Assembly (NCBI GenBank): GCA_030691505.1 | Contig: JAUYEG010000087.1 | Coordinates: 2,476-66,475, forward strand | Length of the DNA: 64,000 nucleotides | Reading direction: 5' to 3' | DNA from: Bacillota bacterium | GTDB taxonomy: Bacteria; Bacillota; Sulfobacillia; JAUYEG01 | The notes under the pieces: generated by a model | Database searches by the model: none | Told to the model about the DNA's origin: nothing | What the model saw: the letters and a program-made list of their open reading frames with translations, nothing else | Part shown: positions 1 to 64,000 of the stretch, in pieces | Position numbering within the stretch: the stretch's first letter is position 1 | Layout: the number at the start of each line of letters is the position of its first letter | Program-made: the position numbers and the translations under genes

Positions 1-260
1 CCATCAGGCTGCTGGGCGCCGACCCCCGCTTCTACGGCGAGGACGGGGTCTCGTGGGACGCCCGCAGCGTGGCATACCGGGATAACCTCCGCCTGCAGTT
101 GGAGGCGGACGTTGAGGCCGAGCGCGGCGCCATTGCGCAATACGAACGCCACTTCAGCCTGATCGCCGACCCGCACATAAGACAACTGCTCACCCGCATC
201 ATCGCGGACGAGCAGTTGCACCTGTTCCTGTTTCGCTGGGCCCTGAACTACGTCCGGTAG
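1..260 (+). CDS. ferritin-like / rubrerythrin-family diiron domain protein, C-terminal fragment (open to window start)
   Basis: Reading frame runs from base 1 with no stop. Contains an ExxH motif (IIADEQLHL) and an EAERGAIAQYERH helix typical of ferritin-like four-helix bundles. Confidence 0.45.
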   Translation, partial: IRLLGADPRFYGEDGVSWDARSVAYRDNLRLQLEADVEAERGAIAQYERHFSLIADPHIRQLLTRIIADEQLHLFLFRWALNYVR

Positions 261-337
261 CCGCCGGTACCACCGGCGGTCAGCGGGGCGGGCTCCCCGC
301 ACACCGGGGGGCCCGCTTGGTCATGAGCCGGCAATCC

Positions 338-1642
338 TCAGGCGCCGAGCCCCGGCCACCTGCGTGCAGGGGCCGTGCGCCGCATTTCCTCCGGTATATC
401 CGTGAAAGCCAGGACCGAGTTTTGCCCGCCGAAACCGAACGAGTTTGAAATCGCCGCCCGGATCATCGCTGCGCGGGCGACATTGGGAACGTAGTCCAGG
501 TCGCACTCGGGGTCCGGGTACTCGTAGTTGATCGTCGGCGGCAGAGTGCCCCGGTTGATCGCGAGTATGCAGGCCACGGCCTCGATGGCCCCCGCCGCGC
601 CGAGCATGTGGCCTGTCACCGACTTGGTCGAGCTCACCGGTGGCGGGTTCCCTTCCCACAGCCTCTTGATCACCTGCGACTCATCCTTGTCGTTGGCCGG
701 TGTCGAGGTGCCGTGGGCATTGATGTAGCCGACGTCCGCAAGCGTGAGGCCCGCGTCCGCGATGGCCATGCGCATGCCCTCGAGCCGCCCTAGGCCGTCC
801 GGCGCAGGGGCCGTGATGTGCGCCGCATCCGCCGTCTGGCTGCGGCCGGCTACCGCGCCGTAGGCCCGGGCCCCGCGCCGCAGCGCATGCTCCTCGGATT
901 CCAGGATCAACACGGCGGCGCCCTCGGACATCACGAATCCGTCCCTCTGGGCATCAAACGGACGGCTTGCCCGCGCCGGCTCATCGTTGCGCGTCGAAAG
1001 CGTGTGCGCCGCGCCGAACCCCGCAATGGACACCCTGGTGAAGGGGGCTTCGGTGCCGCCCGCGAGGACCACGTCCGCCTCTCCCCACTGGATCAGCCGC
1101 ATCGCGTCGCCAACGGCGTCAGCGCCGGAGGCGCAGGCGGTTACCACGGTGGTGCAGGGGCCCCGGGCTCCGGTAAGCATGGATATCTGGCCGGCGGCCA
1201 TGTTGCCGATCATCATCGGGATGGTGTAGGGGCTGACACGCCGCGGCCCGCGGTCGTTCATGGTCCGGATCTGTTCGACGATCGTCTGGATGCCGCCGAT
1301 GCCGGTGCCGAGCACTATCCCTGTGCGAAAGGCGCCGTTGGAGGTGATGGTAAGATCGGCGTCGTGGAGGGCCATCCTCGCCGCCGCCACGGCGAACTGG
1401 GCGAAACGGTCCATCCGCTTGGCCTCGTGGCTTTCGACGAAATCGCCGGGGCGGAACTCCTTGACCTCACCGCCAATCGTGGAACGCAGGTCAGTAGTGT
1501 CAATACACTCGAGCTTGCTGATCCCCGACCGTCCCCGGACGAGGGAGTCCCAGAACGCCTCAACATCAAGGCCGCAGCTGCTGACTACACCCATACCGGT
1601 CACAAGGGCGCGGGGCGGGTTTGCGGAGCGGCCTGTGGACAC
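338..1642 (-). CDS. fabF: 3-oxoacyl-ACP synthase II (beta-ketoacyl-ACP synthase)
   Basis: 434 aa. N-terminal ALVTGMGVVS, active-site Cys region (TACASG) and His-His region (NAHGTST, GHMLGAAG). GTG start overlaps the acpP stop by 1 nt. Confidence 0.9.
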   Translation of the reverse strand: MSTGRSANPPRALVTGMGVVSSCGLDVEAFWDSLVRGRSGISKLECIDTTDLRSTIGGEVKEFRPGDFVESHEAKRMDRFAQFAVAAARMALHDADLTITSNGAFRTGIVLGTGIGGIQTIVEQIRTMNDRGPRRVSPYTIPMMIGNMAAGQISMLTGARGPCTTVVTACASGADAVGDAMRLIQWGEADVVLAGGTEAPFTRVSIAGFGAAHTLSTRNDEPARASRPFDAQRDGFVMSEGAAVLILESEEHALRRGARAYGAVAGRSQTADAAHITAPAPDGLGRLEGMRMAIADAGLTLADVGYINAHGTSTPANDKDESQVIKRLWEGNPPPVSSTKSVTGHMLGAAGAIEAVACILAINRGTLPPTINYEYPDPECDLDYVPNVARAAMIRAAISNSFGFGGQNSVLAFTDIPEEMRRTAPARRWPGLGA

Positions 1643-1893
1643 TAGGCTCCCTCCGCCAGCCGTTTCTTGACGTACTCGACCACGTCACGAACCGTCTTGA
1701 TGTACTCGGCGTCCTCGTCCGGCACCTCGATGCCAAACCGCTCTTCCAGGGACATGATCAACTCCAACATGTCCAGCGAGTCCCCGCCGAGATCCTCAAT
1801 CAGCCGGGACTCGGCGTGGATCTCCTTGCCCTCGGTCTTGAGCGTGCTCTCGATCGCGCTGCTGACTGCAGCCAGTATTTCCTGGTCTTCCAT
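1642..1893 (-). CDS. acpP: acyl carrier protein
   Basis: 83 aa, acidic, with the phosphopantetheine attachment motif LGGDSLD. Confidence 0.9.
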
Positions 1894-1945
1894 TTAACGT
1901 CCCTCCTCACGTGACCGCGCTGACCGCGGGATGCGCCTGGGGGGG

Positions 1946-2914
1946 CTACGCCCCGGCTGCGGCAGCGATCGCACCCAAGCGGCTGAGCTCGTCGATGCAG
2001 GCCTGGATGGTCTCCGGCCCTTCGACGTTGATTGTCGTTGCCTGCGGTTCGATCCGGTTGACGAAGCGGGTCAGAACCCGTCCCGGCCCTACCTCGATGA
2101 AGATGCTGATGCCCATCTCGTCAAACATGTACCGGACAGAATCCTCCCACAGCACGGGCGACGAGATCTGCACCAGAAGGGATCTGCGGATCTCGTCTGG
2201 TTCCTGTGAGGGCCGTGCGGACGCATTGGCGATGACCGGAACCATGGGCCTGCCCACGACGGCTCCGGCCAGGGCCTGCGCGAACTGAACCTCGACGGTG
2301 CGCAGGAGCGAGCAATGGAATGGGGCGGTGACCGCAAGCGGGATGACCTTGCGGGCTCCGGCACGCTTGGCGGCATCGGCAGCGGCCCGAACTGCCTCGG
2401 TGTGGCCGGAGATGACGATCTGGTCGGGAGCGTTGAAATTGGCGGGTTCGACGATGCCGTAGCCGGACGAGTCGCTGCACGCCCGGACAACCTCGGCGCG
2501 AGGCAACCCGATAACCGCCGCCATCGCGCCCTGCCCTTTGGGTACGGCTTCCTGCATCAATCTGGCCCTGACGCTGACGAGGCGCATTGCGTCGCCGAGG
2601 TCCAGGCTGCCCGCGCCGACGAGCGCGGTATACTCCCCGAGGCTCAGCCCGGCCATTGCCGCCGGCCTGACGCCCGCCTCGACCAGCGGGGCAAGCGTCG
2701 CCAGGCTTACCGCAAGGATCGCCGGCTGCGCGTTGGCGGTATCCGCCAGCTGATCAGCCGTGCTATCCCAGGCGATGCGCCGCACGTCGCGGCCAAGACC
2801 CAAGGACGCACGGTCAAGCACCTGGCGGGACGCTTGGTAAGCCTCAGCAACCTCGCGGCCCATGCCCGGATACTGAGCACCTTGACCCGGAAAAATGAAC
2901 GCTACACGCTTCAA
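1946..2914 (-). CDS. fabD: malonyl-CoA:ACP transacylase
   Basis: 322 aa. Contains the GQGAQ and GLSLGEY active-site motifs. Confidence 0.9.
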   Translation of the reverse strand: MKRVAFIFPGQGAQYPGMGREVAEAYQASRQVLDRASLGLGRDVRRIAWDSTADQLADTANAQPAILAVSLATLAPLVEAGVRPAAMAGLSLGEYTALVGAGSLDLGDAMRLVSVRARLMQEAVPKGQGAMAAVIGLPRAEVVRACSDSSGYGIVEPANFNAPDQIVISGHTEAVRAAADAAKRAGARKVIPLAVTAPFHCSLLRTVEVQFAQALAGAVVGRPMVPVIANASARPSQEPDEIRRSLLVQISSPVLWEDSVRYMFDEMGISIFIEVGPGRVLTRFVNRIEPQATTINVEGPETIQACIDELSRLGAIAAAAGA

Positions 2915-3100
2915 TGAGCACTACCTCCCGGACTGGTGGGCATCGTTGTCGCGAGGACAAATAGCCAGCGCTGTTCCGAGGCCGATTAGGCGCAAGTAAT
3001 ATGACCCACTATTAAGAGCATATACCATGCGACTAATATTACACCGCGACCAAGCCCGCGGGCAAGAGCCAACGAAGTCCAACGAGGCAGCAAGAAAAGG
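2915..3100 (-). promoter_or_regulatory. AT-rich leader upstream of fabD-acpP-fabF, with palindromic elements
   Basis: A locally AT-rich island (taatatgacccactattaagagcatataccatgcgactaatatta) in an otherwise ~68% GC window. It lies immediately upstream of fabD on the minus strand. Confidence 0.35.
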
Positions 3101-3148
3101 GAATTGATGGGCTGCAAGGGTGGCCTGAGCGCGGGCTTTCCTTCACGG

Positions 3149-3499
3149 CTAGACGCGCGGAAGCCACCGCAGCTGCTGCAAGAAAGCCTCCAGTTCCTCG
3201 CGCGACTTGACTTCCTTTTGCGCCGAATCCGGAGCCGGGATGCGACCGATCTCCGCGCCCCGCCAAAAGGCGATGAAAGTGGGGATACCCCGCACGAGGT
3301 GCGCATCGCGTATCTCGGGCGCCACCATCGTGTCGATCTCCGCGAAGGTGAACGCATCGGCGTATTGCTCTGCGAGCTCCGCGGCAGGTTTCCTTATTGC
3401 CCGGCAGTCCTTGCACCAATCCGCGTAGAACTTGACGATAACCGGACGGTCCTGCCGGTTGATGACCGACGTGAAGTTGGTCTGGTCGAGGGACAGCAT
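3149..3499 (-). CDS. thioredoxin-family protein with atypical WCKDC active site
   Basis: Thioredoxin fold signature (KFYADWCKDCRAI ... GIPTFIAF). Start is probably the internal Met (MLSLDQ) rather than the track start at 3538. Confidence 0.7.
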   Translation of the reverse strand: MLSLDQTNFTSVINRQDRPVIVKFYADWCKDCRAIRKPAAELAEQYADAFTFAEIDTMVAPEIRDAHLVRGIPTFIAFWRGAEIGRIPAPDSAQKEVKSREELEAFLQQLRWLPRV

Positions 3500-3604
3500 T
3501 GTGCCCCGCTCACCCCCCGACAAGTATATCCAATGCATGCCCCGCTGTCAGGGGGCAACCGCGGCGGCCGGGGCGCGCGGCAAGCCGTCCGGGAGGGAAT
3601 AGGA

Positions 3605-4993
3605 ATGCGCATGCTTGACCTTATCGAGCACAAGAAACGCGGCGGCGAACACGCTACCGCCGACATAAGGGCGCTGGTCGAGGGCTATCAGGCCGGGGAC
3701 GTGCCCGACTACCAGATGGCGGCATGGCTTATGGCCGTACGCTGGCGAGGCATGTCGCTCGCCGAAACGGAGGCGCTCACCTGGGCGATGGCCGAAAGCG
3801 GCGAGCGCCTCGACCTTTCCGGCCTCCCGCGCCCCTGGGTCGACAAGCACAGCACCGGTGGCGTGGGCGACAAACTGACGCTGATCGTCGTCCCGCTGCT
3901 CGTCGCCGCGGGTGCCACCGTGATCAAGCTATCCGGGCGCGGTCTCGGCCACACGGGGGGCACGGTCGACAAGCTCGGGGCGATACCGGGCCTGCGCCTG
4001 TTCATGGAAACCGCGGAGCTGGTTGAGTGCGCACGGCGGGCGGGCGGCTGCCTGGCCGGGCATTCAAGCTCGCTCGTGCCTGCCGACGGGCTGATTTACG
4101 CCCTGCGTGACGTTACGGCGACTGTGGACAGCCTGCCCCTCATCGCAGCCAGCATCATGTCCAAGAAGCTGGCCTCGGGGGCCGAAACGATGGTGTTTGA
4201 CGTCAAGGTCGGCCGCGGCGGCTTGCTGAGAAACCTGGAGGAGGCGCGGGCCCTGGCCAGGACCATGCTGGCCATCGCCGAACGTGCCGGGCGCCGCGCG
4301 GTCGCCCTGCTCACGGCGATGGATCAGCCTCTCGGGATGGCCGTGGGCAACGCGCTGGAGGTCAATGAGGCCGTAGAAGTGCTGAGGGGCGGCGGCCCGC
4401 GGGACGTCCGCCTGCTTTCGGTTGCTCTGGCCGGCGCGGCTCTGTGGGCCGCCGGCGCGGCGGATTCGACGGCCGGGGGTGAGAGCGAAGCTGCTGTCTT
4501 GCTGGACAGCGGGGCCGGCCTCCGCTCTTTCGAGGGCATCATCGGCGCGCAGGGCGGCGACACCGCCGCCGCCCTGCAGCCCGGCGGGCTTCACCTGCGG
4601 GGACCGGGGCATAAGGTGTCCGCACCGGCCGCGGGAGTAATCATGGACATCGACGCCCACGCTGTCGGCATGGCTTCGGTGGTGCTTGGCGCAGGGCGCA
4701 GCCGCAAGGGCGAGGACGTGGATCCGGGGGCAGGAGTACAGCTTCATGTCCGGGCCGGGGAGCGCGTGGCCACGGGCCAGCCGCTCGCCACGATATACGC
4801 GGCCGGCCAATCCCGCCTGCAGGCGGGGATGGAGCGGCTAGCATGCGCTTTTGTCCTGGCAGGCGATAATACCGGCCCGTCCGCGGCACCGGGGGCCGTG
4901 CCGGCCAAGGGGGCTCTTTCGGCCGGAAACGCTCTGCGTGCCCGTACCGGCGGCCTTGTGCTCGAGCGGATCGAGGCTGGCGCCTCACCATGA
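3605..4993 (+). CDS. pdp: pyrimidine-nucleoside (thymidine) phosphorylase
   Basis: KHSTGGVGDK phosphate-binding motif and a glycosyltransferase-family-3 fold. RBS GGGAGGG lies upstream of ATG 3605. The track ORF start at 3104 is an antisense-overlap extension. Confidence 0.85.
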   Translation: MRMLDLIEHKKRGGEHATADIRALVEGYQAGDVPDYQMAAWLMAVRWRGMSLAETEALTWAMAESGERLDLSGLPRPWVDKHSTGGVGDKLTLIVVPLLVAAGATVIKLSGRGLGHTGGTVDKLGAIPGLRLFMETAELVECARRAGGCLAGHSSSLVPADGLIYALRDVTATVDSLPLIAASIMSKKLASGAETMVFDVKVGRGGLLRNLEEARALARTMLAIAERAGRRAVALLTAMDQPLGMAVGNALEVNEAVEVLRGGGPRDVRLLSVALAGAALWAAGAADSTAGGESEAAVLLDSGAGLRSFEGIIGAQGGDTAAALQPGGLHLRGPGHKVSAPAAGVIMDIDAHAVGMASVVLGAGRSRKGEDVDPGAGVQLHVRAGERVATGQPLATIYAAGQSRLQAGMERLACAFVLAGDNTGPSAAPGAVPAKGALSAGNALRARTGGLVLERIEAGASP

Positions 4994-5040
4994 GCCCAGG
5001 TACGCCGTGCGCCTAGCCTATCCAGGGATTGCCGGCAATC

Positions 5041-5121
5041 AAAAGGCCCGGCGGCGGTTTGACCGGAGAAACCGGCCCTTACGCCGCCAGGCCCGTAGTT
5101 GATCGACCCTGCTGGCCTCTA
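5041..5121. terminator. bidirectional hairpin region between convergent pdp and the LysM gene
   Basis: Imperfect stem GGCCCGGCGGCG...CGCCGCCAGGCC and a perfect inverted repeat GCTCTAG-tg-CTAGAGC. No U-tract. Confidence 0.3.
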
Positions 5122-5124
5122 GTG

Positions 5125-6240
5125 CTAGAGCCCCGGGGGAAGAGCGACCCCCGTGAGGCCGGCCGCCTCCAGCACGTTGCGCTGGTGTCCGGCGTGTACG
5201 CTGTTGGTGCCGTGTGTGCGGCTGTGGCGGAAATGGATGCAGAAGTGGCCGCCAAAGTTGTTGCTGTAGATGCTCTGCCCGCCATGGGGCATGAAGTTCA
5301 TCGACGCGGCGACGGCGCGGCCGTCGACCAGTACCGCGATCGGTCGCGTGTTCCAGGTCCACCCGCCGCCGGCCAGCGACAGCATGGTCTGGGTGTCGGC
5401 CGGTGTAAGAGGCTCGCAGTCGGCATGGTTTGAGCCGCCGTAGTACTTGACCTTGAACTCACCTCCGGTGCGGACGTCGCGCACTGTAGCGGTCTTGCCC
5501 ACGTTGAAAATCCACCTGGCCTGCTCCCACGCCATCAGCTCTCCCTGGCCGTCGGGGCCGTGCGGACCCGTGGTCACCGACACAGCGCCGGCCGTGGTGC
5601 CGCTGCGCTGCACGAAGAGCGGCTGGGCGATCATGATCTTGTCCGAGTTGAGCTGGTTGGTGCGCCAAATTGCGTCCACGGTAGTCCCGTAGTCGTTGGC
5701 GATCTTGCTCAGGTACTCCCCGGCCTGCACGCGGTGCAGCGTGAACCCCTGGGAATAGACAAACCGGGCCGCCTTGAAAGGCGCGCCCGCCTCGGGCAGA
5801 GGATCGACCGGCGCGGAGGGCACGGTTGGCGCGCCTGTGCGGGGAAGCAACAGAACCTGTCCAGGATATATGATGGTTCTGGTCAGGCCGTTTACGGCCA
5901 TCAAGGCGTCAACGGTGGTCCCGTTGCGTGCGGCGATGAGCCAGAGTGTATCGCCGGACCGGACAGTGTACGTCAGAGCGCCCCCCGTCGGGGTTGTCGC
6001 CGCGCCGGGGATCGCGAGTACCTGCCCGACGTAGATGGTATCCGAGGTCAGTCCGTTGGCGGTCTTGAGCGCGGCGACGGTGGTGCCGTAGCGTTGTGCC
6101 AGCAACCAGAGGGTGTCTCCGCGGACGACCGTGTGGGATGTTGCGGCCATCGCCGGGCCCGGAGCGGTCGTGACAACGATCAGTATCATGGCCACGATGA
6201 TCACCGCGGCGGCACGGCGTCGCCGGTGGGCAATGCTCAT
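5125..6240 (-). CDS. secreted LysM-repeat peptidoglycan-binding protein with a C-terminal L,D-transpeptidase-like (YkuD-like) domain
   Basis: RBS AAGGAGG. Signal peptide (cleavage AMA|AT). About four LysM repeats (TVVRGDTLWLLAQRYGTTV, YTVRSGDTLWLIA, HRVQAGEYLSKIA). C-terminal MPHGG ... GGHFCIHF motif resembles the HG(T)...SHGCIR catalytic motif of LD-transpeptidases. Confidence 0.75.
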   Translation of the reverse strand: MSIAHRRRRAAAVIIVAMILIVVTTAPGPAMAATSHTVVRGDTLWLLAQRYGTTVAALKTANGLTSDTIYVGQVLAIPGAATTPTGGALTYTVRSGDTLWLIAARNGTTVDALMAVNGLTRTIIYPGQVLLLPRTGAPTVPSAPVDPLPEAGAPFKAARFVYSQGFTLHRVQAGEYLSKIANDYGTTVDAIWRTNQLNSDKIMIAQPLFVQRSGTTAGAVSVTTGPHGPDGQGELMAWEQARWIFNVGKTATVRDVRTGGEFKVKYYGGSNHADCEPLTPADTQTMLSLAGGGWTWNTRPIAVLVDGRAVAASMNFMPHGGQSIYSNNFGGHFCIHFRHSRTHGTNSVHAGHQRNVLEAAGLTGVALPPGL

Positions 6241-6346
6241 TGAGTCTTCGCCTCCTTGCGGCCGGAGGTTGTGGCATTACGTGGCCGCTAGATATAGGTT
6301 TCGCAGGCGTGTCTGATTCTTCCTCCGCAGGAGAAGCCGGGAATAT

Positions 6347-6796
6347 ATGGCAACAGGCAGTTCAGATGCTGTTTCATTTCCGCCCTCGTTGACCGGGCGG
6401 CGGCTATTCCTTGAGCGCCCGGCGCGCTGGGAGTTTGGCGAGCACGTGTACAAGGTCAGGAAGCTCGCGGGGCAGGAGATCGGGGAGATCGCATTTCGCA
6501 ATCTCAACCGGTGTCTTTCGCAGGCGGAGCTGGGGATTGAGCTGTACCCCGGCTTTCGGGGCCAGGGCTTTGGCCCGGAATCAATCGAGCTGCTGCTGCG
6601 CGAGCTCTTTGACCGGTACCTGCTGGATCGAGTCTACCTCAGGGTGCGCGAGCCAAACACCCAGGCCCGCCGGGCTTACGAGAAAGCCGGTTTCCGCCAT
6701 GTGCGCACCGTCCGCTGGCCGCTCGTCGGTGTGGTGCGCTATCTGGTGATGGAAATCACCCGCGGGGAGTGCCTCGCTCGGCGAGGGCAGAGTTGA
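6347..6796 (+). CDS. GNAT family N-acetyltransferase (RimJ/RimL-like)
   Basis: GNAT motif A (ELYPGFRGQGFG) and ARRAYEKAGFRH. Confidence 0.8.
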   Translation: MATGSSDAVSFPPSLTGRRLFLERPARWEFGEHVYKVRKLAGQEIGEIAFRNLNRCLSQAELGIELYPGFRGQGFGPESIELLLRELFDRYLLDRVYLRVREPNTQARRAYEKAGFRHVRTVRWPLVGVVRYLVMEITRGECLARRGQS

Positions 6797-7724
6797 GGTC
6801 GTCGCGCATCTTGCGCGCGGCCGCGGCCGCGGCCGCCCGGTAGTCGAGCCCCCGGTCGCGGGCCCAGGCCGCCTGGTGGGCGAAGATTATCTCACGCGCC
6901 GAGTTGACCACGGCTCCGAAACCCTGAGCGTCGAAGTTGGCCAGCGTATCGCGTGCCGTTGCTCCCTGCGCGCCATAGCCGGGCACGAGGAACCAGCTGT
7001 GAGGGAGTATCTCGCGCACTTTCTCCGCCTGGGCCGGGTAGGTCGCGCCGACGACGGCGCCGACCGGCGAGTAGCCGGACCTGCCGGTCAGCCCCGAGCC
7101 CAAAGCTGCAAGCAGACGTGCCACCCGGAGGTAAACGGGCTCGCCGTCGACCTCAAGGTCCTGGAGATCGCCGGCCGAGGGATTGGATGTGCGCACTAGC
7201 ACGAATATCCCCTTGCCGTGCGCGGTGCAGGCATTGATAAACGGCAGGATGCCGTCGCGCCCGAGGTACGGGTGCACCGTCAGCGCATCGGGACTAAATC
7301 CAGGTGCTTCGCCGCCGCCGATAAGCGGCGTCAGGCCCAGGTGCCCCTGGGCATACGCCTCGGCGGTGCTGCCGATGTCGCCCCGCTTGGCGTCCTCGAT
7401 CACCAGGAGGCCGTGCTCGTGCGCGCATCCGATCAGGGCCTCCAGCGCGTACATCCCCGGGGGGCCCAGGGCCTCAAAGAACGCGGCCTGTGGTTTGAAC
7501 GCCGCCGCGTACTCGGCGACCGCGCCGATGATCCCGCACCCGAATTCCAGAAAGGCCATTGCCACAGCCAGCGGGGTGTTGGCGTGACGGTCAAGGGCCT
7601 CGCGGGCGACAGCGGGGGGGAGCCGTCCGAGCACGGGGTCGAGGCCCACACAGACGCGGGAGTTCTTGCTGCGCACGGCATCGTACAGGCGGTCGGCAAA
7701 AGGACTGGTCGCTGCTGTCGGCAT
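6756..7724 (-). CDS. pyrF: orotidine-5'-phosphate decarboxylase (long type-2 form)
   Basis: VCVGLDP and DAKRGDIGSTA motifs. Confidence 0.85.
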   Translation of the reverse strand: MPTAATSPFADRLYDAVRSKNSRVCVGLDPVLGRLPPAVAREALDRHANTPLAVAMAFLEFGCGIIGAVAEYAAAFKPQAAFFEALGPPGMYALEALIGCAHEHGLLVIEDAKRGDIGSTAEAYAQGHLGLTPLIGGGEAPGFSPDALTVHPYLGRDGILPFINACTAHGKGIFVLVRTSNPSAGDLQDLEVDGEPVYLRVARLLAALGSGLTGRSGYSPVGAVVGATYPAQAEKVREILPHSWFLVPGYGAQGATARDTLANFDAQGFGAVVNSAREIIFAHQAAWARDRGLDYRAAAAAAARKMRDDLNSALAERGTPRG

Positions 7725-7891
7725 CGGTGATCGGTCCTTTCGGGTCAGGTTCGGTGCTGGCTAAGTTTGCCCCCGGACGGTCCTGTCCCTGCCGCGCTCT
7801 ACGCCCCCGCCGCGCAACCCGGCCGGAGTCCCCGTTCATAGACTGGTACGGGGAAGCGGCGCCGGAGCCGCAGCCCTGCGGAGGGGTTCCC

Positions 7892-9343
7892 TTGGCAGTT
7901 CGATTTGGCACGGATGGCTGGCGTGCCGTGATCGCCGATGAATTCACGATGAGCAACGTAGCCCTGGTCGCGGCGGCTGCGGCGGCACTGCTGCACGAGC
8001 GAGGGACCGCGGGAGAGGGCGTCGTGGTGGGACACGACCGGCGCTTCCTGTCCGACGCGTTCGCGCGCAGGTGCGCCCACGTCCTGGCGTCGTCCGGGGT
8101 ACGCGTGCTGCTGTGCGGCTATCCATGTCCGACACCTGCGGTGGGCCTCGCCGTCCGTTCCACGTCCAGCGCCCTCGGCATCATCGTCACCGCCAGCCAC
8201 AACCCCTACCAGTACAACGGCATCAAGCTCCGCGCGGCCACGGGTGCGCCGCTGGGCCCGGAGGACCGGCGCTGGATTGAGGAATGGATCGCCTCCGCAC
8301 GTGACGGAATCATGAGCCGCCTGGCCCGTCCGGGCGGCGAGGGACGCATACGGGCGCACGACCCCTGGCCGGAGTACCGGAACCACGTTGCCGCCCGCGT
8401 CGACCTTGAGGCGATCGGGGCCGCCGGCCGTACCGTGATCCATGACGCGATGCACGGGGCCGCCGCGGGATGGCTAGAGCGACTGGTTCCTCAGGTCCGC
8501 ACTGTCCGCAGGTCCCGGGATCCGCTCTTCGGAGGAACGGTGCCCGAGCCGCTTGCCGAAAACCTGACATCCCTCAGCCGCCGTGTGCGACGGTCCGCAC
8601 GCCCGGCAATCGGCCTGGCAACCGACGGTGACGGCGACCGCCTTGCGGCCATCGCCGAGGACGGGACCTATGTGGACTCGCACCATCTGCTTGCGCTCCT
8701 CTACTCCCACCTGGTTGAGGTACGGGGACTGCGGGGGCGCGCCGTGCGCACCGTCACCACGTCCGCGCTGGTTGACCGGCTTGCAGAGAGCTACGGGCTG
8801 CCCGTTGACGTCACTCCCGTCGGCTTCTGGCACGTGGCGAGACGGTTTGCGGCGGCTGTCAGGCCTCCCGCGGTCATCGGCGGAGAGGAGAGCGGGGGGA
8901 TCGGTTTTCCGCTGCACCTTCCCGAGCGAGACGGCATCTTCGCGGGCCTCATGCTCCTCGAGCACCTGACGCGGCAAGGCGTCACCCTGCGGGAGGCGAT
9001 AGACCGTCTGGCGCAGCGCTGCGGCCGTACCTATATTGACAGGCGCGACGTCAGGCTGCCGGCCGGGGAGGCCGCCGCGGAGGAGGCCGAGCGGGCCTGC
9101 TTGCCCCCGCGGACCCTGCTTGGACGCCCTGTGTTGCGGTGGCAGCGGGTTGACGGGCTCTGCATCGAAGCCGCGGGGGCCTGCCGCCTCCACGTGCGCG
9201 CGAGCCACACTGAGCCCGTGCTGCGGCTTTACGCCGAGGCCGGCAGCCGCGAGGACGTCGCTGCCCTGCTTGAGGAAGGGATTGCCCTGGTCAGAGCAGG
9301 TGATCGAGGCCTGCGCGACGGAGTTCCTCCTGTAGCAGTTTGA
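7892..9343 (+). CDS. phosphomannomutase / phosphoglucomutase
   Basis: FGTDGWR N-terminal motif and TASHNP active-site serine loop. TTG start with RBS GGAGGGG. The track ORF start at 7559 is an extension. Confidence 0.8.
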   Translation: MAVRFGTDGWRAVIADEFTMSNVALVAAAAAALLHERGTAGEGVVVGHDRRFLSDAFARRCAHVLASSGVRVLLCGYPCPTPAVGLAVRSTSSALGIIVTASHNPYQYNGIKLRAATGAPLGPEDRRWIEEWIASARDGIMSRLARPGGEGRIRAHDPWPEYRNHVAARVDLEAIGAAGRTVIHDAMHGAAAGWLERLVPQVRTVRRSRDPLFGGTVPEPLAENLTSLSRRVRRSARPAIGLATDGDGDRLAAIAEDGTYVDSHHLLALLYSHLVEVRGLRGRAVRTVTTSALVDRLAESYGLPVDVTPVGFWHVARRFAAAVRPPAVIGGEESGGIGFPLHLPERDGIFAGLMLLEHLTRQGVTLREAIDRLAQRCGRTYIDRRDVRLPAGEAAAEEAERACLPPRTLLGRPVLRWQRVDGLCIEAAGACRLHVRASHTEPVLRLYAEAGSREDVAALLEEGIALVRAGDRGLRDGVPPVAV

Positions 9344-10403
9344 TGTCCTGATCCCGGCGGCGGTCGCACACCAGGAGCACGTCGCCGGTGTCGACGATGA
9401 TCAGGTCGCGCACGCCGAGGGTCGCCACGACCCTGCCGCCGGCGGCATCGATGATGCAGCCCCCGGTTTCAACCGTCACCGCCGGACCGAGGACCACATT
9501 GCCGTCTCCGTCGGCGACGTTTGTCCTGCGCAGCGAAGACCAGCTTCCGAGGTCATCCCACCCGAACGCGGCCGGTACTGTGACCACGCCGCGCTCACGC
9601 TCGAGGACCCAGCGGTCTACCGGCACGGCTGGGAGCTGCGCGTACAGTGCGGCCATGCGGTCGGGGGCCGCCGCCCGGCTCAGCTCAGCCAGCACCTGGC
9701 CTGCTCCGATGTCGTGCCTCCCCATGGCCTCGAGGATCGTGCCGGCCTGCCAGGCGAAAATGCCGGCGTTCCATAGGTAGCGGCCGTCACTCAGATAGCG
9801 GGCCGCCCGCCTCCGATCCGGCTTCTCCACGAAGCGACGCACGGCGAGGACGGTCCGGCCTGCGGCGCTGTACACGGCCTTCCCCGGCAGGATGTACCCG
9901 TAGCCGGTCTCGGGGCGGGTCGGGCGCACCCCGATGGTCACGATCGCGCCGCCCGCGGCCGCGCCGATTGCCGCCGCCACGGTTGCGCTGAATTCATCCG
10001 GGCCCTCGACCCGGTGGTCGCTCGGGGCCACCAGCATCACAGCGTCGGGCCGCCCGCAGCGTGTCACGATATGAAGGGCGGCCAGGGCCACGGCCGGACC
10101 TGTGTTGCGGGCCGCGGGCTCCACCAGGATCCCTTCAGCCCCGATGCCCGGAAGCTGCCGGGCGACCTCGATTTCATAGGGATGGTGCGTGACGACGATG
10201 GTGTTCGCCGGCGGCACCAGCCGCCCCAAACGCGAGGCCGTGGACTGCAGCAGCGACTCGTCTCCACCGGCGAAGGACATGAACTGCTTGGGCCGGTGGC
10301 GGCGGCTTCTCGGCCAGAACCGCGTGCCGAGGCCCCCCGCGAGGATGACCGCGAAGACCGGGACCCCCCCGGGCTCCATGCGCAGACCCCCGGTATCCGT
10401 CAT
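9291..10403 (-). CDS. manC: mannose-1-phosphate guanylyltransferase
   Basis: AVILAGGLGTRFWP nucleotidyltransferase motif and a left-handed beta-helix C-terminus. ATG overlaps the stop of the upstream ORF as ATGA. Confidence 0.8.
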   Translation of the reverse strand: MTDTGGLRMEPGGVPVFAVILAGGLGTRFWPRSRRHRPKQFMSFAGGDESLLQSTASRLGRLVPPANTIVVTHHPYEIEVARQLPGIGAEGILVEPAARNTGPAVALAALHIVTRCGRPDAVMLVAPSDHRVEGPDEFSATVAAAIGAAAGGAIVTIGVRPTRPETGYGYILPGKAVYSAAGRTVLAVRRFVEKPDRRRAARYLSDGRYLWNAGIFAWQAGTILEAMGRHDIGAGQVLAELSRAAAPDRMAALYAQLPAVPVDRWVLERERGVVTVPAAFGWDDLGSWSSLRRTNVADGDGNVVLGPAVTVETGGCIIDAAGGRVVATLGVRDLIIVDTGDVLLVCDRRRDQDIKLLQEELRRAGLDHLL

Positions 10404-12229
10404 GGCTGATCCGCTTCCTGACCGCTGCCTGCAAGAAACGAACCGGCCAGAGCAAAGCTGCCCGCCAGCAGGGCCCAATAGGCGGCGAGCATCGCCGGCG
10501 GCACCGGCCTGTCGCCGATGGTTTCGGCCGCCCTGCCCAGCGCGGCGAGCGCGTCCCGCCGGGCCGCGTGTACCTGCAGCACCTGCTCCGCCGGTCCGAA
10601 CAGTTCCGGGGGAGCGGCACGGAGGGTGGCGGCGCCGGGCCGGCCGCCCCGCCGGACGGGCAGCGCCAGGACTGTGTTTTGCGGTTCGAGCGCCCGCCAG
10701 ATCCCGGCCGCGGCCGCATCCGCGGCGGTGGCCGGGGCAGCAGCACGTGGCGCGGCAAGGACATACAGGTACGGGGCGGCGGCAAGGACGTCGCCCCACG
10801 AACTGAATTGGGCTTGGGCATCTACCACCGGAACCAAGACGGAGCGGCCGCCGGTCCGGACGGTGTGCGCCAGACGGCGCAGCCCACCGTCGTCCTGGGG
10901 ACCGCGCCAGATGGCCAGGAGCAGATGGATATCCTCCATGGACTGTCCGGCGGCCACGCTCGCGCCCGGGGCCGCAAGGTCGGCGATGGCGGCGATGCGC
11001 GAGCCGGGGGACCACAGCTCCGGCCGCGCGACGCTGCCGCCGGGCCCGACCCGGAACCGGGCCGGGCGCCGGCGCGCCATTGGCCGGACAGAGAGATCAA
11101 CCGTGGGTGGAAAGGTCGAACCAGCCGCAGCGGGGACCAGCGGAGGTCCGGACGACGGGGGGGCGGCATCCAGGCGCAAGCACAGCACCGCCTGTCTGGC
11201 CCGTCTGAGGGCGTCCGGCCAGGCAGCCCCCCGGGCAATCTCGGCACCCGAAGGCAGCCAGCAGGCCTCGACCGCGATCCACGCCGGGCCCTGATGGATC
11301 TGCCGCGCCGGCGGGGCCGCCGGCATGCGACCAGCCAGAGGGATGGCAAGCGGCATCCCCAAGCCTGGCGCCTGCCCGCCGGGCTTCGCCAGCCGCTGCG
11401 GAAACGGCGGTAAGGCGTCGCCGGTGGGGGCCCCGGCCGCGCCGGTTCCGGTGGGCGGCAGCCTGACATCTACTGCCGCACGGTCCGCTATCTCATCACG
11501 GTAAGCACAGGCGTACACCACCGCGGTTGACAGGTCATCCCCTATGGCCGCGATGGCCCCGGCTAGATCCCGGCGGGCTTCCGGCGCCAATGCGCCATAC
11601 GGGTCGTCCAGCAACAACAGCTCCGGGTACGCGGCGAGCTCGCGGGCCAGGACCAGGCGTTCGCGGTCGACCGGAGAGAGCGAGGCGGCCTGGGCCTGCG
11701 CGACCTGGGCCAGCCCCGCCGCCGCCAGAGCCTCCCCGGTGCGGCGCTCCACCTGTGCCTCCGGCAGTCCCCCGAGCACCGGTGCGAGCGCTACGTTCTC
11801 GCGGACCGTGAAGTCGGGCCTCGGACGCAGCCCCGGGGTCACAACGCCGGGACGGGCCGCCGCGCGAGGCAGAGACCACGCCGGGTGGCCACCCAGATAC
11901 ACCTCGCCGCGCTCGGGCAGGTCGATGCCCGCGATCGTTCTCAGGAGGGCTGACTTACCCGCCCCGGGCGGGCCGGTGACTGCCACCAGCTGTCCCGGCC
12001 CGACAGAGAGGTCCAGGCCGGACCCTGCCGGCCAGTCCACTCCCGCGGGTCTGAGGCCCTGGCAGCGCAGCCATGGGCGGCTTTCTTGCGCGCTGCGCCG
12101 CGCGGTGTCCGTACGGGTGGGCGGCCGGGGCTCACGCGGAGAGGTGCCCACGCTGATCAACCGCCCATCGATAGACGAGCCATGTCTCCACTGCTGCGCG
12201 ACGCCAGCTGTAGCCGCGGACGCGGACAC
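10400..12229 (-). CDS. degenerate ABC-type nucleotide-binding domain fused to a ~380-aa Ala/Pro-rich domain of unknown function
   Basis: Walker A GPPGAGKS. Signature degenerate (LSPVDRERL). Walker B LLLLDDP (catalytic Glu replaced by Asp). No H-loop His. The C-terminal region has no recognisable motifs. The stop is translationally coupled to manC. Start uncertain; candidates are GTG 12229 and GTG 12151. Confidence 0.5.
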   Translation of the reverse strand: MSASAATAGVAQQWRHGSSIDGRLISVGTSPREPRPPTRTDTARRSAQESRPWLRCQGLRPAGVDWPAGSGLDLSVGPGQLVAVTGPPGAGKSALLRTIAGIDLPERGEVYLGGHPAWSLPRAAARPGVVTPGLRPRPDFTVRENVALAPVLGGLPEAQVERRTGEALAAAGLAQVAQAQAASLSPVDRERLVLARELAAYPELLLLDDPYGALAPEARRDLAGAIAAIGDDLSTAVVYACAYRDEIADRAAVDVRLPPTGTGAAGAPTGDALPPFPQRLAKPGGQAPGLGMPLAIPLAGRMPAAPPARQIHQGPAWIAVEACWLPSGAEIARGAAWPDALRRARQAVLCLRLDAAPPSSGPPLVPAAAGSTFPPTVDLSVRPMARRRPARFRVGPGGSVARPELWSPGSRIAAIADLAAPGASVAAGQSMEDIHLLLAIWRGPQDDGGLRRLAHTVRTGGRSVLVPVVDAQAQFSSWGDVLAAAPYLYVLAAPRAAAPATAADAAAAGIWRALEPQNTVLALPVRRGGRPGAATLRAAPPELFGPAEQVLQVHAARRDALAALGRAAETIGDRPVPPAMLAAYWALLAGSFALAGSFLAGSGQEADQP

Positions 12230-13310
12230 GTCCGCTTGCCGCGAGGGCTCTGCGCCGCTCCGGCTCGGAGAGCGCCAGGGCCAGCTTTGAGGCCATCATC
12301 GCCGGATCGCAGGGATCGAAGAACAGCGCCGCATCGCCCGCAACTTCGCGGTGGGCGGGGATGTCGGAAACGACCAGCGGCACGCCGCAGGCCATGGCCT
12401 CGACCAGCGGAAGGCTGAAACCCTCGCTCAGCGACGGGCAGCAGACCAGCCCTGCCGCTCCGTAAAGGCCCGGCATGTCCGATACGGGGACCAGGCCTGG
12501 CATCACGACCCGTCCCTGCAGCCGGCAGTCCGAGATCATCTGCGCAAGACGCGAGCTGTCACGGCCGGGTGCGCCTGAGAGAACGACCTGGGGCAGGGCC
12601 TGCGCCGCGCTCCGGTCCTGGAGGAGCCGGGCCGCCGCATCGAGCAGCAGGGCCAGATTCTTGCGTGGATTGAAGCCCCCGACGTGCAGGATGTACCCCG
12701 GGGTCAGGCCGTATTTCGACGTCACCTTTCGGACGCCGTCCTCGCTGATCTCAGCAAGGTACTGCTCTTCGGGCGCCTCGTGAACAACCGCGATCTTTTC
12801 GGCGGCAATCCCGAGCACCTCACGCAGGTCCACCGCAGTCGAGCGGGACACGGCGATGATCCGGTCGGACCGGTGCATCGCCCATGGCATGTCTCGGATG
12901 CTGTCGCGCAGGTAGCTGGCACTGCAAGTCTGGGGCAGGGTGAAGGGAATCAGGTCATGAACCGTCGTTACCACGGCGCAGGGCACATCGGGCAGTCCCC
13001 GCCCGTTCTGCGGCAGGTGCAGGATGTCGGCTCGCTCGCGGACGCAGAGGTCGGCCAACTCCGCGGTTTCCGCCGCGCGCTCCGTCGCCGAAAGGCGCAC
13101 GCACCGAACCCGGGCCCGGGGTTCCACGGCTGAGCCGGTCGCAAGGCTCTCCTCGAGCGGGAGCGGCGGTGCCCCCTGGGGCAGGCAGATCACCACGGTG
13201 TCACAGGCACTGGCCGTTAGGGCCACGTTCTCGGCCAGTTGGTGCGTATAGGTGCCGATGCCCGTGCCGCGGTAGCGGATTGCGCCCCGGCCGTCGATAA
13301 CGATCCGCAA
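12132..13310 (-). CDS. GT4-family glycosyltransferase
   Basis: GT-B fold C-terminal region with an EGFSLPLVEAMACG motif. N-terminal RGTGIGTYT motif shared with two paralogs in this window. Confidence 0.85.
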   Translation of the reverse strand: MRIVIDGRGAIRYRGTGIGTYTHQLAENVALTASACDTVVICLPQGAPPLPLEESLATGSAVEPRARVRCVRLSATERAAETAELADLCVRERADILHLPQNGRGLPDVPCAVVTTVHDLIPFTLPQTCSASYLRDSIRDMPWAMHRSDRIIAVSRSTAVDLREVLGIAAEKIAVVHEAPEEQYLAEISEDGVRKVTSKYGLTPGYILHVGGFNPRKNLALLLDAAARLLQDRSAAQALPQVVLSGAPGRDSSRLAQMISDCRLQGRVVMPGLVPVSDMPGLYGAAGLVCCPSLSEGFSLPLVEAMACGVPLVVSDIPAHREVAGDAALFFDPCDPAMMASKLALALSEPERRRALAASGRVRVRGYSWRRAAVETWLVYRWAVDQRGHLSA

Positions 13311-13313
13311 CGC

Positions 13314-14330
13314 CTAACCCCCCCGGCTGGCCTCAGTGTGTTCTTGAATACAGGCCATCTGGGTTTGGTACTCCTGCATGGCCCGCTTGAGGTGCCTCAC
13401 GAAGGTGTTCTCCGGCCAGTCGCGCTTATGCTCGTAGTAGCGCTGCGCCAACTGGTACAAGCGGTCCGGGAACTCCAGCACCAGCATGAGGATCGACTTC
13501 TCCCCGGCTGACATCGGGCGCTCCCGGTCATAGGCCGCGATGACCCGGCCAAGCAGCGCGCTGTCGCCGCCTGTGCCCTTGATGACGCGTAACGCCAGAC
13601 GTGCCACATCGGTGACATGGCATTCGCGCCGGCACCCACCCCAGTCCACAAATACCGCACGGGGCTGCGGCTCGTTGGTCAGGACGACACCGTTCCGGCC
13701 CACGCGGCGATACACAAACAGCCCCTGTTTCCTGGACTGCTCCGCCAACTCCGCCCACTGCGAGGACTCAAGCCGCTCCAGCGTGGCCTCCGCCTGCGGC
13801 AGCACGGTCTCGACCGCCGCCAGAAACCCGCGGTCCATGGCCGTCCGGCGCAGCTTGTTGTGCGCCATCAAGACATACGTGCGCAACGACCTTATGCGGT
13901 CGCGGCAGCGCGAGAGGTAGCGGTGGTACATGTCGAGCGGTTCGGGCATCTCGTCGCCGTTCAGTTCCGCGGAGGCCCGGTGCAGCGAACCCAGAGCGGC
14001 GGCCGTGGCCAGCGCATCGCTTTCCAGTCCCAAAAGGGCCCCGTGCCCGTCTACCAATTCGCTCAACAGCCAGGTAGAGTGGCCTGCGCGGACCCCAAGC
14101 TGCCCGGCCGCGTCGCGGCGCCAGGCGGGGAGCCCCGCAAACCCCTGGGCGAGCAAGTGCTCGATGGCCCGCAAGGACAGGTCCGCCTTGGCGCTCCGCC
14201 GCTTTATCTCCCGCAGCACCAGCATGTCGTCACCGGCCAGCACGAGCCACGCGGCATGCCCGCAGGGCTCGATCCTGGCCGGCTGCACGATGCCGTACCC
14301 GGCCAGGATCTCCGCAAAGGCCGTTTCCAT
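13314..14330 (-). CDS. CotS-family spore coat protein (protein-kinase-like fold)
   Basis: Aminoglycoside-phosphotransferase/CotS-like catalytic region (VFVDWGG, CHVTD). Start likely at METAFAEIL, immediately after the upstream stop. Confidence 0.65.
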   Translation of the reverse strand: METAFAEILAGYGIVQPARIEPCGHAAWLVLAGDDMLVLREIKRRSAKADLSLRAIEHLLAQGFAGLPAWRRDAAGQLGVRAGHSTWLLSELVDGHGALLGLESDALATAAALGSLHRASAELNGDEMPEPLDMYHRYLSRCRDRIRSLRTYVLMAHNKLRRTAMDRGFLAAVETVLPQAEATLERLESSQWAELAEQSRKQGLFVYRRVGRNGVVLTNEPQPRAVFVDWGGCRRECHVTDVARLALRVIKGTGGDSALLGRVIAAYDRERPMSAGEKSILMLVLEFPDRLYQLAQRYYEHKRDWPENTFVRHLKRAMQEYQTQMACIQEHTEASRGG

Positions 14331-14331
14331 G

Positions 14332-16296
14332 TCAGCTCTCTTGCCGGGGGTGCACCGGCGACGGCCATTTGCTCCAGACGATCGTGCGGGGACCAGGAGG
14401 GGCGGCAGCCACCTGCACGGCCTGGTCCTCTGCCGGCGCCGCATCGTGTGGCTCGAGGTCATCCGGCGCGGGGGCTTCGGCCTGCGGCGGCGTGCCGGCC
14501 GCCTCTTCCAGGTCTGCTGCCCGGGCTGGCTTCACGTCGAGGGCCGGGGGCCACTCGTCCGGAATATCTCCTGCCTCGTCGCCGGTTGGACTTTCCGGAG
14601 GGGTTTCCTTGTCCCCCGCAGGCTCCGTGATCTCACCGGTTACGGTCACGGCCTTCTGCTCCCCGGGCGGGCGGACCGGGTGAGGCAGCGGCCCCCACAC
14701 GAGGCGGCGTGCCGGCGCCGAGGCTCGCGCGGAGGCCGGCACGGCAGCCTGCTTGGGAGCTGACACTGTCTCCGGCACGGTCACAGCCACTGGCTCCGGC
14801 TCGGGCTTATGCTCGGCCCCAAGCCCTGGCTCCGGCTCGGCCTGCTGCACGGGCCCGGCCATGGTCTCGGGTTCAGCGGACAGGGGGATCACCAGCTGCA
14901 AACCGGGCTCCAATGCGGTCTCTTTTGCCTCGGCCGCGGGGGCTTCGCTCTCAGGGGCAACCGGGGTCTCCTCCGGCGCCGGCTGCGCGAACACGAGCAC
15001 GTCTTCCTCCTCGGGCTCAGGTTCTGTCCAGGCCTGGTAAATAGGGGTTTCTTCCAACATGGGGGCCGCCTCCTCCTCAAAACTTCCGGCCGGCAGGTCG
15101 ATGGCATCCATCCGCAGCAAGTCCAGAGGGATTGCTTCCAGCTGGTCCGGCTCGACCGGCGTGGCCGGCAGATGCGGTCCGTCAGGCACGTCCGGCGTGT
15201 CTACGGGCTCGGGCCCGGACACGGCGCCCGGGCCGGGCAGGGTCACAAGGATCGGCTCGGCCGGCAGGTCCAGGCCGCCGACTATCTTGGCGAACCTGGC
15301 CCTCTGCTCGGCGCTTTCCAGCAACCTGCGCAGAGTGCGGTTGCGGCGGTGGTCTTTTTGATAGCGGGACTTGCCGACGGCCCAGAACTCCATCGGGAAT
15401 AGCAGGTAGGTTCCGATCAACTCCGTCTCCTCGCGGCTCAGGGGTCTGCCGCGGGCCTGCCCGTAGCTCTGCAAGATAAAGGCCGCGCGTTCAAGGTCCA
15501 GCCCCGCCGCGCGGCGCACGAATTTGGCCAGGTCCTCCAGCCGGATTTCGAGACCCGAGCTGTCAAAATCCAGCAGGCGCAGCCGCATCCGTGAATCCAT
15601 GGCCAGGTTTCGCGGGGTGAAATTGCGGTGGCATACCGCACCCGCTTCCCGCTCTGTCTGCGCCAGATCGCCCAGCGTGGAATCGGCGAGACGGCGAACC
15701 GCCGCCTCGGCCTGACGGCAGAAAGCCGGAGCGGCCTTGGCGTAACGGCTATCGAATCTCGAATCGCGCCGTCCTTCGTCGGCCAGCTCTGCAAAGCCGT
15801 ACAGGTCCCGCAGGCGCTCGACGGACTTATCGAGCCAGCTTCCATAGTCGTCGCGCAACCCGCCGAGACCCGGCCGGGGCCGGAATCGTTCCCCCGCCTG
15901 GTGCATCCTCGCCATTATCTCCACTGCCGTCCGCAGGGTGCCGGGTTCACCGATGTCCGGCCGGCTCAGGTCGTACCAGTCCTGAAGGTAGAGGATTTCG
16001 CCGTCAAGGTGCACGTACGGTTCGCCGCTGCGGGTGAGGTAGATTCGGGGCGCGTCGTCGAAGCCCCGGGAGCGCAGGTGCTCAAGCATGTCATGGACGA
16101 GGCAGATCTCCTGCGGCCCGAACCGGAAGCGTTTCAGGAACCTCGGCCCGCGCGGGCTCTCCACCTTGAAGCCCGATCCCACCGGGATCAGGTTCATGGG
16201 GGTCCAGCCGTAGGCGCCCAGCGCGTCCATCGTCTGCAGATAGCGGTCCCGCTGTTTCGCGAATTCCCGACCATTTGTTTCATCCTGCGAGGTCAT
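14332..16296 (-). CDS. CotS-family kinase-like protein with a ~320-aa acidic Pro/Glu/Ala-rich low-complexity C-terminal tail
   Basis: N-terminal ~330 aa carry CotS/APH-like motifs (CHRNFTPRNLAMD, LLDFD). The C-terminal tail is PEPE-rich. Confidence 0.7.
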   Translation of the reverse strand: MTSQDETNGREFAKQRDRYLQTMDALGAYGWTPMNLIPVGSGFKVESPRGPRFLKRFRFGPQEICLVHDMLEHLRSRGFDDAPRIYLTRSGEPYVHLDGEILYLQDWYDLSRPDIGEPGTLRTAVEIMARMHQAGERFRPRPGLGGLRDDYGSWLDKSVERLRDLYGFAELADEGRRDSRFDSRYAKAAPAFCRQAEAAVRRLADSTLGDLAQTEREAGAVCHRNFTPRNLAMDSRMRLRLLDFDSSGLEIRLEDLAKFVRRAAGLDLERAAFILQSYGQARGRPLSREETELIGTYLLFPMEFWAVGKSRYQKDHRRNRTLRRLLESAEQRARFAKIVGGLDLPAEPILVTLPGPGAVSGPEPVDTPDVPDGPHLPATPVEPDQLEAIPLDLLRMDAIDLPAGSFEEEAAPMLEETPIYQAWTEPEPEEEDVLVFAQPAPEETPVAPESEAPAAEAKETALEPGLQLVIPLSAEPETMAGPVQQAEPEPGLGAEHKPEPEPVAVTVPETVSAPKQAAVPASARASAPARRLVWGPLPHPVRPPGEQKAVTVTGEITEPAGDKETPPESPTGDEAGDIPDEWPPALDVKPARAADLEEAAGTPPQAEAPAPDDLEPHDAAPAEDQAVQVAAAPPGPRTIVWSKWPSPVHPRQES

Positions 16297-16298
16297 AC

Positions 16299-17474
16299 CT
16301 AATCCCTCCGCATGTCACTGCCGGCCGCCAGTGGCTCGGTGTAGACGGCCAGGGTCCTTTTTGCCACCAGAGCCCAGGTAAACTGGGCCGCGTGGGCCAG
16401 GCCGCGCGCCCGCATGAACTCAGCCAGAAAGGGGTCTGACACCACCCGCGCAATCGCCTCCGCCATGGCCCCGGGATCGCGGGAGTCCACAAGCTCGGCA
16501 GCCGTGCCGCACACTTCCGGCAGCGAGGTGGCATCGGAGCATACCACCGGGCACCTGCAGGCCATCGCCTCCAGCGGCGGTAGTCCGAATCCCTCGTACA
16601 GCGACGGGTAGACGAAAACGTCCGCACCGCTGTACAGGTGGGGCAGGTCGGCCGCGGCGACGTATCCAAGGCATGTGACCGCTGACGCACACCCAAGTCT
16701 ATGCGCGAGTTCGAGAAGCTGACCGTGGCCCTGCTCCGGACTGCCCGCGATGGCCAGGGCCTGCCCGCGGGGAAGGCGCGGTCTGGCCAATGCGAATGCG
16801 GCGATGAGAGCGGGCACATTCTTGCGCGGGCTGAGCCCGCCGACGTACAGCACATACGGGCTTGTTAATCTGTACCTGGACGCGACCCTAGCCAGCGCCT
16901 CCTTGCGGGGCACCGGGCGGAGAGAGCACGGCGGGGCCTCCCCGATCACCGTGATCTTGCCTGAATCAACGCCCAAGAGCTGCACCAGGTCAGCCTTGGA
17001 GTGCTCGGACGGCGTGATTATTCTTGCAGCACGGGTTGCGGCCGCTGGTACCTGTTCCTCGAACAGGCCGCGGAAGCCAGCCCCCGCCGCGCCCGGCATC
17101 ACCAGGGGGATCAGGTCATGAACGGTCACCACAAGGGGGAGGCCCTCATCCAGCGGCAGGCCAATGCCGCTGTGCGGGTTGTGCCATAGAACCTCATCAC
17201 CGAGCAGTTCCGGCGGTTGTGAGGCCATCTGCCAGAAGCGGTTGCCCGGAGGAGGAGCCCCGGCCCCCTCGTAGATCCCAGCGGCGCCGGTGCCAGCCGG
17301 GAAGCCCTGCGCCCCGTCAAGCCCCCAGCAACGTACCGCATACCCCAGATGCCTGGGCGGCAGCGCCGAAACCAGTTCGGCCGTGTAGGTGCCGATCCCG
17401 TGGCCCCAATGCCACCGTGCCGAACGCGCATCGATCGCCACCGCGCCGTCCCGCCCCATGGCTTGAAGGTTCAT
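16299..17474 (-). CDS. GT4-family glycosyltransferase
   Basis: [13 protein letters not shown] motif. N-terminal HGIGTYT motif. Probable start MNLQAM overlaps the stop of the small upstream ORF as ATGA. Confidence 0.8.
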
Positions 17475-17665
17475 CGCCAGCGCGTCACCCGCGGTGAGGC
17501 CAGGACGAACACCGCCAATCCCACGGCGGCCAGGGTGAGTAAGCTTGGCCAAAGCACCAGAGCAGCCGTCCCGAGCAGGATACCCGCCAGGACACGGAGT
17601 TTCCTCGCAGCCGCCCGGAGGCCCCGCGCAATCCTGCGCACGCCGGATGGAGCGCTCGCCGCCAC
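17471..17665 (-). CDS. small (64 aa) predicted membrane protein, translationally coupled to the GT4 gene
   Basis: GTG start. One strongly hydrophobic span (LAGILLGTAALVLWPSLLTLAAVGLAVFVLA). TGA overlaps the downstream ATG. Confidence 0.3.
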   Translation of the reverse strand: MAASAPSGVRRIARGLRAAARKLRVLAGILLGTAALVLWPSLLTLAAVGLAVFVLASPRVTRWR

Positions 17666-17830
17666 CGCCTCACCCCCTCACCCGTCCCTTCATTGTATGA
17701 GCGAGGCGCTGAGCGGTGAGGAGCGGGCGCCCGAACGCATCAGCCTGCCCGGCACTATAATGGACCACCGATTTGAATGTGGGTTTGCCTGGTGTTTTCT
17801 ACCGGGCGCCCGCGCTGAGGGAGGGTCCCG

Positions 17831-18853
17831 GTGGAGACGCAAGCCCTGCTCGCCCACTGGAACCTGACGGTCAAGTCCGCGGAGCCGGTCTCCGGTTCGC
17901 CCCGCGTTCATCGCGTCGAAACCGCGGCCGGCCCGAAGGTGCTGAAGAGGTCCAGGATCAGGGAGGACGAGGTGCTGTTTGTCCACGCGGCCCAGGAGCA
18001 TCTCGCCGCGTCGGGTTTCCATGAGGCTCCGCGCTTTCAGCTTGCCCGTGACGGAAGGCCTTTCGTCCGTCAAGGCTCCGAGCTGTGGACCCTGACGGAT
18101 TGGGTCGATGCGGAGCGCTCCACGCTCCGTCGAAAGAACCAGCTCGATCTGGCGGTGGGCAAAGTTGCGGAATTGCATGAGAGGAGCGCCGGGTTCCCCG
18201 CGCCCGCTCAGCCTGCCGACCGCACTCGGTGGGGGGCCTGGCCGGAGATCTTCCGGGCACGCCTTGACCAGCTTGGCGTATTCCGCCGCCTTGCGCGTGA
18301 GGCCAGGACGCGCACCGCATTTGACCGGCTTTATATGGGGCTGCTTGACTACCACTGGGAACAGGCCGCGACGGCCATTACGCTGCTGCTCCGCACACGC
18401 TACCGCCGGCTGATGGACCTTGAGTGCAGGCGGGCCTCGATCTGCCACCATGACCTGACCCACAACAACATCATGTTCCGACCGGACGGGAGCGTTCACC
18501 TGCTCGACCTGGACTACTGCCTCGCGGACAGCCGGTTGCACGACGTCGGCAGCATGATTCTCCGCCACTGCAAGCGTTTCGGGTGGGATCTGGCGGCGGC
18601 GGAGCTATACATCAAGCTGTACAGCCGTAATAGCCGCGATCCGCTTAGCTCCGACGAGCTTGCCGTTCTCGCGGCCTTCCTGTACTGGCCTCAGGATTTC
18701 TGGCAAGTCGGCCTGCAGTACTACGTTGAAAAACAGCCCTGGCCGCTCAGCAGGTTTCTTTCTTCACTTGAGCGCAAAACGGCCAACCGGCGCGAGCACG
18801 AGGCGTTTCTCGCCGGCTTTCGCCGGCGTTTCTCGCCGGACCTGACGGTGTGA
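17831..18853 (+). CDS. CotS-family spore coat protein
   Basis: ICHHDLTHNNIMF and LLDLDY catalytic-loop motifs. GTG start with RBS GGAGGG. Confidence 0.8.
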   Translation: METQALLAHWNLTVKSAEPVSGSPRVHRVETAAGPKVLKRSRIREDEVLFVHAAQEHLAASGFHEAPRFQLARDGRPFVRQGSELWTLTDWVDAERSTLRRKNQLDLAVGKVAELHERSAGFPAPAQPADRTRWGAWPEIFRARLDQLGVFRRLAREARTRTAFDRLYMGLLDYHWEQAATAITLLLRTRYRRLMDLECRRASICHHDLTHNNIMFRPDGSVHLLDLDYCLADSRLHDVGSMILRHCKRFGWDLAAAELYIKLYSRNSRDPLSSDELAVLAAFLYWPQDFWQVGLQYYVEKQPWPLSRFLSSLERKTANRREHEAFLAGFRRRFSPDLTV

Positions 18854-18860
18854 GGAGACA

Positions 18861-19925
18861 TTGACTTTGGAGCAACCCGGGTTCACACCAAGCTCGCTGC
18901 TTGTCCAATGGCCGGTTGACGTCACAGACGTCAAGGCCGTCGGCGACGTGTACAGCGTCGCCGGTGTGGGGCGGCGCTACGTGCTCAAGCCGATCAACAA
19001 GGGCATGCGCCGCGCCCGCTTTATATGTTCGCTGACCGAATACCTCGGCCGCGGGGCTGATCCCCTGACGCCTGGCTTGATCCGCACCCGGGTCGGGAAA
19101 CTGCTGACCACGGAGTCGAGGCGCCGCCACTGGATCCTGTGCGAGTGGATTCCGGGCCGGACGTGCGACTGGGCGGACCTTGGCGACGCCGCGCGCTGCG
19201 CGGCGGCTCTGGCCAGATTCCACACCCAGGCCCGGGACTACTGCCATCTACCCCACGAGCGACCGCAGGCATACTGGGACCGCTGGCCCACACGACTGCT
19301 GCGGCGCTACGAGGCCTTACGGGGCTTCTGCGCGGCTGCCGAGCGCGCGGTCCAGGCCGGCGGGGCCCCGTACTTCGACCGCATGGTCGCGGCCCAATCT
19401 GCCCGTCAGCTTGCCCGGGCCCAAGATGCGATGCGCGTTCTGGCCGCCTCGCCCTACCGGTCGCTCTGCGCCGAGTACCGCCGGCGGGGTCAGGTCATCC
19501 ACGGCGATCCGGCGGGCCGCAACTTCGTTGCGACCGAGAACGGAATGGTGCGTATCATCGACCTCGAGTCGATAAGACAGGACCTGCCGGCCCTGGACAT
19601 CGCCAAGCTCCTGCGGCGCGTACTCAAAAGCCATGGCTGGCGCACCGACGTGGCCATGGCCGTCCTGTCGGCATACGCGGACGCCGGCGGGCTGGACCCG
19701 TCGATGCTGCCCGTGGTATACGCGTTCATCGCCTACCCGATGAAATTTAGCTACGACGTCAGGCGCTACTACACGTGCGCGGAGGGCTGGGCCTACCGCC
19801 GCCACCTTCGGAAGCTGATCAAGCACCTATGGGGAGAAAAAGGCAAACAGCGTTTCCTCGATTGGTTCGGCCGTGATTTCGCCCGGGCGCCCTATGCGGA
19901 GGCCGATCATGCCGGCGGCTGTTGA
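18861..19925 (+). CDS. CotS-family spore coat protein
   Basis: VIHGDPAGRNFV and IIDLES motifs. Confidence 0.8.
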   Translation: MTLEQPGFTPSSLLVQWPVDVTDVKAVGDVYSVAGVGRRYVLKPINKGMRRARFICSLTEYLGRGADPLTPGLIRTRVGKLLTTESRRRHWILCEWIPGRTCDWADLGDAARCAAALARFHTQARDYCHLPHERPQAYWDRWPTRLLRRYEALRGFCAAAERAVQAGGAPYFDRMVAAQSARQLARAQDAMRVLAASPYRSLCAEYRRRGQVIHGDPAGRNFVATENGMVRIIDLESIRQDLPALDIAKLLRRVLKSHGWRTDVAMAVLSAYADAGGLDPSMLPVVYAFIAYPMKFSYDVRRYYTCAEGWAYRRHLRKLIKHLWGEKGKQRFLDWFGRDFARAPYAEADHAGGC

Positions 19926-20691
19926 GGATTTGCAGGCGGTGGTTCTCGCCGGAGGGTTAGGTCTTCGGCTGCGGCCTGCCGTGGCCGACCTGCCCAAGGT
20001 CATGGCGCCGGTCGCGGGGCAGCCCTTCCTGGCCCACCTGCTGGGTCGTCTGCAGAGGCAGGGCGTGCGCCGGGTCGTGCTTTGCGTCGGGCACAAGGCT
20101 GAAGATATCGCCGGGCACTTCGGCGACGGCCGGCGGCACGGCCTTCAGATCACCTACTCCGTCGAGGACACGCCGGCGGGGACGGGTGGGGCGCTCCGGC
20201 TGGCATGCCGGCTGCTGGATCCGGCATTTCTGCTGCTCAACGGGGATACCGCCATCGATCTTGACCTCTGTGAGCTTCGGGACTACCACCGGGCGCGAGG
20301 CGGGTTGGTTACAGTTGTCGGGCGCCGCTGGCGCGGGAGGCCGCGCCAGGACGCCGGTTACGTTCTGGCTGCCCGGGGTGGGCGGGCCCTGGCTTTCACC
20401 CGTGGTCCCGTTGCCGGCCGCGTGTTTCCGGAGGGTGAGCTGTGGGTCAACTGCGGCTGGTTTATGTGCGAACGCCGGGCTGCGGAGATGATCCGGCGAC
20501 CGCCAGGGGCGATGTCCAGCCAGGACGCCCTATCGCTTGAAAGCGGGCTATTCGCGTCCGTGCTTGGCGCCATCTTCGTGTTTCCGACTACGCAGCCGTT
20601 CGTGGATATCGGGACCCCCGAGCGATACCGGCGGCTCAAGCGGGAGTGGGAGGACAATGCAGTACCTGAGCCGGGCCCCCCTGCGGGTTAG
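19909..20691 (+). CDS. hddC: sugar-1-phosphate nucleotidyltransferase (D-glycero-alpha-D-manno-heptose-1-phosphate guanylyltransferase-like)
   Basis: AVVLAGGLGLRLRP ... DLPKVMAPV ... GTGGAL NTP-transferase motifs. Start uncertain (19873-19909). Confidence 0.7.
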   Translation: MPAAVEDLQAVVLAGGLGLRLRPAVADLPKVMAPVAGQPFLAHLLGRLQRQGVRRVVLCVGHKAEDIAGHFGDGRRHGLQITYSVEDTPAGTGGALRLACRLLDPAFLLLNGDTAIDLDLCELRDYHRARGGLVTVVGRRWRGRPRQDAGYVLAARGGRALAFTRGPVAGRVFPEGELWVNCGWFMCERRAAEMIRRPPGAMSSQDALSLESGLFASVLGAIFVFPTTQPFVDIGTPERYRRLKREWEDNAVPEPGPPAG

Positions 20692-21685
20692 CTTCGCGGG
20701 GGGCGGCACCGATGTCTCCCCGTATCCGGAGACGGCCGGCGGGGCGGTGCTCTCCGTTGCCATCAACCGTTTCTGCCGCGCCGTGCTGGCGCCGCGCAGG
20801 GACGGATTGGTGTTCGTGCGCTCGCTCGACTACGGGGTCAGTCACGTATTCCCGATTGACCGGGTGCCGGACTTGACCGGGCCGCTGGCTCTCACCGGAG
20901 CCGTCCTGCGGGCCGCGGGGGATCTTGGTTCAGGCCTTGACCTTGTGTCCGCAAGCGAGGCGGCTCCCGGGTCGGGCCTTGGGGCAAGCAGCGCCCTGGT
21001 TGTCGCCATTCTTGGGGCTGTCCGCGCCTGGCAGGGCCGGCCGTGGACAAACGCTCAGCTTGCCGAACTGGCCTATCGGGTCGAACGGATCGACCTCGGG
21101 CTCAGCGGCGGCCGCCAGGACCAGTACGCGGCCGTCTTCGGAGGCCTCAACTTCCTGGAGTTTCTTCCCGGGCGGACCATCGTCAACCGCCTGCAGCTGC
21201 CTCGAGGCGTCGACGATGGACTCAAAGCGAGCCTCCTTCTCTGTTACACGGGAAAGGGGCATCCCAACGAAGACCTTATCGGCCAGCAGGTCGCCTCCTT
21301 CCGGGCCGGCGAGCGCAAGGTGGTCGCCGCATTGGAACACCTCAAGGAACTCGCTGTGGTCATGAAGCAGGCCCTCGAACGCGGCGACCTCGAGTCTTTT
21401 GCCGGTCTGTTGGCTCAGGGGTGGGAGCACAAGAAGGCCCTTGCCGACGGGATCAGCGACCCGGCCATCGACCGGATGTACCAGGCCGCCCTGGATGCTG
21501 GGGCGCTCGGCGGCAAGTTGTTGGGATCCGGGGGCGGCGGGCATTTGCTGCTCTTTTGCCCGCCATCGAGCCGGGCCCGTGTGGTGGGGGCCGTGCAGGG
21601 CCACGGCTGCCGCGAGGTGCCGTTTGACTTCAGTCCCGGCGGCGTGGAAGCCACGATTTCCGGAGGTGATCCCGTTGCCAGCTGA
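20657..21685 (+). CDS. hddA: GHMP-family sugar kinase (D-glycero-alpha-D-manno-heptose-7-phosphate kinase-like)
   Basis: PLRVSFAGGGTD N-terminus and GHMP ATP motif PGSGLGASSA. RBS GGGAGGA lies upstream of ATG 20657. Confidence 0.75.
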   Translation: MQYLSRAPLRVSFAGGGTDVSPYPETAGGAVLSVAINRFCRAVLAPRRDGLVFVRSLDYGVSHVFPIDRVPDLTGPLALTGAVLRAAGDLGSGLDLVSASEAAPGSGLGASSALVVAILGAVRAWQGRPWTNAQLAELAYRVERIDLGLSGGRQDQYAAVFGGLNFLEFLPGRTIVNRLQLPRGVDDGLKASLLLCYTGKGHPNEDLIGQQVASFRAGERKVVAALEHLKELAVVMKQALERGDLESFAGLLAQGWEHKKALADGISDPAIDRMYQAALDAGALGGKLLGSGGGGHLLLFCPPSSRARVVGAVQGHGCREVPFDFSPGGVEATISGGDPVAS

Positions 21686-22976
21686 GGACCGGCGGGGTTA
21701 CCTTGACGATTGGTTGGCCTGGACTCAGTCCGCGGTGCGGAGTCTGGAGCCTGCCGCACGCTGTCTGGCTGATCTGGTATCCCTGGTGCTTGCGGCGGGC
21801 GGGTCACTGTACGTCTGCGGCAACGGCGGAAGCGCCGCCGATGCCCAGCACTTCGCGGCCGAGCTGGTCGGACGGTTTCTGCGGGAACGTGCGGCGCTGC
21901 CGGTCGTGGCGCTGACGGCGAACACATCGGTACTCACGGCCCTGGGCAATGACTACGGCTTTGACGCCGTCTTTGGCCGGCAGGTCGAGGCCATGGCCCG
22001 CCCCGGCGACTGCCTGATGGTAATCTCCACCAGCGGGCGGTCGCCTAACGTCCTTGCCGCCCTGCGGGCCGGGCGCCGGCAGGGTGTCCTCACCATAGCC
22101 CTGGTCGGGCCGGAAGGGCTTGACCCCTCTGTCGTATCCTGCTGCGATTTCTGCCTGGCCGTGTCGGGCCCGGACGGCGGCACCGCGGAGACCTGGTCGG
22201 GCATGGCCACGCCGCACGTGCAGGAAGTGCATCTGGCCCTGCTGCACTACGTTGCCCACCTCGTGGAACGCGGCGTTGAGTCGCGCAGGGGCCGCCCGCG
22301 GCGATGCGCCCTGCGGCCGGCGGTGTTCCTGGACCGCGACGGCACTGTCGTCCAAGAACGGGGGCACATCACCGATGAGCGCGACCTCGCGGTGTTGCCG
22401 GGCGCTGCGGACGCGGTCAGGCGGCTGAAAGGGGCCGGGTTTGTCGTTGTCCTGACGACCAATCAATCGGTGGTCGCCCGCCGTCTGGTTGACGGGCCGG
22501 GTCTCGAGCGGCTGCACGGCCGCCTGCGGGCGCTTGCCGGCGAGCGCGGAGCTGTCCTCGACGCCATCTACCATTGCCCGCATCACCCCGAGCATGGCCT
22601 GCCGGGTGGGCCGTGCGCCTGCCGAAAGCCGATGCCCGGGATGATGCTCCGCGCCGCGGACGAGATGTCGCTTGACCTGGGAGCCTCATTCGTGATCGGA
22701 GACAACTGGACCGACGTGCAGGCCGCCGCCGCGTGCGGTGCACATGGCGTGCTGGTCCTCACCGGCTCAGGGGCCGGCGCGCTGGCGGCCGGGAGTCCGC
22801 TGGCGGCCGAGAGCGCCGGGCGATGGTCCGTTGCCACCGACCTCGCCGCTGCCGCGGACGACGTGATCGCCCGCCACCGGGCAAACGAGTCGTGGCCGGC
22901 CCCGGGCGGCCGGGCGGGCACCCCGGGACCGGCAGAGGCGGGCAGGGGTCCGGGCGATGATTCGCATCGGCATTGA
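21675..22976 (+). CDS. gmhAB: bifunctional fusion: SIS-domain phosphoheptose isomerase (GmhA) + HAD-type D,D-heptose-1,7-bisphosphate phosphatase (GmhB)
   Basis: SIS motifs (YVCGNGGSAADAQHFAAEL, ISTSGRS) followed by the HAD motif FLDRDGT and a Cys-rich CPHHPEHGLPGGPCACRKP zinc loop typical of GmhB. TTG start with RBS GGAGGTG. Confidence 0.75.
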   Translation: MPAEDRRGYLDDWLAWTQSAVRSLEPAARCLADLVSLVLAAGGSLYVCGNGGSAADAQHFAAELVGRFLRERAALPVVALTANTSVLTALGNDYGFDAVFGRQVEAMARPGDCLMVISTSGRSPNVLAALRAGRRQGVLTIALVGPEGLDPSVVSCCDFCLAVSGPDGGTAETWSGMATPHVQEVHLALLHYVAHLVERGVESRRGRPRRCALRPAVFLDRDGTVVQERGHITDERDLAVLPGAADAVRRLKGAGFVVVLTTNQSVVARRLVDGPGLERLHGRLRALAGERGAVLDAIYHCPHHPEHGLPGGPCACRKPMPGMMLRAADEMSLDLGASFVIGDNWTDVQAAAACGAHGVLVLTGSGAGALAAGSPLAAESAGRWSVATDLAAAADDVIARHRANESWPAPGGRAGTPGPAEAGRGPGDDSHRH

Positions 22977-24102
22977 CGCCCGGCCCTCCGTCTGGTACCG
23001 CGGCACCGGTATCGGCAACTACACGTACCAGCTGGTGCAGCACCTGCAGAGGATGGACCGGGTCAACATGTACTCCATCCTGTGGCCCGACGATTGCCCG
23101 CTTCCCAATCTTCCGCCGCGCTGGCGCGCGACTGCGATGCCGAAAAAGCGCAGTGACGAGCGGCAACTGATCGGCCCGTGGCTGCGGGAACAGGATCTGG
23201 ACGTGTATCACCTGCCGCAAAACGGGCTGCGCGCCCCCGCCGATCTCGGCCGCACCCGGCTGGTGGTGACGATCCATGACCTGATCCCGTTCCTGCTCCC
23301 CGAATACGTGCGCCATTCGTTCGCCAGGCGGTTTCTGCGCGAGGTGCCGGCAGCCGCCAAGCGAGCCGCCCGGGTGGTCACGGTCTCGCGGCGCTCCGCG
23401 TGCGACCTGACCCGCATCCTCGGAGTGGACGAGGGCAAGATCAGGGTTGTCTATCCGGCGCCTGAGGAGGTGTTCCGCCCGGTGCCCGCGGCGGCCAGGC
23501 GGCGGGTCGCGGCCGAGCTGGCGGTCCGGTACGGCGTACATGAGCCGTACGCGCTTTACGTGGGTGGAATCACCCCGCGCAAGAACCTGTTTGATCTGGT
23601 CTATGCGTTTGGCAAGATCTGCCGTCAGCTTGTTCCGCAGATGACCCTGGTCATCTCCGGGCTGCTCGGGCAGCACGGGAGTCAGGTGGCAGAGCTCTCC
23701 GAGCTTCTGGGGCTCAAATCCTACGTGCGCCTGCCGGGCGAGGTGCCCCTGTCCGACCTTCCCGCCCTATACAGCCTGGCCACCTTCGCCGTCTACCCCT
23801 CGATGTATGAGGGATTCGGCCTGCCGCCGCTCGAGGCCATGGCCTGCGGGACGCCGGTGCTGTGCTCCGACGCCGGCTCGCTGCCCGAGGTGGTGGGCAG
23901 GGCCGGGCTGATCGTAAGGTCAGGCGACGTGACCGCGCTGAGCGAGGGCATGCTTCGCCTGGCCGGGGACCCCTGGCTGCGCGACCGCCTGGTGACACGC
24001 GGGGAACGGCATGTCGCCCGTTTCTCGTGGGCGGCCACGGCCGCCGGCATCCTCGACGCATACCGCGAGGCCGCCGCGCAGGAGGAAACCGGTGGCGGAT
24101 AG
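22957..24102 (+). CDS. GT4-family glycosyltransferase
   Basis: [14 protein letters not shown] motif. N-terminal RGTGIGNYT motif. Confidence 0.85.
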   Translation: MIRIGIDARPSVWYRGTGIGNYTYQLVQHLQRMDRVNMYSILWPDDCPLPNLPPRWRATAMPKKRSDERQLIGPWLREQDLDVYHLPQNGLRAPADLGRTRLVVTIHDLIPFLLPEYVRHSFARRFLREVPAAAKRAARVVTVSRRSACDLTRILGVDEGKIRVVYPAPEEVFRPVPAAARRRVAAELAVRYGVHEPYALYVGGITPRKNLFDLVYAFGKICRQLVPQMTLVISGLLGQHGSQVAELSELLGLKSYVRLPGEVPLSDLPALYSLATFAVYPSMYEGFGLPPLEAMACGTPVLCSDAGSLPEVVGRAGLIVRSGDVTALSEGMLRLAGDPWLRDRLVTRGERHVARFSWAATAAGILDAYREAAAQEETGGG

Positions 24103-24134
24103 AACTCCCCCTATGCACCGCACATCTTGCCATA

Positions 24135-24632
24135 ATGCGGCAGGGGAGGCCACCGGCCCCAGTGCAGGTTTTGACGCAGGAGGAGAGGACAACCCGCGAC
24201 TTCGCGGTAACGGTGTTCATCGTCCAACAGGGGCGTGTCGCCCTGCTATACGATGAGCTGGCCGGGACGCTGGCCGCACCCTCGGGCCACATCCGCCTTG
24301 AGGAGCTTCCTGCCCAAGCCGCCGCGCGCGTCGCCCTCGCCCAGACTGGCATGCCCGTTGAGCTGATCTTGCCTTTTGCGCCGGTTTGGGCATCGCCTTT
24401 CCTGGCCCGCCCGGAGGGGCTGCTGCTGGAGGCGATAACCCTCAGCCATGAGCACATCAGCCTGGTCTACTTCGCCCGGCCCGCAACGGGCTTCCGCCTG
24501 CGGCTGAGCGAGGAATTGCCCTTCCTGCGCTGGTTTGACGCCGCCGCCCTGGAGGGCATCGGGCTTCAGCCGGAGATCGCGGGCTGGGCGTCCGAAGCGA
24601 TATCCCGCGACCTCCGCCAAGATCGCCCCTGA
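24135..24632 (+). CDS. NUDIX-like hydrolase-fold protein with a degenerate Nudix box
   Basis: PSGHIRLEELPAQAAARVALAQTGMPV resembles GX5EX7REUXEEXGU, but with the EE pair replaced. Start uncertain. Confidence 0.4.
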   Translation: MRQGRPPAPVQVLTQEERTTRDFAVTVFIVQQGRVALLYDELAGTLAAPSGHIRLEELPAQAAARVALAQTGMPVELILPFAPVWASPFLARPEGLLLEAITLSHEHISLVYFARPATGFRLRLSEELPFLRWFDAAALEGIGLQPEIAGWASEAISRDLRQDRP

Positions 24633-24695
24633 AGTGACGGGCTCAGGCCCGTGCCGGCCCGCGGCCGCGCCCCGGGCCAGCGATTGAGCCTCGCG

Positions 24696-25850
24696 TCAAC
24701 AGGTCGGTACCCCGATATCGGCATGCAGGTAGCCGCCGACCTGCTCGGACGTCTTGACCAGCCCCCGCAGTATCCGCCAGGCCCCCATCGCGTCGTTGAT
24801 ATCGCCCATTTCAACTGGTGAATGCGAGTACCGCCGGGCCAGGGTGATCACGCCCGCGGGGATGCCGTCACGCACCAGGTGCATGGCGGTGGCGTCGGTG
24901 TTGCCGCCGGTGAACGTCGTCACCTGGTACTCGACCCCGGCCGCCCTGGCGGTGTCCTCCAGCAGGCGGCGCACGCCCGGGTTAACCAGGATTCCCTTTC
25001 CCCCGGTGCCCCCGCTCATGACCTGCAAGACCGGCCCACGGCCGATGCCGACCGGCAGTTCCCGGGCGTAGTCGACGTCCGGCGTGTCGCCGCAGGGCAT
25101 CGTATCGAGAGCGATCGCAAGATCCGGGTTGACACGGTGCGCGGCGACGGTAGCACCGCGCAGCCCGACCTCTTCCTGCACCGTGACGACGCCGACCAGC
25201 GTGCCGGCGAACTCCTCGCCGGCCAGCGACTCAAACAGGGCCGCCAGCACGGCGCAGCCCAGCCGGTCGTCCACGGCCTTGCCCGCGAACCGGTCGCCGT
25301 CAGCGAAAAACGTCAGGTCGCTGCGCTGCTCAATCGGGTCGCCGACCCGGATCCCCAGCGCGGCGACGCCTTCGGCGCTCTGCTCGCCCACGTCGATGAA
25401 CAGGTCCGTGTACGGCTTCACCTCGGTCCGCTCCTTGGACGTCTGCAGGTGGCCGGCCTTGACCCCGATGATCCCCAGGTGGCCGCGGATGGTCACCATG
25501 CGTCCGATGAGCAGCGGGTCAAGCATTCCGCCGATCTTGTCAAACCGGACGAAACCGCTCTTTTCAATGCTCTTGACGATTAGGCCGATCTCGTCCGAGT
25601 GAGCGGCGACCATAATTGCCGGTCCCGGCCGCCCGCCGTGCCTGGTGGCGAAGAGGTTGCCCATCGCGTCAACCGCGAGCCGATCCGAGCAGCCGCGCAG
25701 CCGGTCGGCCATATAGCGGGCCACCGGGGCCTCAAACCCCGACACACCCGGGATGGCCGTGAGTTGGACCAGGAGCTCCTTTAGCCGGAGTTTGAGCCTT
25801 TCGTCGGGCCATCCGGCGGTGCCGGGCTGGGGTGCTTCCGATATGGGCAT
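24696..25850 (-). CDS. M42 family aminopeptidase (FrvX/YsdC-like)
   Basis: AAHSDEIGLIV and GKAVDDRLGCA motifs. Confidence 0.85.
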   Translation of the reverse strand: MPISEAPQPGTAGWPDERLKLRLKELLVQLTAIPGVSGFEAPVARYMADRLRGCSDRLAVDAMGNLFATRHGGRPGPAIMVAAHSDEIGLIVKSIEKSGFVRFDKIGGMLDPLLIGRMVTIRGHLGIIGVKAGHLQTSKERTEVKPYTDLFIDVGEQSAEGVAALGIRVGDPIEQRSDLTFFADGDRFAGKAVDDRLGCAVLAALFESLAGEEFAGTLVGVVTVQEEVGLRGATVAAHRVNPDLAIALDTMPCGDTPDVDYARELPVGIGRGPVLQVMSGGTGGKGILVNPGVRRLLEDTARAAGVEYQVTTFTGGNTDATAMHLVRDGIPAGVITLARRYSHSPVEMGDINDAMGAWRILRGLVKTSEQVGGYLHADIGVPTC

Positions 25851-25901
25851 GGGTCTGACTCCTTTCCTGTCGCTTGGTGTAGGATATCCCTGGAATGCGG
25901 G

Positions 25902-26681
25902 ATGCCGGCGGGCAAGCCCCGGCGGCGGCAGACCCCCAGGAGGTGCAGACCTATTTCGCTATCGTCCGCAATCGACCCTCGCGCCCAGGCGGACCGCCCT
26001 TTCCGGGCCCTGATCATCCGCCACGGCCGGACCGAGTACAACCGGTCAAACCAGTTCCGTGGCCGGCTGGACATTCCTCTGGATGAAATCGGCTTGGAGC
26101 AGGCCCAGCGAGTCTGCGAGGTTCTGGCCGGGCCGCCGGAGGGGTGGGGGCCGCCCGTCGCGATCTTCACCAGCCCTCTAACCCGGGCCCGTCAGACCGC
26201 CGCGCCGCTTGCCCTGATCACTGGACTTGAGCCAGTTGTTCACGACGGGCTGCACGATGTGGACGTCGGCGAATGGCAGGGGCGCCCGGGGGATGAGGTC
26301 AAAGCGCAATACCCCGCCGCGTACCGTATGTGGGAGACGGAGCCCGCGGACTTCGTGTTTCCCGGAGGCGAGTCGCTCCGGGCCGCTCAGGACCGCGTGA
26401 TGAGAACCCTGGCGGAGATCCTCAGCCGCTTTCCAGGCCGCACTGTGGCCCTGTTCACGCACAGGGTGCCCGCCAAGCTCCTGATTGCCGGCGTGATGCG
26501 CGCCGGGCCCGAGGCGTTCTGGCGAATGCGCATTGACAACGGTTCGATCAGCGTGGTTGAGTTTGACGGTCGGGACTATGTGCTCACGTTGGCCAACAGC
26601 ACGGCGCATCTGACGGGGGCTGGCGGAGGGGCCGCGGGCGAGGCCGGAGGGGCCGCCTACCGGCGGGCACCCGATTTCTAG
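25902..26681 (+). CDS. histidine phosphatase (phosphoglycerate-mutase-like) family protein
   Basis: RHGRTEYN catalytic motif and FTHR. Start uncertain. Confidence 0.75.
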   Translation: MPAGKPRRRQTPRRCRPISLSSAIDPRAQADRPFRALIIRHGRTEYNRSNQFRGRLDIPLDEIGLEQAQRVCEVLAGPPEGWGPPVAIFTSPLTRARQTAAPLALITGLEPVVHDGLHDVDVGEWQGRPGDEVKAQYPAAYRMWETEPADFVFPGGESLRAAQDRVMRTLAEILSRFPGRTVALFTHRVPAKLLIAGVMRAGPEAFWRMRIDNGSISVVEFDGRDYVLTLANSTAHLTGAGGGAAGEAGGAAYRRAPDF

Positions 26682-26789
26682 TTTCGGAACAAACCGGCCC
26701 CGTGCTCGAGCCCGGCCCCCGTGCCGCCGAGCAGGTCAATCGGCCGGGCGGCGGCGCAGCGACGCCGCAACTGAAGCAGGCTTCATGCT

Positions 26790-26830
26790 GGACTTACCAT
26801 AACGACCGCTGTACAATTGTACGTGTTTGA
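26790..26830 (+). promoter_or_regulatory. putative promoter with a perfect 12-bp palindrome GTACAATTGTAC overlapping a TACAAT -10-like element
   Basis: Read directly from the sequence at 26811-26822, upstream of the ferredoxin ORF. Confidence 0.4.
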
Positions 26831-26854
26831 TTTGGGGGAAAGGGGGAAGACGGA

Positions 26855-27028
26855 GTGGCAGTAACAGTCGATCGTGGTAAATGCAGCGGCTGCGGCACCT
26901 GCGTTGACATCTGCCCGACAGAGGCAATCAAGGTGATCGACAACTTCGCACATGTTACAGAGGCTGACTGCGCCGATTGCGGCACCTGCGTGGATGAGTG
27001 CCCGGAGAAGGCGCTGCTTCTCCCGTAG
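26855..27028 (+). CDS. 2x[4Fe-4S] ferredoxin (57 aa), not listed in the ORF track
   Basis: GTG start after an AAAGGGGGAAG RBS. Translation MAVTVDRGKCSGCGTCVDICPTEAIKVIDNFAHVTEADCADCGTCVDECPEKALLLP contains two CxxCxxCxxxCP motifs. Followed by a Rho-independent terminator. Confidence 0.7.
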   Translation: MAVTVDRGKCSGCGTCVDICPTEAIKVIDNFAHVTEADCADCGTCVDECPEKALLLP

Positions 27029-27080
27029 TCCCGGCAACAATGGCCTCGGGCCCGGGCACCGCTGCCCGAGACGCGCAAAA

Positions 27081-27110
27081 GCCCCGCCAAGCAGCGGGGT
27101 TTTTGGTTTC
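27081..27110 (+). terminator. Rho-independent terminator (CCCCGC-caagca-GCGGGG + TTTTTGGTTT)
   Basis: GC stem-loop followed by a T-rich tract directly after the ferredoxin stop. Confidence 0.6.
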
Positions 27111-27183
27111 TAGCGAATTGCCGGTGATGTCAGCGCCGGCGAGCTTCACTGTCGGACGACATGCCCGGCCGGCTGCTTTCACG

Positions 27184-28209
27184 CTATTTGGTTGAGCGCT
27201 TGACCTCCGGATTTAGAGCCAGCAACCTGTCGACAGTCGTCTCGAACCGGCGGGCCAGGCCGTACAGGGTATCGCCCCGCTGGACGACGTACTGCGCCGT
27301 GTCCGCTCCACCATCATTCCTGATCGATAGGAGGTCGGTCACCCTGACGATGTCGTACCCGCGTCCGAGCAGGTCGTCTATGATCGCCGGCAGAGCCTGA
27401 GCGGTCTCGATTCGTCCCACGTGCATCAGGACAATCCCGCCGTCCTCGACCTTCGTGAGCACGCGGTCGATAATCGCCTGCACACCGCTCGTCTCCATCC
27501 AGTCCAGGCTGTCGACCTGCCACATCACAACCCAGCCGTAGCCGTGGGCCTCAAGGGCCTGCGATACCGCATCGCCGTGCGCACCGTAGGGCGGCCTGTA
27601 GAGAGGCACGAAGGATTCCTCGCCGCCCACGGCGACAAGCGCCTGCTTGCCCTGTGCGATCTCCGCATCGATCTTCTCCGGAGTTTGTTTGACCAGGCCC
27701 TCCGGGTGGGTGTACGAGTGATTGCCGACTTCGTGCCCCTCGGCGAGCATGCGCCGGACGAGATCGGGGTTGTTCTCGATCCACTTGCCGCGCGGGAAAA
27801 ACGTTACCTGCAGGTCGTATCGCTTCAGTACATCAAGCAGAGGGCCGGCGGGCTCCCAAAACCAGCCGCAGTCAAACGTAAGCGCAACGCGCTTCGTGCC
27901 TGCCTCGATGCGGGTGACGGTACGCGGCGGCGTCGGGGTCTCAAACGTCGGCCTCGCCGGTCCACCAGCCGGGATGCGGAGCACCTGTCCAGCATAGATG
28001 ACGTATTCAGACCCCCCCGGATCGCCCGTGGGATCCTGGCTGCCGCCGTCGCCCGTTCCGTCGCCGTTGCCTCTCAGCCAGGGTATCAAATCCCGGTTGG
28101 TCAGCAGGACACCGCCCATGCCGACGATAAAGCACAAGCCAATCACCAAGCCGATGGTTACCGCGCCCGGACGGACAAGCTTTAGCTTGCGTGCAAGCAC
28201 TTGTCCCAC
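27184..28209 (-). CDS. polysaccharide (peptidoglycan) deacetylase, NodB homology domain, with C-terminal LysM domain and N-terminal TM anchor
   Basis: TFDCGW and HSYTHP NodB motifs. C-terminal YVVQRGDTLYGLARRF LysM motif. Confidence 0.8.
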   Translation of the reverse strand: MGQVLARKLKLVRPGAVTIGLVIGLCFIVGMGGVLLTNRDLIPWLRGNGDGTGDGGSQDPTGDPGGSEYVIYAGQVLRIPAGGPARPTFETPTPPRTVTRIEAGTKRVALTFDCGWFWEPAGPLLDVLKRYDLQVTFFPRGKWIENNPDLVRRMLAEGHEVGNHSYTHPEGLVKQTPEKIDAEIAQGKQALVAVGGEESFVPLYRPPYGAHGDAVSQALEAHGYGWVVMWQVDSLDWMETSGVQAIIDRVLTKVEDGGIVLMHVGRIETAQALPAIIDDLLGRGYDIVRVTDLLSIRNDGGADTAQYVVQRGDTLYGLARRFETTVDRLLALNPEVKRSTK

Positions 28210-28293
28210 CTCCGGCTCGATAGTAGCACTGCGTTTACATAAGCGACCGTCGACGTAATCTATCGTAAATCATACGGCCCGGGAGGCATCGCC

Positions 28294-29628
28294 GTGACGC
28301 ACCCACCGGAACTCGTCGATGTGTCAGTGCTCGACCAGTTGGGGCCGCTCGTTCAGTGCCGGCTGCGGTTTCCCCGTCCGCGGCTCGACGATGTGCCCGG
28401 CGAAGTGAAGAGCGCGCTGGCCCGGCTTCCGGCCCTCGGCGGGCTTGAGCAAGGGCAGCGGGTAGCCGTCACGGCGGGCAGTCGCGGCATCACCGGCATC
28501 GCGCCGATTCTCCGCGCCGCCTGCGAGTACCTTCGCACACTGGGCGTCGAGCCGGTCGTGGTGTCGGCGATGGGCAGCCACGGTGGCGGCACCGCCGCCG
28601 GCCAACGGGATCTACTCCGTTCCCTTGGCATCACCGAGGAGGCGTTGGGCGGCACGCCGGTCATCTGTTCAGCCGAAACCGACATCATCGGCCACACCCC
28701 TGACGGTCTGGCGGTGCACGCCGACCGCTTCACAGTCCGCGAGGTGCACGGTGTGCTGGTCGTCAACAGGGTCAAGCCCCACACGGCGTTCCGCGGTCCG
28801 ACCGAGTCAGGCCTGCTCAAGATGCTTGCCGTCGGTCTCGGGCGGCAGCCGGGCGCCACGATCGTCCATTCACGCGGCCCCGGGTCGATGTGCGCGGCCA
28901 TCAGGTCCATGGCCGCGGTTTCGCTCGAAAAGCTGCCGGTGCTGGGCGGGCTGGCGATACTCGAAAACGGCTACGAAGAGACCGCGGAGATCGTGCCGTT
29001 GATGGCCCAGGAATTCCTGTCACGCGAGGAGACTCTGCTCGCCAGGGCGCGCGAGCTGCTCCCCCGGCTGCCGCTGGCGGCCGCGGACATCCTGGTCGTG
29101 GAGCAGATCGGCAAGGAGGTCAGCGGCACCGGGATGGACACCAACATCACCGGGCGTTGGGGCGACAGTGACCCCGGTCCCGAGGCCGGGCCGACGCCCG
29201 GCTTCCGGCGGGTCGTCGTGCTGGACCTGACCCCCTCATCACACGGCAACGCCACCGGGATCGGCCTGGCCGATTTCACGACCGACCGCGTCGTTCAGGC
29301 TATGGACCGGCGGGTCACCTACACCAACTGCCTGACGTCAACGCTCATTGACCGTGCCCGCCTCCCTCTCTTCCTGCCCGACGACCGTCAGGCGCTGGCA
29401 GCCGCGGTGCTTAGCCTGGGGGAGGTGGATCGAGGGCGCGCATCGCTGGTTCAAATTCGCGACACGCTCCACCTTGACGTAATCAGGGTCTCCGCGCACG
29501 TCGTGGGCAAGATGGAGCCGCCCCCAGGTGTGACCGTGGAGGTCGAGGAGCAGCCAGGGGCCTTCCCGATGGGTTTCGACGCCGGGGGGAGGCTTGCGCG
29601 CCTCCCCGCTCCCGAGGCGTCAGGCTAA
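28294..29628 (+). CDS. LarA-like (lactate racemase N-terminal domain, DUF2088) 2-hydroxyacid racemase/epimerase homolog
   Basis: VAVTAGSRGI ... AMGSHG and VKPHTAFRGPTESG segments parallel the LarA DxTR/GTHR and EPHFMAGFSGG regions. This is recall-based, not computed. Confidence 0.55.
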   Translation: MTHPPELVDVSVLDQLGPLVQCRLRFPRPRLDDVPGEVKSALARLPALGGLEQGQRVAVTAGSRGITGIAPILRAACEYLRTLGVEPVVVSAMGSHGGGTAAGQRDLLRSLGITEEALGGTPVICSAETDIIGHTPDGLAVHADRFTVREVHGVLVVNRVKPHTAFRGPTESGLLKMLAVGLGRQPGATIVHSRGPGSMCAAIRSMAAVSLEKLPVLGGLAILENGYEETAEIVPLMAQEFLSREETLLARARELLPRLPLAAADILVVEQIGKEVSGTGMDTNITGRWGDSDPGPEAGPTPGFRRVVVLDLTPSSHGNATGIGLADFTTDRVVQAMDRRVTYTNCLTSTLIDRARLPLFLPDDRQALAAAVLSLGEVDRGRASLVQIRDTLHLDVIRVSAHVVGKMEPPPGVTVEVEEQPGAFPMGFDAGGRLARLPAPEASG

Positions 29629-30647
29629 AGCGCGTAGCGCCGGCGGGCCGAATCCACGATCCTGCCCAGCACGTCGGCCCGGCTGAGGCCCATCGCCCTG
29701 GCCATGGTCCCGATGTAGCTTGCGTGCAGGTGCCGCTCGTTGCCGGTCAGTATCTGCAGCCCGGCAAAGGTATTTATCTCGAGGACCGCCGCCCGGCCGT
29801 CCTCGCCGACGATCGTGTCGACCCGGCCGTAGTCGCGCGCCCCCACCGCCGAAAACGCCCGCATCGCCGTATCCTGCACGGCCTCCAACTGCTCAGCGCT
29901 CAGCCGTGCAGGGCAGTGCATGATCTCGTTATCCATCTTGTGCTCAAACGTGTTGGTGCGCGCGTTGTTGTACTCGATCTCGAGCGGGATCAGGGCTTGC
30001 GGCGGATCGCCGATGACCCCGACCGTGACCTCCCGGCCCTGCAGGTAGGACTCCACCAGGGCCCCCTGGTCCATCCGGCTCACGATGGCTTCTGCCTGGC
30101 GCCGGAGGGAGACCGCGTCGGTAACAATGGAGTCGTCGCTTATTCCCGCGCTGCCGCGGCCCCGCACTGGCTTGACAAAGAGCGGGAAAGCCAGCGGCGG
30201 CGGTGGCGTCCATCCCGGGCCGATCGAACTCAACGGCACCGCGTGCCCCGTGGTGGCGCCGTCCTTCCCGATGGCTATGAACGGGGCGGTATTGACCCCG
30301 TGGCAAGACCACAGCTTCTTCCGTACGGCCTTGTCCAGGGCCACAAGGTCCAGGCCTGATCCGCAGTAGGGGATGCCAAGGGCCTCCAGGAGCGCCACCT
30401 CGGCCAGCGAAGAGGTGTTAAACACCAGTTGCGCCCGCATGCCGCGCAGCGCCGCGACCGTCTCCAGCGGGTCGCCGGCCTGCCATTGCACCAGCTCCGC
30501 CTCGTGGCCGGCCTCCAACAGAGCGTCGCGGTGCAGGCTTGCCTCCTCGATGGCATCGTCAGGCATCTCGCTGCCGGTGTACCTACGCTGCCATTCGACG
30601 TTCCGTCCGGGACGGAACAACACCGCTATCCTCAGTTTGTTTCCCAT
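29625..30647 (-). CDS. D-Ala-D-Ala ligase-family ATP-grasp enzyme with atypical N-terminal substrate region
   Basis: LEALGIPYCGSG, PLFVKPVRGRGSAGI, RVD and VLEINT motifs match the Ddl ATP-grasp core. ATG at MGNKLRIAVLF with a GGAGG RBS. Overlaps the convergent LarA-like gene by 4 nt. Confidence 0.75.
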   Translation of the reverse strand: MGNKLRIAVLFRPGRNVEWQRRYTGSEMPDDAIEEASLHRDALLEAGHEAELVQWQAGDPLETVAALRGMRAQLVFNTSSLAEVALLEALGIPYCGSGLDLVALDKAVRKKLWSCHGVNTAPFIAIGKDGATTGHAVPLSSIGPGWTPPPPLAFPLFVKPVRGRGSAGISDDSIVTDAVSLRRQAEAIVSRMDQGALVESYLQGREVTVGVIGDPPQALIPLEIEYNNARTNTFEHKMDNEIMHCPARLSAEQLEAVQDTAMRAFSAVGARDYGRVDTIVGEDGRAAVLEINTFAGLQILTGNERHLHASYIGTMARAMGLSRADVLGRIVDSARRRYAL

Positions 30648-30724
30648 CTCGCGCCTCCGGTCTCGCCGAGGTCCCCACGCCGGACACTCCGCGCCGGTCC
30701 GGTGTGCCGGTCCCGCGTGCTTGT

Positions 30725-32503
30725 CTAAGCCGATCTGCTGCGGGCTACATCCAGGCACCCGGCGACGCGTCTGGCCTCCGCCACCGGCCGCCCGCTGTCA
30801 TCTGTGGCCCGGCAGGCTCCGTCCACAATCGCAGTGTGTACCGTGCCGCGCGCATGCGCATTGCCCGCCAGGTCGGGGGCGTCAAGCAGCCCGCACTCGA
30901 CCGCTAGGGCGAGCGTCTCGGGGTCGGCCCAGGGGTCGCTAGTGCCTCTCGGCGCCAGCTCGCGCATGGCAGCCAGAAGCAGCCTTGCCTCGCTCAGGAG
31001 CTCGTCCCGCCGGGCGGTGACCCGCCGGTCGCGGGTCATGTCGGGCAGGCCGCGCAACAGGGCGTCGATAACGCCGCCGGCCATGCGCGCGCTTCCGATG
31101 ACGTCACCCGCGCGTGCCGCGTGGCTGGCCTCCGAATAGCCGACGACGTGCACGATATGCGGCCGCATTGCGAGCTGCAGGGCGATGGACCCGCACATGT
31201 GCCCCGCGGCCCGCTCGATCCCCGTTGGAACGCTGGCCAGGCCCGTGCGCGTCTCGCGCCAGATCGCGAATCCGCCGTTCTCCTCGAGCTCTCCCGCCAG
31301 TTCCAGCTTGGCCAGCATCTTGGCCAGATCCATGTCCGGGGCCGTCCCTACAGGGGTGTTGAACATCATCTGGCCGACATAGTCCCGCACGCCCAGCCGC
31401 TTTGCGTTGTACGCCGCAAGAAAGAAGGTCGCGACGGCGACGCTGTCGGGGGCAGCCCGCAGACTCCACTGGTGCGATTCGTTGACCTCGACGGGCACGC
31501 CATGCCCGGCGTGCCAGGAGATGCCGTCCTGGGCCTCGCCGATGGCCTCCCGGAGGCCGCGGTCGCTCCGGCGGTCCAGCACGTTGTACCAGAAAAGGGG
31601 AATCGCGGCCCAGGCGTTATTAATCGTTCGCTGCAGCACATCGGCCATCCGCAGTACATCGCGAGTGCCGCTGTAGCACCGGACAAGCGGCCGGTTGCCG
31701 GTGCGGGTAGCAGAGTAGATCAGGCGGAGGTCGTCTTCGCTGCGAATGGGTACGCCGCCGGCCCCATCCTGGGCGGGGTCCATCTCGGCGGGCCTGAAAA
31801 AGCTTGCCTGCGCGTTCTGGTCCGGCCCCAGCGACAGGACGTCGAGCACCTCCGCTTGGGCAATCTCGCGCGCCCCGCGGACGGTTTCGTCCACTGTCGG
31901 CTGCCCGAAATGGTGACGGATGAGCGGCGCCGGCGCCCTGGCCTTGATCCTCGCGATGAGTGTATCCGGCAACTCCGCCGGCGCAGCTGCCGCCTCGCCG
32001 CCCACCAGGTAGGCGCGGCAGTCGATGTCGCTGGAGCTGCTGCCGAAAGTGGCCTCGAACACCCCCATCCGCGCCGCCACGGCGCAGTTGGGGTCGGTGC
32101 CGCCGAAGACCAGGCGCAGGCCGGCGTCAATACGCGGGCGCAGCCGCGGCACGATGTCGGCCAGCATGCGCTCGAGGGCGTCAGGAGTCAGCCGGTAGCT
32201 GAGGGCGAGTACATCAGGCTCCCACCGCTGCACTTCAGCGACGATCGCCTCCGGCGGCTGGGCCGCGCCGAGAAAGCGCGTCTCAAATCCGGCCTGGTCC
32301 GCGAGAGCCAAGAAACGCCGGACGCCGGCAACGTGAACGCAGTTACCCAGGCAGGTCGCCAGCAGCCGGGCTCGTGACCGCGAAGATCGCCTCGTCAACC
32401 TCAGTGTCTCCTTCCCGAACCAGGTCAAGGACTTCGCTTGGGCTACGGCCGGCGATCCCCATCCGCGCGGCGTTGCGGCCCTCGCGCCTGTAGTCTGTGT
32501 CAT
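30725..32503 (-). CDS. coenzyme-B12-type carbon-skeleton mutase: N-terminal B12-binding-like Rossmann domain fused to a glutamate mutase E (GlmE)-like TIM-barrel
   Basis: N-terminus LLATCLGNCVHVAGVRRFLALADQAGFETRFLG resembles the B12-binding GDxHxxG-...-GfeVi.LG fold, with NCVHVAG in place of DxHxxG. C-terminal SHQWSLRAAPDSVAVATFFLAAYNA and NTPVGTAPDMDLAKMLAKLELAG resemble the GlmE FHQWMGGFPQDESKAFGVI and TPHEAIGIPTKEANAAG segments. The track start overlaps the upstream gene by ~160 nt, so the true start is probably internal. Confidence 0.55.
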   Translation of the reverse strand: MTQTTGARAATPRGWGSPAVAQAKSLTWFGKETLRLTRRSSRSRARLLATCLGNCVHVAGVRRFLALADQAGFETRFLGAAQPPEAIVAEVQRWEPDVLALSYRLTPDALERMLADIVPRLRPRIDAGLRLVFGGTDPNCAVAARMGVFEATFGSSSSDIDCRAYLVGGEAAAAPAELPDTLIARIKARAPAPLIRHHFGQPTVDETVRGAREIAQAEVLDVLSLGPDQNAQASFFRPAEMDPAQDGAGGVPIRSEDDLRLIYSATRTGNRPLVRCYSGTRDVLRMADVLQRTINNAWAAIPLFWYNVLDRRSDRGLREAIGEAQDGISWHAGHGVPVEVNESHQWSLRAAPDSVAVATFFLAAYNAKRLGVRDYVGQMMFNTPVGTAPDMDLAKMLAKLELAGELEENGGFAIWRETRTGLASVPTGIERAAGHMCGSIALQLAMRPHIVHVVGYSEASHAARAGDVIGSARMAGGVIDALLRGLPDMTRDRRVTARRDELLSEARLLLAAMRELAPRGTSDPWADPETLALAVECGLLDAPDLAGNAHARGTVHTAIVDGACRATDDSGRPVAEARRVAGCLDVARSRSA

Positions 32504-33515
32504 GCATCGCTGATGCCAGGGCGATCATCGCGTTGATGGTCGGTGTGCCTATCCCAGCGATGCGTCCCAGCGCCGAAATCGGCACCAGGCTGGCCGGCAC
32601 GTCCTCCCAGATGTAGCGGTGGTTGAGGTGCGCCGGGGCCCGGATGCCGGCGTAGCCGGGATTGTTGAGGACGGCCTCGCGGAGCGTCGCTCCCTCGGCG
32701 CCGTACGCTTCGCCAAGCCAATCGAGCGCTGACCGCGCACGTACGCCGTAGGCCCGGGCGACGTCCACCCGTTCGCTGTCGATCTGCTCGATAATCCGGG
32801 CCACCGTTGGGGTTATGCCCTCCAGGTAGTAGTCAAACTCTCCGCCCGTCGCCTCGATGTGCGCCGCGTTGAGCAGGGTGACTCCGGGATGGAAGACGGC
32901 GCCCATATTGTCGAGGCCGGTCTCCAGCACGCAACTGGCCGCGTAGAACTGTGGAAAGGCCGGGTTAAGGGCCGCGAGAACCCGCGGCGTGTCATCGGCC
33001 GGCAGGGCGGCCAGCGGCACGAATCGTTTGACGCTGAACACGCGGCAGGTTCCGTCGGCCTCCGCACGGCTGGCGAAAAGGAGTGTCTGGGCCTCCGCGA
33101 CAATGACGCCGCGCGGTGCACCGTCCTCCGTGAGGGCATGGCGGACCTCGAGGGCGCCTCCGGTCCGGCCGGGATTGAGCACGATGATCTGCCCTGGCTG
33201 GACCAACGGGGCCAGCATCTCGGCAAGCTCTCGGTGCGCAGTGGCAGGCACGACGACCATCAGAACGCGCGCACCGCTCACGGCCGCCTCAAGATCGGTG
33301 GTAACGAGGCTCGGTCTGGCGAAACCTGCGACCGACCCGGTCAAGGTGATGCCCCCACGCCGCCAGAGCGGCGCCAGCCGGAGCGGCGAGCGGTTAAACA
33401 GGCGGACCTCGTGGCCCTGTAATGCCAGGCAGCCTGCCATGGCCTGTCCGCCGCTGCCGGCACCGATGACCGCATAGACGCTTTTATGCACGCTCGAACC
33501 CCCTCTCAGCCAAGA
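32343..33515 (-). CDS. NAD(P)-dependent opine dehydrogenase family protein (octopine/nopaline-DH-like)
   Basis: N-terminal VYAVIGAGSGGQAMAG Rossmann motif and overall similarity to opine-DH/ApbA-like folds. Start likely MSWLRGG (33515) rather than the track start at 33596. Confidence 0.7.
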   Translation of the reverse strand, partial: SWLRGGSSVHKSVYAVIGAGSGGQAMAGCLALQGHEVRLFNRSPLRLAPLWRRGGITLTGSVAGFARPSLVTTDLEAAVSGARVLMVVVPATAHRELAEMLAPLVQPGQIIVLNPGRTGGALEVRHALTEDGAPRGVIVAEAQTLLFASRAEADGTCRVFSVKRFVPLAALPADDTPRVLAALNPAFPQFYAASCVLETGLDNMGAVFHPGVTLLNAAHIEATGGEFDYYLEGITPTVARIIEQIDSERVDVARAYGVRARSALDWLGEAYGAEGATLREAVLNNPGYAGIRAPAHLNHRYIWEDVPASLVPISALGRIAGIGTPTINAMIALASAMHDTDYRREGRNAARMGIAGRSPSEVLDLVREGDTEVDEAIFAVTSPAAGDLPG

Positions 33516-34080
33516 CATGACGGGCGCTGTGCGGTCGTACGGAACGGGCTGTACACCGTTGCCGGGCCGCGGCAATGCAACGCAAATGCGGGCCAATCGA
33601 CCGACATGCGCCGGAACACGAAGCCTGAGGCGACCACTGGCTGGGGAGGTTGGGTCGGACCGAGAACACGCCCTAGGGGGCGCACCGCGGAGGTCGAGGC
33701 GGGCCGGCCGACTACTGCGCCGGTTACCCGCTTCGCGGACCCACCTCCTCCTTCAACGCTTACGAGGTTAGCTGACGGGCTCGGGTCGAAAGAGTGTGAC
33801 CCTATGCGGTCTGCGCTCTGCCGTCCCGATGTTTGGCCGGCTGCGCTTCCCGCGATTAGCCCCTACTGCCCTGGTTCCCCCGTTCCCCCGCCCAGGCGGG
33901 GGATTAAGCGATTAAGGTGGTGGCTGTTATTGCATCACCATCTTAGCATTAACTTGCGCCAACAGTCAAAGAGACCCATGCGCGTTGGCTGTCGAATACT
34001 GGCGATAGCTGGGCCAACGATGCGTCGTTGGGCGGCATACCTGCAAGGGTGCGGTTTCCCCCGTTTTCGCGTGGCTAGCT

Positions 34081-34434
34081 ATGATGACGATGCCAGCGAT
34101 ATCACGGACCTGGCCGGGTGAGGGAGTCATACGGATGCGCGACTGGCCGGAACTGGTGGATGCCTTGGGCGTCCTCGCCCGCGGGGACCGGGTGCTCGAG
34201 GCGGGCACGGGCAGGGGGGCGATGCTCGAGTACCTGCTCCGGCTGCTGAGCATGCGCCGCGCCGCCGAGCCCTGGCTCGGGATCCCGTCATTGGTCACCC
34301 TCGCCGCCGATCCAGCCGCCCGCAGCCTCGGCCAGGGCCCGCTGCCTGCGGCTGCCCGGCGATGTCGCCCAATCGGTCACAGTCGTGGAGGCCGAGCTTA
34401 CCGAGTACGTGGTTGGTCCGTGCCCGCGCTTTGA
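34081..34434 (+). pseudogene. possible remnant of a class-I SAM-dependent methyltransferase (isolated motif I only)
   Basis: VLEAGTGRGAMLEYL resembles SAM-binding motif I. There is no RBS and no further motifs. It lies in a 1.1-kb non-coding gap. Confidence 0.2.
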
Positions 34435-34583
34435 GCTGCTGGCCACCCTCGTGGCTGGCCCGCCGGCTTGAGGCTGCCGGTTTCTCTTCGATTTCCTGGG
34501 TTGCCGACGAGCGGCAGCACCCGCGCTCGCCTGAGACCCTGTCCGAGCTGCTCTCCTCCGCCCCGCTTACCGCCCTCCCTTGC

Positions 34584-34617
34584 CCGCCCGGACACCCGCC
34601 CGGACACCCGCCCGGCG
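34584..34617. repeat. tandem 12-mer CCCGCCCGGACA, about 2.5 copies
   Basis: Read directly from the sequence, upstream of the GGDEF/HD-GYP gene. Confidence 0.6.
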
Positions 34618-34755
34618 CAAGCTGTCTCAGAAACAAGCGTTCCCGTGGGTTAAAATACCAGGTCTCGCCCCCGAAACATTGTACAGGCACTTTTGGCGGA
34701 CTCTGCGCCTTACGCCCGTTTCGATGGCCGGACGCGCCCGCTGGGAGGGAACACC

Positions 34756-37700
34756 GTGGAGCAAGGCTCGACCGCCTTCGCACTCGGGAAGATTGCGAAA
34801 CAGTCCGACCTGAATGCAGCAATGGAAGCTACGGTTGACGCCGTGGTTAGCTTGCTTGCCCCCGACCATGCGGGTCTTTACCTGCAGGATTGGGGATCGG
34901 GACGCCTGGTGCTGGCTGCCCGCAACACATCACTTGACCCCGCAATACAGCTCGGACTGAAACTCAGGGCAAACGAGGGTCCGATCGGGCAGGCGTTTGC
35001 GTCTTGCCGTGCCCGGTGCGACAGCTACGACTTCCGGGGGGACGCGGTCCCCCCGCAGGGCGTGTCGCCCACTACCCGTTCTCACCTTGTCCAGCCCCTG
35101 ATGGACGGCGAGACGCCGGTCGGCGTGCTTGAGGCCCAAGCCGGGCGCCCGGGGGCCTTCGACTCCAGCGCGGCCGCCACCCTTGCCCTCGTTTCCCGCA
35201 ACGCCGCCCGGTCTCTGCGGTTCGCACTCGGGGTCCGCCAGGAGGCGGTGCGGTCACGCTTGGTGGGTAGCCTACTCGACGCCGCAGTCACCGGCGCCGT
35301 GTTTGTCGACCGGGAGGGCTGGGTAAGGCACGCGAGCGGCCGCCTTCTGGCCATGCTTGGCTTGGAGTCTAACGGCCGCGGCGGCCCGACCGGACGGACG
35401 TATCGCCGTTTCTTCTGGCCCCGGCTTGCCGCCAGGCTCGACCGGCCGTCGCGCTATCCCCCCGCCAAGGTCGCTCGCGCGGTAATCGAAGGGCGCGAGC
35501 TCGAGGAGGACATGTGCCTGTCAGGCCCGGTTGAGATGACCATCCGCCGCCGGTGCGTGCCCGTCCGGGACGACGAAGGACGTATTGCGGGCCGTATCGA
35601 GATCTATGAGGATGTCACGGCCGAACGACGCGCCGCGCGCAGGCTGGAGGCCTCGGCCTCGATAGCCCGGGCCTTGACCGCGAGCTTCGATCTCACCAGC
35701 ATTTTCGCCGGTCTGACCCACGGGCTCTCGGCTGCGGTGGAGTTTGATGCGGCCATCTGCTACATACGCGGAGTCGGGGGCGCCGTCCGCATAGCGCGCC
35801 TTGACCCGCGTTTCCCCGACAGCCCCGTGCTGGAGGAAACCGACCGCCCTGCAGCGCCCGGCGGCTGCTGCTGCCCGGAAGGGTCCGCACTGGTCACCTC
35901 CGACCTCCTGGCCGAGGGCCCCCTGCGCGGCCCGGCGGCTGAACTGCGGGCTCTGGGCATGAAGCAGGTGTGTGTGCTGCCTCTCGCTGTCGGCGAAACC
36001 CGCTGCGGGATTATGGCTGTGGGATTGGCCCGGCCTGTGCCGCGCTACAGCCAGGCGACCCTTGACACACTGGTGCCCCTGGCGGAATTCCTTTCCCTGG
36101 CAGTCAACAACGCCGTGTTGTTTGAGGAGGCGACCTCCAGCGGTGAGGCCGCGCGCGAGGAGGCCGTCTGGGCCTCGGCCCTGCTGGATATGGCCCGCGC
36201 CGTGGCGAGCAGCCCGGGGCCGCATGAGACCTGCGCGGCCGGGGCCGACGTCCTGCGCCGGCTGTTCGATCACCGGTGGGCCCTGATCGCACTCAGGGAC
36301 AGCAGCCGCGACGTGTACGTCGTCGGGCATGCGGACTTCGAGCGCTACAGCGCACCGTGCCGCGAATTCGATCTCAGCCCAGCCATCGCCGTGCTCATCG
36401 AGGCGGCTTCGGCAGGCGCCCGAGTACTCACAGTAACTGGTCCGGAGGTGGGGCCCGACCTGCCGCCCGGCACGGCGTCGTTGGCCGTCGCACCGCTGTG
36501 CTCGGCGGATGACCTCATCGGGGGCGTGATCCTGGGCTTTGCCCACGGCCGCGGACTCGCGGGTGAGCGGGAACAGGCAATACTCCTGGGCCTGGCCGAC
36601 CAGATGGCTCTTGGTGTCCAGCAGGCCGGCCTTCTCGCCGCCGCAAAGCAGCAGGCCAGCCTGCTTGCCGGCATCAGCCGCGCCAGCAGGCGTCTTACCT
36701 CCAGCCTGGACCTGGAAACCGTGCTGGACGAGGTAATCGGCTTCCTCACGCGGGACCAGGGAGCAGACTGGGTAGGGATCTACCTGAAGGACAAGGGGAC
36801 CGGCGATCTGATGCTGCGTGCGCACGGCGGCCGCTTTGCGCCACTGGTGGCGCCGGGCGAGCGCATTCCGTTGGGTCGGGGGCTGATCGGCGCCGCCGCG
36901 GGCGACGGGCAGCCGGTGATAGCCAACGATGTTTCTGTCGACAGCCGCTTCGTTGGCGCCCCCGGCAATCCGACTCAGGCTGAAATGTGCGTTCCCCTCA
37001 AGTTCAACGACCAGATCCTCGGCGTCCTCAACGTCGAGTCGGCGCGCAGAAACGCCTTCGGCGACCGCGAGCTACAGGTGGTAGAGACGCTGTCGGACCA
37101 CCTTGCCATCGCCATCAACAACGCCGACCTGTACCAGCACATCCGGCGTCTGCACCTTGCGACGACCCAATCGCTGGTCAGGGCCATGGAGGCCCGCGAC
37201 CCGTACGCGCGCGGACACGGCGCGCGTGTCTCGGAATACGCCGTGGCCATCGGGTGCCGGCTGGGGCTCAACACGCCCGACGTCGAGGAACTCCGACTGG
37301 CCGGGCTGCTCCACGACGTCGGCAAGGTCGTCGTGGAGGACCGCGTGCTTGCCAAACGGGGGCCCCTCGATTCCGTGGAAAGGGCCCTGGTAATGGAGCA
37401 CTCCGTCGCCGGGGCCGGCATCCTGCGCCGGACGGAGGCCCTCGCCGCCCTTGCGCCGCTGGTCCGCTGGCATCATGAGTGGTACGGGGGCGGGGGGTAC
37501 CCTGACGGGATCAAGGACGACGACATCCCCGTCGGGTCGCGAATCCTGGCCGTCGCCGATGCCTTCGACGCCATGACGTCCGACCGGCCCTACCGTACCG
37601 CGCTCCCGATCGACGAGGCGGAGGAACGGTTGCGGGCCGGGCAATACACGCAGTTTGATCCGGCGGCGGCGCAGGCTTTCCTCGCCGTGCTCGCGGAGGC

Positions 37701-38838
37701 CCGGCAGTGCGGGAGTCCCCTCTGGCGCGATCTGCAGCAGCGCGTCGAGGCAAGCCGGGAGGCGGGCGGCATGCCAGTTGCCGGCCGGGGCAGCCCGGAC
37801 CAGCCCGGCCGGATCCTGCCCGTTCACGGCAGGGCGCTCAACGTGATGTACCGCGTGTCCCTTGAGACTGGCAGCATCCTGCAGCGCCAGCAGCTCCTGC
37901 AGCGAATCCTGGGGATCCTGCACGACACGATGGGCAAGCACAAATACGTCATACTGCTCGCCGAACCCGACTCAAACGATTTGCTCATCGAGGCGGAGAT
38001 CGGATTCGGCAGTTCCCATCACAGGTACAGGATACCGGCAGGGAGGGGAGTCACCGGGTGGGTGGCGGAGCAGGGTGTCCCGCTCCTCGTCAAGGATGTT
38101 GAGAACGACCCGCGCTATATCGCCGGACCGTCGTCGGGCATCCGTTCCGAACTGGCTGTTCCCCTGATCGCCAGGGGCCGGGTAATCGGGGTGCTCGACA
38201 TCGAATCGGAGGTGCCCAACGCATTCACCACGGAGGACCTGTACCTGATCTCCGCGGTCGCCGGCCAGATCTCGACCGCCATCGAGGTCTCTCAACAGCA
38301 CGAACAGGTCGCCCGCGCAGCCATCGTCGACGGTTTGACAGGGCTCTACAACCACTCGTACTTCTACCGACGGCTTGAGGAGGAAATGGCCCGAAGCAAG
38401 CGCCATGGTCGTCCACTCGTCGTAGGTATTGCGGATGTCGACAAGCTAAAAGAGGTCAACGATGAGTACGGCCATCTGGCAGGCGATGCGGTGCTACGCG
38501 AGATCGCGGCCTGCCTCCGCGCCATGCTGCGCAAGTCGGACATTGTCGCCCGCTACGGAGGCGACGAGTTCGGGCTGATCATGCCGGACACGGACCTCCC
38601 CGACGCCGGGATGATCTCTCAGAGGTTTCAGGCAGAGCTTCACTCACGCCTCATTAAGACCGACAAGCACGAAATTACCCTGCCCACCCTGGCTCTGGGC
38701 CTGGCCGTCTTCCCCCTTGAGGGTGACTCCCCGGACGCGCTCGTGAGTAAGGCGGACGAGCGGCTCTACGTCCAAAAGGGCTCCGGTCGATCCTCCGGCC
38801 CGAGCCACCTTGAGCTGCGTGTGACGCGCACCGCCTGA
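34756..38838 (+). CDS. multidomain c-di-GMP signalling protein: GAF-PAS-GAF-GAF-GAF-HD-GYP-GAF-GGDEF
   Basis: HD-GYP motifs LLHDVGK and HHEWYGGGGYP. Intact GGDEF (RYGGDEFGL) with an RKSD I-site. Several GAF-like segments. GTG start with RBS GGGAGGG. The track start at 34693 is an extension. Confidence 0.85.
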   Translation: MEQGSTAFALGKIAKQSDLNAAMEATVDAVVSLLAPDHAGLYLQDWGSGRLVLAARNTSLDPAIQLGLKLRANEGPIGQAFASCRARCDSYDFRGDAVPPQGVSPTTRSHLVQPLMDGETPVGVLEAQAGRPGAFDSSAAATLALVSRNAARSLRFALGVRQEAVRSRLVGSLLDAAVTGAVFVDREGWVRHASGRLLAMLGLESNGRGGPTGRTYRRFFWPRLAARLDRPSRYPPAKVARAVIEGRELEEDMCLSGPVEMTIRRRCVPVRDDEGRIAGRIEIYEDVTAERRAARRLEASASIARALTASFDLTSIFAGLTHGLSAAVEFDAAICYIRGVGGAVRIARLDPRFPDSPVLEETDRPAAPGGCCCPEGSALVTSDLLAEGPLRGPAAELRALGMKQVCVLPLAVGETRCGIMAVGLARPVPRYSQATLDTLVPLAEFLSLAVNNAVLFEEATSSGEAAREEAVWASALLDMARAVASSPGPHETCAAGADVLRRLFDHRWALIALRDSSRDVYVVGHADFERYSAPCREFDLSPAIAVLIEAASAGARVLTVTGPEVGPDLPPGTASLAVAPLCSADDLIGGVILGFAHGRGLAGEREQAILLGLADQMALGVQQAGLLAAAKQQASLLAGISRASRRLTSSLDLETVLDEVIGFLTRDQGADWVGIYLKDKGTGDLMLRAHGGRFAPLVAPGERIPLGRGLIGAAAGDGQPVIANDVSVDSRFVGAPGNPTQAEMCVPLKFNDQILGVLNVESARRNAFGDRELQVVETLSDHLAIAINNADLYQHIRRLHLATTQSLVRAMEARDPYARGHGARVSEYAVAIGCRLGLNTPDVEELRLAGLLHDVGKVVVEDRVLAKRGPLDSVERALVMEHSVAGAGILRRTEALAALAPLVRWHHEWYGGGGYPDGIKDDDIPVGSRILAVADAFDAMTSDRPYRTALPIDEAEERLRAGQYTQFDPAAAQAFLAVLAEARQCGSPLWRDLQQRVEASREAGGMPVAGRGSPDQPGRILPVHGRALNVMYRVSLETGSILQRQQLLQRILGILHDTMGKHKYVILLAEPDSNDLLIEAEIGFGSSHHRYRIPAGRGVTGWVAEQGVPLLVKDVENDPRYIAGPSSGIRSELAVPLIARGRVIGVLDIESEVPNAFTTEDLYLISAVAGQISTAIEVSQQHEQVARAAIVDGLTGLYNHSYFYRRLEEEMARSKRHGRPLVVGIADVDKLKEVNDEYGHLAGDAVLREIAACLRAMLRKSDIVARYGGDEFGLIMPDTDLPDAGMISQRFQAELHSRLIKTDKHEITLPTLALGLAVFPLEGDSPDALVSKADERLYVQKGSGRSSGPSHLELRVTRTA

Positions 38839-38971
38839 CGGCATAGGGGTCTTGGGGCGGGCGCATAATCGGAGTTGCACGGGCAAGCAGGAATCGGCGG
38901 GCGGGTATTCGAAGTCCCGTGGCTGGTCAGCCCCGTGACCGCAGCGGGGGAATCCTTTGGGGGGCATCTTG

Positions 38972-41080
38972 ATGAGCACCGCGCTGATTTGGTCTGCGCC
39001 CGCAGCGTCCGCCGCGGCACTGTTGTTTGCGCTTTATCTAGCTGGCACGATCATGCGCAAGGACGAGGGGACGCCGGCAATGCAGGAGATCGCGGCCGCC
39101 GTCCGTGAGGGCGCCGGCGCCTACCTCCGGCGGCAGTACACCGGTGTCGCGCTGTTTTTTGCGGCGATGTTCGTCCTTCTGCTCGTCTTCGCCCTTCGCG
39201 GCTACATGACCGTGTTTGTGCCGTTCGCCTTCGTGTCCGGCGGCTTTTTCTCCGGACTGGCCGGTTTCATCGGGATGAGCGTGGCCACCAGGTCCAGTTC
39301 ACGCACCGCTCAGGGAGCCGCGCGAAGCCTCAACGAGGGCCTTCAGGTTGCCTTTTCCAGCGGCGCGGTGATGGGCCTCGTTGTGGTCGGCCTCGGCCTC
39401 CTGCACCTGTCGATCTGGTACTTCGCGCTTGACAGCTACTATGCCGGCCTCGAGGCGTCGGCCCGCATTCGTACGATCACCAGCATCCTGCTGACCTCGG
39501 GGATGGGCGCCAGTTCCATGGCGCTGTTCGCCCGGGTCGGTGGGGGCATTTTCACCAAGGCCGCCGACGTCGGCGCGGACCTGGTCGGCAAGCTCGAGGC
39601 CGGCATTCCCGAGGACGACCCGCGCAACCCCGGCGTAATCGCGGACAACGTCGGCGACAACGTCGGCGACGTGGCCGGGATGGGCGCCGACCTCTACGAG
39701 TCGTACATCGGGTCCATCGTGGCGACCGCAGCACTGGCTGTGGCCGCGGGCTACGGCGTCGGCGGCCTGAGCCTGCCTTTTGGGCTGGCGGCGCTCGGCG
39801 TATTCGCGGCCATCCTGGGGACGTTCTTCGTCCGCGCCGGCGAGCGCGCCGAGCAGAGCGCGCTCCTGGGAGCGCTGCGCCGCGGGGTCTACGCGGCCAG
39901 CCTGGTTGTCGCGATCGGCGCGTATTTCCTCGTGCGCGAGGCGCTCGGCGATGGACGCCTGGGCGTCTATTTCGCCGTGCTGGCCGGGCTGCTGGCCGGC
40001 AACCTGATCGGCTTTGCGACCGAGTATTACACCTCGGCCACCTACCGGCCGACGCAGTCTCTGGCCGCCACTTCGCTGACCGGTCCCGCGACGGTCATGA
40101 TCGGCGGGCTGTCGCTCGGCATGCTTTCCACCGCGGTTCCCGTGATCACGGTCAGCATCGCCGTTCTTGCGAGCTTCTACCTGGCCGGCGGCGGCCAGGA
40201 CACCAGCGCCGGCCTGTACGGGGTGGGTATCGCGGCAGTGGGCATGCTCTCGACACTTGGCATCACGCTGGCCACTGATGCGTACGGGCCCGTGGCCGAC
40301 AACGCCGGCGGGATTGCCGAGATGGCGCACCTGGGCCCGGAGGTACGGGAGCGTACCGACGCCCTCGACTCGCTCGGCAACACCACAGCGGCCACGGGAA
40401 AGGGTTTTGCGATCGGCTCGGCCGCCCTGACCGCGTTGGCCCTGATTGCAGCCTACCGCGAGCAGGTTTTCGCGCTGATGGCGGAAATGGGGCTGACGCG
40501 CGAGCTCAATTTGTCCGTTCTTAACCCGAAGGTAATTGTCGGCATGTTTATCGGCGGGATGCTCCCGTTCCTGTTCGGCGCGTTTACGATGAGCGCGGTC
40601 GGCCGCGCGGCGCAAGAGGTGGTCACCGAGGTGAGGCGGCAGTTCCGCGAGATCAAGGGCCTTATGGAGGGCACGGCGCGGGCCGACTACGCTGCCTGCG
40701 TCGATATCTGCACGCGGGCGGCGCAGCGCGAGATGGTCGCCCCGGCGCTGCTGGCGATCATCGCGCCCGTTCTGGTCGGAGTCGTCCTCGGCGTCGAGGC
40801 CGTGGCCGGGCTGCTGGTCGGCGCCACGGTCGGCGGTTTCACCATGGCGGTGATGATGGCCAATGCCGGAGGTGCTTGGGACAACGCCAAGAAGTACATT
40901 GAGGCGGGGCAGCACGGAGGCAAAGGCAGCGCCGCGCACAAAGCCGCTGTTGTCGGCGACACAGTCGGCGATCCGTTCAAGGACACGTCGGGCCCTTCGT
41001 TGAATATCCTGATCAAGCTGGTGTCGATGGTCTCGGTCGTGTTCGCCGGCTTCGTGCTGGCCAACACGCTTATCCGTTAG
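38972..41080 (+). CDS. hppA: membrane-bound proton/sodium-translocating pyrophosphatase
   Basis: About 16 TM segments and V-PPase motifs (GGIFTKAADVGADLVGK, DNVGDNVGD). ATG 38972 with a GGGGGG RBS. Confidence 0.9.
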   Translation: MSTALIWSAPAASAAALLFALYLAGTIMRKDEGTPAMQEIAAAVREGAGAYLRRQYTGVALFFAAMFVLLLVFALRGYMTVFVPFAFVSGGFFSGLAGFIGMSVATRSSSRTAQGAARSLNEGLQVAFSSGAVMGLVVVGLGLLHLSIWYFALDSYYAGLEASARIRTITSILLTSGMGASSMALFARVGGGIFTKAADVGADLVGKLEAGIPEDDPRNPGVIADNVGDNVGDVAGMGADLYESYIGSIVATAALAVAAGYGVGGLSLPFGLAALGVFAAILGTFFVRAGERAEQSALLGALRRGVYAASLVVAIGAYFLVREALGDGRLGVYFAVLAGLLAGNLIGFATEYYTSATYRPTQSLAATSLTGPATVMIGGLSLGMLSTAVPVITVSIAVLASFYLAGGGQDTSAGLYGVGIAAVGMLSTLGITLATDAYGPVADNAGGIAEMAHLGPEVRERTDALDSLGNTTAATGKGFAIGSAALTALALIAAYREQVFALMAEMGLTRELNLSVLNPKVIVGMFIGGMLPFLFGAFTMSAVGRAAQEVVTEVRRQFREIKGLMEGTARADYAACVDICTRAAQREMVAPALLAIIAPVLVGVVLGVEAVAGLLVGATVGGFTMAVMMANAGGAWDNAKKYIEAGQHGGKGSAAHKAAVVGDTVGDPFKDTSGPSLNILIKLVSMVSVVFAGFVLANTLIR

Positions 41081-41139
41081 GCCGGGATAGCTGGGTTGAC
41101 CTGCGATGGGCAGCCGTCTATATTCAGGCTTGACACGTT

Positions 41140-41186
41140 GGCTTGGGTGGGGTAGCTTCCAGCCAAAGACATAGACCAGCCCACCA
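41140..41186 (+). promoter_or_regulatory. putative marR promoter (TTGACA -17- TAGCTT) with an imperfect inverted repeat TTGGCTTGGGTGGG ... CCAGCCAAAG ... CCCACCAA
   Basis: Seen directly upstream of the MarR gene. Candidate autoregulatory operator. Confidence 0.35.
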
Positions 41187-41675
41187 ATGCCGGGGGGCTA
41201 CGCGATGGATGAGCAACATGATTTGGGGCGGCTCGAGGACCTCCTTCGTCTCCTGCCCGTGTTCATGAAGCGATTGGGTGAGGCTTTTCACCACGAGTCC
41301 GATACCGCGCACCGTTTTACTCACGCCCAGTTTCGGGTGCTTGTCCTGGCCTCGAAACGCGATGAGTGGCGGATGAGCGATCTTGCGGGCCGGATGGCCC
41401 TCTCACCGGGCAGCCTGACGCTGATGATGGACCGTCTGATCGAGGATGGTTTGATATCGCGCGGGCGCAGCGACGAGGACCGGCGTGTGGTCATCGTGCG
41501 GATCACGGAAATGGGTCGTGCCATGCTCGCGGAGCGTAGGGCGGGGCTTAACAGGCTCGCTGCCGCATACATCGCCCGTCTTTCGCCCCCTGAACGCAAA
41601 GAGTTGCTCCATGCCGTGGGAACGATCGTCAGGTTTCTGGAGAAGCACGTAGCCGACTCAACCTCTCCGTACTGA
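41187..41675 (+). CDS. MarR-family transcriptional regulator
   Basis: Winged-helix region RMSDLAGRMALSPGSLTLMMDRLIEDGLISR. Confidence 0.8.
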   Translation: MPGGYAMDEQHDLGRLEDLLRLLPVFMKRLGEAFHHESDTAHRFTHAQFRVLVLASKRDEWRMSDLAGRMALSPGSLTLMMDRLIEDGLISRGRSDEDRRVVIVRITEMGRAMLAERRAGLNRLAAAYIARLSPPERKELLHAVGTIVRFLEKHVADSTSPY

Positions 41676-41681
41676 AACCCC

Positions 41682-42407
41682 ATGGCCAGCCTGAATGCGC
41701 CGTCGCCCGACCTATACGGACGGGCCCTGCTTGATTACCTCAAAGGTCGTCGCCTGCCCGTCCATCTCCGGCGGGGCGACGGGCGGCTGGCTGTGCTCGA
41801 TCTGAAATCCTACTTCGGGGGACCTGAGCTGTTTACGCCGATGGAGCGATGTATCGTTGCCCACGCGCGGGGCGCCGTACTGGACCTCGGCGCCGGAGGC
41901 GGCCGCATCGCCGCGCATTTGCAGTCCATGGCCGGACCGGACCAGGATGTAACCGAGGTAGTCGCGGTCGACGCCTCACAGGGGGCGTGTTCCTGCCTCA
42001 GGCGTTTCGGGCTCCGGTCGGTCGTGCACAGCCCGTGGCAACGGGTGATGGAGTCAGGCATCTGGCACGGCCGTTTCGACAGCGTGGTGCTTGCGGGCGG
42101 CAACCTTGGCCTGGCCGGTGACCCATCCGGCCTGGCCGTAATGCTCGGCTGGCTCCGCGGCCTGCTCAGACCGTGTGGCACGATACTGGCTACGGGGCTC
42201 GCCCCTTGGCCGCCTCCGGGCGGCTGCGACGCACTGCCGGTCCGGTTTCGTGTCGAGTACGCCGGCAGGGTCGGCGAGTGGTTTGCCTGGCTGACGCTTA
42301 CGCCCGCGGCCCTTGAGCTGGCCGCCGCGAGCGAGGGTCTGCGCGTGGAACGCTGGCTGCTGCCGGCCGATCACGCGGATTTCGGGGCGCAACTGGTCAG
42401 GATCTGA
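41682..42407 (+). CDS. class-I SAM-dependent methyltransferase
   Basis: Motif I VLDLGAGGGRIA. Confidence 0.75.
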   Translation: MASLNAPSPDLYGRALLDYLKGRRLPVHLRRGDGRLAVLDLKSYFGGPELFTPMERCIVAHARGAVLDLGAGGGRIAAHLQSMAGPDQDVTEVVAVDASQGACSCLRRFGLRSVVHSPWQRVMESGIWHGRFDSVVLAGGNLGLAGDPSGLAVMLGWLRGLLRPCGTILATGLAPWPPPGGCDALPVRFRVEYAGRVGEWFAWLTLTPAALELAAASEGLRVERWLLPADHADFGAQLVRI

Positions 42408-42471
42408 GCCGCCAGGGCGCGCGCGTGCGGTGCCCGCGGCCGGCGTCCGAGCATGAAAGGAGGCGCAAGAC

Positions 42472-43242
42472 GTGTATCCGGAGCTCCTGCGGATCGGCCG
42501 GTTGGCCATCTATAGCTATGGTTTCATGCTTGGCATGTCACTGCTCAGTGCGGTCTGGCTCAGCTACCGCCAGGCGCCCCGCGAGGGCGTCGACCCTCAG
42601 ATCACGCTCGATTTCAGCCTGGCGATCGTCGTGGCGGGTGTGGTTGGGTCCAGACTGGTCTTTGTCCTTCTCAACTGGGAGTACTACGCCTCAAACCCGG
42701 TCAGCATTCTGGGGATCGGCGAGGGCGGTCTGGCCGGCCTGTCGATCCATGGCGGGTTGCTCGGCGGCATTATTGCCGGCTGGTTTATGTGCGCGCGACA
42801 CGGTTTGCGCTTTCCGGTTATGGCGGACCTGTACGCACGGCCCCTGGCGATGGGGCACACCCTCGGCCGCATAGGTTGCGTGCTGCGGGGCTGCTGCTTC
42901 GGGGAGCTCACGGGCGGGGGGTGGGGTGTGCGGACCGTCTACGCCTGGGGGCTGCGGCATCCCAGCCAGCTATATGAATCAGGTCTTGCGCTGCTGCTTT
43001 TTGTCGGGCTCACCTGGTATATGAAGCGCCCGCGCGCAGCCGGGCAGCTGTTCCTGCTGTACGCGGGCGGCTACGCGGTGGCCCGGTTTCTGGCCGATTT
43101 GTACCGTGAGTCGGACTTGGTCACCGGATCGCTCAATCTCGCCCAACTCGTCAGCCTCGGGGTGTTGTGTATCGTCGTGCCGCTGTGGTTTCGCCTTGGG
43201 GCCGGGTCCCGGGCCGGGGCTTCGCGCGGCCCCCGTACCTGA
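42472..43242 (+). CDS. lgt: prolipoprotein diacylglyceryl transferase
   Basis: Lgt signature GLRHPSQLYES and multiple TM segments. Confidence 0.85.
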   Translation: MYPELLRIGRLAIYSYGFMLGMSLLSAVWLSYRQAPREGVDPQITLDFSLAIVVAGVVGSRLVFVLLNWEYYASNPVSILGIGEGGLAGLSIHGGLLGGIIAGWFMCARHGLRFPVMADLYARPLAMGHTLGRIGCVLRGCCFGELTGGGWGVRTVYAWGLRHPSQLYESGLALLLFVGLTWYMKRPRAAGQLFLLYAGGYAVARFLADLYRESDLVTGSLNLAQLVSLGVLCIVVPLWFRLGAGSRAGASRGPRT

Positions 43243-43419
43243 GTCTTGCGCGGGTTTTGCCGAGCGCCCTAAAGTATGCCCCTCCGCGCCGGGATAAACG
43301 GGACAGCGGCGTTGCCCGGTCCCACTATTCGTGTGCCTGTCCAGCCATCCGTCGGGCCCGGCCCCCGGGCCGGGCGTCCAGCCGCCACCCAGTCGCCCCA
43401 AAGCAGGGAGGATTCGCCG

Positions 43420-44454
43420 GTGCGCATTCACGAGTTGTTGCAGATGGCCGTCGACCAGGGAGCCTCCGACCTGATTATCACCGTCGGCAGTCCGCCGGTG
43501 CTGCGCAGAAACGGCACGCTGGTTCGCCTTGAGGGCCAGCGGATGGCGCCCGCGGACACGGACGGACTCCTTCAGCAACTGCTCTTGGAGGGGCACCGTG
43601 ATACCTTCGCCCGGACCGGCGAGATCAGTCTCTCCTACAGCGTTTTCGGCACCGGCCGGTTCCGGATCCAGGCGTTCCGCCAGCGCGGGACGGTAACGCT
43701 GATCGCCCGCACCATTCCAACCGCTGTGCAGTCCGCCATCCAACTGGGCATTCCCGACTCCGCCGTGCGGCTCGCACTCAGCGCCAGCGGCCTAGTAATC
43801 GTCGCCGGTCCCCCGGGCAGCGGCCGTACGACGACGCTGGCGAGCATGGTTGATACCATCAATTCGCAAAGGGAAGCCCACGTGCTGACCCTCGAGGACC
43901 CGATCGAGTTCCTGCACCGCCATAGCCGCAGCCTGGTCAACCAGCGTGAAGTCGGCACCGACTGCCCGAGCTTCGGCGCGGGTCTGCGTGCCGCGATTCA
44001 CCAGACCGTGGACGTGATTGCAGTTGGGGAGATGGACCCCGAGTCTGTGCCTCTGATGCTGACAGCCGCCGGCAGCGGCATTCTGGTGCTCACCTCGGCG
44101 CTGGCCCGCGATGTTCGTGAGGTGCTCGGCCAAATGGCCACGGCCTTTGAGCCGCACCAGCAGGAGCGGGCCTGCAGGCTCCTGGCCGACAATCTCCGGG
44201 GCGTGGTCTGCCAGCAGCTTGTGCCGAGGTCCGGCGGGGACGGCATGGTTGCGGCATTTGAGGTGTTTGTTGTTGAAAGCGCCGCGCGCGAGCTCATCCG
44301 CACCATGCGCCTCGATGAGGTTTCCCGTCTGCTTGATGGGGGCGGCGGCGGGGATTCCGTGCCGATGCGCGACGCTCTCGCCGCCCTCGCCGCGGCCGGC
44401 AAGATAAGCGAGAGCGATTTCCACGCCCGGTGCGTTGCACTGCAGGCGCACTGA
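43420..44454 (+). CDS. pilT: type IV pilus retraction ATPase PilT-like
   Basis: GPPGSGRTTT Walker A and PilT/PilU-type secretion ATPase core (LEDPIEF, VGEMD). GTG start with RBS AGGGAGGA. Confidence 0.8.
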   Translation: MRIHELLQMAVDQGASDLIITVGSPPVLRRNGTLVRLEGQRMAPADTDGLLQQLLLEGHRDTFARTGEISLSYSVFGTGRFRIQAFRQRGTVTLIARTIPTAVQSAIQLGIPDSAVRLALSASGLVIVAGPPGSGRTTTLASMVDTINSQREAHVLTLEDPIEFLHRHSRSLVNQREVGTDCPSFGAGLRAAIHQTVDVIAVGEMDPESVPLMLTAAGSGILVLTSALARDVREVLGQMATAFEPHQQERACRLLADNLRGVVCQQLVPRSGGDGMVAAFEVFVVESAARELIRTMRLDEVSRLLDGGGGGDSVPMRDALAALAAAGKISESDFHARCVALQAH

Positions 44455-44589
44455 GCCCCGTTCACTGAGTTCTGTTTCGCCGAACGCCTCCTGGACACTC
44501 CTTGCCAGCTAGCGTGGGCGTCACCAGCTTGCGTGTGTTGCGCCGTCGCGTACCCGCACGTACAATCATGGCACGGGGGGTGCGGCGCA

Positions 44590-44997
44590 ATGCGGCATTT
44601 CAGCCTGCGACGGCTCATGACTCCCTACGATCTTGGCCTGGCTGCAGCTATTCTGGTCGCGGCGTTGGTGAGCTTCTACTGGGTCGGCTTTGCGGGAGCG
44701 GCGGGGGCGGGCGTGCTCCGGGTCGAGATCGAAGGCCGCCTGGTCACCGAGGTCACCTTTAAGGTAACGGATCCCCCACGGCTCATCCCGGTCAGGGCTC
44801 CGCGCGGTCTCGTCACGATCGAGTTGCGCGACGGGCGGGCCCGGGTTCTCCCGCTTCCGGTGGAGGTCTGTCCCCTCGGCATCTGCTGGAACTCCGGGTG
44901 GACCGGAAGCCCCGCCAAAGCAATCGTGTGCCTGCCCAACAGGCTTGTCCTGCGGGTGCTGACGGGCGCCGGCGGCATTGACGGAATTACCAGGTAG
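44590..44997 (+). CDS. NusG-domain-II (DUF1312)-containing small membrane-anchored protein
   Basis: N-terminal TM. C-terminal VCPLGICWNSGW ... IVCLPNRLVLRV matches the CP..C...G.I.....IVCLPN pattern. A -35 TTGCGC -17- TACAAT promoter lies upstream. Confidence 0.5.
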   Translation: MRHFSLRRLMTPYDLGLAAAILVAALVSFYWVGFAGAAGAGVLRVEIEGRLVTEVTFKVTDPPRLIPVRAPRGLVTIELRDGRARVLPLPVEVCPLGICWNSGWTGSPAKAIVCLPNRLVLRVLTGAGGIDGITR

Positions 44998-45009
44998 GGC
45001 GGTGGGCCA

Positions 45010-45945
45010 TTGGATATCGAGCTGGGCTGGCTGAGAACCGAGTTTGAGCGTGACGGGTACATCTGCGGCATGGAAGTGCTGCTGCCGGTGTATCTTGCTC
45101 TGCGTCTCGGAAAACCCCTGCTGATCGAAGGGGCTCCCGGGGTGGGCAAGACCGAGGTTGCCAAGGTGCTGGCGCGCGTGCTTGGGGCGGAGCTTATCCG
45201 GCTGCAGTGCTATGAGGGCCTCGACGAGAACAAAGCCCTCTATGAATGGAACTACCAGCGTCAGTTGCTGCGGATCCAGCTCAGCCGGTCGATCGCAGCG
45301 GCGGGCGGGCCCGCTGCCGGTGTCGGTGCCGATGCCGATCCCGAGCTCGAGCTGGAGCGCGATCTTTTCTCACACGAATACCTGCTGATGCGGCCGCTCC
45401 TTCGCGCCATCCGCTCACCCGAACGTCCTGTGCTGCTTGTGGACGAGGTCGACAAGGTTGATGAGGCCTTCGAGGCTTTCCTGTTTGAGCTCCTCTCGGA
45501 CTTCCAGGTTTCGATTCCGGAGCTGGGCACGGTAACGGCCAACCACGTGCCGGTGGTCGTGCTGACCTCCAACAGCGAGCGGGACCTGTCCGACGGGCTC
45601 AAGCGGCGGTGCATCTACCTCTACATCGACTTCCCGGACGTAGACCGCGAAGTCCGCATCATCCAGGTCAAGGTGCCCGGCACGAGCGAATTGCTCGCCC
45701 AACAGGTAGCTGCGGCGATGCGTTTTCTGCGTACAGAGATGGACCTTCGCAAGAAACCGTCCATCGCCGAGGCCCTCGACTGGGCGCGGGCCCTGGTGGC
45801 GCTTGGCATCGAGCGCATCGGCGAAAAGGACGCCTCGGACACGGCCAGTCTGGTGCTCAAGAACCGCGACGACCTCTCCGCCCTGAGGCGCGAAATCGCG
45901 GCGCACGGCGTCCAGCGCCTGCTGGGCAGGCAGGACCAGCCTTGA
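45010..45945 (+). CDS. MoxR-family AAA+ ATPase (CoxD-like)
   Basis: Walker A GAPGVGKT and Walker B LLVDEVDK. Confidence 0.85.
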   Translation: MDIELGWLRTEFERDGYICGMEVLLPVYLALRLGKPLLIEGAPGVGKTEVAKVLARVLGAELIRLQCYEGLDENKALYEWNYQRQLLRIQLSRSIAAAGGPAAGVGADADPELELERDLFSHEYLLMRPLLRAIRSPERPVLLVDEVDKVDEAFEAFLFELLSDFQVSIPELGTVTANHVPVVVLTSNSERDLSDGLKRRCIYLYIDFPDVDREVRIIQVKVPGTSELLAQQVAAAMRFLRTEMDLRKKPSIAEALDWARALVALGIERIGEKDASDTASLVLKNRDDLSALRREIAAHGVQRLLGRQDQP

Positions 45946-47291
45946 GCATACGGCGGGCCGCCCGCGGGACATCCGCCGGGCGGAACGTTCTGCGGTTTGT
46001 CGGCACCCTGCGGTCGCTGGGCGTTCCGGCAGGCAGCGGCGAGGTGCTTGACGCGATGGCCGCCCTGCACCACGTGAACATGCGGGACCGGTCACAGGTC
46101 AAGCTGGTCCTGTCCGCCGCTCTCGCAAAGGATGAGCGTTCGCGGTCGATCTTTGACCAGGCGTTTGACCTGTACTTCGTTTCCGCCGAGCAGGCTGCGG
46201 TGCGCGCCAGGGCCAGAGAGGCCGAGGGACAGGCCCGTGCGCGGCGGATCGCCCAGAGCGAGGCCGAACTCCGCTTTCAGGGCCAGAGCCTTGAACTGAG
46301 CGGCGAACACCGTGAGACGTATGCGCAGCTATCCCAGGCCCAGCAGGAACGGCTGCGTGAGTTCCTGTCCCGGTCGTCCGGCGGTCACGGGGTAGACGCG
46401 TCTTTCCTGCCGCTAATCGAGCATATCGTGCGCGGCCACCTGGAGAGGTGGCGTCAGGGGATTGAGAACGGGCCGGGCGGACCCTCGACCGGTGACGAAA
46501 TCGCCGACGACGTCGTCCGCATGGTCCGCGCCGGCAGCGGCTCCGGCGGCGACCCGCTGCTGTACGTCGACATCAAGGACATCTCCGAGGCCGACATGCC
46601 GCGGGCCCGCGTGCTGTTGCGGCGGCTGGCCAAGCGGCTGGCGACCCGCGTGATGCGCCGGTACCGGCGGGCCAGGGCCGGTGACAGGGTCGACTTTCGC
46701 CGCACCGTGCGGGCCAATCTGCGCTACGGAGGCGTGCCGGTCGAGCTGCGTTTCAGCCGCAGGAAGGTTCTCAAGCCCAAGATCGTGCTTGTATGTGACG
46801 TCTCGGGGTCGATGAGCCGCTATGCCTCGTTTATCCTGCAGTTTAGCTACGGCCTGGCCAAAGTGGTGCGGGACCTCGAGGCCTTTTTGTTCGCCGAGGA
46901 TCTCGAGCGTGTTTCCGAGCAGTTGCGGGATGCCGCCGACGTCGAGCTGACGATCGGGCGCCTGCTGGAGAGCAGCCGCGTCTGGGGCAAGGGCACCAAC
47001 CTGGCGGTCGCCCTACGCCGCCTCAACGCGGAACACCGGCAGGTCCTCACCGGAGACGCGCTCGTACTGGTGGTCAGCGACACCAAGACGCTGGCAGTCA
47101 CGGAGGCGGCGGCGATCCTGGCGGAAATGAGCCGCCGGGTGCGCGACATCGTCTGGCTCAACACGGTGCCCGCCAGCGAGTGGCCGGGGCTGCCGACCGT
47201 GGCCGCCCTCGCGCCGCACGTGCGCATGTACGAGTGCAGCACCCTCGCGGACTTGGACAGGGTCCTCAGGCTCACCATGGACATCGCCTAG
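45942..47291 (+). CDS. VWA-domain protein (CoxE-like), partner of the MoxR ATPase
   Basis: MIDAS-containing VWA region (VLVCDVSGSMSRY). TTG start overlaps the MoxR stop as TTGA. Confidence 0.75.
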   Translation: MSIRRAARGTSAGRNVLRFVGTLRSLGVPAGSGEVLDAMAALHHVNMRDRSQVKLVLSAALAKDERSRSIFDQAFDLYFVSAEQAAVRARAREAEGQARARRIAQSEAELRFQGQSLELSGEHRETYAQLSQAQQERLREFLSRSSGGHGVDASFLPLIEHIVRGHLERWRQGIENGPGGPSTGDEIADDVVRMVRAGSGSGGDPLLYVDIKDISEADMPRARVLLRRLAKRLATRVMRRYRRARAGDRVDFRRTVRANLRYGGVPVELRFSRRKVLKPKIVLVCDVSGSMSRYASFILQFSYGLAKVVRDLEAFLFAEDLERVSEQLRDAADVELTIGRLLESSRVWGKGTNLAVALRRLNAEHRQVLTGDALVLVVSDTKTLAVTEAAAILAEMSRRVRDIVWLNTVPASEWPGLPTVAALAPHVRMYECSTLADLDRVLRLTMDIA

Positions 47292-47334
47292 GCGGTGACC
47301 GGACAGGGAGGAATGGCCGGCTACGGCCTGCGAC

Positions 47335-48654
47335 ATGGAACAGGACAAGTTTGACCTCATCGTGGTTGGAGCGGGCCCGGCCGGGGCCGCGGCAGCGATG
47401 CGGGCAGCCCGGGCGGGGCTCGACGTCGTGCTCCTTGAGCGAGGAAGCAGCCCCGGAGGCAAGAACGTGATGGGCGGCGTGATGTACGGCCACGCCCTGC
47501 GCGATGCCATCCCGGACTTTGACCCGCGGACTGCCCCGCTGGAGCGTACCGTTGCCGAGCAAGGGTACTGGTTGCTTACCGGAGAGGACGCGCTCCGGGT
47601 CAGCTACAGGTCGCCGAGGCACGCCGCGCCGCCGGAGAACTGCTTTACCGTGCTGCGCGCCAGGTTTGACCCCTGGTTTGCCGGGCAGGCCGAGGAGGCC
47701 GGCGCCATGATGCTCACCGGCACCACGGTCACCGGGCTCATCCGGCGCAACGAAGACCCGCGGGGCCAGGTGATCGGGGTGCGGACCGATCGGCCGGACG
47801 GAGATCTGTTGGCCGACGCCGTGATCGTCGCCAGCGGGGTCCATGCGTTGCCGGAGCTGCTTGCCGCCCGTCCGCACGGCGATCTGCGGCCCGACCAGGT
47901 TGCGCTCGCGGTCAAGGAAGTCGTGCACCTGGGGGAGGAAGAGGTCGGCCGGCGGTTTGCGCTCGCGCCCGGTCAGGGCGCGGCGTACGAGCTGCTGGGC
48001 ACAATCACGCGCGGGCTTCCGGGCGTCGGTTTCCTCTATACCAATCGTGACACGGTCTCGATTGGTGCCGGCGTCGTGCTTGCCGACCTGGCCGCCGCCG
48101 GGCTCAAGCCCTACGAGCTTCTCGACGGGGTCAAGGAGCATCCCATGCTGCGGCCTTTCCTTGACGGTGGAGACGTTGTCGAATACTCCGCGCACCTGAT
48201 TCCGGAGGCGGGCCACGCCGGGCTTCCCGACCTGGCCGGTGACGGGTTGCTGGTGGCCGGCGATGCGGCGGGCCTGGTAAACAGCTTGCGCCGTGAAGGC
48301 TCCAATCTCGCGATCACCTCCGGCCTGCTCGCCGCCGACGCCGTGATCCACGCGCGCGAGACTGGCGATTCCTCGGCCCGGGGTCTCGCGGGCTACGCCG
48401 AGTCCCTAGGGCGCAGCTTTGTGCTGCAGGACCTGCGGAGGTACCGCCAGGCCATGCCCTATTTGCGCGCCCACCCCGAATTCTTCGGCCTCTACCCGGA
48501 GCTGGCGGCAATTGCGGCGGATAGCGTCTTCCTCGCCACCGGCGAGCCCCGGCGGCAGCGCGCCCGAAAGTTGATTGCCGAGCTTAGGCGGCGTCGGAGC
48601 CCGCTGCGCGCCCTGCGCGACCTGTGGGGGCTGTGGCGGGCCCTGAACGGCTGA
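47335..48654 (+). CDS. fixC: FAD-dependent oxidoreductase FixC (ETF-quinone oxidoreductase-like)
   Basis: FDLIVVGAGPAGAAAA FAD motif and FixC-family length/architecture. Confidence 0.85.
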   Translation: MEQDKFDLIVVGAGPAGAAAAMRAARAGLDVVLLERGSSPGGKNVMGGVMYGHALRDAIPDFDPRTAPLERTVAEQGYWLLTGEDALRVSYRSPRHAAPPENCFTVLRARFDPWFAGQAEEAGAMMLTGTTVTGLIRRNEDPRGQVIGVRTDRPDGDLLADAVIVASGVHALPELLAARPHGDLRPDQVALAVKEVVHLGEEEVGRRFALAPGQGAAYELLGTITRGLPGVGFLYTNRDTVSIGAGVVLADLAAAGLKPYELLDGVKEHPMLRPFLDGGDVVEYSAHLIPEAGHAGLPDLAGDGLLVAGDAAGLVNSLRREGSNLAITSGLLAADAVIHARETGDSSARGLAGYAESLGRSFVLQDLRRYRQAMPYLRAHPEFFGLYPELAAIAADSVFLATGEPRRQRARKLIAELRRRRSPLRALRDLWGLWRALNG

Positions 48655-48715
48655 CGGGACTGACGGGACTGACGGGAGATAACTGACGGGATGACTGGTG
48701 GGAGGTAGCTGACGG
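48650..48715. repeat. about 5 tandem copies of CTGACGG(GA) immediately after the fixC stop
   Basis: Read directly: ctgacgggactgacgggactgacgggagataactgacggg...gctgacgg. Confidence 0.6.
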
Positions 48716-48735
48716 TTGGGGATGGAGGGTAACCG

Positions 48736-49053
48736 ATGTCCGAGGACAATCGCAGCCCGGTCCGCCGGATGACTGTCGCCGACCGGCTGTTTTTGGTGTC
48801 GTTCAGGCCGGCCCACGAGAGCCATCTGCGGGCAAAAGACCCGGGGCTGTGCGCGGAGTGCGTGGGGCGCCCGTGCACGACGGTCTGCCCCGCCGCCGTG
48901 TATGAATGGCTTGAGGACACGGACGGGGCAAGGCTGGTCATATCCTTCGAAAACTGCCTGGAGTGCGGCGCGTGCCGCCTGGCTTGCCCGGAACGCAACA
49001 TCGACTGGGCCTATCCGCCGAGCGGGCACGGGGTTACCTACCGGTACGGCTAG
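48736..49053 (+). CDS. fixX: ferredoxin-like protein FixX
   Basis: CAECVGRPCTTVCP and CLECGACRLACP cysteine motifs. 105 aa. Confidence 0.8.
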   Translation: MSEDNRSPVRRMTVADRLFLVSFRPAHESHLRAKDPGLCAECVGRPCTTVCPAAVYEWLEDTDGARLVISFENCLECGACRLACPERNIDWAYPPSGHGVTYRYG

Positions 49054-49162
49054 CGAGCGGCAGGCGAATGAGTTGAGTTGGGGAGAATGAAGGCCGGGGG
49101 TGCGGAGTGTTTCGGACCCACCTGCTTCGCAGCAAGCAGATGCTGGAGCGACCTGGGTTGCA

Positions 49163-49192
49163 GCGAGCAGGTGCCGGGCCCGACCTGCTCGC
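49163..49192. terminator. 10-bp perfect stem hairpin GCGAGCAGGT-(10 nt)-ACCTGCTCGC between convergent fixX and the HD gene
   Basis: Read directly. No U-tract. Overlaps the HD gene stop. Confidence 0.35.
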
Positions 49193-49806
49193 TACAGAGC
49201 AGTAAAAGGCTTGATGGTCACCGCTCCGGTCACCGCCCCCGCGACGAGCGCTTCTAGCTGCCTTGTGCTGAGGCAGGCCATGCCGGCCAGCTGGCGGAGG
49301 ATGGTCTCGGCCCCGGGGATGCAGAGACGGATGTCATATTCATGGCCGTAGCGCCGTTCGAGGTCCCGCATTCGCCCGCTGAAACCGAGCCACGTTCGCC
49401 CGACCAGCTTGTCGGCGGTAAACACGACCTGCTCGACGGGGCTGACCGGTGGGGCAGGGCCCAGGACGGACCCGAGCGCGTGCCGCCCAACAACCCCGGC
49501 CAGTTGCCGGAGCGGATCTCCCGCCGCCTCCAGCAGAAATGCCCCCAGCTCGGCGTGATCCATGGCGGCCAGGACAGGCCGCGGCCGGCCGGTCAAAGAG
49601 GCGGCCAGCTCCACCGCCAGGGGTGCGCGGCCGACGTCGTGCAGCAGGGCGCATGCAAGGCACTCGGCCTTATCGATCCGGCAGAGGACGGCGAGTTCGC
49701 CGGCGGTACGCGCCACCAGCTCGAGATGGCCGAGCAGCCCCGGTCCCGCAGCCACACTTCTGAGCAGAAGCCGGCATTCAGTTACCGAAGGCATCAGATG
49801 ACCCAC
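49192..49806 (-). CDS. HD-domain protein
   Basis: LLHDVGR motif. GTG start with a GGAGGAA RBS (the track start at 49893 is probably an extension). Confidence 0.55.
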   Translation of the reverse strand: MGHLMPSVTECRLLLRSVAAGPGLLGHLELVARTAGELAVLCRIDKAECLACALLHDVGRAPLAVELAASLTGRPRPVLAAMDHAELGAFLLEAAGDPLRQLAGVVGRHALGSVLGPAPPVSPVEQVVFTADKLVGRTWLGFSGRMRDLERRYGHEYDIRLCIPGAETILRQLAGMACLSTRQLEALVAGAVTGAVTIKPFTAL

Positions 49807-49899
49807 CGCGCATTCCTCCTGCCTCGACCGGATACCCCCGGCGCGAAGCCAAACAATATTCAGCCTGCTTAACAGGGCGTTATGCCGGGCCAAGCTTTA

Positions 49900-50045
49900 C
49901 CTCAAGATTCACCGCGTGATACACTCAAACCACGGCACACCACATTATGTTAACACAAGATTCGCAGAAGTCAGAATACCTGAATTACACTAACTTTAGG
50001 CGTTTGCGTTCGCGCCTGCCCTGATGCAGGAGTGATTCTTGCATG
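49900..50045 (+). promoter_or_regulatory. relatively AT-rich leader of the acs cluster, with palindromes TGTTAACA and ATGCAGGAGTGATTCTTGCAT
   Basis: Read directly. The second palindrome spans the AGGAG RBS and the ATG of the first gene. Confidence 0.4.
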
Positions 50046-50804
50046 CAACGAAGCTTGCGCCGTGTTTTTGGGCCGTGCCGGGACGAGTTCCCGGCGGATG
50101 CGATGACAGATCCGTCTGCCCGGCTTGCGCCGTTCGGCGGCAGTCTGGCCGCAAGCCGGCTGGACGTTTTTGAGCGCGCCCGTACTGCGCTTTTGGCGCT
50201 ATCGCCGGATGAAACCGCCAGCCGCACCGGGGCATGCCTTCGCCCCGGCGGAGTCACCGTCGACTTCCTTGGCGGCACTTACGACGTGGACTTCGCGCGC
50301 GGCGTCGTGCGCCATCTTCTGTCCGGCCCGGGGGCCGCGGACGACCTGACGGTCAACACCCTTATCCTACATTACCTTCTGTTGGCCGATGGGTCTCCGC
50401 TGTCGGGGTGCAACGCCTCCTATCGGGAGTTTCCAGGTGCCCAGATCTACTACGGGCCGTTCCTGGCCAGGACGGTCACGCCGCTGGTCGGCGCCTTCGG
50501 GGCCCGGTCGCACGTCCTGCTCCAGGCCGGGGAGCGCCTTGGAGGTCGTCCGGTGCCGCTTGGAGATGCGGCCGTTGTGCTCGACGTGTTTCCCAGGCTT
50601 CCGATGACCTTCGTCGTGTGGTCCGGGGATGACGAGGTGCCGGCATCGGGGAGCGTTCTTTTCGACGGGTCGGCGGCCGGCTATCTGCCGCTTGAGGACC
50701 TCGTCATCGCGGCCTCGTTGGCCGTCGCGGCTTTGCGCCGGGCCGCGCCGGAAGCACCGCCGACGGCGCCGACAGGAGGTGGGGGACCGTGCACGAGGCA
50801 CTAG
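50043..50804 (+). CDS. DUF3786-like protein commonly found at the head of CODH/ACS clusters
   Basis: TALLALSPDETASRTGACLRPGGVTVDFLGGTYDVDF matches the DUF3786 pattern (from memory). AGGAG RBS lies upstream of ATG 50043. Confidence 0.5.
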   Translation: MQRSLRRVFGPCRDEFPADAMTDPSARLAPFGGSLAASRLDVFERARTALLALSPDETASRTGACLRPGGVTVDFLGGTYDVDFARGVVRHLLSGPGAADDLTVNTLILHYLLLADGSPLSGCNASYREFPGAQIYYGPFLARTVTPLVGAFGARSHVLLQAGERLGGRPVPLGDAAVVLDVFPRLPMTFVVWSGDDEVPASGSVLFDGSAAGYLPLEDLVIAASLAVAALRRAAPEAPPTAPTGGGGPCTRH

Positions 50805-51619
50805 GCCATGGCCAGGGCGGAGGCGGCGGCACGAGGCCGCTGTCGGGCCGCATCGCCGTCGCAGGCAAGGGTGGCGTCGGCAAGACGACCATCTCCGCCG
50901 GACTGGCCCGGCTGCTGGCCCGCGAGGGCGCGGCCGTCTATGCCGTCGACGCCGACCCCGATGTCAGCCTCGGCCTGGCTTTGGGGGTTCCGGCTCAAGA
51001 CCTGGCGGCCCTGCCGCCGATCATCGCCGCGCGCGATCTCGTCCTTTCGAGGACGGGGGAGGGGACGATGCTACTCCTCAACCCCGCAGTTGACGACCTG
51101 CTATCGAGCTACGGGCTCTGGCATGAGGGCATCCGGCTGTTCCGCATGGGCGGCGTCAAGGGCGGGGGGACCGCGTGCTACTGCCCCGAGAACTCGTTTC
51201 TGCGGGCGATGCTGTCCTCGATCGTCCTGCGCAAGGGCGAGATGGTCCTGCTTGACATGGGGGCCGGCATCGAGCATCTGACCCGAGGAACGGCGCGCGG
51301 GGTCGACCTGATGCTCATCGTCACCGAATCGGGGCGGGCGAGCCTCGACACCGCGGCCACCATCGGACGCCTTGCGGCTCAAATAGGGGTGCGCGAGATC
51401 CGCTACGTCGGCAACAAGGTTCGTAACGAGCTCGAACGCCAGGCGATGCGAGCCGCGTTTGGCGACAAGCTCGCAGCCATGATCGGCCTGCATGAAGAGG
51501 TCATGGACGCCGCCGCGGGCGGGCGGGCGGGCGATCTGGAGGGGCCGTTCGGCCACCAGCTTAAGGAGCTTCTAGGAAAGGTTCTATCTATCGTATCCAT
51601 GTCCCAAGAGACGAGGTGA
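50789..51619 (+). CDS. cooC: CODH nickel-insertion accessory ATPase
   Basis: GKGGVGKTT P-loop and CYCPEN motif. GTG start with a GGAGGTGGGGG RBS. Confidence 0.85.
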   Translation: MHEALGHGQGGGGGTRPLSGRIAVAGKGGVGKTTISAGLARLLAREGAAVYAVDADPDVSLGLALGVPAQDLAALPPIIAARDLVLSRTGEGTMLLLNPAVDDLLSSYGLWHEGIRLFRMGGVKGGGTACYCPENSFLRAMLSSIVLRKGEMVLLDMGAGIEHLTRGTARGVDLMLIVTESGRASLDTAATIGRLAAQIGVREIRYVGNKVRNELERQAMRAAFGDKLAAMIGLHEEVMDAAAGGRAGDLEGPFGHQLKELLGKVLSIVSMSQETR

Positions 51620-51630
51620 GTGGTCAAGAC

Positions 51631-53631
51631 ATGAGCGAGGAGAAAACTCAGCAGGCGGCTCGCACGGTTTCGCGGCGGCCCGCCGACGCCAAGCGCACGT
51701 GCGATCCGGCAGCGATGGAGATGCTGGAGTGCGCGGCGTGCCGCGGCGAGCAGACGATGTTCGACCGCTACGTGGCCCAGTCCCCCCAGTGCCCGTTCGG
51801 CTTGGCCGGCATCTGCTGCCGGATCTGCATTCAGGGGCCGTGCCGGATCAACCCCCGGCGGCCCGGGGCGGACAAGGGCATCTGCGGCGCGAGCGAGTAC
51901 ACCATCGTGGCCCGCAACATCGCCCGGTACGTAGCCGGTGGGGCCGCATGCCACTCGGATCACGGCCGTCACGCCGCACTTACGCTGCTGCACGCGGCGG
52001 AGGGCAAGCTGCCCGACTACAAGCTGACCGACACGGCAAAGCTGCGCGTGGTCGCTGAGCGCATCCGCGTCCAGACGAGCGGCCGGAGCGACAATGAGGT
52101 GGCCAAGGAAGTCGCCCTCGCGGCCCTGGCCGACTACGCGGACCGCTACGGCGAGCCGTGCCGCTGGCTGTCGAGTACGATCACGGCCGGCAGGCAGGAC
52201 AAGTTTAAGCACTGCGACATCGCCCCGGACGGGATCGACAAGGCTATCGTCCAGGTCCTTCACCGCACCGCGATGGGCATGGACGCTGACCCTGTCAGCA
52301 TCATCTTCGGAGCGCTGCGCACCGCGCTGGCCGACTACACCGGCATGCACATCGCCACCGACATCACCGACATTCTCTTCGGCACGCCGGAGCCGGTGGT
52401 GTCCGAGGCAAACCTTGGCGTAATCGATCCGGAATACGTCAACCTGGCCATCCACGGCCACAACCCGATCTTGTCCGAGGTCGTGGTGGACGCGGCCAGA
52501 AACCTCAAGTCCGAGGCGGTTGCGGTCGGAGCCAAGGGCGTCAACGTCGTCGGCATCTGCTGCACCGGCAACGAGTTGCTGATGCGTGAGGGAGTCTACC
52601 TCGCGGCCAACCAGAGCTCTCAGGAGTTGGCGGTGATGACCGGAGCCGTGGATGCGATGCTCGTCGATATCCAGTGCATCGCGCCTTCCGTCCGCGCCGT
52701 GTGCGAGTGCTACCATACCAAGCTGATAACGACGGCGGATATCGCCAAGATTCCCGGTAGCCATCACTTTGATTTCCGCGAGGACCGGGCGCTCGAGACG
52801 GCCGAGGCAATGGTGCGCCTCGCGGTCGCCGCGTTCGCCGAGCGGGACCCCGAGAAGATCCACATTCCCAAGCACAAGGCGACCGTCATAGCCGGTTGGA
52901 GCCTGGAGGCGCTTTTGGATGTCTTCTCCAAGGTCAACCCGGAGAGCCCGGTGGCGGTCCTGACGGATGCGATCCGCAGCGGCGAGCTCAAGGGCGTGTG
53001 CCTTTTGGCCGGGTGCAACAACCTCAAGGGGCCGCACGACGAGGGCCATCTGACGGTGGCCAGGGAACTCGCCAAGAACGATGTGTTCATGGTGGCGACC
53101 GGGTGCTCGGCCGGGGCGTTCGCCAAGGCAGGCATGATGAACCCCGACGCCGTCGAGCGCTATGCCGGCCGCGGCCTCAAGGCCTTCCTCGCCCGCCTGT
53201 CAGCGGCTGCCGCCCCCAAGCACGGGCTTCCGCTCATTTTCCACATGGGTTCATGCGTTGACAACACCAGGGCTCAGGACCTGCTGACACTGATGGCCAA
53301 GGAGCTCGGCGTGGACACCCCAAAGGTGCCGTTCGTGGCCAGCGCGCCCGAGGCCATGCACGAAAAGGCAGTATCTATCGGGTCCGGGTGCGTCGCGCTC
53401 GGAATCCCGACCCACGTGGGAGTCATGCCGCACATCGAGGGCAGCCAGCTCGTCTACGGGGTGGCGACCCAGATCGCGCGCGACGTCTACGGCGGGTTCT
53501 TCATATTCGAAACCGATCCGACCAAAGGGGCCCTGAAGCTGATTGAGGCCCTCGACTACCGCAGCTGGAAGCTGCGTGTACATCACGAAGCCGCGACCCG
53601 GTACGGCACCGCGGTCGCCACCAGCTGGTAG
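51631..53631 (+). CDS. acsA: anaerobic carbon-monoxide dehydrogenase catalytic subunit
   Basis: N-terminal B/D-cluster cysteines (CPFGLAGICCRICIQGPC) and C-cluster ligand regions (GICCTGNE, HMGSCVDN). About 667 aa. Confidence 0.9.
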   Translation: MSEEKTQQAARTVSRRPADAKRTCDPAAMEMLECAACRGEQTMFDRYVAQSPQCPFGLAGICCRICIQGPCRINPRRPGADKGICGASEYTIVARNIARYVAGGAACHSDHGRHAALTLLHAAEGKLPDYKLTDTAKLRVVAERIRVQTSGRSDNEVAKEVALAALADYADRYGEPCRWLSSTITAGRQDKFKHCDIAPDGIDKAIVQVLHRTAMGMDADPVSIIFGALRTALADYTGMHIATDITDILFGTPEPVVSEANLGVIDPEYVNLAIHGHNPILSEVVVDAARNLKSEAVAVGAKGVNVVGICCTGNELLMREGVYLAANQSSQELAVMTGAVDAMLVDIQCIAPSVRAVCECYHTKLITTADIAKIPGSHHFDFREDRALETAEAMVRLAVAAFAERDPEKIHIPKHKATVIAGWSLEALLDVFSKVNPESPVAVLTDAIRSGELKGVCLLAGCNNLKGPHDEGHLTVARELAKNDVFMVATGCSAGAFAKAGMMNPDAVERYAGRGLKAFLARLSAAAAPKHGLPLIFHMGSCVDNTRAQDLLTLMAKELGVDTPKVPFVASAPEAMHEKAVSIGSGCVALGIPTHVGVMPHIEGSQLVYGVATQIARDVYGGFFIFETDPTKGALKLIEALDYRSWKLRVHHEAATRYGTAVATSW

Positions 53632-53643
53632 GGGGGAGCCGGT

Positions 53644-55839
53644 ATGCCAGTCACACACGAGGAAGTCGAACGCGTATACGCGGGGGCCATCAAGGACCCG
53701 GCCAAGGCTCCCGTCGGCCTGTTCAAGATGGCCTATGAAGGCGCCGTGATCGCCACCAGTTACGCCGAGATCCTGCTGAGCCAGGCCTTACGCCTGTACG
53801 GGCCGGACGCCGCGGTGGGGTACCCGGACACCGCCTACTACCTGCCGGTCATCACCGCCCTCTCCGGAGAGCAGGTCAAGAAGCTCGGCGAGCTGCCCGC
53901 GATCCTCAACCGCCTGCGGCACCAGATCAAGGAGCCGCTGACGTTCGAGAACGCGCGCCTGTGCGGCGAGGCCACGCTATACGCCGCGGAGATCATCGAG
54001 GCGCTTCATTATCTGGTCGGAGACGAGCCCAAGGTTGAGCCGTGGTCGGGCTTCCTTCCCGACCCGGTCGTTCGCCAGTACGGCATCAAGCTCGTCGACT
54101 GGACGATCCCTGGCCAGGCGGTCCTCCTTGGCCAGGCCAAGACGTCGGCCCACGCCAAGAAGCTCGTTCAAGAGCTGATGGGCATGGGGTTCATGATTTT
54201 CGCCTCAAACGAGATCATCGAGCAGCTGATCGAGGAGAACGTCAAGATCGGCATCGACTACATCGTGTTCCCGGTGGGCAACTTCACCCAGGTCATCCAC
54301 GCCGTCAATTACGCACTGCGGGCCGGCCTCGCCTTCGGCGGCATTCCGCCGGGGCGGCGGGCGGAAGCGCGCGACTACCAGCGGCGCCGGGTGCGGGCCT
54401 TTGTGCTGCAGCTGGGCGAGATCGACGAGGTTAAGGTCGCCGCCGAGTTTGGGGCGATGTTCCTGGGCTTCCCGACGGTTACCGACCAGGTGCTGCCCGA
54501 AGAACTGCAGTTGCCGGATTGGTACATGTCGCACCCGGACTATGACGACATAGTCCAGTACGCGATGGAGCTGCGCGGCATCAAATTAGCAAAGATCAAG
54601 ATCGATATCCCGCTCAACTTCGGCCCCTCCTTCGAGGGCGAGACGATCCGCCGTCCTGACGTGTACGTCGAAATCGGCGGCGGCCGGGGCCCGGCCTTCG
54701 AGCTCGTCCGCATGGTGGACCTGCAGCACATCCAGGACGGCAAGGTCGAGCTCATCGGACCCGACATCGACCAGTTCGAGGTCGGGTCGCAGGTGCCGCT
54801 GGCCACGATCGTGGAGATCTACGGCCGCAAGATGCAGGAGGACTTTGAAGGCGTCCTCGAGCGGCGCATTCACTACTTCACCAACTACGCCGAAGGCCTG
54901 TGGCACACGGCGCAGCGCGACCTGTGCTGGCTGCGCGTGAGCAAGGAGGCCGCAGCCAAAGGGTTTAGATTCCGACATTTCGGCGAGATACTGATCGCCA
55001 AGTTCAAAGAGGAGTTCCCGGCCATCGTGGACCGGGTCCAGGTACAGATCATCACCGACGAGTCGCTCGTGCTCCAGGAGATGAAAAAGGCCCGCGAGCG
55101 CTACCGGACTCGCGACAACCGCATGCGCGGCCTGACCGACGAGTCGGTTGAGGAGTTTTACTCCTGCCTGCTCTGCCAGTCGTTCGCGCCCAACCACCTC
55201 TGCATCATCACGCCGGAGCGCGTGGGGCTGTGCGGCGCGGTGACCTGGCTCGACGGAAAGGCGTCGTACGAGATCACGCCGACCGGCCCCAACCGGCCGA
55301 TTACCAAGGGCCCGGCGATAGACGACGTCCGCGGCATGTGGCAGAGCGTCAACGAGGCCCTGTACGTGGGGACCAACCGCAATCTCGAAGAGGTCAACCT
55401 GTACACTCTGATGGACAAGCCGATGACATCCTGCGGCTGCTTCGAGTCGATCATGGCCATTCTCCCGGAAACCAACGGGATCATGATCACGACGCGTGAG
55501 CACAAGGGGATGACCCCCTGCGGGATGACGTTCTCGACCCTCGCCGGCATGGTCGGCGGCGGCGTGCAGACTCCTGGGTTCATGGGCATCGGCAAGTCCT
55601 ACATTGTCAGTCGCAAATTCATCACCGCCGACGGGGGCCTCGGCCGCATCGTGTGGATGCCCAAGGGCCTCAAGGAGTTCTTGCGCGACGACATCATCGC
55701 CAGGTCCAAGGAATTGGGGCTCGGTGAGGACTTCATTGACAAGATCGCCGACGAGACGGTCGGCACCACTTCCGAGGAGATACTGCCGTTCCTGGAGGAA
55801 AAGGGGCACCCGGCGCTGGCCATGGCGGCGCTGATCTGA
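53644..55839 (+). CDS. acsB: acetyl-CoA synthase (CODH/ACS A-cluster subunit)
   Basis: 731 aa with the A-cluster Cys-Gly-Cys (TSCGCFE) and CLLCQSFAPNHLC motifs. Confidence 0.9.
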   Translation: MPVTHEEVERVYAGAIKDPAKAPVGLFKMAYEGAVIATSYAEILLSQALRLYGPDAAVGYPDTAYYLPVITALSGEQVKKLGELPAILNRLRHQIKEPLTFENARLCGEATLYAAEIIEALHYLVGDEPKVEPWSGFLPDPVVRQYGIKLVDWTIPGQAVLLGQAKTSAHAKKLVQELMGMGFMIFASNEIIEQLIEENVKIGIDYIVFPVGNFTQVIHAVNYALRAGLAFGGIPPGRRAEARDYQRRRVRAFVLQLGEIDEVKVAAEFGAMFLGFPTVTDQVLPEELQLPDWYMSHPDYDDIVQYAMELRGIKLAKIKIDIPLNFGPSFEGETIRRPDVYVEIGGGRGPAFELVRMVDLQHIQDGKVELIGPDIDQFEVGSQVPLATIVEIYGRKMQEDFEGVLERRIHYFTNYAEGLWHTAQRDLCWLRVSKEAAAKGFRFRHFGEILIAKFKEEFPAIVDRVQVQIITDESLVLQEMKKARERYRTRDNRMRGLTDESVEEFYSCLLCQSFAPNHLCIITPERVGLCGAVTWLDGKASYEITPTGPNRPITKGPAIDDVRGMWQSVNEALYVGTNRNLEEVNLYTLMDKPMTSCGCFESIMAILPETNGIMITTREHKGMTPCGMTFSTLAGMVGGGVQTPGFMGIGKSYIVSRKFITADGGLGRIVWMPKGLKEFLRDDIIARSKELGLGEDFIDKIADETVGTTSEEILPFLEEKGHPALAMAALI

Positions 55840-55856
55840 GACATCGTCCCGTTGGA

Positions 55857-55882
55857 GCCCCGCCCGCCAGGACGGGCGGGGC
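55857..55882 (+). other. intercistronic GC hairpin (CCCCGCCCG-ccagga-CGGGCGGGG) between acsB and acsC
   Basis: Perfect 9-bp stem read directly. No U-tract. Confidence 0.5.
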
Positions 55883-55942
55883 CGCGGCGGGGCCTGCCGA
55901 GAGGTCACGCAAGACGTTTGCGGAGGAGGCTGATTTGTTCCG

Positions 55943-57298
55943 ATGGGTCTGAGCGGTCTGGACATCTTTAAGCAACTCCCCAAGACCAACTGCAAGGAAT
56001 GCGGTCTGCCGACCTGCCTGGCGTTGGCCATGGCCCTTGCCTCGGGCAAGGCGTCCCTGGAGAAATGCCCGCACGTTTCCGACGCCGCCAAGGCGGCGCT
56101 GGGAGCGGCCGCCGCGCCGCCGATCAAGCTGGTGGCAATCGGCGCAGGCGAGGCCAAAGTCGAAATCGGCGACGAAACTGTGATCTACCGCCACGACAAG
56201 ACCTTTCTCCATCCGACCGGGGTCGCCGTCGACCTGCCCGCCACGCTCCCGGACGACGAGCTGGCCGCCCGCGCGGCCAAGATTGACGCCATGGTTCTGG
56301 AGCGCGTGGGACTGCACTATCGCCCTGACATGCTGGCGGTCAGCCAGAGGTCCGCGAGCGCCCAGCGGTTTGTTGAGGCCGTGGGCATCGTCGCCCGGAG
56401 CAGCCGCCGCCCGATGGTTTTGATCTCGTCCGACGCCGAGGCCATGAAGGCCGCGGCAGCCGCGGCGGGGCGGCCGCGCTGCCTGCTCGCCGGGGCCGAC
56501 AAGAACAACTACGAGGCCATGGCCGCGCTGGCCACGGCCGCCAACTGCCCGCTGGTCGTCAAGGGTGACGACCTGGACAGCCTGGCCGACCTGGCGCAAA
56601 GAGCCGCCGGTCTTGGTGTCAAGGACATCGTCCTCGACAGCGGCGCCAGGCAAACCAGCCGCGTGCTTGCCGACCTTACGCAGATGCGCCGTCTCTCCAT
56701 CACCCGCCGGTTCCGCCCGCTGGGCTACCCGACGGTTGCCTTCACAACCGAGCAATCGCCGCGGGCTGCCGCCGTTCAGGCCGGGCTTTACATCGGCAAG
56801 TACGCGAGCATGGTCGTGCTGCCGCTGACAGAGCCTCACCATCTGCTTCCGGTGCTGGCGTGGCGCGGCAACGTCTATACCGATCCGCAGAAGCCGATCC
56901 AGGTCGAGGCCAAAGTAAACGCCGTCGGCGCGGTCAATCCGGAGTCGCCGGTGTACGTGACGACCAACTTCTCCCTCACCTACTTTACGGTCGAGGGCGA
57001 GGTTACCGCGTCCAAGGTCCCGTCGTACATCCTGCCGGTCGACACGGAGGGCACCTCGGTGCTCACCGCGTGGGCGTCAGGCAAGTTCTCGGCCGAATCG
57101 ATCGCCGCGGCGCTCAAGAAATCCAACATGGAGGAAATTGTCGGTCACAAGACGCTCGTTCTTCCGGGGTTTGTCGCGGTGCTGTCCGGCAAGCTGCAGG
57201 AGCTGTCCGGCTGGAAAGTGCTGGTCGGTCCGCGGGAGGCGGCCGGCATCCCGGCCTTCGCCAAGTCGCGGTTCGGCAACCTGGCGGCCGACGACTAA
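55943..57298 (+). CDS. acsC: corrinoid iron-sulfur protein large subunit
   Basis: N-terminal 4Fe-4S motif CKECGLPTC and a TIM-barrel/B12-binding architecture. Confidence 0.9.
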   Translation: MGLSGLDIFKQLPKTNCKECGLPTCLALAMALASGKASLEKCPHVSDAAKAALGAAAAPPIKLVAIGAGEAKVEIGDETVIYRHDKTFLHPTGVAVDLPATLPDDELAARAAKIDAMVLERVGLHYRPDMLAVSQRSASAQRFVEAVGIVARSSRRPMVLISSDAEAMKAAAAAAGRPRCLLAGADKNNYEAMAALATAANCPLVVKGDDLDSLADLAQRAAGLGVKDIVLDSGARQTSRVLADLTQMRRLSITRRFRPLGYPTVAFTTEQSPRAAAVQAGLYIGKYASMVVLPLTEPHHLLPVLAWRGNVYTDPQKPIQVEAKVNAVGAVNPESPVYVTTNFSLTYFTVEGEVTASKVPSYILPVDTEGTSVLTAWASGKFSAESIAAALKKSNMEEIVGHKTLVLPGFVAVLSGKLQELSGWKVLVGPREAAGIPAFAKSRFGNLAADD

Positions 57299-57360
57299 GG
57301 CGGGCCGGGCTGCCCCCGGGCAGCGCCCGGGGAGGCACGCTCTCGAACGTTGGAGGCTTG

Positions 57361-59325
57361 ATGTTGAGCAAAGACGCTGGCGTGTTCAAGGTGAGCTTCT
57401 GGCCCGACGGCCTCGCGGTCGATGTGGGTCGAGGCACCCTGTTGTCCGATGCGGCGGCCGCCGCGGGAATTGAGCTCAAGAGTTCGTGCGGCGGCCAGGG
57501 CACGTGCGGCATGTGCGCGGTCAAAGTGCGACGCGGACAGACCGAACAGGCCGAGGCGCGGTTTCCGGCCCGGCTGCGCGCCCTGGGCTACGTTCCCGCG
57601 TGTCAGACCAGGGTGCTTGGCGACGTCGAAATCGAGGTGCCTGCCACATCACGCCTGGGAAGGCATGACGTGCTGCTCGACGGCCCCGGCGGCGGCGCCG
57701 TACTGGCCGAACAGCAGGCCGAGGACCTTGACGGCTATTCTTTCCGTCCTCTTGGCTTCCGGGTGCTGGTCCAGGTGGCGCCTCCGACGGTCGAGGGCAA
57801 CGCCGACGATTGGAGCCGGCTGGTCACCGCGGTACGGCCTCATCTGCCCGGCCCGCCCAAGTGCGGGGCCGGGAGCGGGGCCGGGGGCGACCGGATGCTG
57901 TCGGCGTCGCTCGGCGTGCTCGCCGCGTTGCCCGGCGCGTTGCGCGCAAAAAACTGGCGCGTGGCGGTCTATGGCCTGGACCTGCCCTGCGGGTTCGAGA
58001 TTATCCGCGTCGTCCCCCAGGACGGCGCCCCGCCCCCGCTCGGCCTGGCCATAGATATCGGCACGACGACGGTCGTGGTCCACCTGACGGACCTTGAGAA
58101 GGGTTCGGTGCTGGCGCGGGCGGGCAGCCACAACCGTCAGGCGCGATACGGTGACGATGTGATCACCCGGATCATCCACAGCGTCGAGCATCCCGACGGC
58201 GCCGGGGAGCTCCGCCGGGCGGTGCAGGGTACCATCAACGACCTGATCGCCCAGACGCTCGCCGGGACCGGCTGGACCGAACCGGACATCCTGTGCGCCG
58301 TCGTCGCGGGCAACACAACGATGCAGCACCTATTCCTGGGGCTGCCGGCCAACCAGATCCGGCTCGAGCCGTACGTCCCGGTTGCCGGCGAGTATCCCGC
58401 TCTGCCTGCCAGCCAGCTGGGCATCACCATCCACCGGGAGGGCAGGGTCCTGATGATGCCCGCCATGTCCAGTTACGTGGGTGGGGACATCACGGCCGGA
58501 CTGCTGGTGGCAGGGCTCGACACCCAGGATGACCTGGCTCTTTTTATTGACATCGGGACCAACGGCGAAATGGTCCTCGGCAACCGCGATTGGCTCGTCG
58601 CCTGCGCCTGCTCCGCCGGCCCCTGCTTCGAGGGCGGCGGCATCACCGCCGGGATGCGGGCCGTGGATGGGGCGATTGAGGCCCTCGCCGTCGACCCGGC
58701 GACCCTGGAGGTCACTGCGCTAACGATCGGCGGAGGGCTGCCGGCCGGCGTCTGCGGGTCGGGTCTGATCGATTGCCTGTCGCAGTTGCGTTTGGCCGGG
58801 GTTATCGACCGCGCGGGGACGTTCCACCATGAAGGCGACGGTGGGTCGCCGCGCCGGCGCGAAACTCCCGACGGCCCCGAGTTTGTGCTGGTGTGGGCCG
58901 CCGAGAGTGCCTCGGGCCGCGACGTGGTGATCTCCGAGGCTGACGTCAAGAATCTCGTCCGGGCCAAGGGGGCCGTGTTCGCCGGCGTGCGCGCACTGCT
59001 TGCCTCTCTGGAGTCGGACATCGATGCCGTGAGCCGGATCGACATAGCCGGGGGTTTCGGCAGCGCACTTAATATCGAGGACGCCGTGCGTATAGGCATG
59101 CTGCCGGACGTGCCCCGCGAGCGGTACCGTTTCCTGGGCAATACGTCCGTCAAGGGCGCGCGCCTTGCGCTTCTCTCCCAGCCGGCCTTTCAGCATGCGC
59201 TGGAGCTAGCACGTTCAGTCACCGTGGTCGAGCTGTCCGTCGGCAACCGGTTCATGGAGGAGTACGTTTCGGCCCTGTTTCTGCCGCATACCGACCTGAG
59301 CCTGTTCCCATCGGTCAGGGAGTAA
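57361..59325 (+). CDS. reductive activator of corrinoid Fe-S protein (RACo-like): 2Fe-2S ferredoxin + ASKHA ATPase
   Basis: CGGQGTCGMC plant-type ferredoxin motif, then an ASKHA-fold region. GGAGG RBS lies upstream of ATG 57361. The track start at 56860 is an extension. Confidence 0.8.
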   Translation: MLSKDAGVFKVSFWPDGLAVDVGRGTLLSDAAAAAGIELKSSCGGQGTCGMCAVKVRRGQTEQAEARFPARLRALGYVPACQTRVLGDVEIEVPATSRLGRHDVLLDGPGGGAVLAEQQAEDLDGYSFRPLGFRVLVQVAPPTVEGNADDWSRLVTAVRPHLPGPPKCGAGSGAGGDRMLSASLGVLAALPGALRAKNWRVAVYGLDLPCGFEIIRVVPQDGAPPPLGLAIDIGTTTVVVHLTDLEKGSVLARAGSHNRQARYGDDVITRIIHSVEHPDGAGELRRAVQGTINDLIAQTLAGTGWTEPDILCAVVAGNTTMQHLFLGLPANQIRLEPYVPVAGEYPALPASQLGITIHREGRVLMMPAMSSYVGGDITAGLLVAGLDTQDDLALFIDIGTNGEMVLGNRDWLVACACSAGPCFEGGGITAGMRAVDGAIEALAVDPATLEVTALTIGGGLPAGVCGSGLIDCLSQLRLAGVIDRAGTFHHEGDGGSPRRRETPDGPEFVLVWAAESASGRDVVISEADVKNLVRAKGAVFAGVRALLASLESDIDAVSRIDIAGGFGSALNIEDAVRIGMLPDVPRERYRFLGNTSVKGARLALLSQPAFQHALELARSVTVVELSVGNRFMEEYVSALFLPHTDLSLFPSVRE

Positions 59326-59402
59326 GAGAGGCGGGCCACAGCAGGTATTTATCAGGCGGTCAGGGCGGAGGATGCCCCGGGTCCGCCAAAACGGAGGCCC
59401 CG

Positions 59403-60161
59403 ATGCCAAAGTACATCGCAGTAGCGGGCAAGGGTGGGACAGGCAAGACCACCGTCGCAGCCAACCTGGTTCGTTACCTCGCCGGGCGCGAGGACGGTCG
59501 GTCGGTCCTGGCTATCGACGCCGACCCCAACTCCAACTTCGGCGAGGCGTTGGGGCTCGCGCCTCGCGGCACCATTGCCGACGTGCTCGAGGAAACCAAG
59601 CAGACCAAGGAACTGCCGGCAGGCATGACCCGGCAGGGCTGGATTCAGTACCGCCTCAGCCAGCTGGTGGAGGAAAGCGATCGCTTTGACCTCCTGACCA
59701 TGGGCACTCCTGAGGGGCCGGGATGCTACTGCTACCCGAACGACCTGCTCCGCGGGCACCTATCAGCGCTTGGAGCCAACTACGGATACGTCGTGATCGA
59801 CAACGAGGCCGGGCTGGAGCACCTCAGCCGGCGCGTTGAGCAGGAGATCGATGTGCTGCTGGTGGTCACCGACCCGACCGCGCGCGGGGTGCGCTCGGCC
59901 GGACGGGTGACCGAAATCATCCGCAATCTCAAGACCAAGGTGTCCGACTCATATCTGATTGTCAACCGGGCGACCAGCGGCGGAGATCTGGCGGCTCTGG
60001 ACGGAGAGATCGAGCGCACCGGCCTGAAAGTCGCCGGCACCATCCCGGAGGATCCGGCGATCCGGGAGTACGACCTGCGCGGCACGCCGCTTACCGAACT
60101 GCCGGTCGACGGGCCGGCGGTGCGTGCCATGCGCGAGTTGTTCGCCCGTTTGCCCCTATAG
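59403..60161 (+). CDS. ACS nickel-insertion accessory ATPase (CooC-family, AcsF-like)
   Basis: [10 protein letters not shown]-loop and CYCYPN motif. Confidence 0.85.
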
Positions 60162-60219
60162 GGCTTCCAGACCGCGGGCTGCGCCGCTCGCGTTCGTTTC
60201 AGCGAAAGGAGACTTGCCG

Positions 60220-61188
60220 ATGCCAGTCGGGATTCAGAAGGAGAGGTATTCAAGCAAGGTAGGGACGGTGACCCTCGGGGCCCTGCCCGAAAGCGGGGGC
60301 ACCCGGACCAGGACGGTCACGGTCGGCGGCGACTCGACGATGCCGTTCCTGCATTTCGAGGGCGAGATGCCCAACCGCGCGGCCGTTGCCTTCGAGGTGC
60401 CGGACATCGCCCCGCCCTGGGATGAGTCGCTCAAGCGTTTCTGGGGCGATGTATGGGGCGATCCCGCCGCCTGGGCCCGCAAAGCCGTCGAGGAGCACGG
60501 CGCGGACCTGATTTGCCTCAAGCTGCTGAGCCCGGATCCCGATTTGGGCGGTACGGGCCCCGAGCAGTGCGCTGAGGTCACCCGTGCGGTCCTTGGGGCC
60601 GTCGGCGTGCCCCTGATTGTGATCGGGTGCGGCATCGCGGACATCGACAACGTGGTCATGCCGGCTGTCGCCGAGGCCGGGGCGGGGGAGAACCTGCTGC
60701 TCGGGACGGCCACGCAGGACAACTACAAGACCCTGACGGCCGCCTGCATGGTCCATAAACACAACATCGTCGCCCTGTCGCCGATCGACATCAACATCTG
60801 CAAGCAGCTCAATATCCTCATCAACGAGATGAACCTGCCCCTCGAGCGGATCATCATCGATCCGACGGTCGGCGCCCTCGGCTACGGGATCGAGTACACC
60901 TACTCGATCATGGAGCGCATCCGGCTCGGAACCCTGCAGGGGGACCGCATGCTCTCGATGCCCGTGATCTGCAACATCGGCTACGAGGCCTGGCGCGCCA
61001 AGGAAACCAAGGCCCCGGCGGAGGATTTCCCCGGCTGGGGCGACGCCATCGAACGCGGCACGCTGTGGGAGGCCATGACCGCAACCCTGTTCCTGCAGGC
61101 CGGCGGGCACATTTTCGTGATGCGCAACCCCGAGGCGGTGGGCCTCTTGCGGGGGCACATCGACCAGTTGATGGTCAGCAACAGGTAG
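60220..61188 (+). CDS. acsD: corrinoid iron-sulfur protein small subunit
   Basis: CFeSP delta TIM-barrel. AAAGGAG RBS lies upstream of ATG 60220. Confidence 0.85.
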
Positions 61189-62061
<873 letters not shown>

Positions 62062-62688
62062 ATGAGCGGGGCCGAGCAGGCCACGGCCCCCGGCAGCGCG
62101 GCGACGACGATCCTGCCCGAAGGCCGCCTGGCCGCTGAGGTCGAGGCCGCCACGGGCGAACCGGTCAACCGGTGCTTTGGCTGTAAGAAGTGCACCGGCG
62201 GCTGCCCGGTGTCGATGCACATGGATCTGGTCCCGCACCGCGTCATCCGCCTGATCCAGCTGGGACAGCGGGAGACGGTGCTTAATTCGTCGACCGTATG
62301 GATCTGTGCCTCGTGCCGCGCCTGTGAGGCCCGCTGCCCCAACGACATCAACATCGCGCACGTCATGGACTACCTCAAGGGCCGGATTCTCGCCGCGGGC
62401 GGGCGGGTGGCCGAGAGCAAGGTGTACGATTTCCACCGATCGTTCCTCAACACGGTCGGCCTTTACGGGCGTGCGCATGAGATCACCATGATCGGCATGT
62501 ACAAGATGCGCAGCCGCACGTACTTTGATGACCTGGCCATGGGCGGGAGGATGCTGGCGCGCGGCAGGCTTCCGATCTTGCCGGAGATAATCCGCGGGCG
62601 CGGGCAGATCCGCCGTATCTTCCGCCGCGCCGCCGAGCTTGCCCGCTCGGGGCGGGCGGGCGGCGAGGGAACGGGGGATCGCCGATGA
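62062..62688 (+). CDS. hdrC: heterodisulfide-reductase subunit C-like 2x[4Fe-4S] protein
   Basis: CFGCKKCTGGCP and CASCRACEARCP motifs. Confidence 0.75.
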   Translation: MSGAEQATAPGSAATTILPEGRLAAEVEAATGEPVNRCFGCKKCTGGCPVSMHMDLVPHRVIRLIQLGQRETVLNSSTVWICASCRACEARCPNDINIAHVMDYLKGRILAAGGRVAESKVYDFHRSFLNTVGLYGRAHEITMIGMYKMRSRTYFDDLAMGGRMLARGRLPILPEIIRGRGQIRRIFRRAAELARSGRAGGEGTGDRR

Positions 62689-63626
62689 AGCTGAGCTTCT
62701 TTCCGGGATGCTCATTCTGCGGCACGGCCAAGGAGTACGGAGAGTCGACCCTGGCCGTCATGTCGGTCTTGGGTCATGAGTTCCGAGAGATTCCCGACTG
62801 GAACTGCTGCGGCGCGTCCAGCGCCCACGCGCTGGACAGCAACCTGCAGTATCTCCTTCCCCTGCGAAACCTGGTGCTGGCCGAGGCAATGGACTTGGAC
62901 GCCTCGACCAGCTCCTGCAGTGCCTGCTACAACGCCTGCAAGCTGGCGGAGCAGCATATTCTCGCCGGCGGTCCGCACGCCGAAGCCCTGAACCGCGAAA
63001 TCGAGAGCATTCTCGGCCGGCGGTTCGAGGGACGGCAGCGGTTCCTGCACCCGCTGCAGGTACTGAGCCGGCCCGAAGAGCTCAAGAAGATCCGCTCGAG
63101 GGTGGTCCGCCCGCTCGAGGGTCTCAAGGTTGTCACGTACTACGGCTGCTACCTGTCAAGGCCGCCCGAGGTCGTGGCTTTCGAGTCGCCGGAGCAGCCG
63201 ACGAGTATGGACGAGGTCTGCGCCGCAACCGGTGCGGAGGTCCGGCGCTGGTCATGGAAAGTGGAGTGCTGCGGCGCCAGCCTGACCATGCCCCGGGCGG
63301 AGATCGTCGAAGGGCTTGTCGACCGGCTGCTGTCCGAAGCCCTGCACGCCGGGGCCGACGCGCTGGTCACGCCCTGCCCGATGTGCCTTGCCAACTTGGA
63401 TTCGCGCCAGGGCGCGCGCCTTGCCCGCAAGGAGCCGCCGGTGCCGGTCTTTTATTTCACGGAACTGATGGCCATGGCTTTCGGCCTGCCGCGGGTCAAC
63501 CGCTGGCTGCGCAAGCGGCTGGTCACTCCGGCTCCGCTGCTGCAGCGTCTTGGTCTTTCCGGTTCGATCGTGCAGACCGGCCGCGCCGCCGCCGGCGGGG
63601 GGAGGCAGCGGAGATGGCCGTCATGA
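62685..63626 (+). CDS. hdrB: heterodisulfide-reductase subunit B-like protein (two CCG domains)
   Basis: NCCGAS and ECCGAS CCG motifs, plus CPMC. Confidence 0.8.
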   Translation: MKLSFFPGCSFCGTAKEYGESTLAVMSVLGHEFREIPDWNCCGASSAHALDSNLQYLLPLRNLVLAEAMDLDASTSSCSACYNACKLAEQHILAGGPHAEALNREIESILGRRFEGRQRFLHPLQVLSRPEELKKIRSRVVRPLEGLKVVTYYGCYLSRPPEVVAFESPEQPTSMDEVCAATGAEVRRWSWKVECCGASLTMPRAEIVEGLVDRLLSEALHAGADALVTPCPMCLANLDSRQGARLARKEPPVPVFYFTELMAMAFGLPRVNRWLRKRLVTPAPLLQRLGLSGSIVQTGRAAAGGGRQRRWPS

Positions 63627-64000
63627 GACAGCCCGTCGAGGATCCCAAACCCGAAACGCCGGCCGCAACACAGGCAGTCGCGCCTGCCGCCGCCCGCACC
63701 GGGGCCGTGATGGTCCTCGGCGCCGGCATCGGCGGCATGCAATCAGCGCTCGATCTGGCAAATGCGGGTTTCCTCGTGCACCTCGTCACTTCCGACTCAT
63801 CCATCGGCGGAAAGATGACGCAGCTCGACAAGACCTTTCCCACCAACGAGTGCGCGATGTGCCTTCTGGGGCCCAGGATGAGCGATTGCCGCAGCCACCC
63901 CAACATCGTCATCCACACGGTGACGACCCTGGAGGAAGTGGCCGGTCTGCCCGGGGATTTCACCGTGCGCGTGCGCCATAACCCCCGCTACGTGGATGCC
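63614..64000 (+). CDS. hdrA: heterodisulfide-reductase subunit A-like flavoprotein, N-terminal fragment (runs off the window end)
   Basis: GGAGG RBS. VMVLGAGIGGMQSALDLANAGF FAD motif and NECAMC Fe-S region. No stop before the window end. Confidence 0.7.
   Translation, partial: MAVMRQPVEDPKPETPAATQAVAPAAARTGAVMVLGAGIGGMQSALDLANAGFLVHLVTSDSSIGGKMTQLDKTFPTNECAMCLLGPRMSDCRSHPNIVIHTVTTLEEVAGLPGDFTVRVRHNPRYVDA

Follow-up and report, generated by a model that had tools for sequence, protein, structure and literature searches.

When a single protein joins a B12-binding domain to a catalytic barrel of the glutamate mutase type, should it be read as a glutamate mutase, as some other B12-dependent enzyme, or as a protein that no longer uses cobalamin in the usual way? 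The question is raised by an operon on the minus strand of the window (the whole stretch of 64,000 nucleotides of Bacillota DNA that was analysed), where such a protein is encoded between a gene of the opine dehydrogenase family and a gene resembling D-Ala-D-Ala ligase. The reading that we favour, with a probability of roughly 55%, is that the protein is an adenosylcobalamin (AdoCbl) radical isomerase of a fused B12/GlmE-type family, and that the pathway it serves handles a small molecule and belongs to the c-di-AMP regulon.

The gene and its start codon

The open reading frame of 592 amino acids from which the original prediction started is present at 30725..32503 (minus strand), and with more than 6000 homologs (best E = 0) it lies far beyond chance and is a real protein-coding gene. 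As had also been pointed out, this maximal frame overlaps the frame of the upstream opine dehydrogenase, which ends at TAA 32345..32343; the overlap is 161 nt, against about 160 in the prediction. The start and the N-terminal boundary, which had been left open, can now be placed. Translation starts at TTG 32398, which gives a gene at 30725..32398 (minus strand) with a product of 557 amino acids. This TTG is L36 of the 592-residue frame and homologs begin at the aligned position, while a ribosome-binding site, GGAAGGAG at 32408..32415 (minus strand), can be read from the sequence 9 nt 5' of it. The 557-residue product is also identical to an NCBI record, MDP2872423.1, 'cobalamin B12-binding domain-containing protein [Bacillota bacterium]'.

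With this start the real overlap is 56 nt (32343..32398, minus strand), a stretch that is coding in two frames, for the C-terminal tail of the opine dehydrogenase and for codons 1–19 of the B12 gene. L003, L007 and L008, which are close relatives, have an equally long overlap, and in most other loci it is only about 4–13 nt. The alternative start at ATG 32503 was rejected: no Shine-Dalgarno sequence precedes it, the 35 residues that it would add at the N-terminus are unconserved among homologs, and the opine dehydrogenase frame is confirmed by homology to CENDH through residue 388 (approximately nt 32433).

A B12-binding domain with cysteine in place of aspartate

The N-terminal segment does align with a B12-binding domain model, as the original prediction had anticipated. 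Residues 11–118 of the 557-residue protein (46–153 of the 592-residue frame; 32045..32368, minus strand) match Pfam PF02310, the Rossmann-like B12-binding domain of the base-off/His-on type, with 43.3–43.5 bits against a cut-off of 32.1 (E from 3.3e-11 to 3.7e-11). In Foldseek comparisons the domain resembles the B12 domains of 1y80, 4r3u_C and 7xcn_M with an rmsd of about 2.5 Å, and the family profile matches the B12 domain of OraE with E = 4e-6. When the same profile was searched against PDB sequences it matched B12 domains only, and GlmE was not found.

The family version of the corrin-ligating D-x-H-x-x-G motif is a C-V-H-V-A-G loop at 32324..32341 (minus strand), running from Cys20 to Gly25 of the 557-residue protein; its His22 is His57 of the long frame. 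Residues 54–60 of the long frame indeed read N-C-V-H-V-A-G, but the interpretation of this heptapeptide as a motif one residue longer than usual, with Asn for Asp, has to be revised. C-V-H-V-A-G is in register with D-x-H-x-x-G, and the residue at the Asp position is Cys. The Cys falls there when the protein is aligned by HMMER to B12 domains of known structure (4jgi, and OraE in 3kow), and MAFFT agrees on the register for E. coli GlmS, for those few family members in which Asp is retained, and for a sister subfamily with DPHTxG or DAHTLG. The Asn sits one position earlier, where the family is variable (D 55%, N 18%, then A/E/H/S/T).

What does hold is that the corrin-ligand motif is non-canonical, in the form of an in-register replacement of Asp by Cys that is conserved across the family. 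Of 182 family sequences, about 93% have Cys at this position and 8 have Asp, the residue that forms a hydrogen bond with the His in canonical domains; the sister subfamily and GlmS carry Asp in the D-x-H-x-x-G register. The His and Gly of the motif are conserved in their canonical register after strand 1, and so is the downstream GG motif, here F-G-G-T. In the S-x-L region Ser or Gly is present, and the position of the Leu aligns with an invariant Arg, as [S/G]-Y-R-L. Judging from the two replacements, Cys for Asp and Arg for Leu, the mode of cofactor binding could differ from that of canonical B12 domains.

The barrel and its relation to glutamate mutase

Residues from about 140 to 557 (30725..31981, minus strand) form a GlmE-like TIM barrel followed by a C-terminal region. 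The AF2 model has a pLDDT of 93.5, and its best structural matches in Foldseek are the E chain of glutamate mutase (6h9e_B, E = 1.3e-15; 1cb7_B, E = 7e-15), over 442–444 columns with a target TM score of 0.67–0.68 and 14% identity. The next tier consists of ornithine and lysine aminomutases (E from 1e-10 to 1e-8) and of methylmalonyl-CoA mutases. The structural neighbours of the barrel are all AdoCbl isomerases; no barrel of the MetH, MtaB or MttB type is among the top 50. Pfam, the AF2 model and Foldseek together bear out the original prediction that one polypeptide carries a Rossmann-like B12-binding domain N-terminal to a GlmE-like barrel.

In sequence the barrel is only weakly related to GlmE, a point against the reading that we favour. 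The query has no match to PF06368 even at E ≤ 10, and the scores of homologs are borderline around the cut-off of 26.6 bits (P0010 28.5, P0256 27.5, P0118 25.0, P0106 24.4). No NCBIfam model matches the fused protein. Aligning the family to GlmE with hhalign gives long and consistent alignments, but with a probability below 2%.

In these alignments several features of glutamate mutase (C. cochlearium 1cb7/6h9e; E. coli O157 ECs_0762/0764) are kept beyond the two domains and the His, Gly and GG of the cobalamin motif: Glu329 of the E. coli or Glu330 of the C. cochlearium GlmE aligns with the invariant E423, and both the YN motif and the A-x-E-x-G-x-L-D-x-P motif are retained. However, Lys326, which like Glu330 is a ligand of the adenosyl ribose, aligns with Val419 and is thus not conserved. 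Of the four residues that bind glutamate, Arg66, Arg100, Arg149 and Glu171 (C. cochlearium numbering), the last two are replaced and the first two probably so. Arg149 becomes Tyr242 and Glu171 becomes Ala264 according to hhalign. Arg100 to Gln197 and Arg66 to His163 come from a manual colinear mapping with Foldseek and Pfam coordinates and are of low confidence; a local hhalign run over the start of the barrel was out of step by two beta-alpha units, and for strands 1 and 2 the alignment is ambiguous. Glutamate mutase also differs in being built from two subunits, GlmS/MutS and GlmE/MutE, instead of one chain. The identity that the original prediction had implied, a glutamate mutase or 2-methyleneglutarate mutase, is therefore not upheld: the aligned glutamate-binding residues are replaced, the query has no PF06368 match, and the conserved partner genes, described below, encode an opine dehydrogenase and an amide ligase in place of methylaspartase or MutL.

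Conserved neighbours

The family is found in at least 565 species genomes, archaea included. Bacterial and archaeal members are about 50% identical and share many invariant polar residues in the barrel. The most constant feature of the surroundings is the opine dehydrogenase. In 82 of 86 loci, in lineages that range from Bacillota to archaea, its gene adjoins the B12 gene, in most cases just upstream, and frequently the two overlap by 4 nt of start and stop codon. Here the gene (32343..33491, minus strand) probably starts at GTG 33491 behind GAGAGGGGG, its maximal reading frame beginning at 33596. The product is CENDH-like: it matches Pfam Octopine_DH (PF02317) with E = 8.5e-48, and aligns over 352 residues (37–388 against 3–353) with N-(1-D-carboxyethyl)-L-norvaline dehydrogenase, 1bg6, with E = 1.3e-86.

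The third gene of the operon (29625..30647, minus strand; likely start ATG 30647, 340 amino acids, maximal frame from 30758) encodes an ATP-grasp protein like D-Ala-D-Ala ligase. It matches Pfam Dala_Dala_lig_C with E = 1.5e-25 and E. coli DdlB (1iov) with E = 1.7e-20, and scores below every NCBIfam cut-off for Ddl. The homolog in L003 also has 340 residues. A homolog occurs in 13 of the 86 loci, and in P0256 the barrel protein itself carries a fused ATP-grasp domain. A gene resembling asparagine synthase (AsnB) is more widespread, with 35 of the 86 loci. Convergent with the operon is a gene for a LarA-like nickel-pincer-cofactor isomerase of NCBIfam group 22 (28294..29628, plus strand; NF052515, E = 2.9e-138, 461 bits against 400), whose homologs are found only in L003 and L007 among the 86 loci; it is a clade-specific neighbour outside the conserved core.

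The genes that accompany glutamate mutase are missing from this pattern. The operon of E. coli O157 contains a separate GlmS, MutL/GlmL and methylaspartate ammonia-lyase, and none of the three is recurrent near the fused family in the 86 loci, according to neighbour clustering. The same clustering gives no recurrent transporter or regulator, and no adenosyltransferase or MeaB-type gene; that neither of the latter two recurs, nor MutL, counts against an isomerase. On the other side, sister-subfamily members include a fused MutL domain (PF13941), which Pfam names after the accessory L component of glutamate mutase. MutL acts as a reactivase or chaperone, and we count the fusion in favour of an isomerase. 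The window also encodes a corrinoid-dependent Wood-Ljungdahl machinery, including RACo and CFeSP, from which it follows that the organism handles cobamides.

A c-di-AMP riboswitch at the head of the operon

The operon is headed by a c-di-AMP riboswitch aptamer (RF00379, the ydaO/yuaA leader) at 33742..33920 (minus strand), identified with Rfam over the full model (1–134) with 77.9 bits against a gathering score of 38 (E = 2e-16). It lies about 250 nt upstream of the start of the opine dehydrogenase gene, on the same strand. Just upstream of it, a consensus scan of 29400..34300 gives a single promoter-like match at 33940..33969 (minus strand), TTGACT-18 nt-TAAGAT with a TG extension; the position fits, and the candidate promoter is identified from its match to the consensus. 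The leader 3' of the aptamer folds no better than shuffled sequences (z = 0.15), and neither a terminator nor an expression platform was found there. Three terminator-like matches within coding regions are at chance level and were discarded.

The association is not peculiar to this genome. Rfam places the same riboswitch ahead of the homologous operon in L001, L003, L004, L007 and L009, and nhmmer finds it in 28 of the 86 loci, that is, in 27 other Bacillota-type loci besides the present one. The association is confined to loci of the Bacillota type, and this counts against the reading that we favour, as does the failure to find an expression platform.

Riboswitches of this class are off-switches, and their regulon covers osmolyte and K+ homeostasis as well as cell-wall remodelling. 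Low c-di-AMP would thus probably turn the pathway on, and the position of the riboswitch ahead of the operon hints at a part in adapting the cell envelope or in adapting to osmotic conditions. The known regulon of c-di-AMP riboswitches includes K+ and amino-acid transporters, cell-wall remodelling and the response to osmotic shock (review PMC7266159). Our literature search gave no link between this riboswitch and an opine dehydrogenase or a B12 enzyme; the supplementary gene lists of the primary ydaO papers (Block 2010; Nelson 2013) may contain the operon, and apart from these lists the riboswitch in its leader is new here.

A possible reaction scheme

If the protein is an AdoCbl isomerase, the His of the C-x-H-x-x-G loop in its N-terminal domain would be the presumed lower ligand of the cobalt. 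Homolysis of the Co-C bond would then give a 5'-deoxyadenosyl radical, held by the invariant Glu that corresponds to Glu330 of GlmE; this radical would take a hydrogen atom from the substrate, which would undergo a 1,2-rearrangement before the hydrogen is given back. Given the replaced residues in the barrel, the substrate is probably not free glutamate. Most likely it is derived from an amino acid, and would be made or consumed by the translationally coupled NAD(P)H dehydrogenase of the opine type, either by reduction of a C=N bond or by oxidation of a C-N bond. The Ddl-like ATP-grasp ligase could then form an amide, a step that elsewhere may often fall to the asparagine-synthase-like amidotransferase found in its place. 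We infer that the end product is a small molecule, made or modified for osmotic or cell-envelope adaptation.

The biosynthesis of pyrrolysine offers an analogy, though not one of homology between the mutases. There a radical mutase that rearranges the carbon skeleton of an amino acid (PylB), a Ddl-like ATP-grasp ligase (PylC) and an NAD-dependent dehydrogenase (PylD) occur together. However, PylB is a radical-SAM enzyme and not of the B12/GlmE type, PylD lies outside the opine dehydrogenase family, and the analogy does not extend to lysine as the substrate.

A bolder version of the scheme, speculative and on balance doubtful, is that the module is an unrecognised AdoCbl-dependent biosynthetic route to a compatible solute or envelope building block, opine-type or branched and derived from an amino acid, that is turned on by low c-di-AMP in Bacillota, with the family-wide Cys as a functional adaptation and not a neutral change, for example one by which redox or thiol chemistry controls the lower ligand. 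This would add both a new reaction class to the B12 mutases and a new output to c-di-AMP signalling. To our knowledge the isomerase reactions described for adenosylcobalamin number only about a dozen, and here a family with the fold of these isomerases, altered residues at the substrate and next to the His, and a fixed opine dehydrogenase partner is spread over hundreds of species. The riboswitch provides a physiological handle on it (low c-di-AMP, osmotic stress or cell-wall stress), and cultured hosts in which the product could be sought exist in Caldanaerobacter, Thermoanaerobacter and Caldinitratiruptor.

Alternative explanations

In sequence, the nearest relatives of the N-terminal domain are corrinoid proteins from methyltransferase systems (4jgi, 1y80 and MttC, 7xcn), which counts against an isomerase and could instead mean a corrinoid-dependent methyltransferase that cycles between methyl-cob(III)alamin and cob(I)alamin while the barrel binds the methyl donor or acceptor. 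Methyltransferase systems of this kind likewise use TIM barrels as their substrate modules. We consider this reading quite unlikely, because the structural neighbours of the barrel are isomerases throughout, the sister subfamily has its MutL fusions, the equivalent of the ribose-binding Glu is invariant, and no genes for reductive activation or methyl donors recur nearby. The second structural tier points instead to an aminomutase that uses PLP together with AdoCbl and would make a beta- or otherwise shifted amino acid, such as an osmolyte. Ornithine 4,5-aminomutase (OraSE) and lysine 5,6-aminomutase (KamDE) likewise combine a TIM barrel with a B12-binding domain, thermophiles and methanogens are known to use beta-amino acids as osmolytes, a kind of product that would suit a c-di-AMP regulon, and Lys360 in the barrel is invariant. 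In these enzymes, however, the Lys that binds PLP is in the B12-binding domain, and in this family no invariant or nearly invariant Lys is found in residues 1–135. The order of the domains and the partner genes also differ, GlmE matches better, and the opine dehydrogenase would be left without a clear role, all of which makes an aminomutase unlikely.

It is also rather improbable that the domain does not bind cobalamin as usual, with the Cys-His loop holding another cofactor or a metal, or with the whole protein accompanying the opine dehydrogenase in a non-catalytic or regulatory capacity. The family-wide Asp to Cys change, the invariant Arg in the S-x-L region and the lack of B12-handling genes in the neighbourhood would all agree with this. 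Yet the His, Gly and GG are conserved, the natural members with Asp show that Cys and Asp are interchangeable in an otherwise unchanged protein, the identity between bacteria and archaea together with the invariant polar residues of the barrel argues for a working active site, and the organism uses corrinoids. Least probable of all, and very much so, is a genuine glutamate mutase, a fused GlmS-GlmE that converts L-glutamate to 3-methylaspartate. The top structural match, the score of P0010 above the PF06368 cut-off, the A-x-E-x-G-x-L-D-x-P motif and the Glu330 equivalent would agree with it, but not the changes at Arg149 and Glu171 (and, by the manual mapping, at Arg100 and Arg66), the 14% identity to GlmE, the failure of the query to match PF06368 or any NCBIfam model, or the operon, in which an opine dehydrogenase, an amide ligase and a c-di-AMP riboswitch take the place of methylaspartate ammonia-lyase and MutL. 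We therefore retain an AdoCbl radical isomerase with a substrate other than glutamate as the best reading.

Relation to previous descriptions of the family

Two independent papers predicted in 2009 that the family depends on B12 and flagged the same neighbours, at a time when 11 genomes were known. Zhang, Rodionov, Gelfand & Gladyshev (2009, BMC Genomics 10:78) listed it as a predicted 'Novel B12-dependent protein family'. It is the same family as ours, with a distant B12-binding domain at the N-terminus, always adjoining a pfam02317 octopine/nopaline dehydrogenase and with a gene for D-Ala-D-Ala ligase or for asparagine synthase close by. Mavromatis et al. (2009, PLoS One 4:e4192) noted the operon Hore_09740/09750. 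The GlmE-type fold, the register with Cys for Asp, the replaced substrate residues, the MutL-fused sister subfamily and the c-di-AMP riboswitch go beyond both papers. A search of the full-text literature for opine dehydrogenase with B12, mutase, cobalamin or asparagine synthetase returned no functional study of the family.

Family members carry a variety of names in the databases, including 'methylmalonyl-CoA mutase cobalamin-binding subunit' and, in many records, 'methionine synthase', the latter being a point in favour of the methyltransferase discussed above. Both names are corrected by the present finding.

Gene start and overlap with the dehydrogenase

The six-frame listing places a 592-aa ORF at 30725..32503 on the minus strand, between an upstream opine dehydrogenase ORF (32343..33596, 417 aa) and a downstream ATP-grasp ORF (29625..30758, 377 aa). 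It has more than 6000 relatives in a large protein collection, the closest 94% identical (E = 0), and by this homology it is certainly a genuine gene. The relatives are mostly 545-560 aa long and their N termini line up with Leu36, encoded by a TTG at 32398..32396 with GGAAGGAG nine bases 5' of it. NCBI entry MDP2872423.1, titled 'cobalamin B12-binding domain-containing protein [Bacillota bacterium]', is exactly the 557-aa product from this TTG, so the gene is 30725..32398 and the start, which the original prediction held to be unresolved, is settled. The ATG at 32503 was rejected: it lacks a ribosome-binding site like that of the TTG, and its 35 extra residues are unconserved.

The dehydrogenase ORF ends in TAA at 32345..32343, and the two maximal ORFs therefore overlap by 161 nt, as had been predicted (about 160 nt), whereas the actual genes overlap by 56 nt. 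The dehydrogenase frame is backed by CENDH, an opine dehydrogenase of solved structure, to which it aligns as far as residue 388 (approximately position 32433). Across 86 related loci the B12 gene usually starts 10-16 codons ahead of a conserved Cys and is overlapped by the dehydrogenase stop by a few bases only. In the window and its relatives L003, L007 and L008, the dehydrogenase frame extends to one base short of the Cys codon and the B12 gene starts 17-20 codons 5' of it; within this clade, then, the long overlap is conserved.

Domain architecture and cobalamin loop

The predicted fusion of an N-terminal B12-binding segment to a GlmE-like barrel is borne out by Pfam, by an AlphaFold2 model and by Foldseek. 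Pfam PF02310 (B12-binding) matches residues 46-153 of the 592-aa ORF at 43.3 bits, above the curated cut-off of 32.1. The model, computed from an alignment of 103 family sequences (mean pLDDT 93.5, pTM 0.86), has a five-stranded alpha/beta domain (residues ~11-118 of the 557-aa protein), a beta/alpha barrel and a helical C-terminal part. Against the PDB, Foldseek ranks the glutamate mutase E chains first (6h9e_B, E 1.3e-15; 1cb7_B, E 7e-15; 442-444 columns aligned, target TM 0.67-0.68, 14% identity), followed by ornithine 4,5-aminomutase and lysine 5,6-aminomutase, and then by methylmalonyl-CoA, isobutyryl-CoA and 2-hydroxyisobutyryl-CoA mutases; the lone B12-binding domains 1y80, 4r3u_C and 7xcn_M fit the N-terminal part at ~2.5 Å. 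The protein does not match the Pfam GlmE model PF06368 even at E ≤ 10, and two relatives reach it weakly (P0010, 28.5 bits; P0256, 27.5 bits over profile positions 21-383; cut-off 26.6).

The cobalamin loop, residues 54-60 of the 592-aa ORF, reads N-C-V-H-V-A-G. It does depart from D-x-H-x-x-G, as predicted, but not by an additional residue and Asn for Asp: on four lines of alignment evidence, C-V-H-V-A-G is in register with the canonical motif and Cys replaces Asp. In HMMER alignments with the corrinoid protein of solved structure 4jgi and with the ornithine aminomutase OraE, the loop Cys pairs with Asp. The loop consensus over 182 family sequences is G-x-C-[V/I]-H-[V/I/L]-[A/G]-G, where x is variable (D 55%, N 18%, then A, E, H, S, T), and eight of the sequences carry Asp instead of Cys (GDDVHVGG, GRDIHVAG, GNDVHVAG), restoring the canonical motif with loop length unchanged. 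A sister subfamily has the canonical G-N-D-P-H-T-x-G or L-D-A-H-T-L-G at the same position, and when authentic E. coli O157 GlmS (G-A-D-C-H-A-V-G) is included in a MAFFT alignment, the Cys falls under the Asp of GlmS. By its position the Cys is the predicted hydrogen-bond partner of the putative cobalt-ligating His. Downstream, the G-G motif is kept as F-G-G-T, and S-x-L becomes [S/G]-Y-R-L with an invariant Arg at the aligned Leu position.

Relation to known cobalamin enzymes

For comparison with glutamate mutase we built a GlmE profile from the E. coli O157:H7 Sakai operon, which comprises glmS, glmL, glmE and methylaspartate ammonia-lyase. The profile-profile alignment with the family has a very low probability, yet covers 300 columns, is reproducible, and is colinear with the Pfam and Foldseek coordinates. 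In this low-probability alignment, and with residue roles and numbering that we take to be those of published structures and mutagenesis of C. cochlearium GlmE, family Y242-S243-G-T-R-D falls on R148-H149-G-T-P-D (Arg149), A-W-A264-A-I-P-L-F-W-Y-N on S-Y-E170-G-G-G-I-S-Y-N (Glu171), V419-x-x-x-E423 on K325-x-x-x-E329 (Lys326/Glu330), and A-V-E-C-G-L-L-D-A-P on A-F-E-A-G-V-L-D-V-P; E423 is invariant across the family. Colinear manual mapping pairs Arg100 with Gln197 and Arg66 with His163, weakly, as the local run slipped register there. The residue holding the adenosyl ribose thus appears to be retained and those holding glutamate to be replaced.

Glutamate mutase itself is the identity to which the fold ranking points most directly, but the glutamate-holding residues appear to be replaced, the methylaspartase and MutL partners of the E. 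coli O157 operon are absent, and no model in an NCBIfam scan matches the protein, so it should not be filed as such. An aminomutase of the second-ranked type is unlikely as well, because ornithine and lysine aminomutases tether PLP through a Lys in the B12 domain and the B12 domain of this family has no conserved Lys. The mechanism is probably AdoCbl-mutase-like. On the best-supported reading, to which we assign a probability of about 0.55, the protein is an adenosylcobalamin-dependent radical isomerase whose lower-ligand loop is a Cys-His variant.

Proteins of the sister subfamily (P0289-P0375, P0274, P0284, P0279) have 600-635 aa, 30-35% barrel identity and canonical DxHxxG, share the S-Y-R-L motif, and appear to be likewise uncharacterised. 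Three of them (P0274, P0284, P0279) carry a fused MutL domain (PF13941, the family to which Pfam assigns the accessory L component of glutamate mutase), which hints independently at AdoCbl chemistry in the wider clade. Among 711 clusters (E ≤ 1e-3) from a search of every 50%-identity cluster representative, P0256 carries a C-terminal glutathione-synthetase/RimK-type ATP-grasp domain and P0246 a weak Peptidase_M15_3 (D-Ala-D-Ala carboxypeptidase-like) match; these fusions, the latter weak, would indicate that the product undergoes amide or peptide chemistry.

The window also holds a Wood-Ljungdahl cluster (50043..63626, plus strand) with CODH (Prismane), acetyl-CoA synthase, the CFeSP subunit CdhD, the corrinoid reductive activator RACo, a pterin-binding methyltransferase, DUF3786, two CooC-like ATPases and Hdr-like Fe-S/CCG proteins. 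On this evidence the organism uses corrinoids, and the MAG is probably that of an acetogen-type anaerobe. A separate cluster at 12132..24102 (three GT4 glycosyltransferases, APH-like kinase, nucleotidyltransferase, GHMP kinase, SIS + HAD fusion) resembles a pathway for heptose or another activated sugar of a surface glycan.

Distribution and gene neighbourhood

The protein belongs to an orphan family flagged since 2009. It is exactly the 'novel B12-dependent protein family' that Zhang, Rodionov, Gelfand and Gladyshev (2009) predicted; they found it always beside octopine/nopaline dehydrogenase and with D-Ala-D-Ala ligase and asparagine synthase close by, and urged experiments. Mavromatis et al. 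(2009) described this gene pair as an operon in Halothermothrix orenii and in further thermophilic anaerobes without assigning a role. In the openly searchable full-text literature we found no functional work on the family after 2009. The original observation is real and deserves attention, with two of its three specific claims, motif form and unresolved start, corrected.

Scanning one genome per species confirmed 565 loci. The 80 retrieved encode homologs 44-69% identical to the window protein and come from Bacillota, Aminicenantes, Planctomycetota, Bacteroidota, Ignavibacteria, Gemmatimonadota, Armatimonadota and Dehalococcoidia, and among archaea from Methanomicrobia, Thermococci, Promethearchaeota and Thermoproteota. 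An opine-dehydrogenase-family gene adjoins the B12 gene in 82 of the 86 loci, mostly directly upstream on the same strand; the window's copy aligns along its full length with the characterised CENDH (1bg6; E 1.3e-86). When all neighbouring ORFs are clustered without supervision, only three families recur: the dehydrogenase (75-82 loci), an asparagine-synthase-like amidotransferase (29-35; E 6e-81 to E. coli AsnB) and a D-Ala-D-Ala-ligase-like ATP-grasp enzyme (13, the window included).

At two loci (L006, 9686..11769; L029, 3941..6021) a DUF2229/HGD-D-like pair, related to 2-hydroxyacyl-CoA dehydratase, follows the B12 gene in place of the ligase, and a DAP epimerase and an aminotransferase lie a few kb downstream in such a locus. 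In the window, a LarA-like nickel-pincer-cofactor isomerase gene (28294..29628, plus strand; NCBIfam 'group 22', 461 bits, cut-off 400) converges on the ATP-grasp gene with a 4-nt overlap of their ends, and is kept only in the closest loci, L003 and L007. A search for a solved relative of this isomerase found none; a possible role would be to provide or racemise a 2-hydroxy acid used by the operon's enzymes.

A c-di-AMP riboswitch in the operon leader

An Rfam scan of the entire window gives one match, a full-length c-di-AMP riboswitch (RF00379; 33742..33920, minus strand; 77.9 bits, gathering score 38), between a promoter-like consensus match (33969..33940, minus strand) and the dehydrogenase start, in the leader of the opine dehydrogenase/B12/ATP-grasp operon. 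Rfam also detects it upstream of the homologous operon in Caldinitratiruptor, Caldanaerobacter and three metagenomic Bacillota, and an nhmmer profile built from these elements finds it in 28 of the 86 loci (the window and 27 others; E 1e-15 to 1e-40), all Bacillota-type or unclassified, always upstream and on the operon strand. The class is known as an off-switch. According to a review (PMC7266159), its targets are transporters for K+ and amino acids and genes for cell-wall remodelling and osmotic shock, and this places the operon in the c-di-AMP regulon. Our literature search turned up neither an opine dehydrogenase nor a B12 enzyme linked to this class.

Several associations fit such a regulon and prove nothing: a LysM-domain polysaccharide deacetylase adjoins the operon in the window (27184..28209, minus strand) and in L003, a D,D-carboxypeptidase adjoins it in Caldanaerobacter, and amide-forming enzymes act in a known osmolyte pathway, e.g., NAGGN. 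Another cell-wall-related gene, for a protein with three LysM repeats, lies at 5125..6240 (minus strand). Because archaea have the module too, a role confined to peptidoglycan is less likely. Within the c-di-AMP regulon, the window protein would share a pathway with the opine-type dehydrogenase and the amide ligase. Divergent from the riboswitch operon, in an arrangement kept in L003, is a gene (34693..38838, plus strand) for a 1381-aa signalling protein with several GAF domains, one HD/HD_5 domain and a GGDEF domain at the C terminus.
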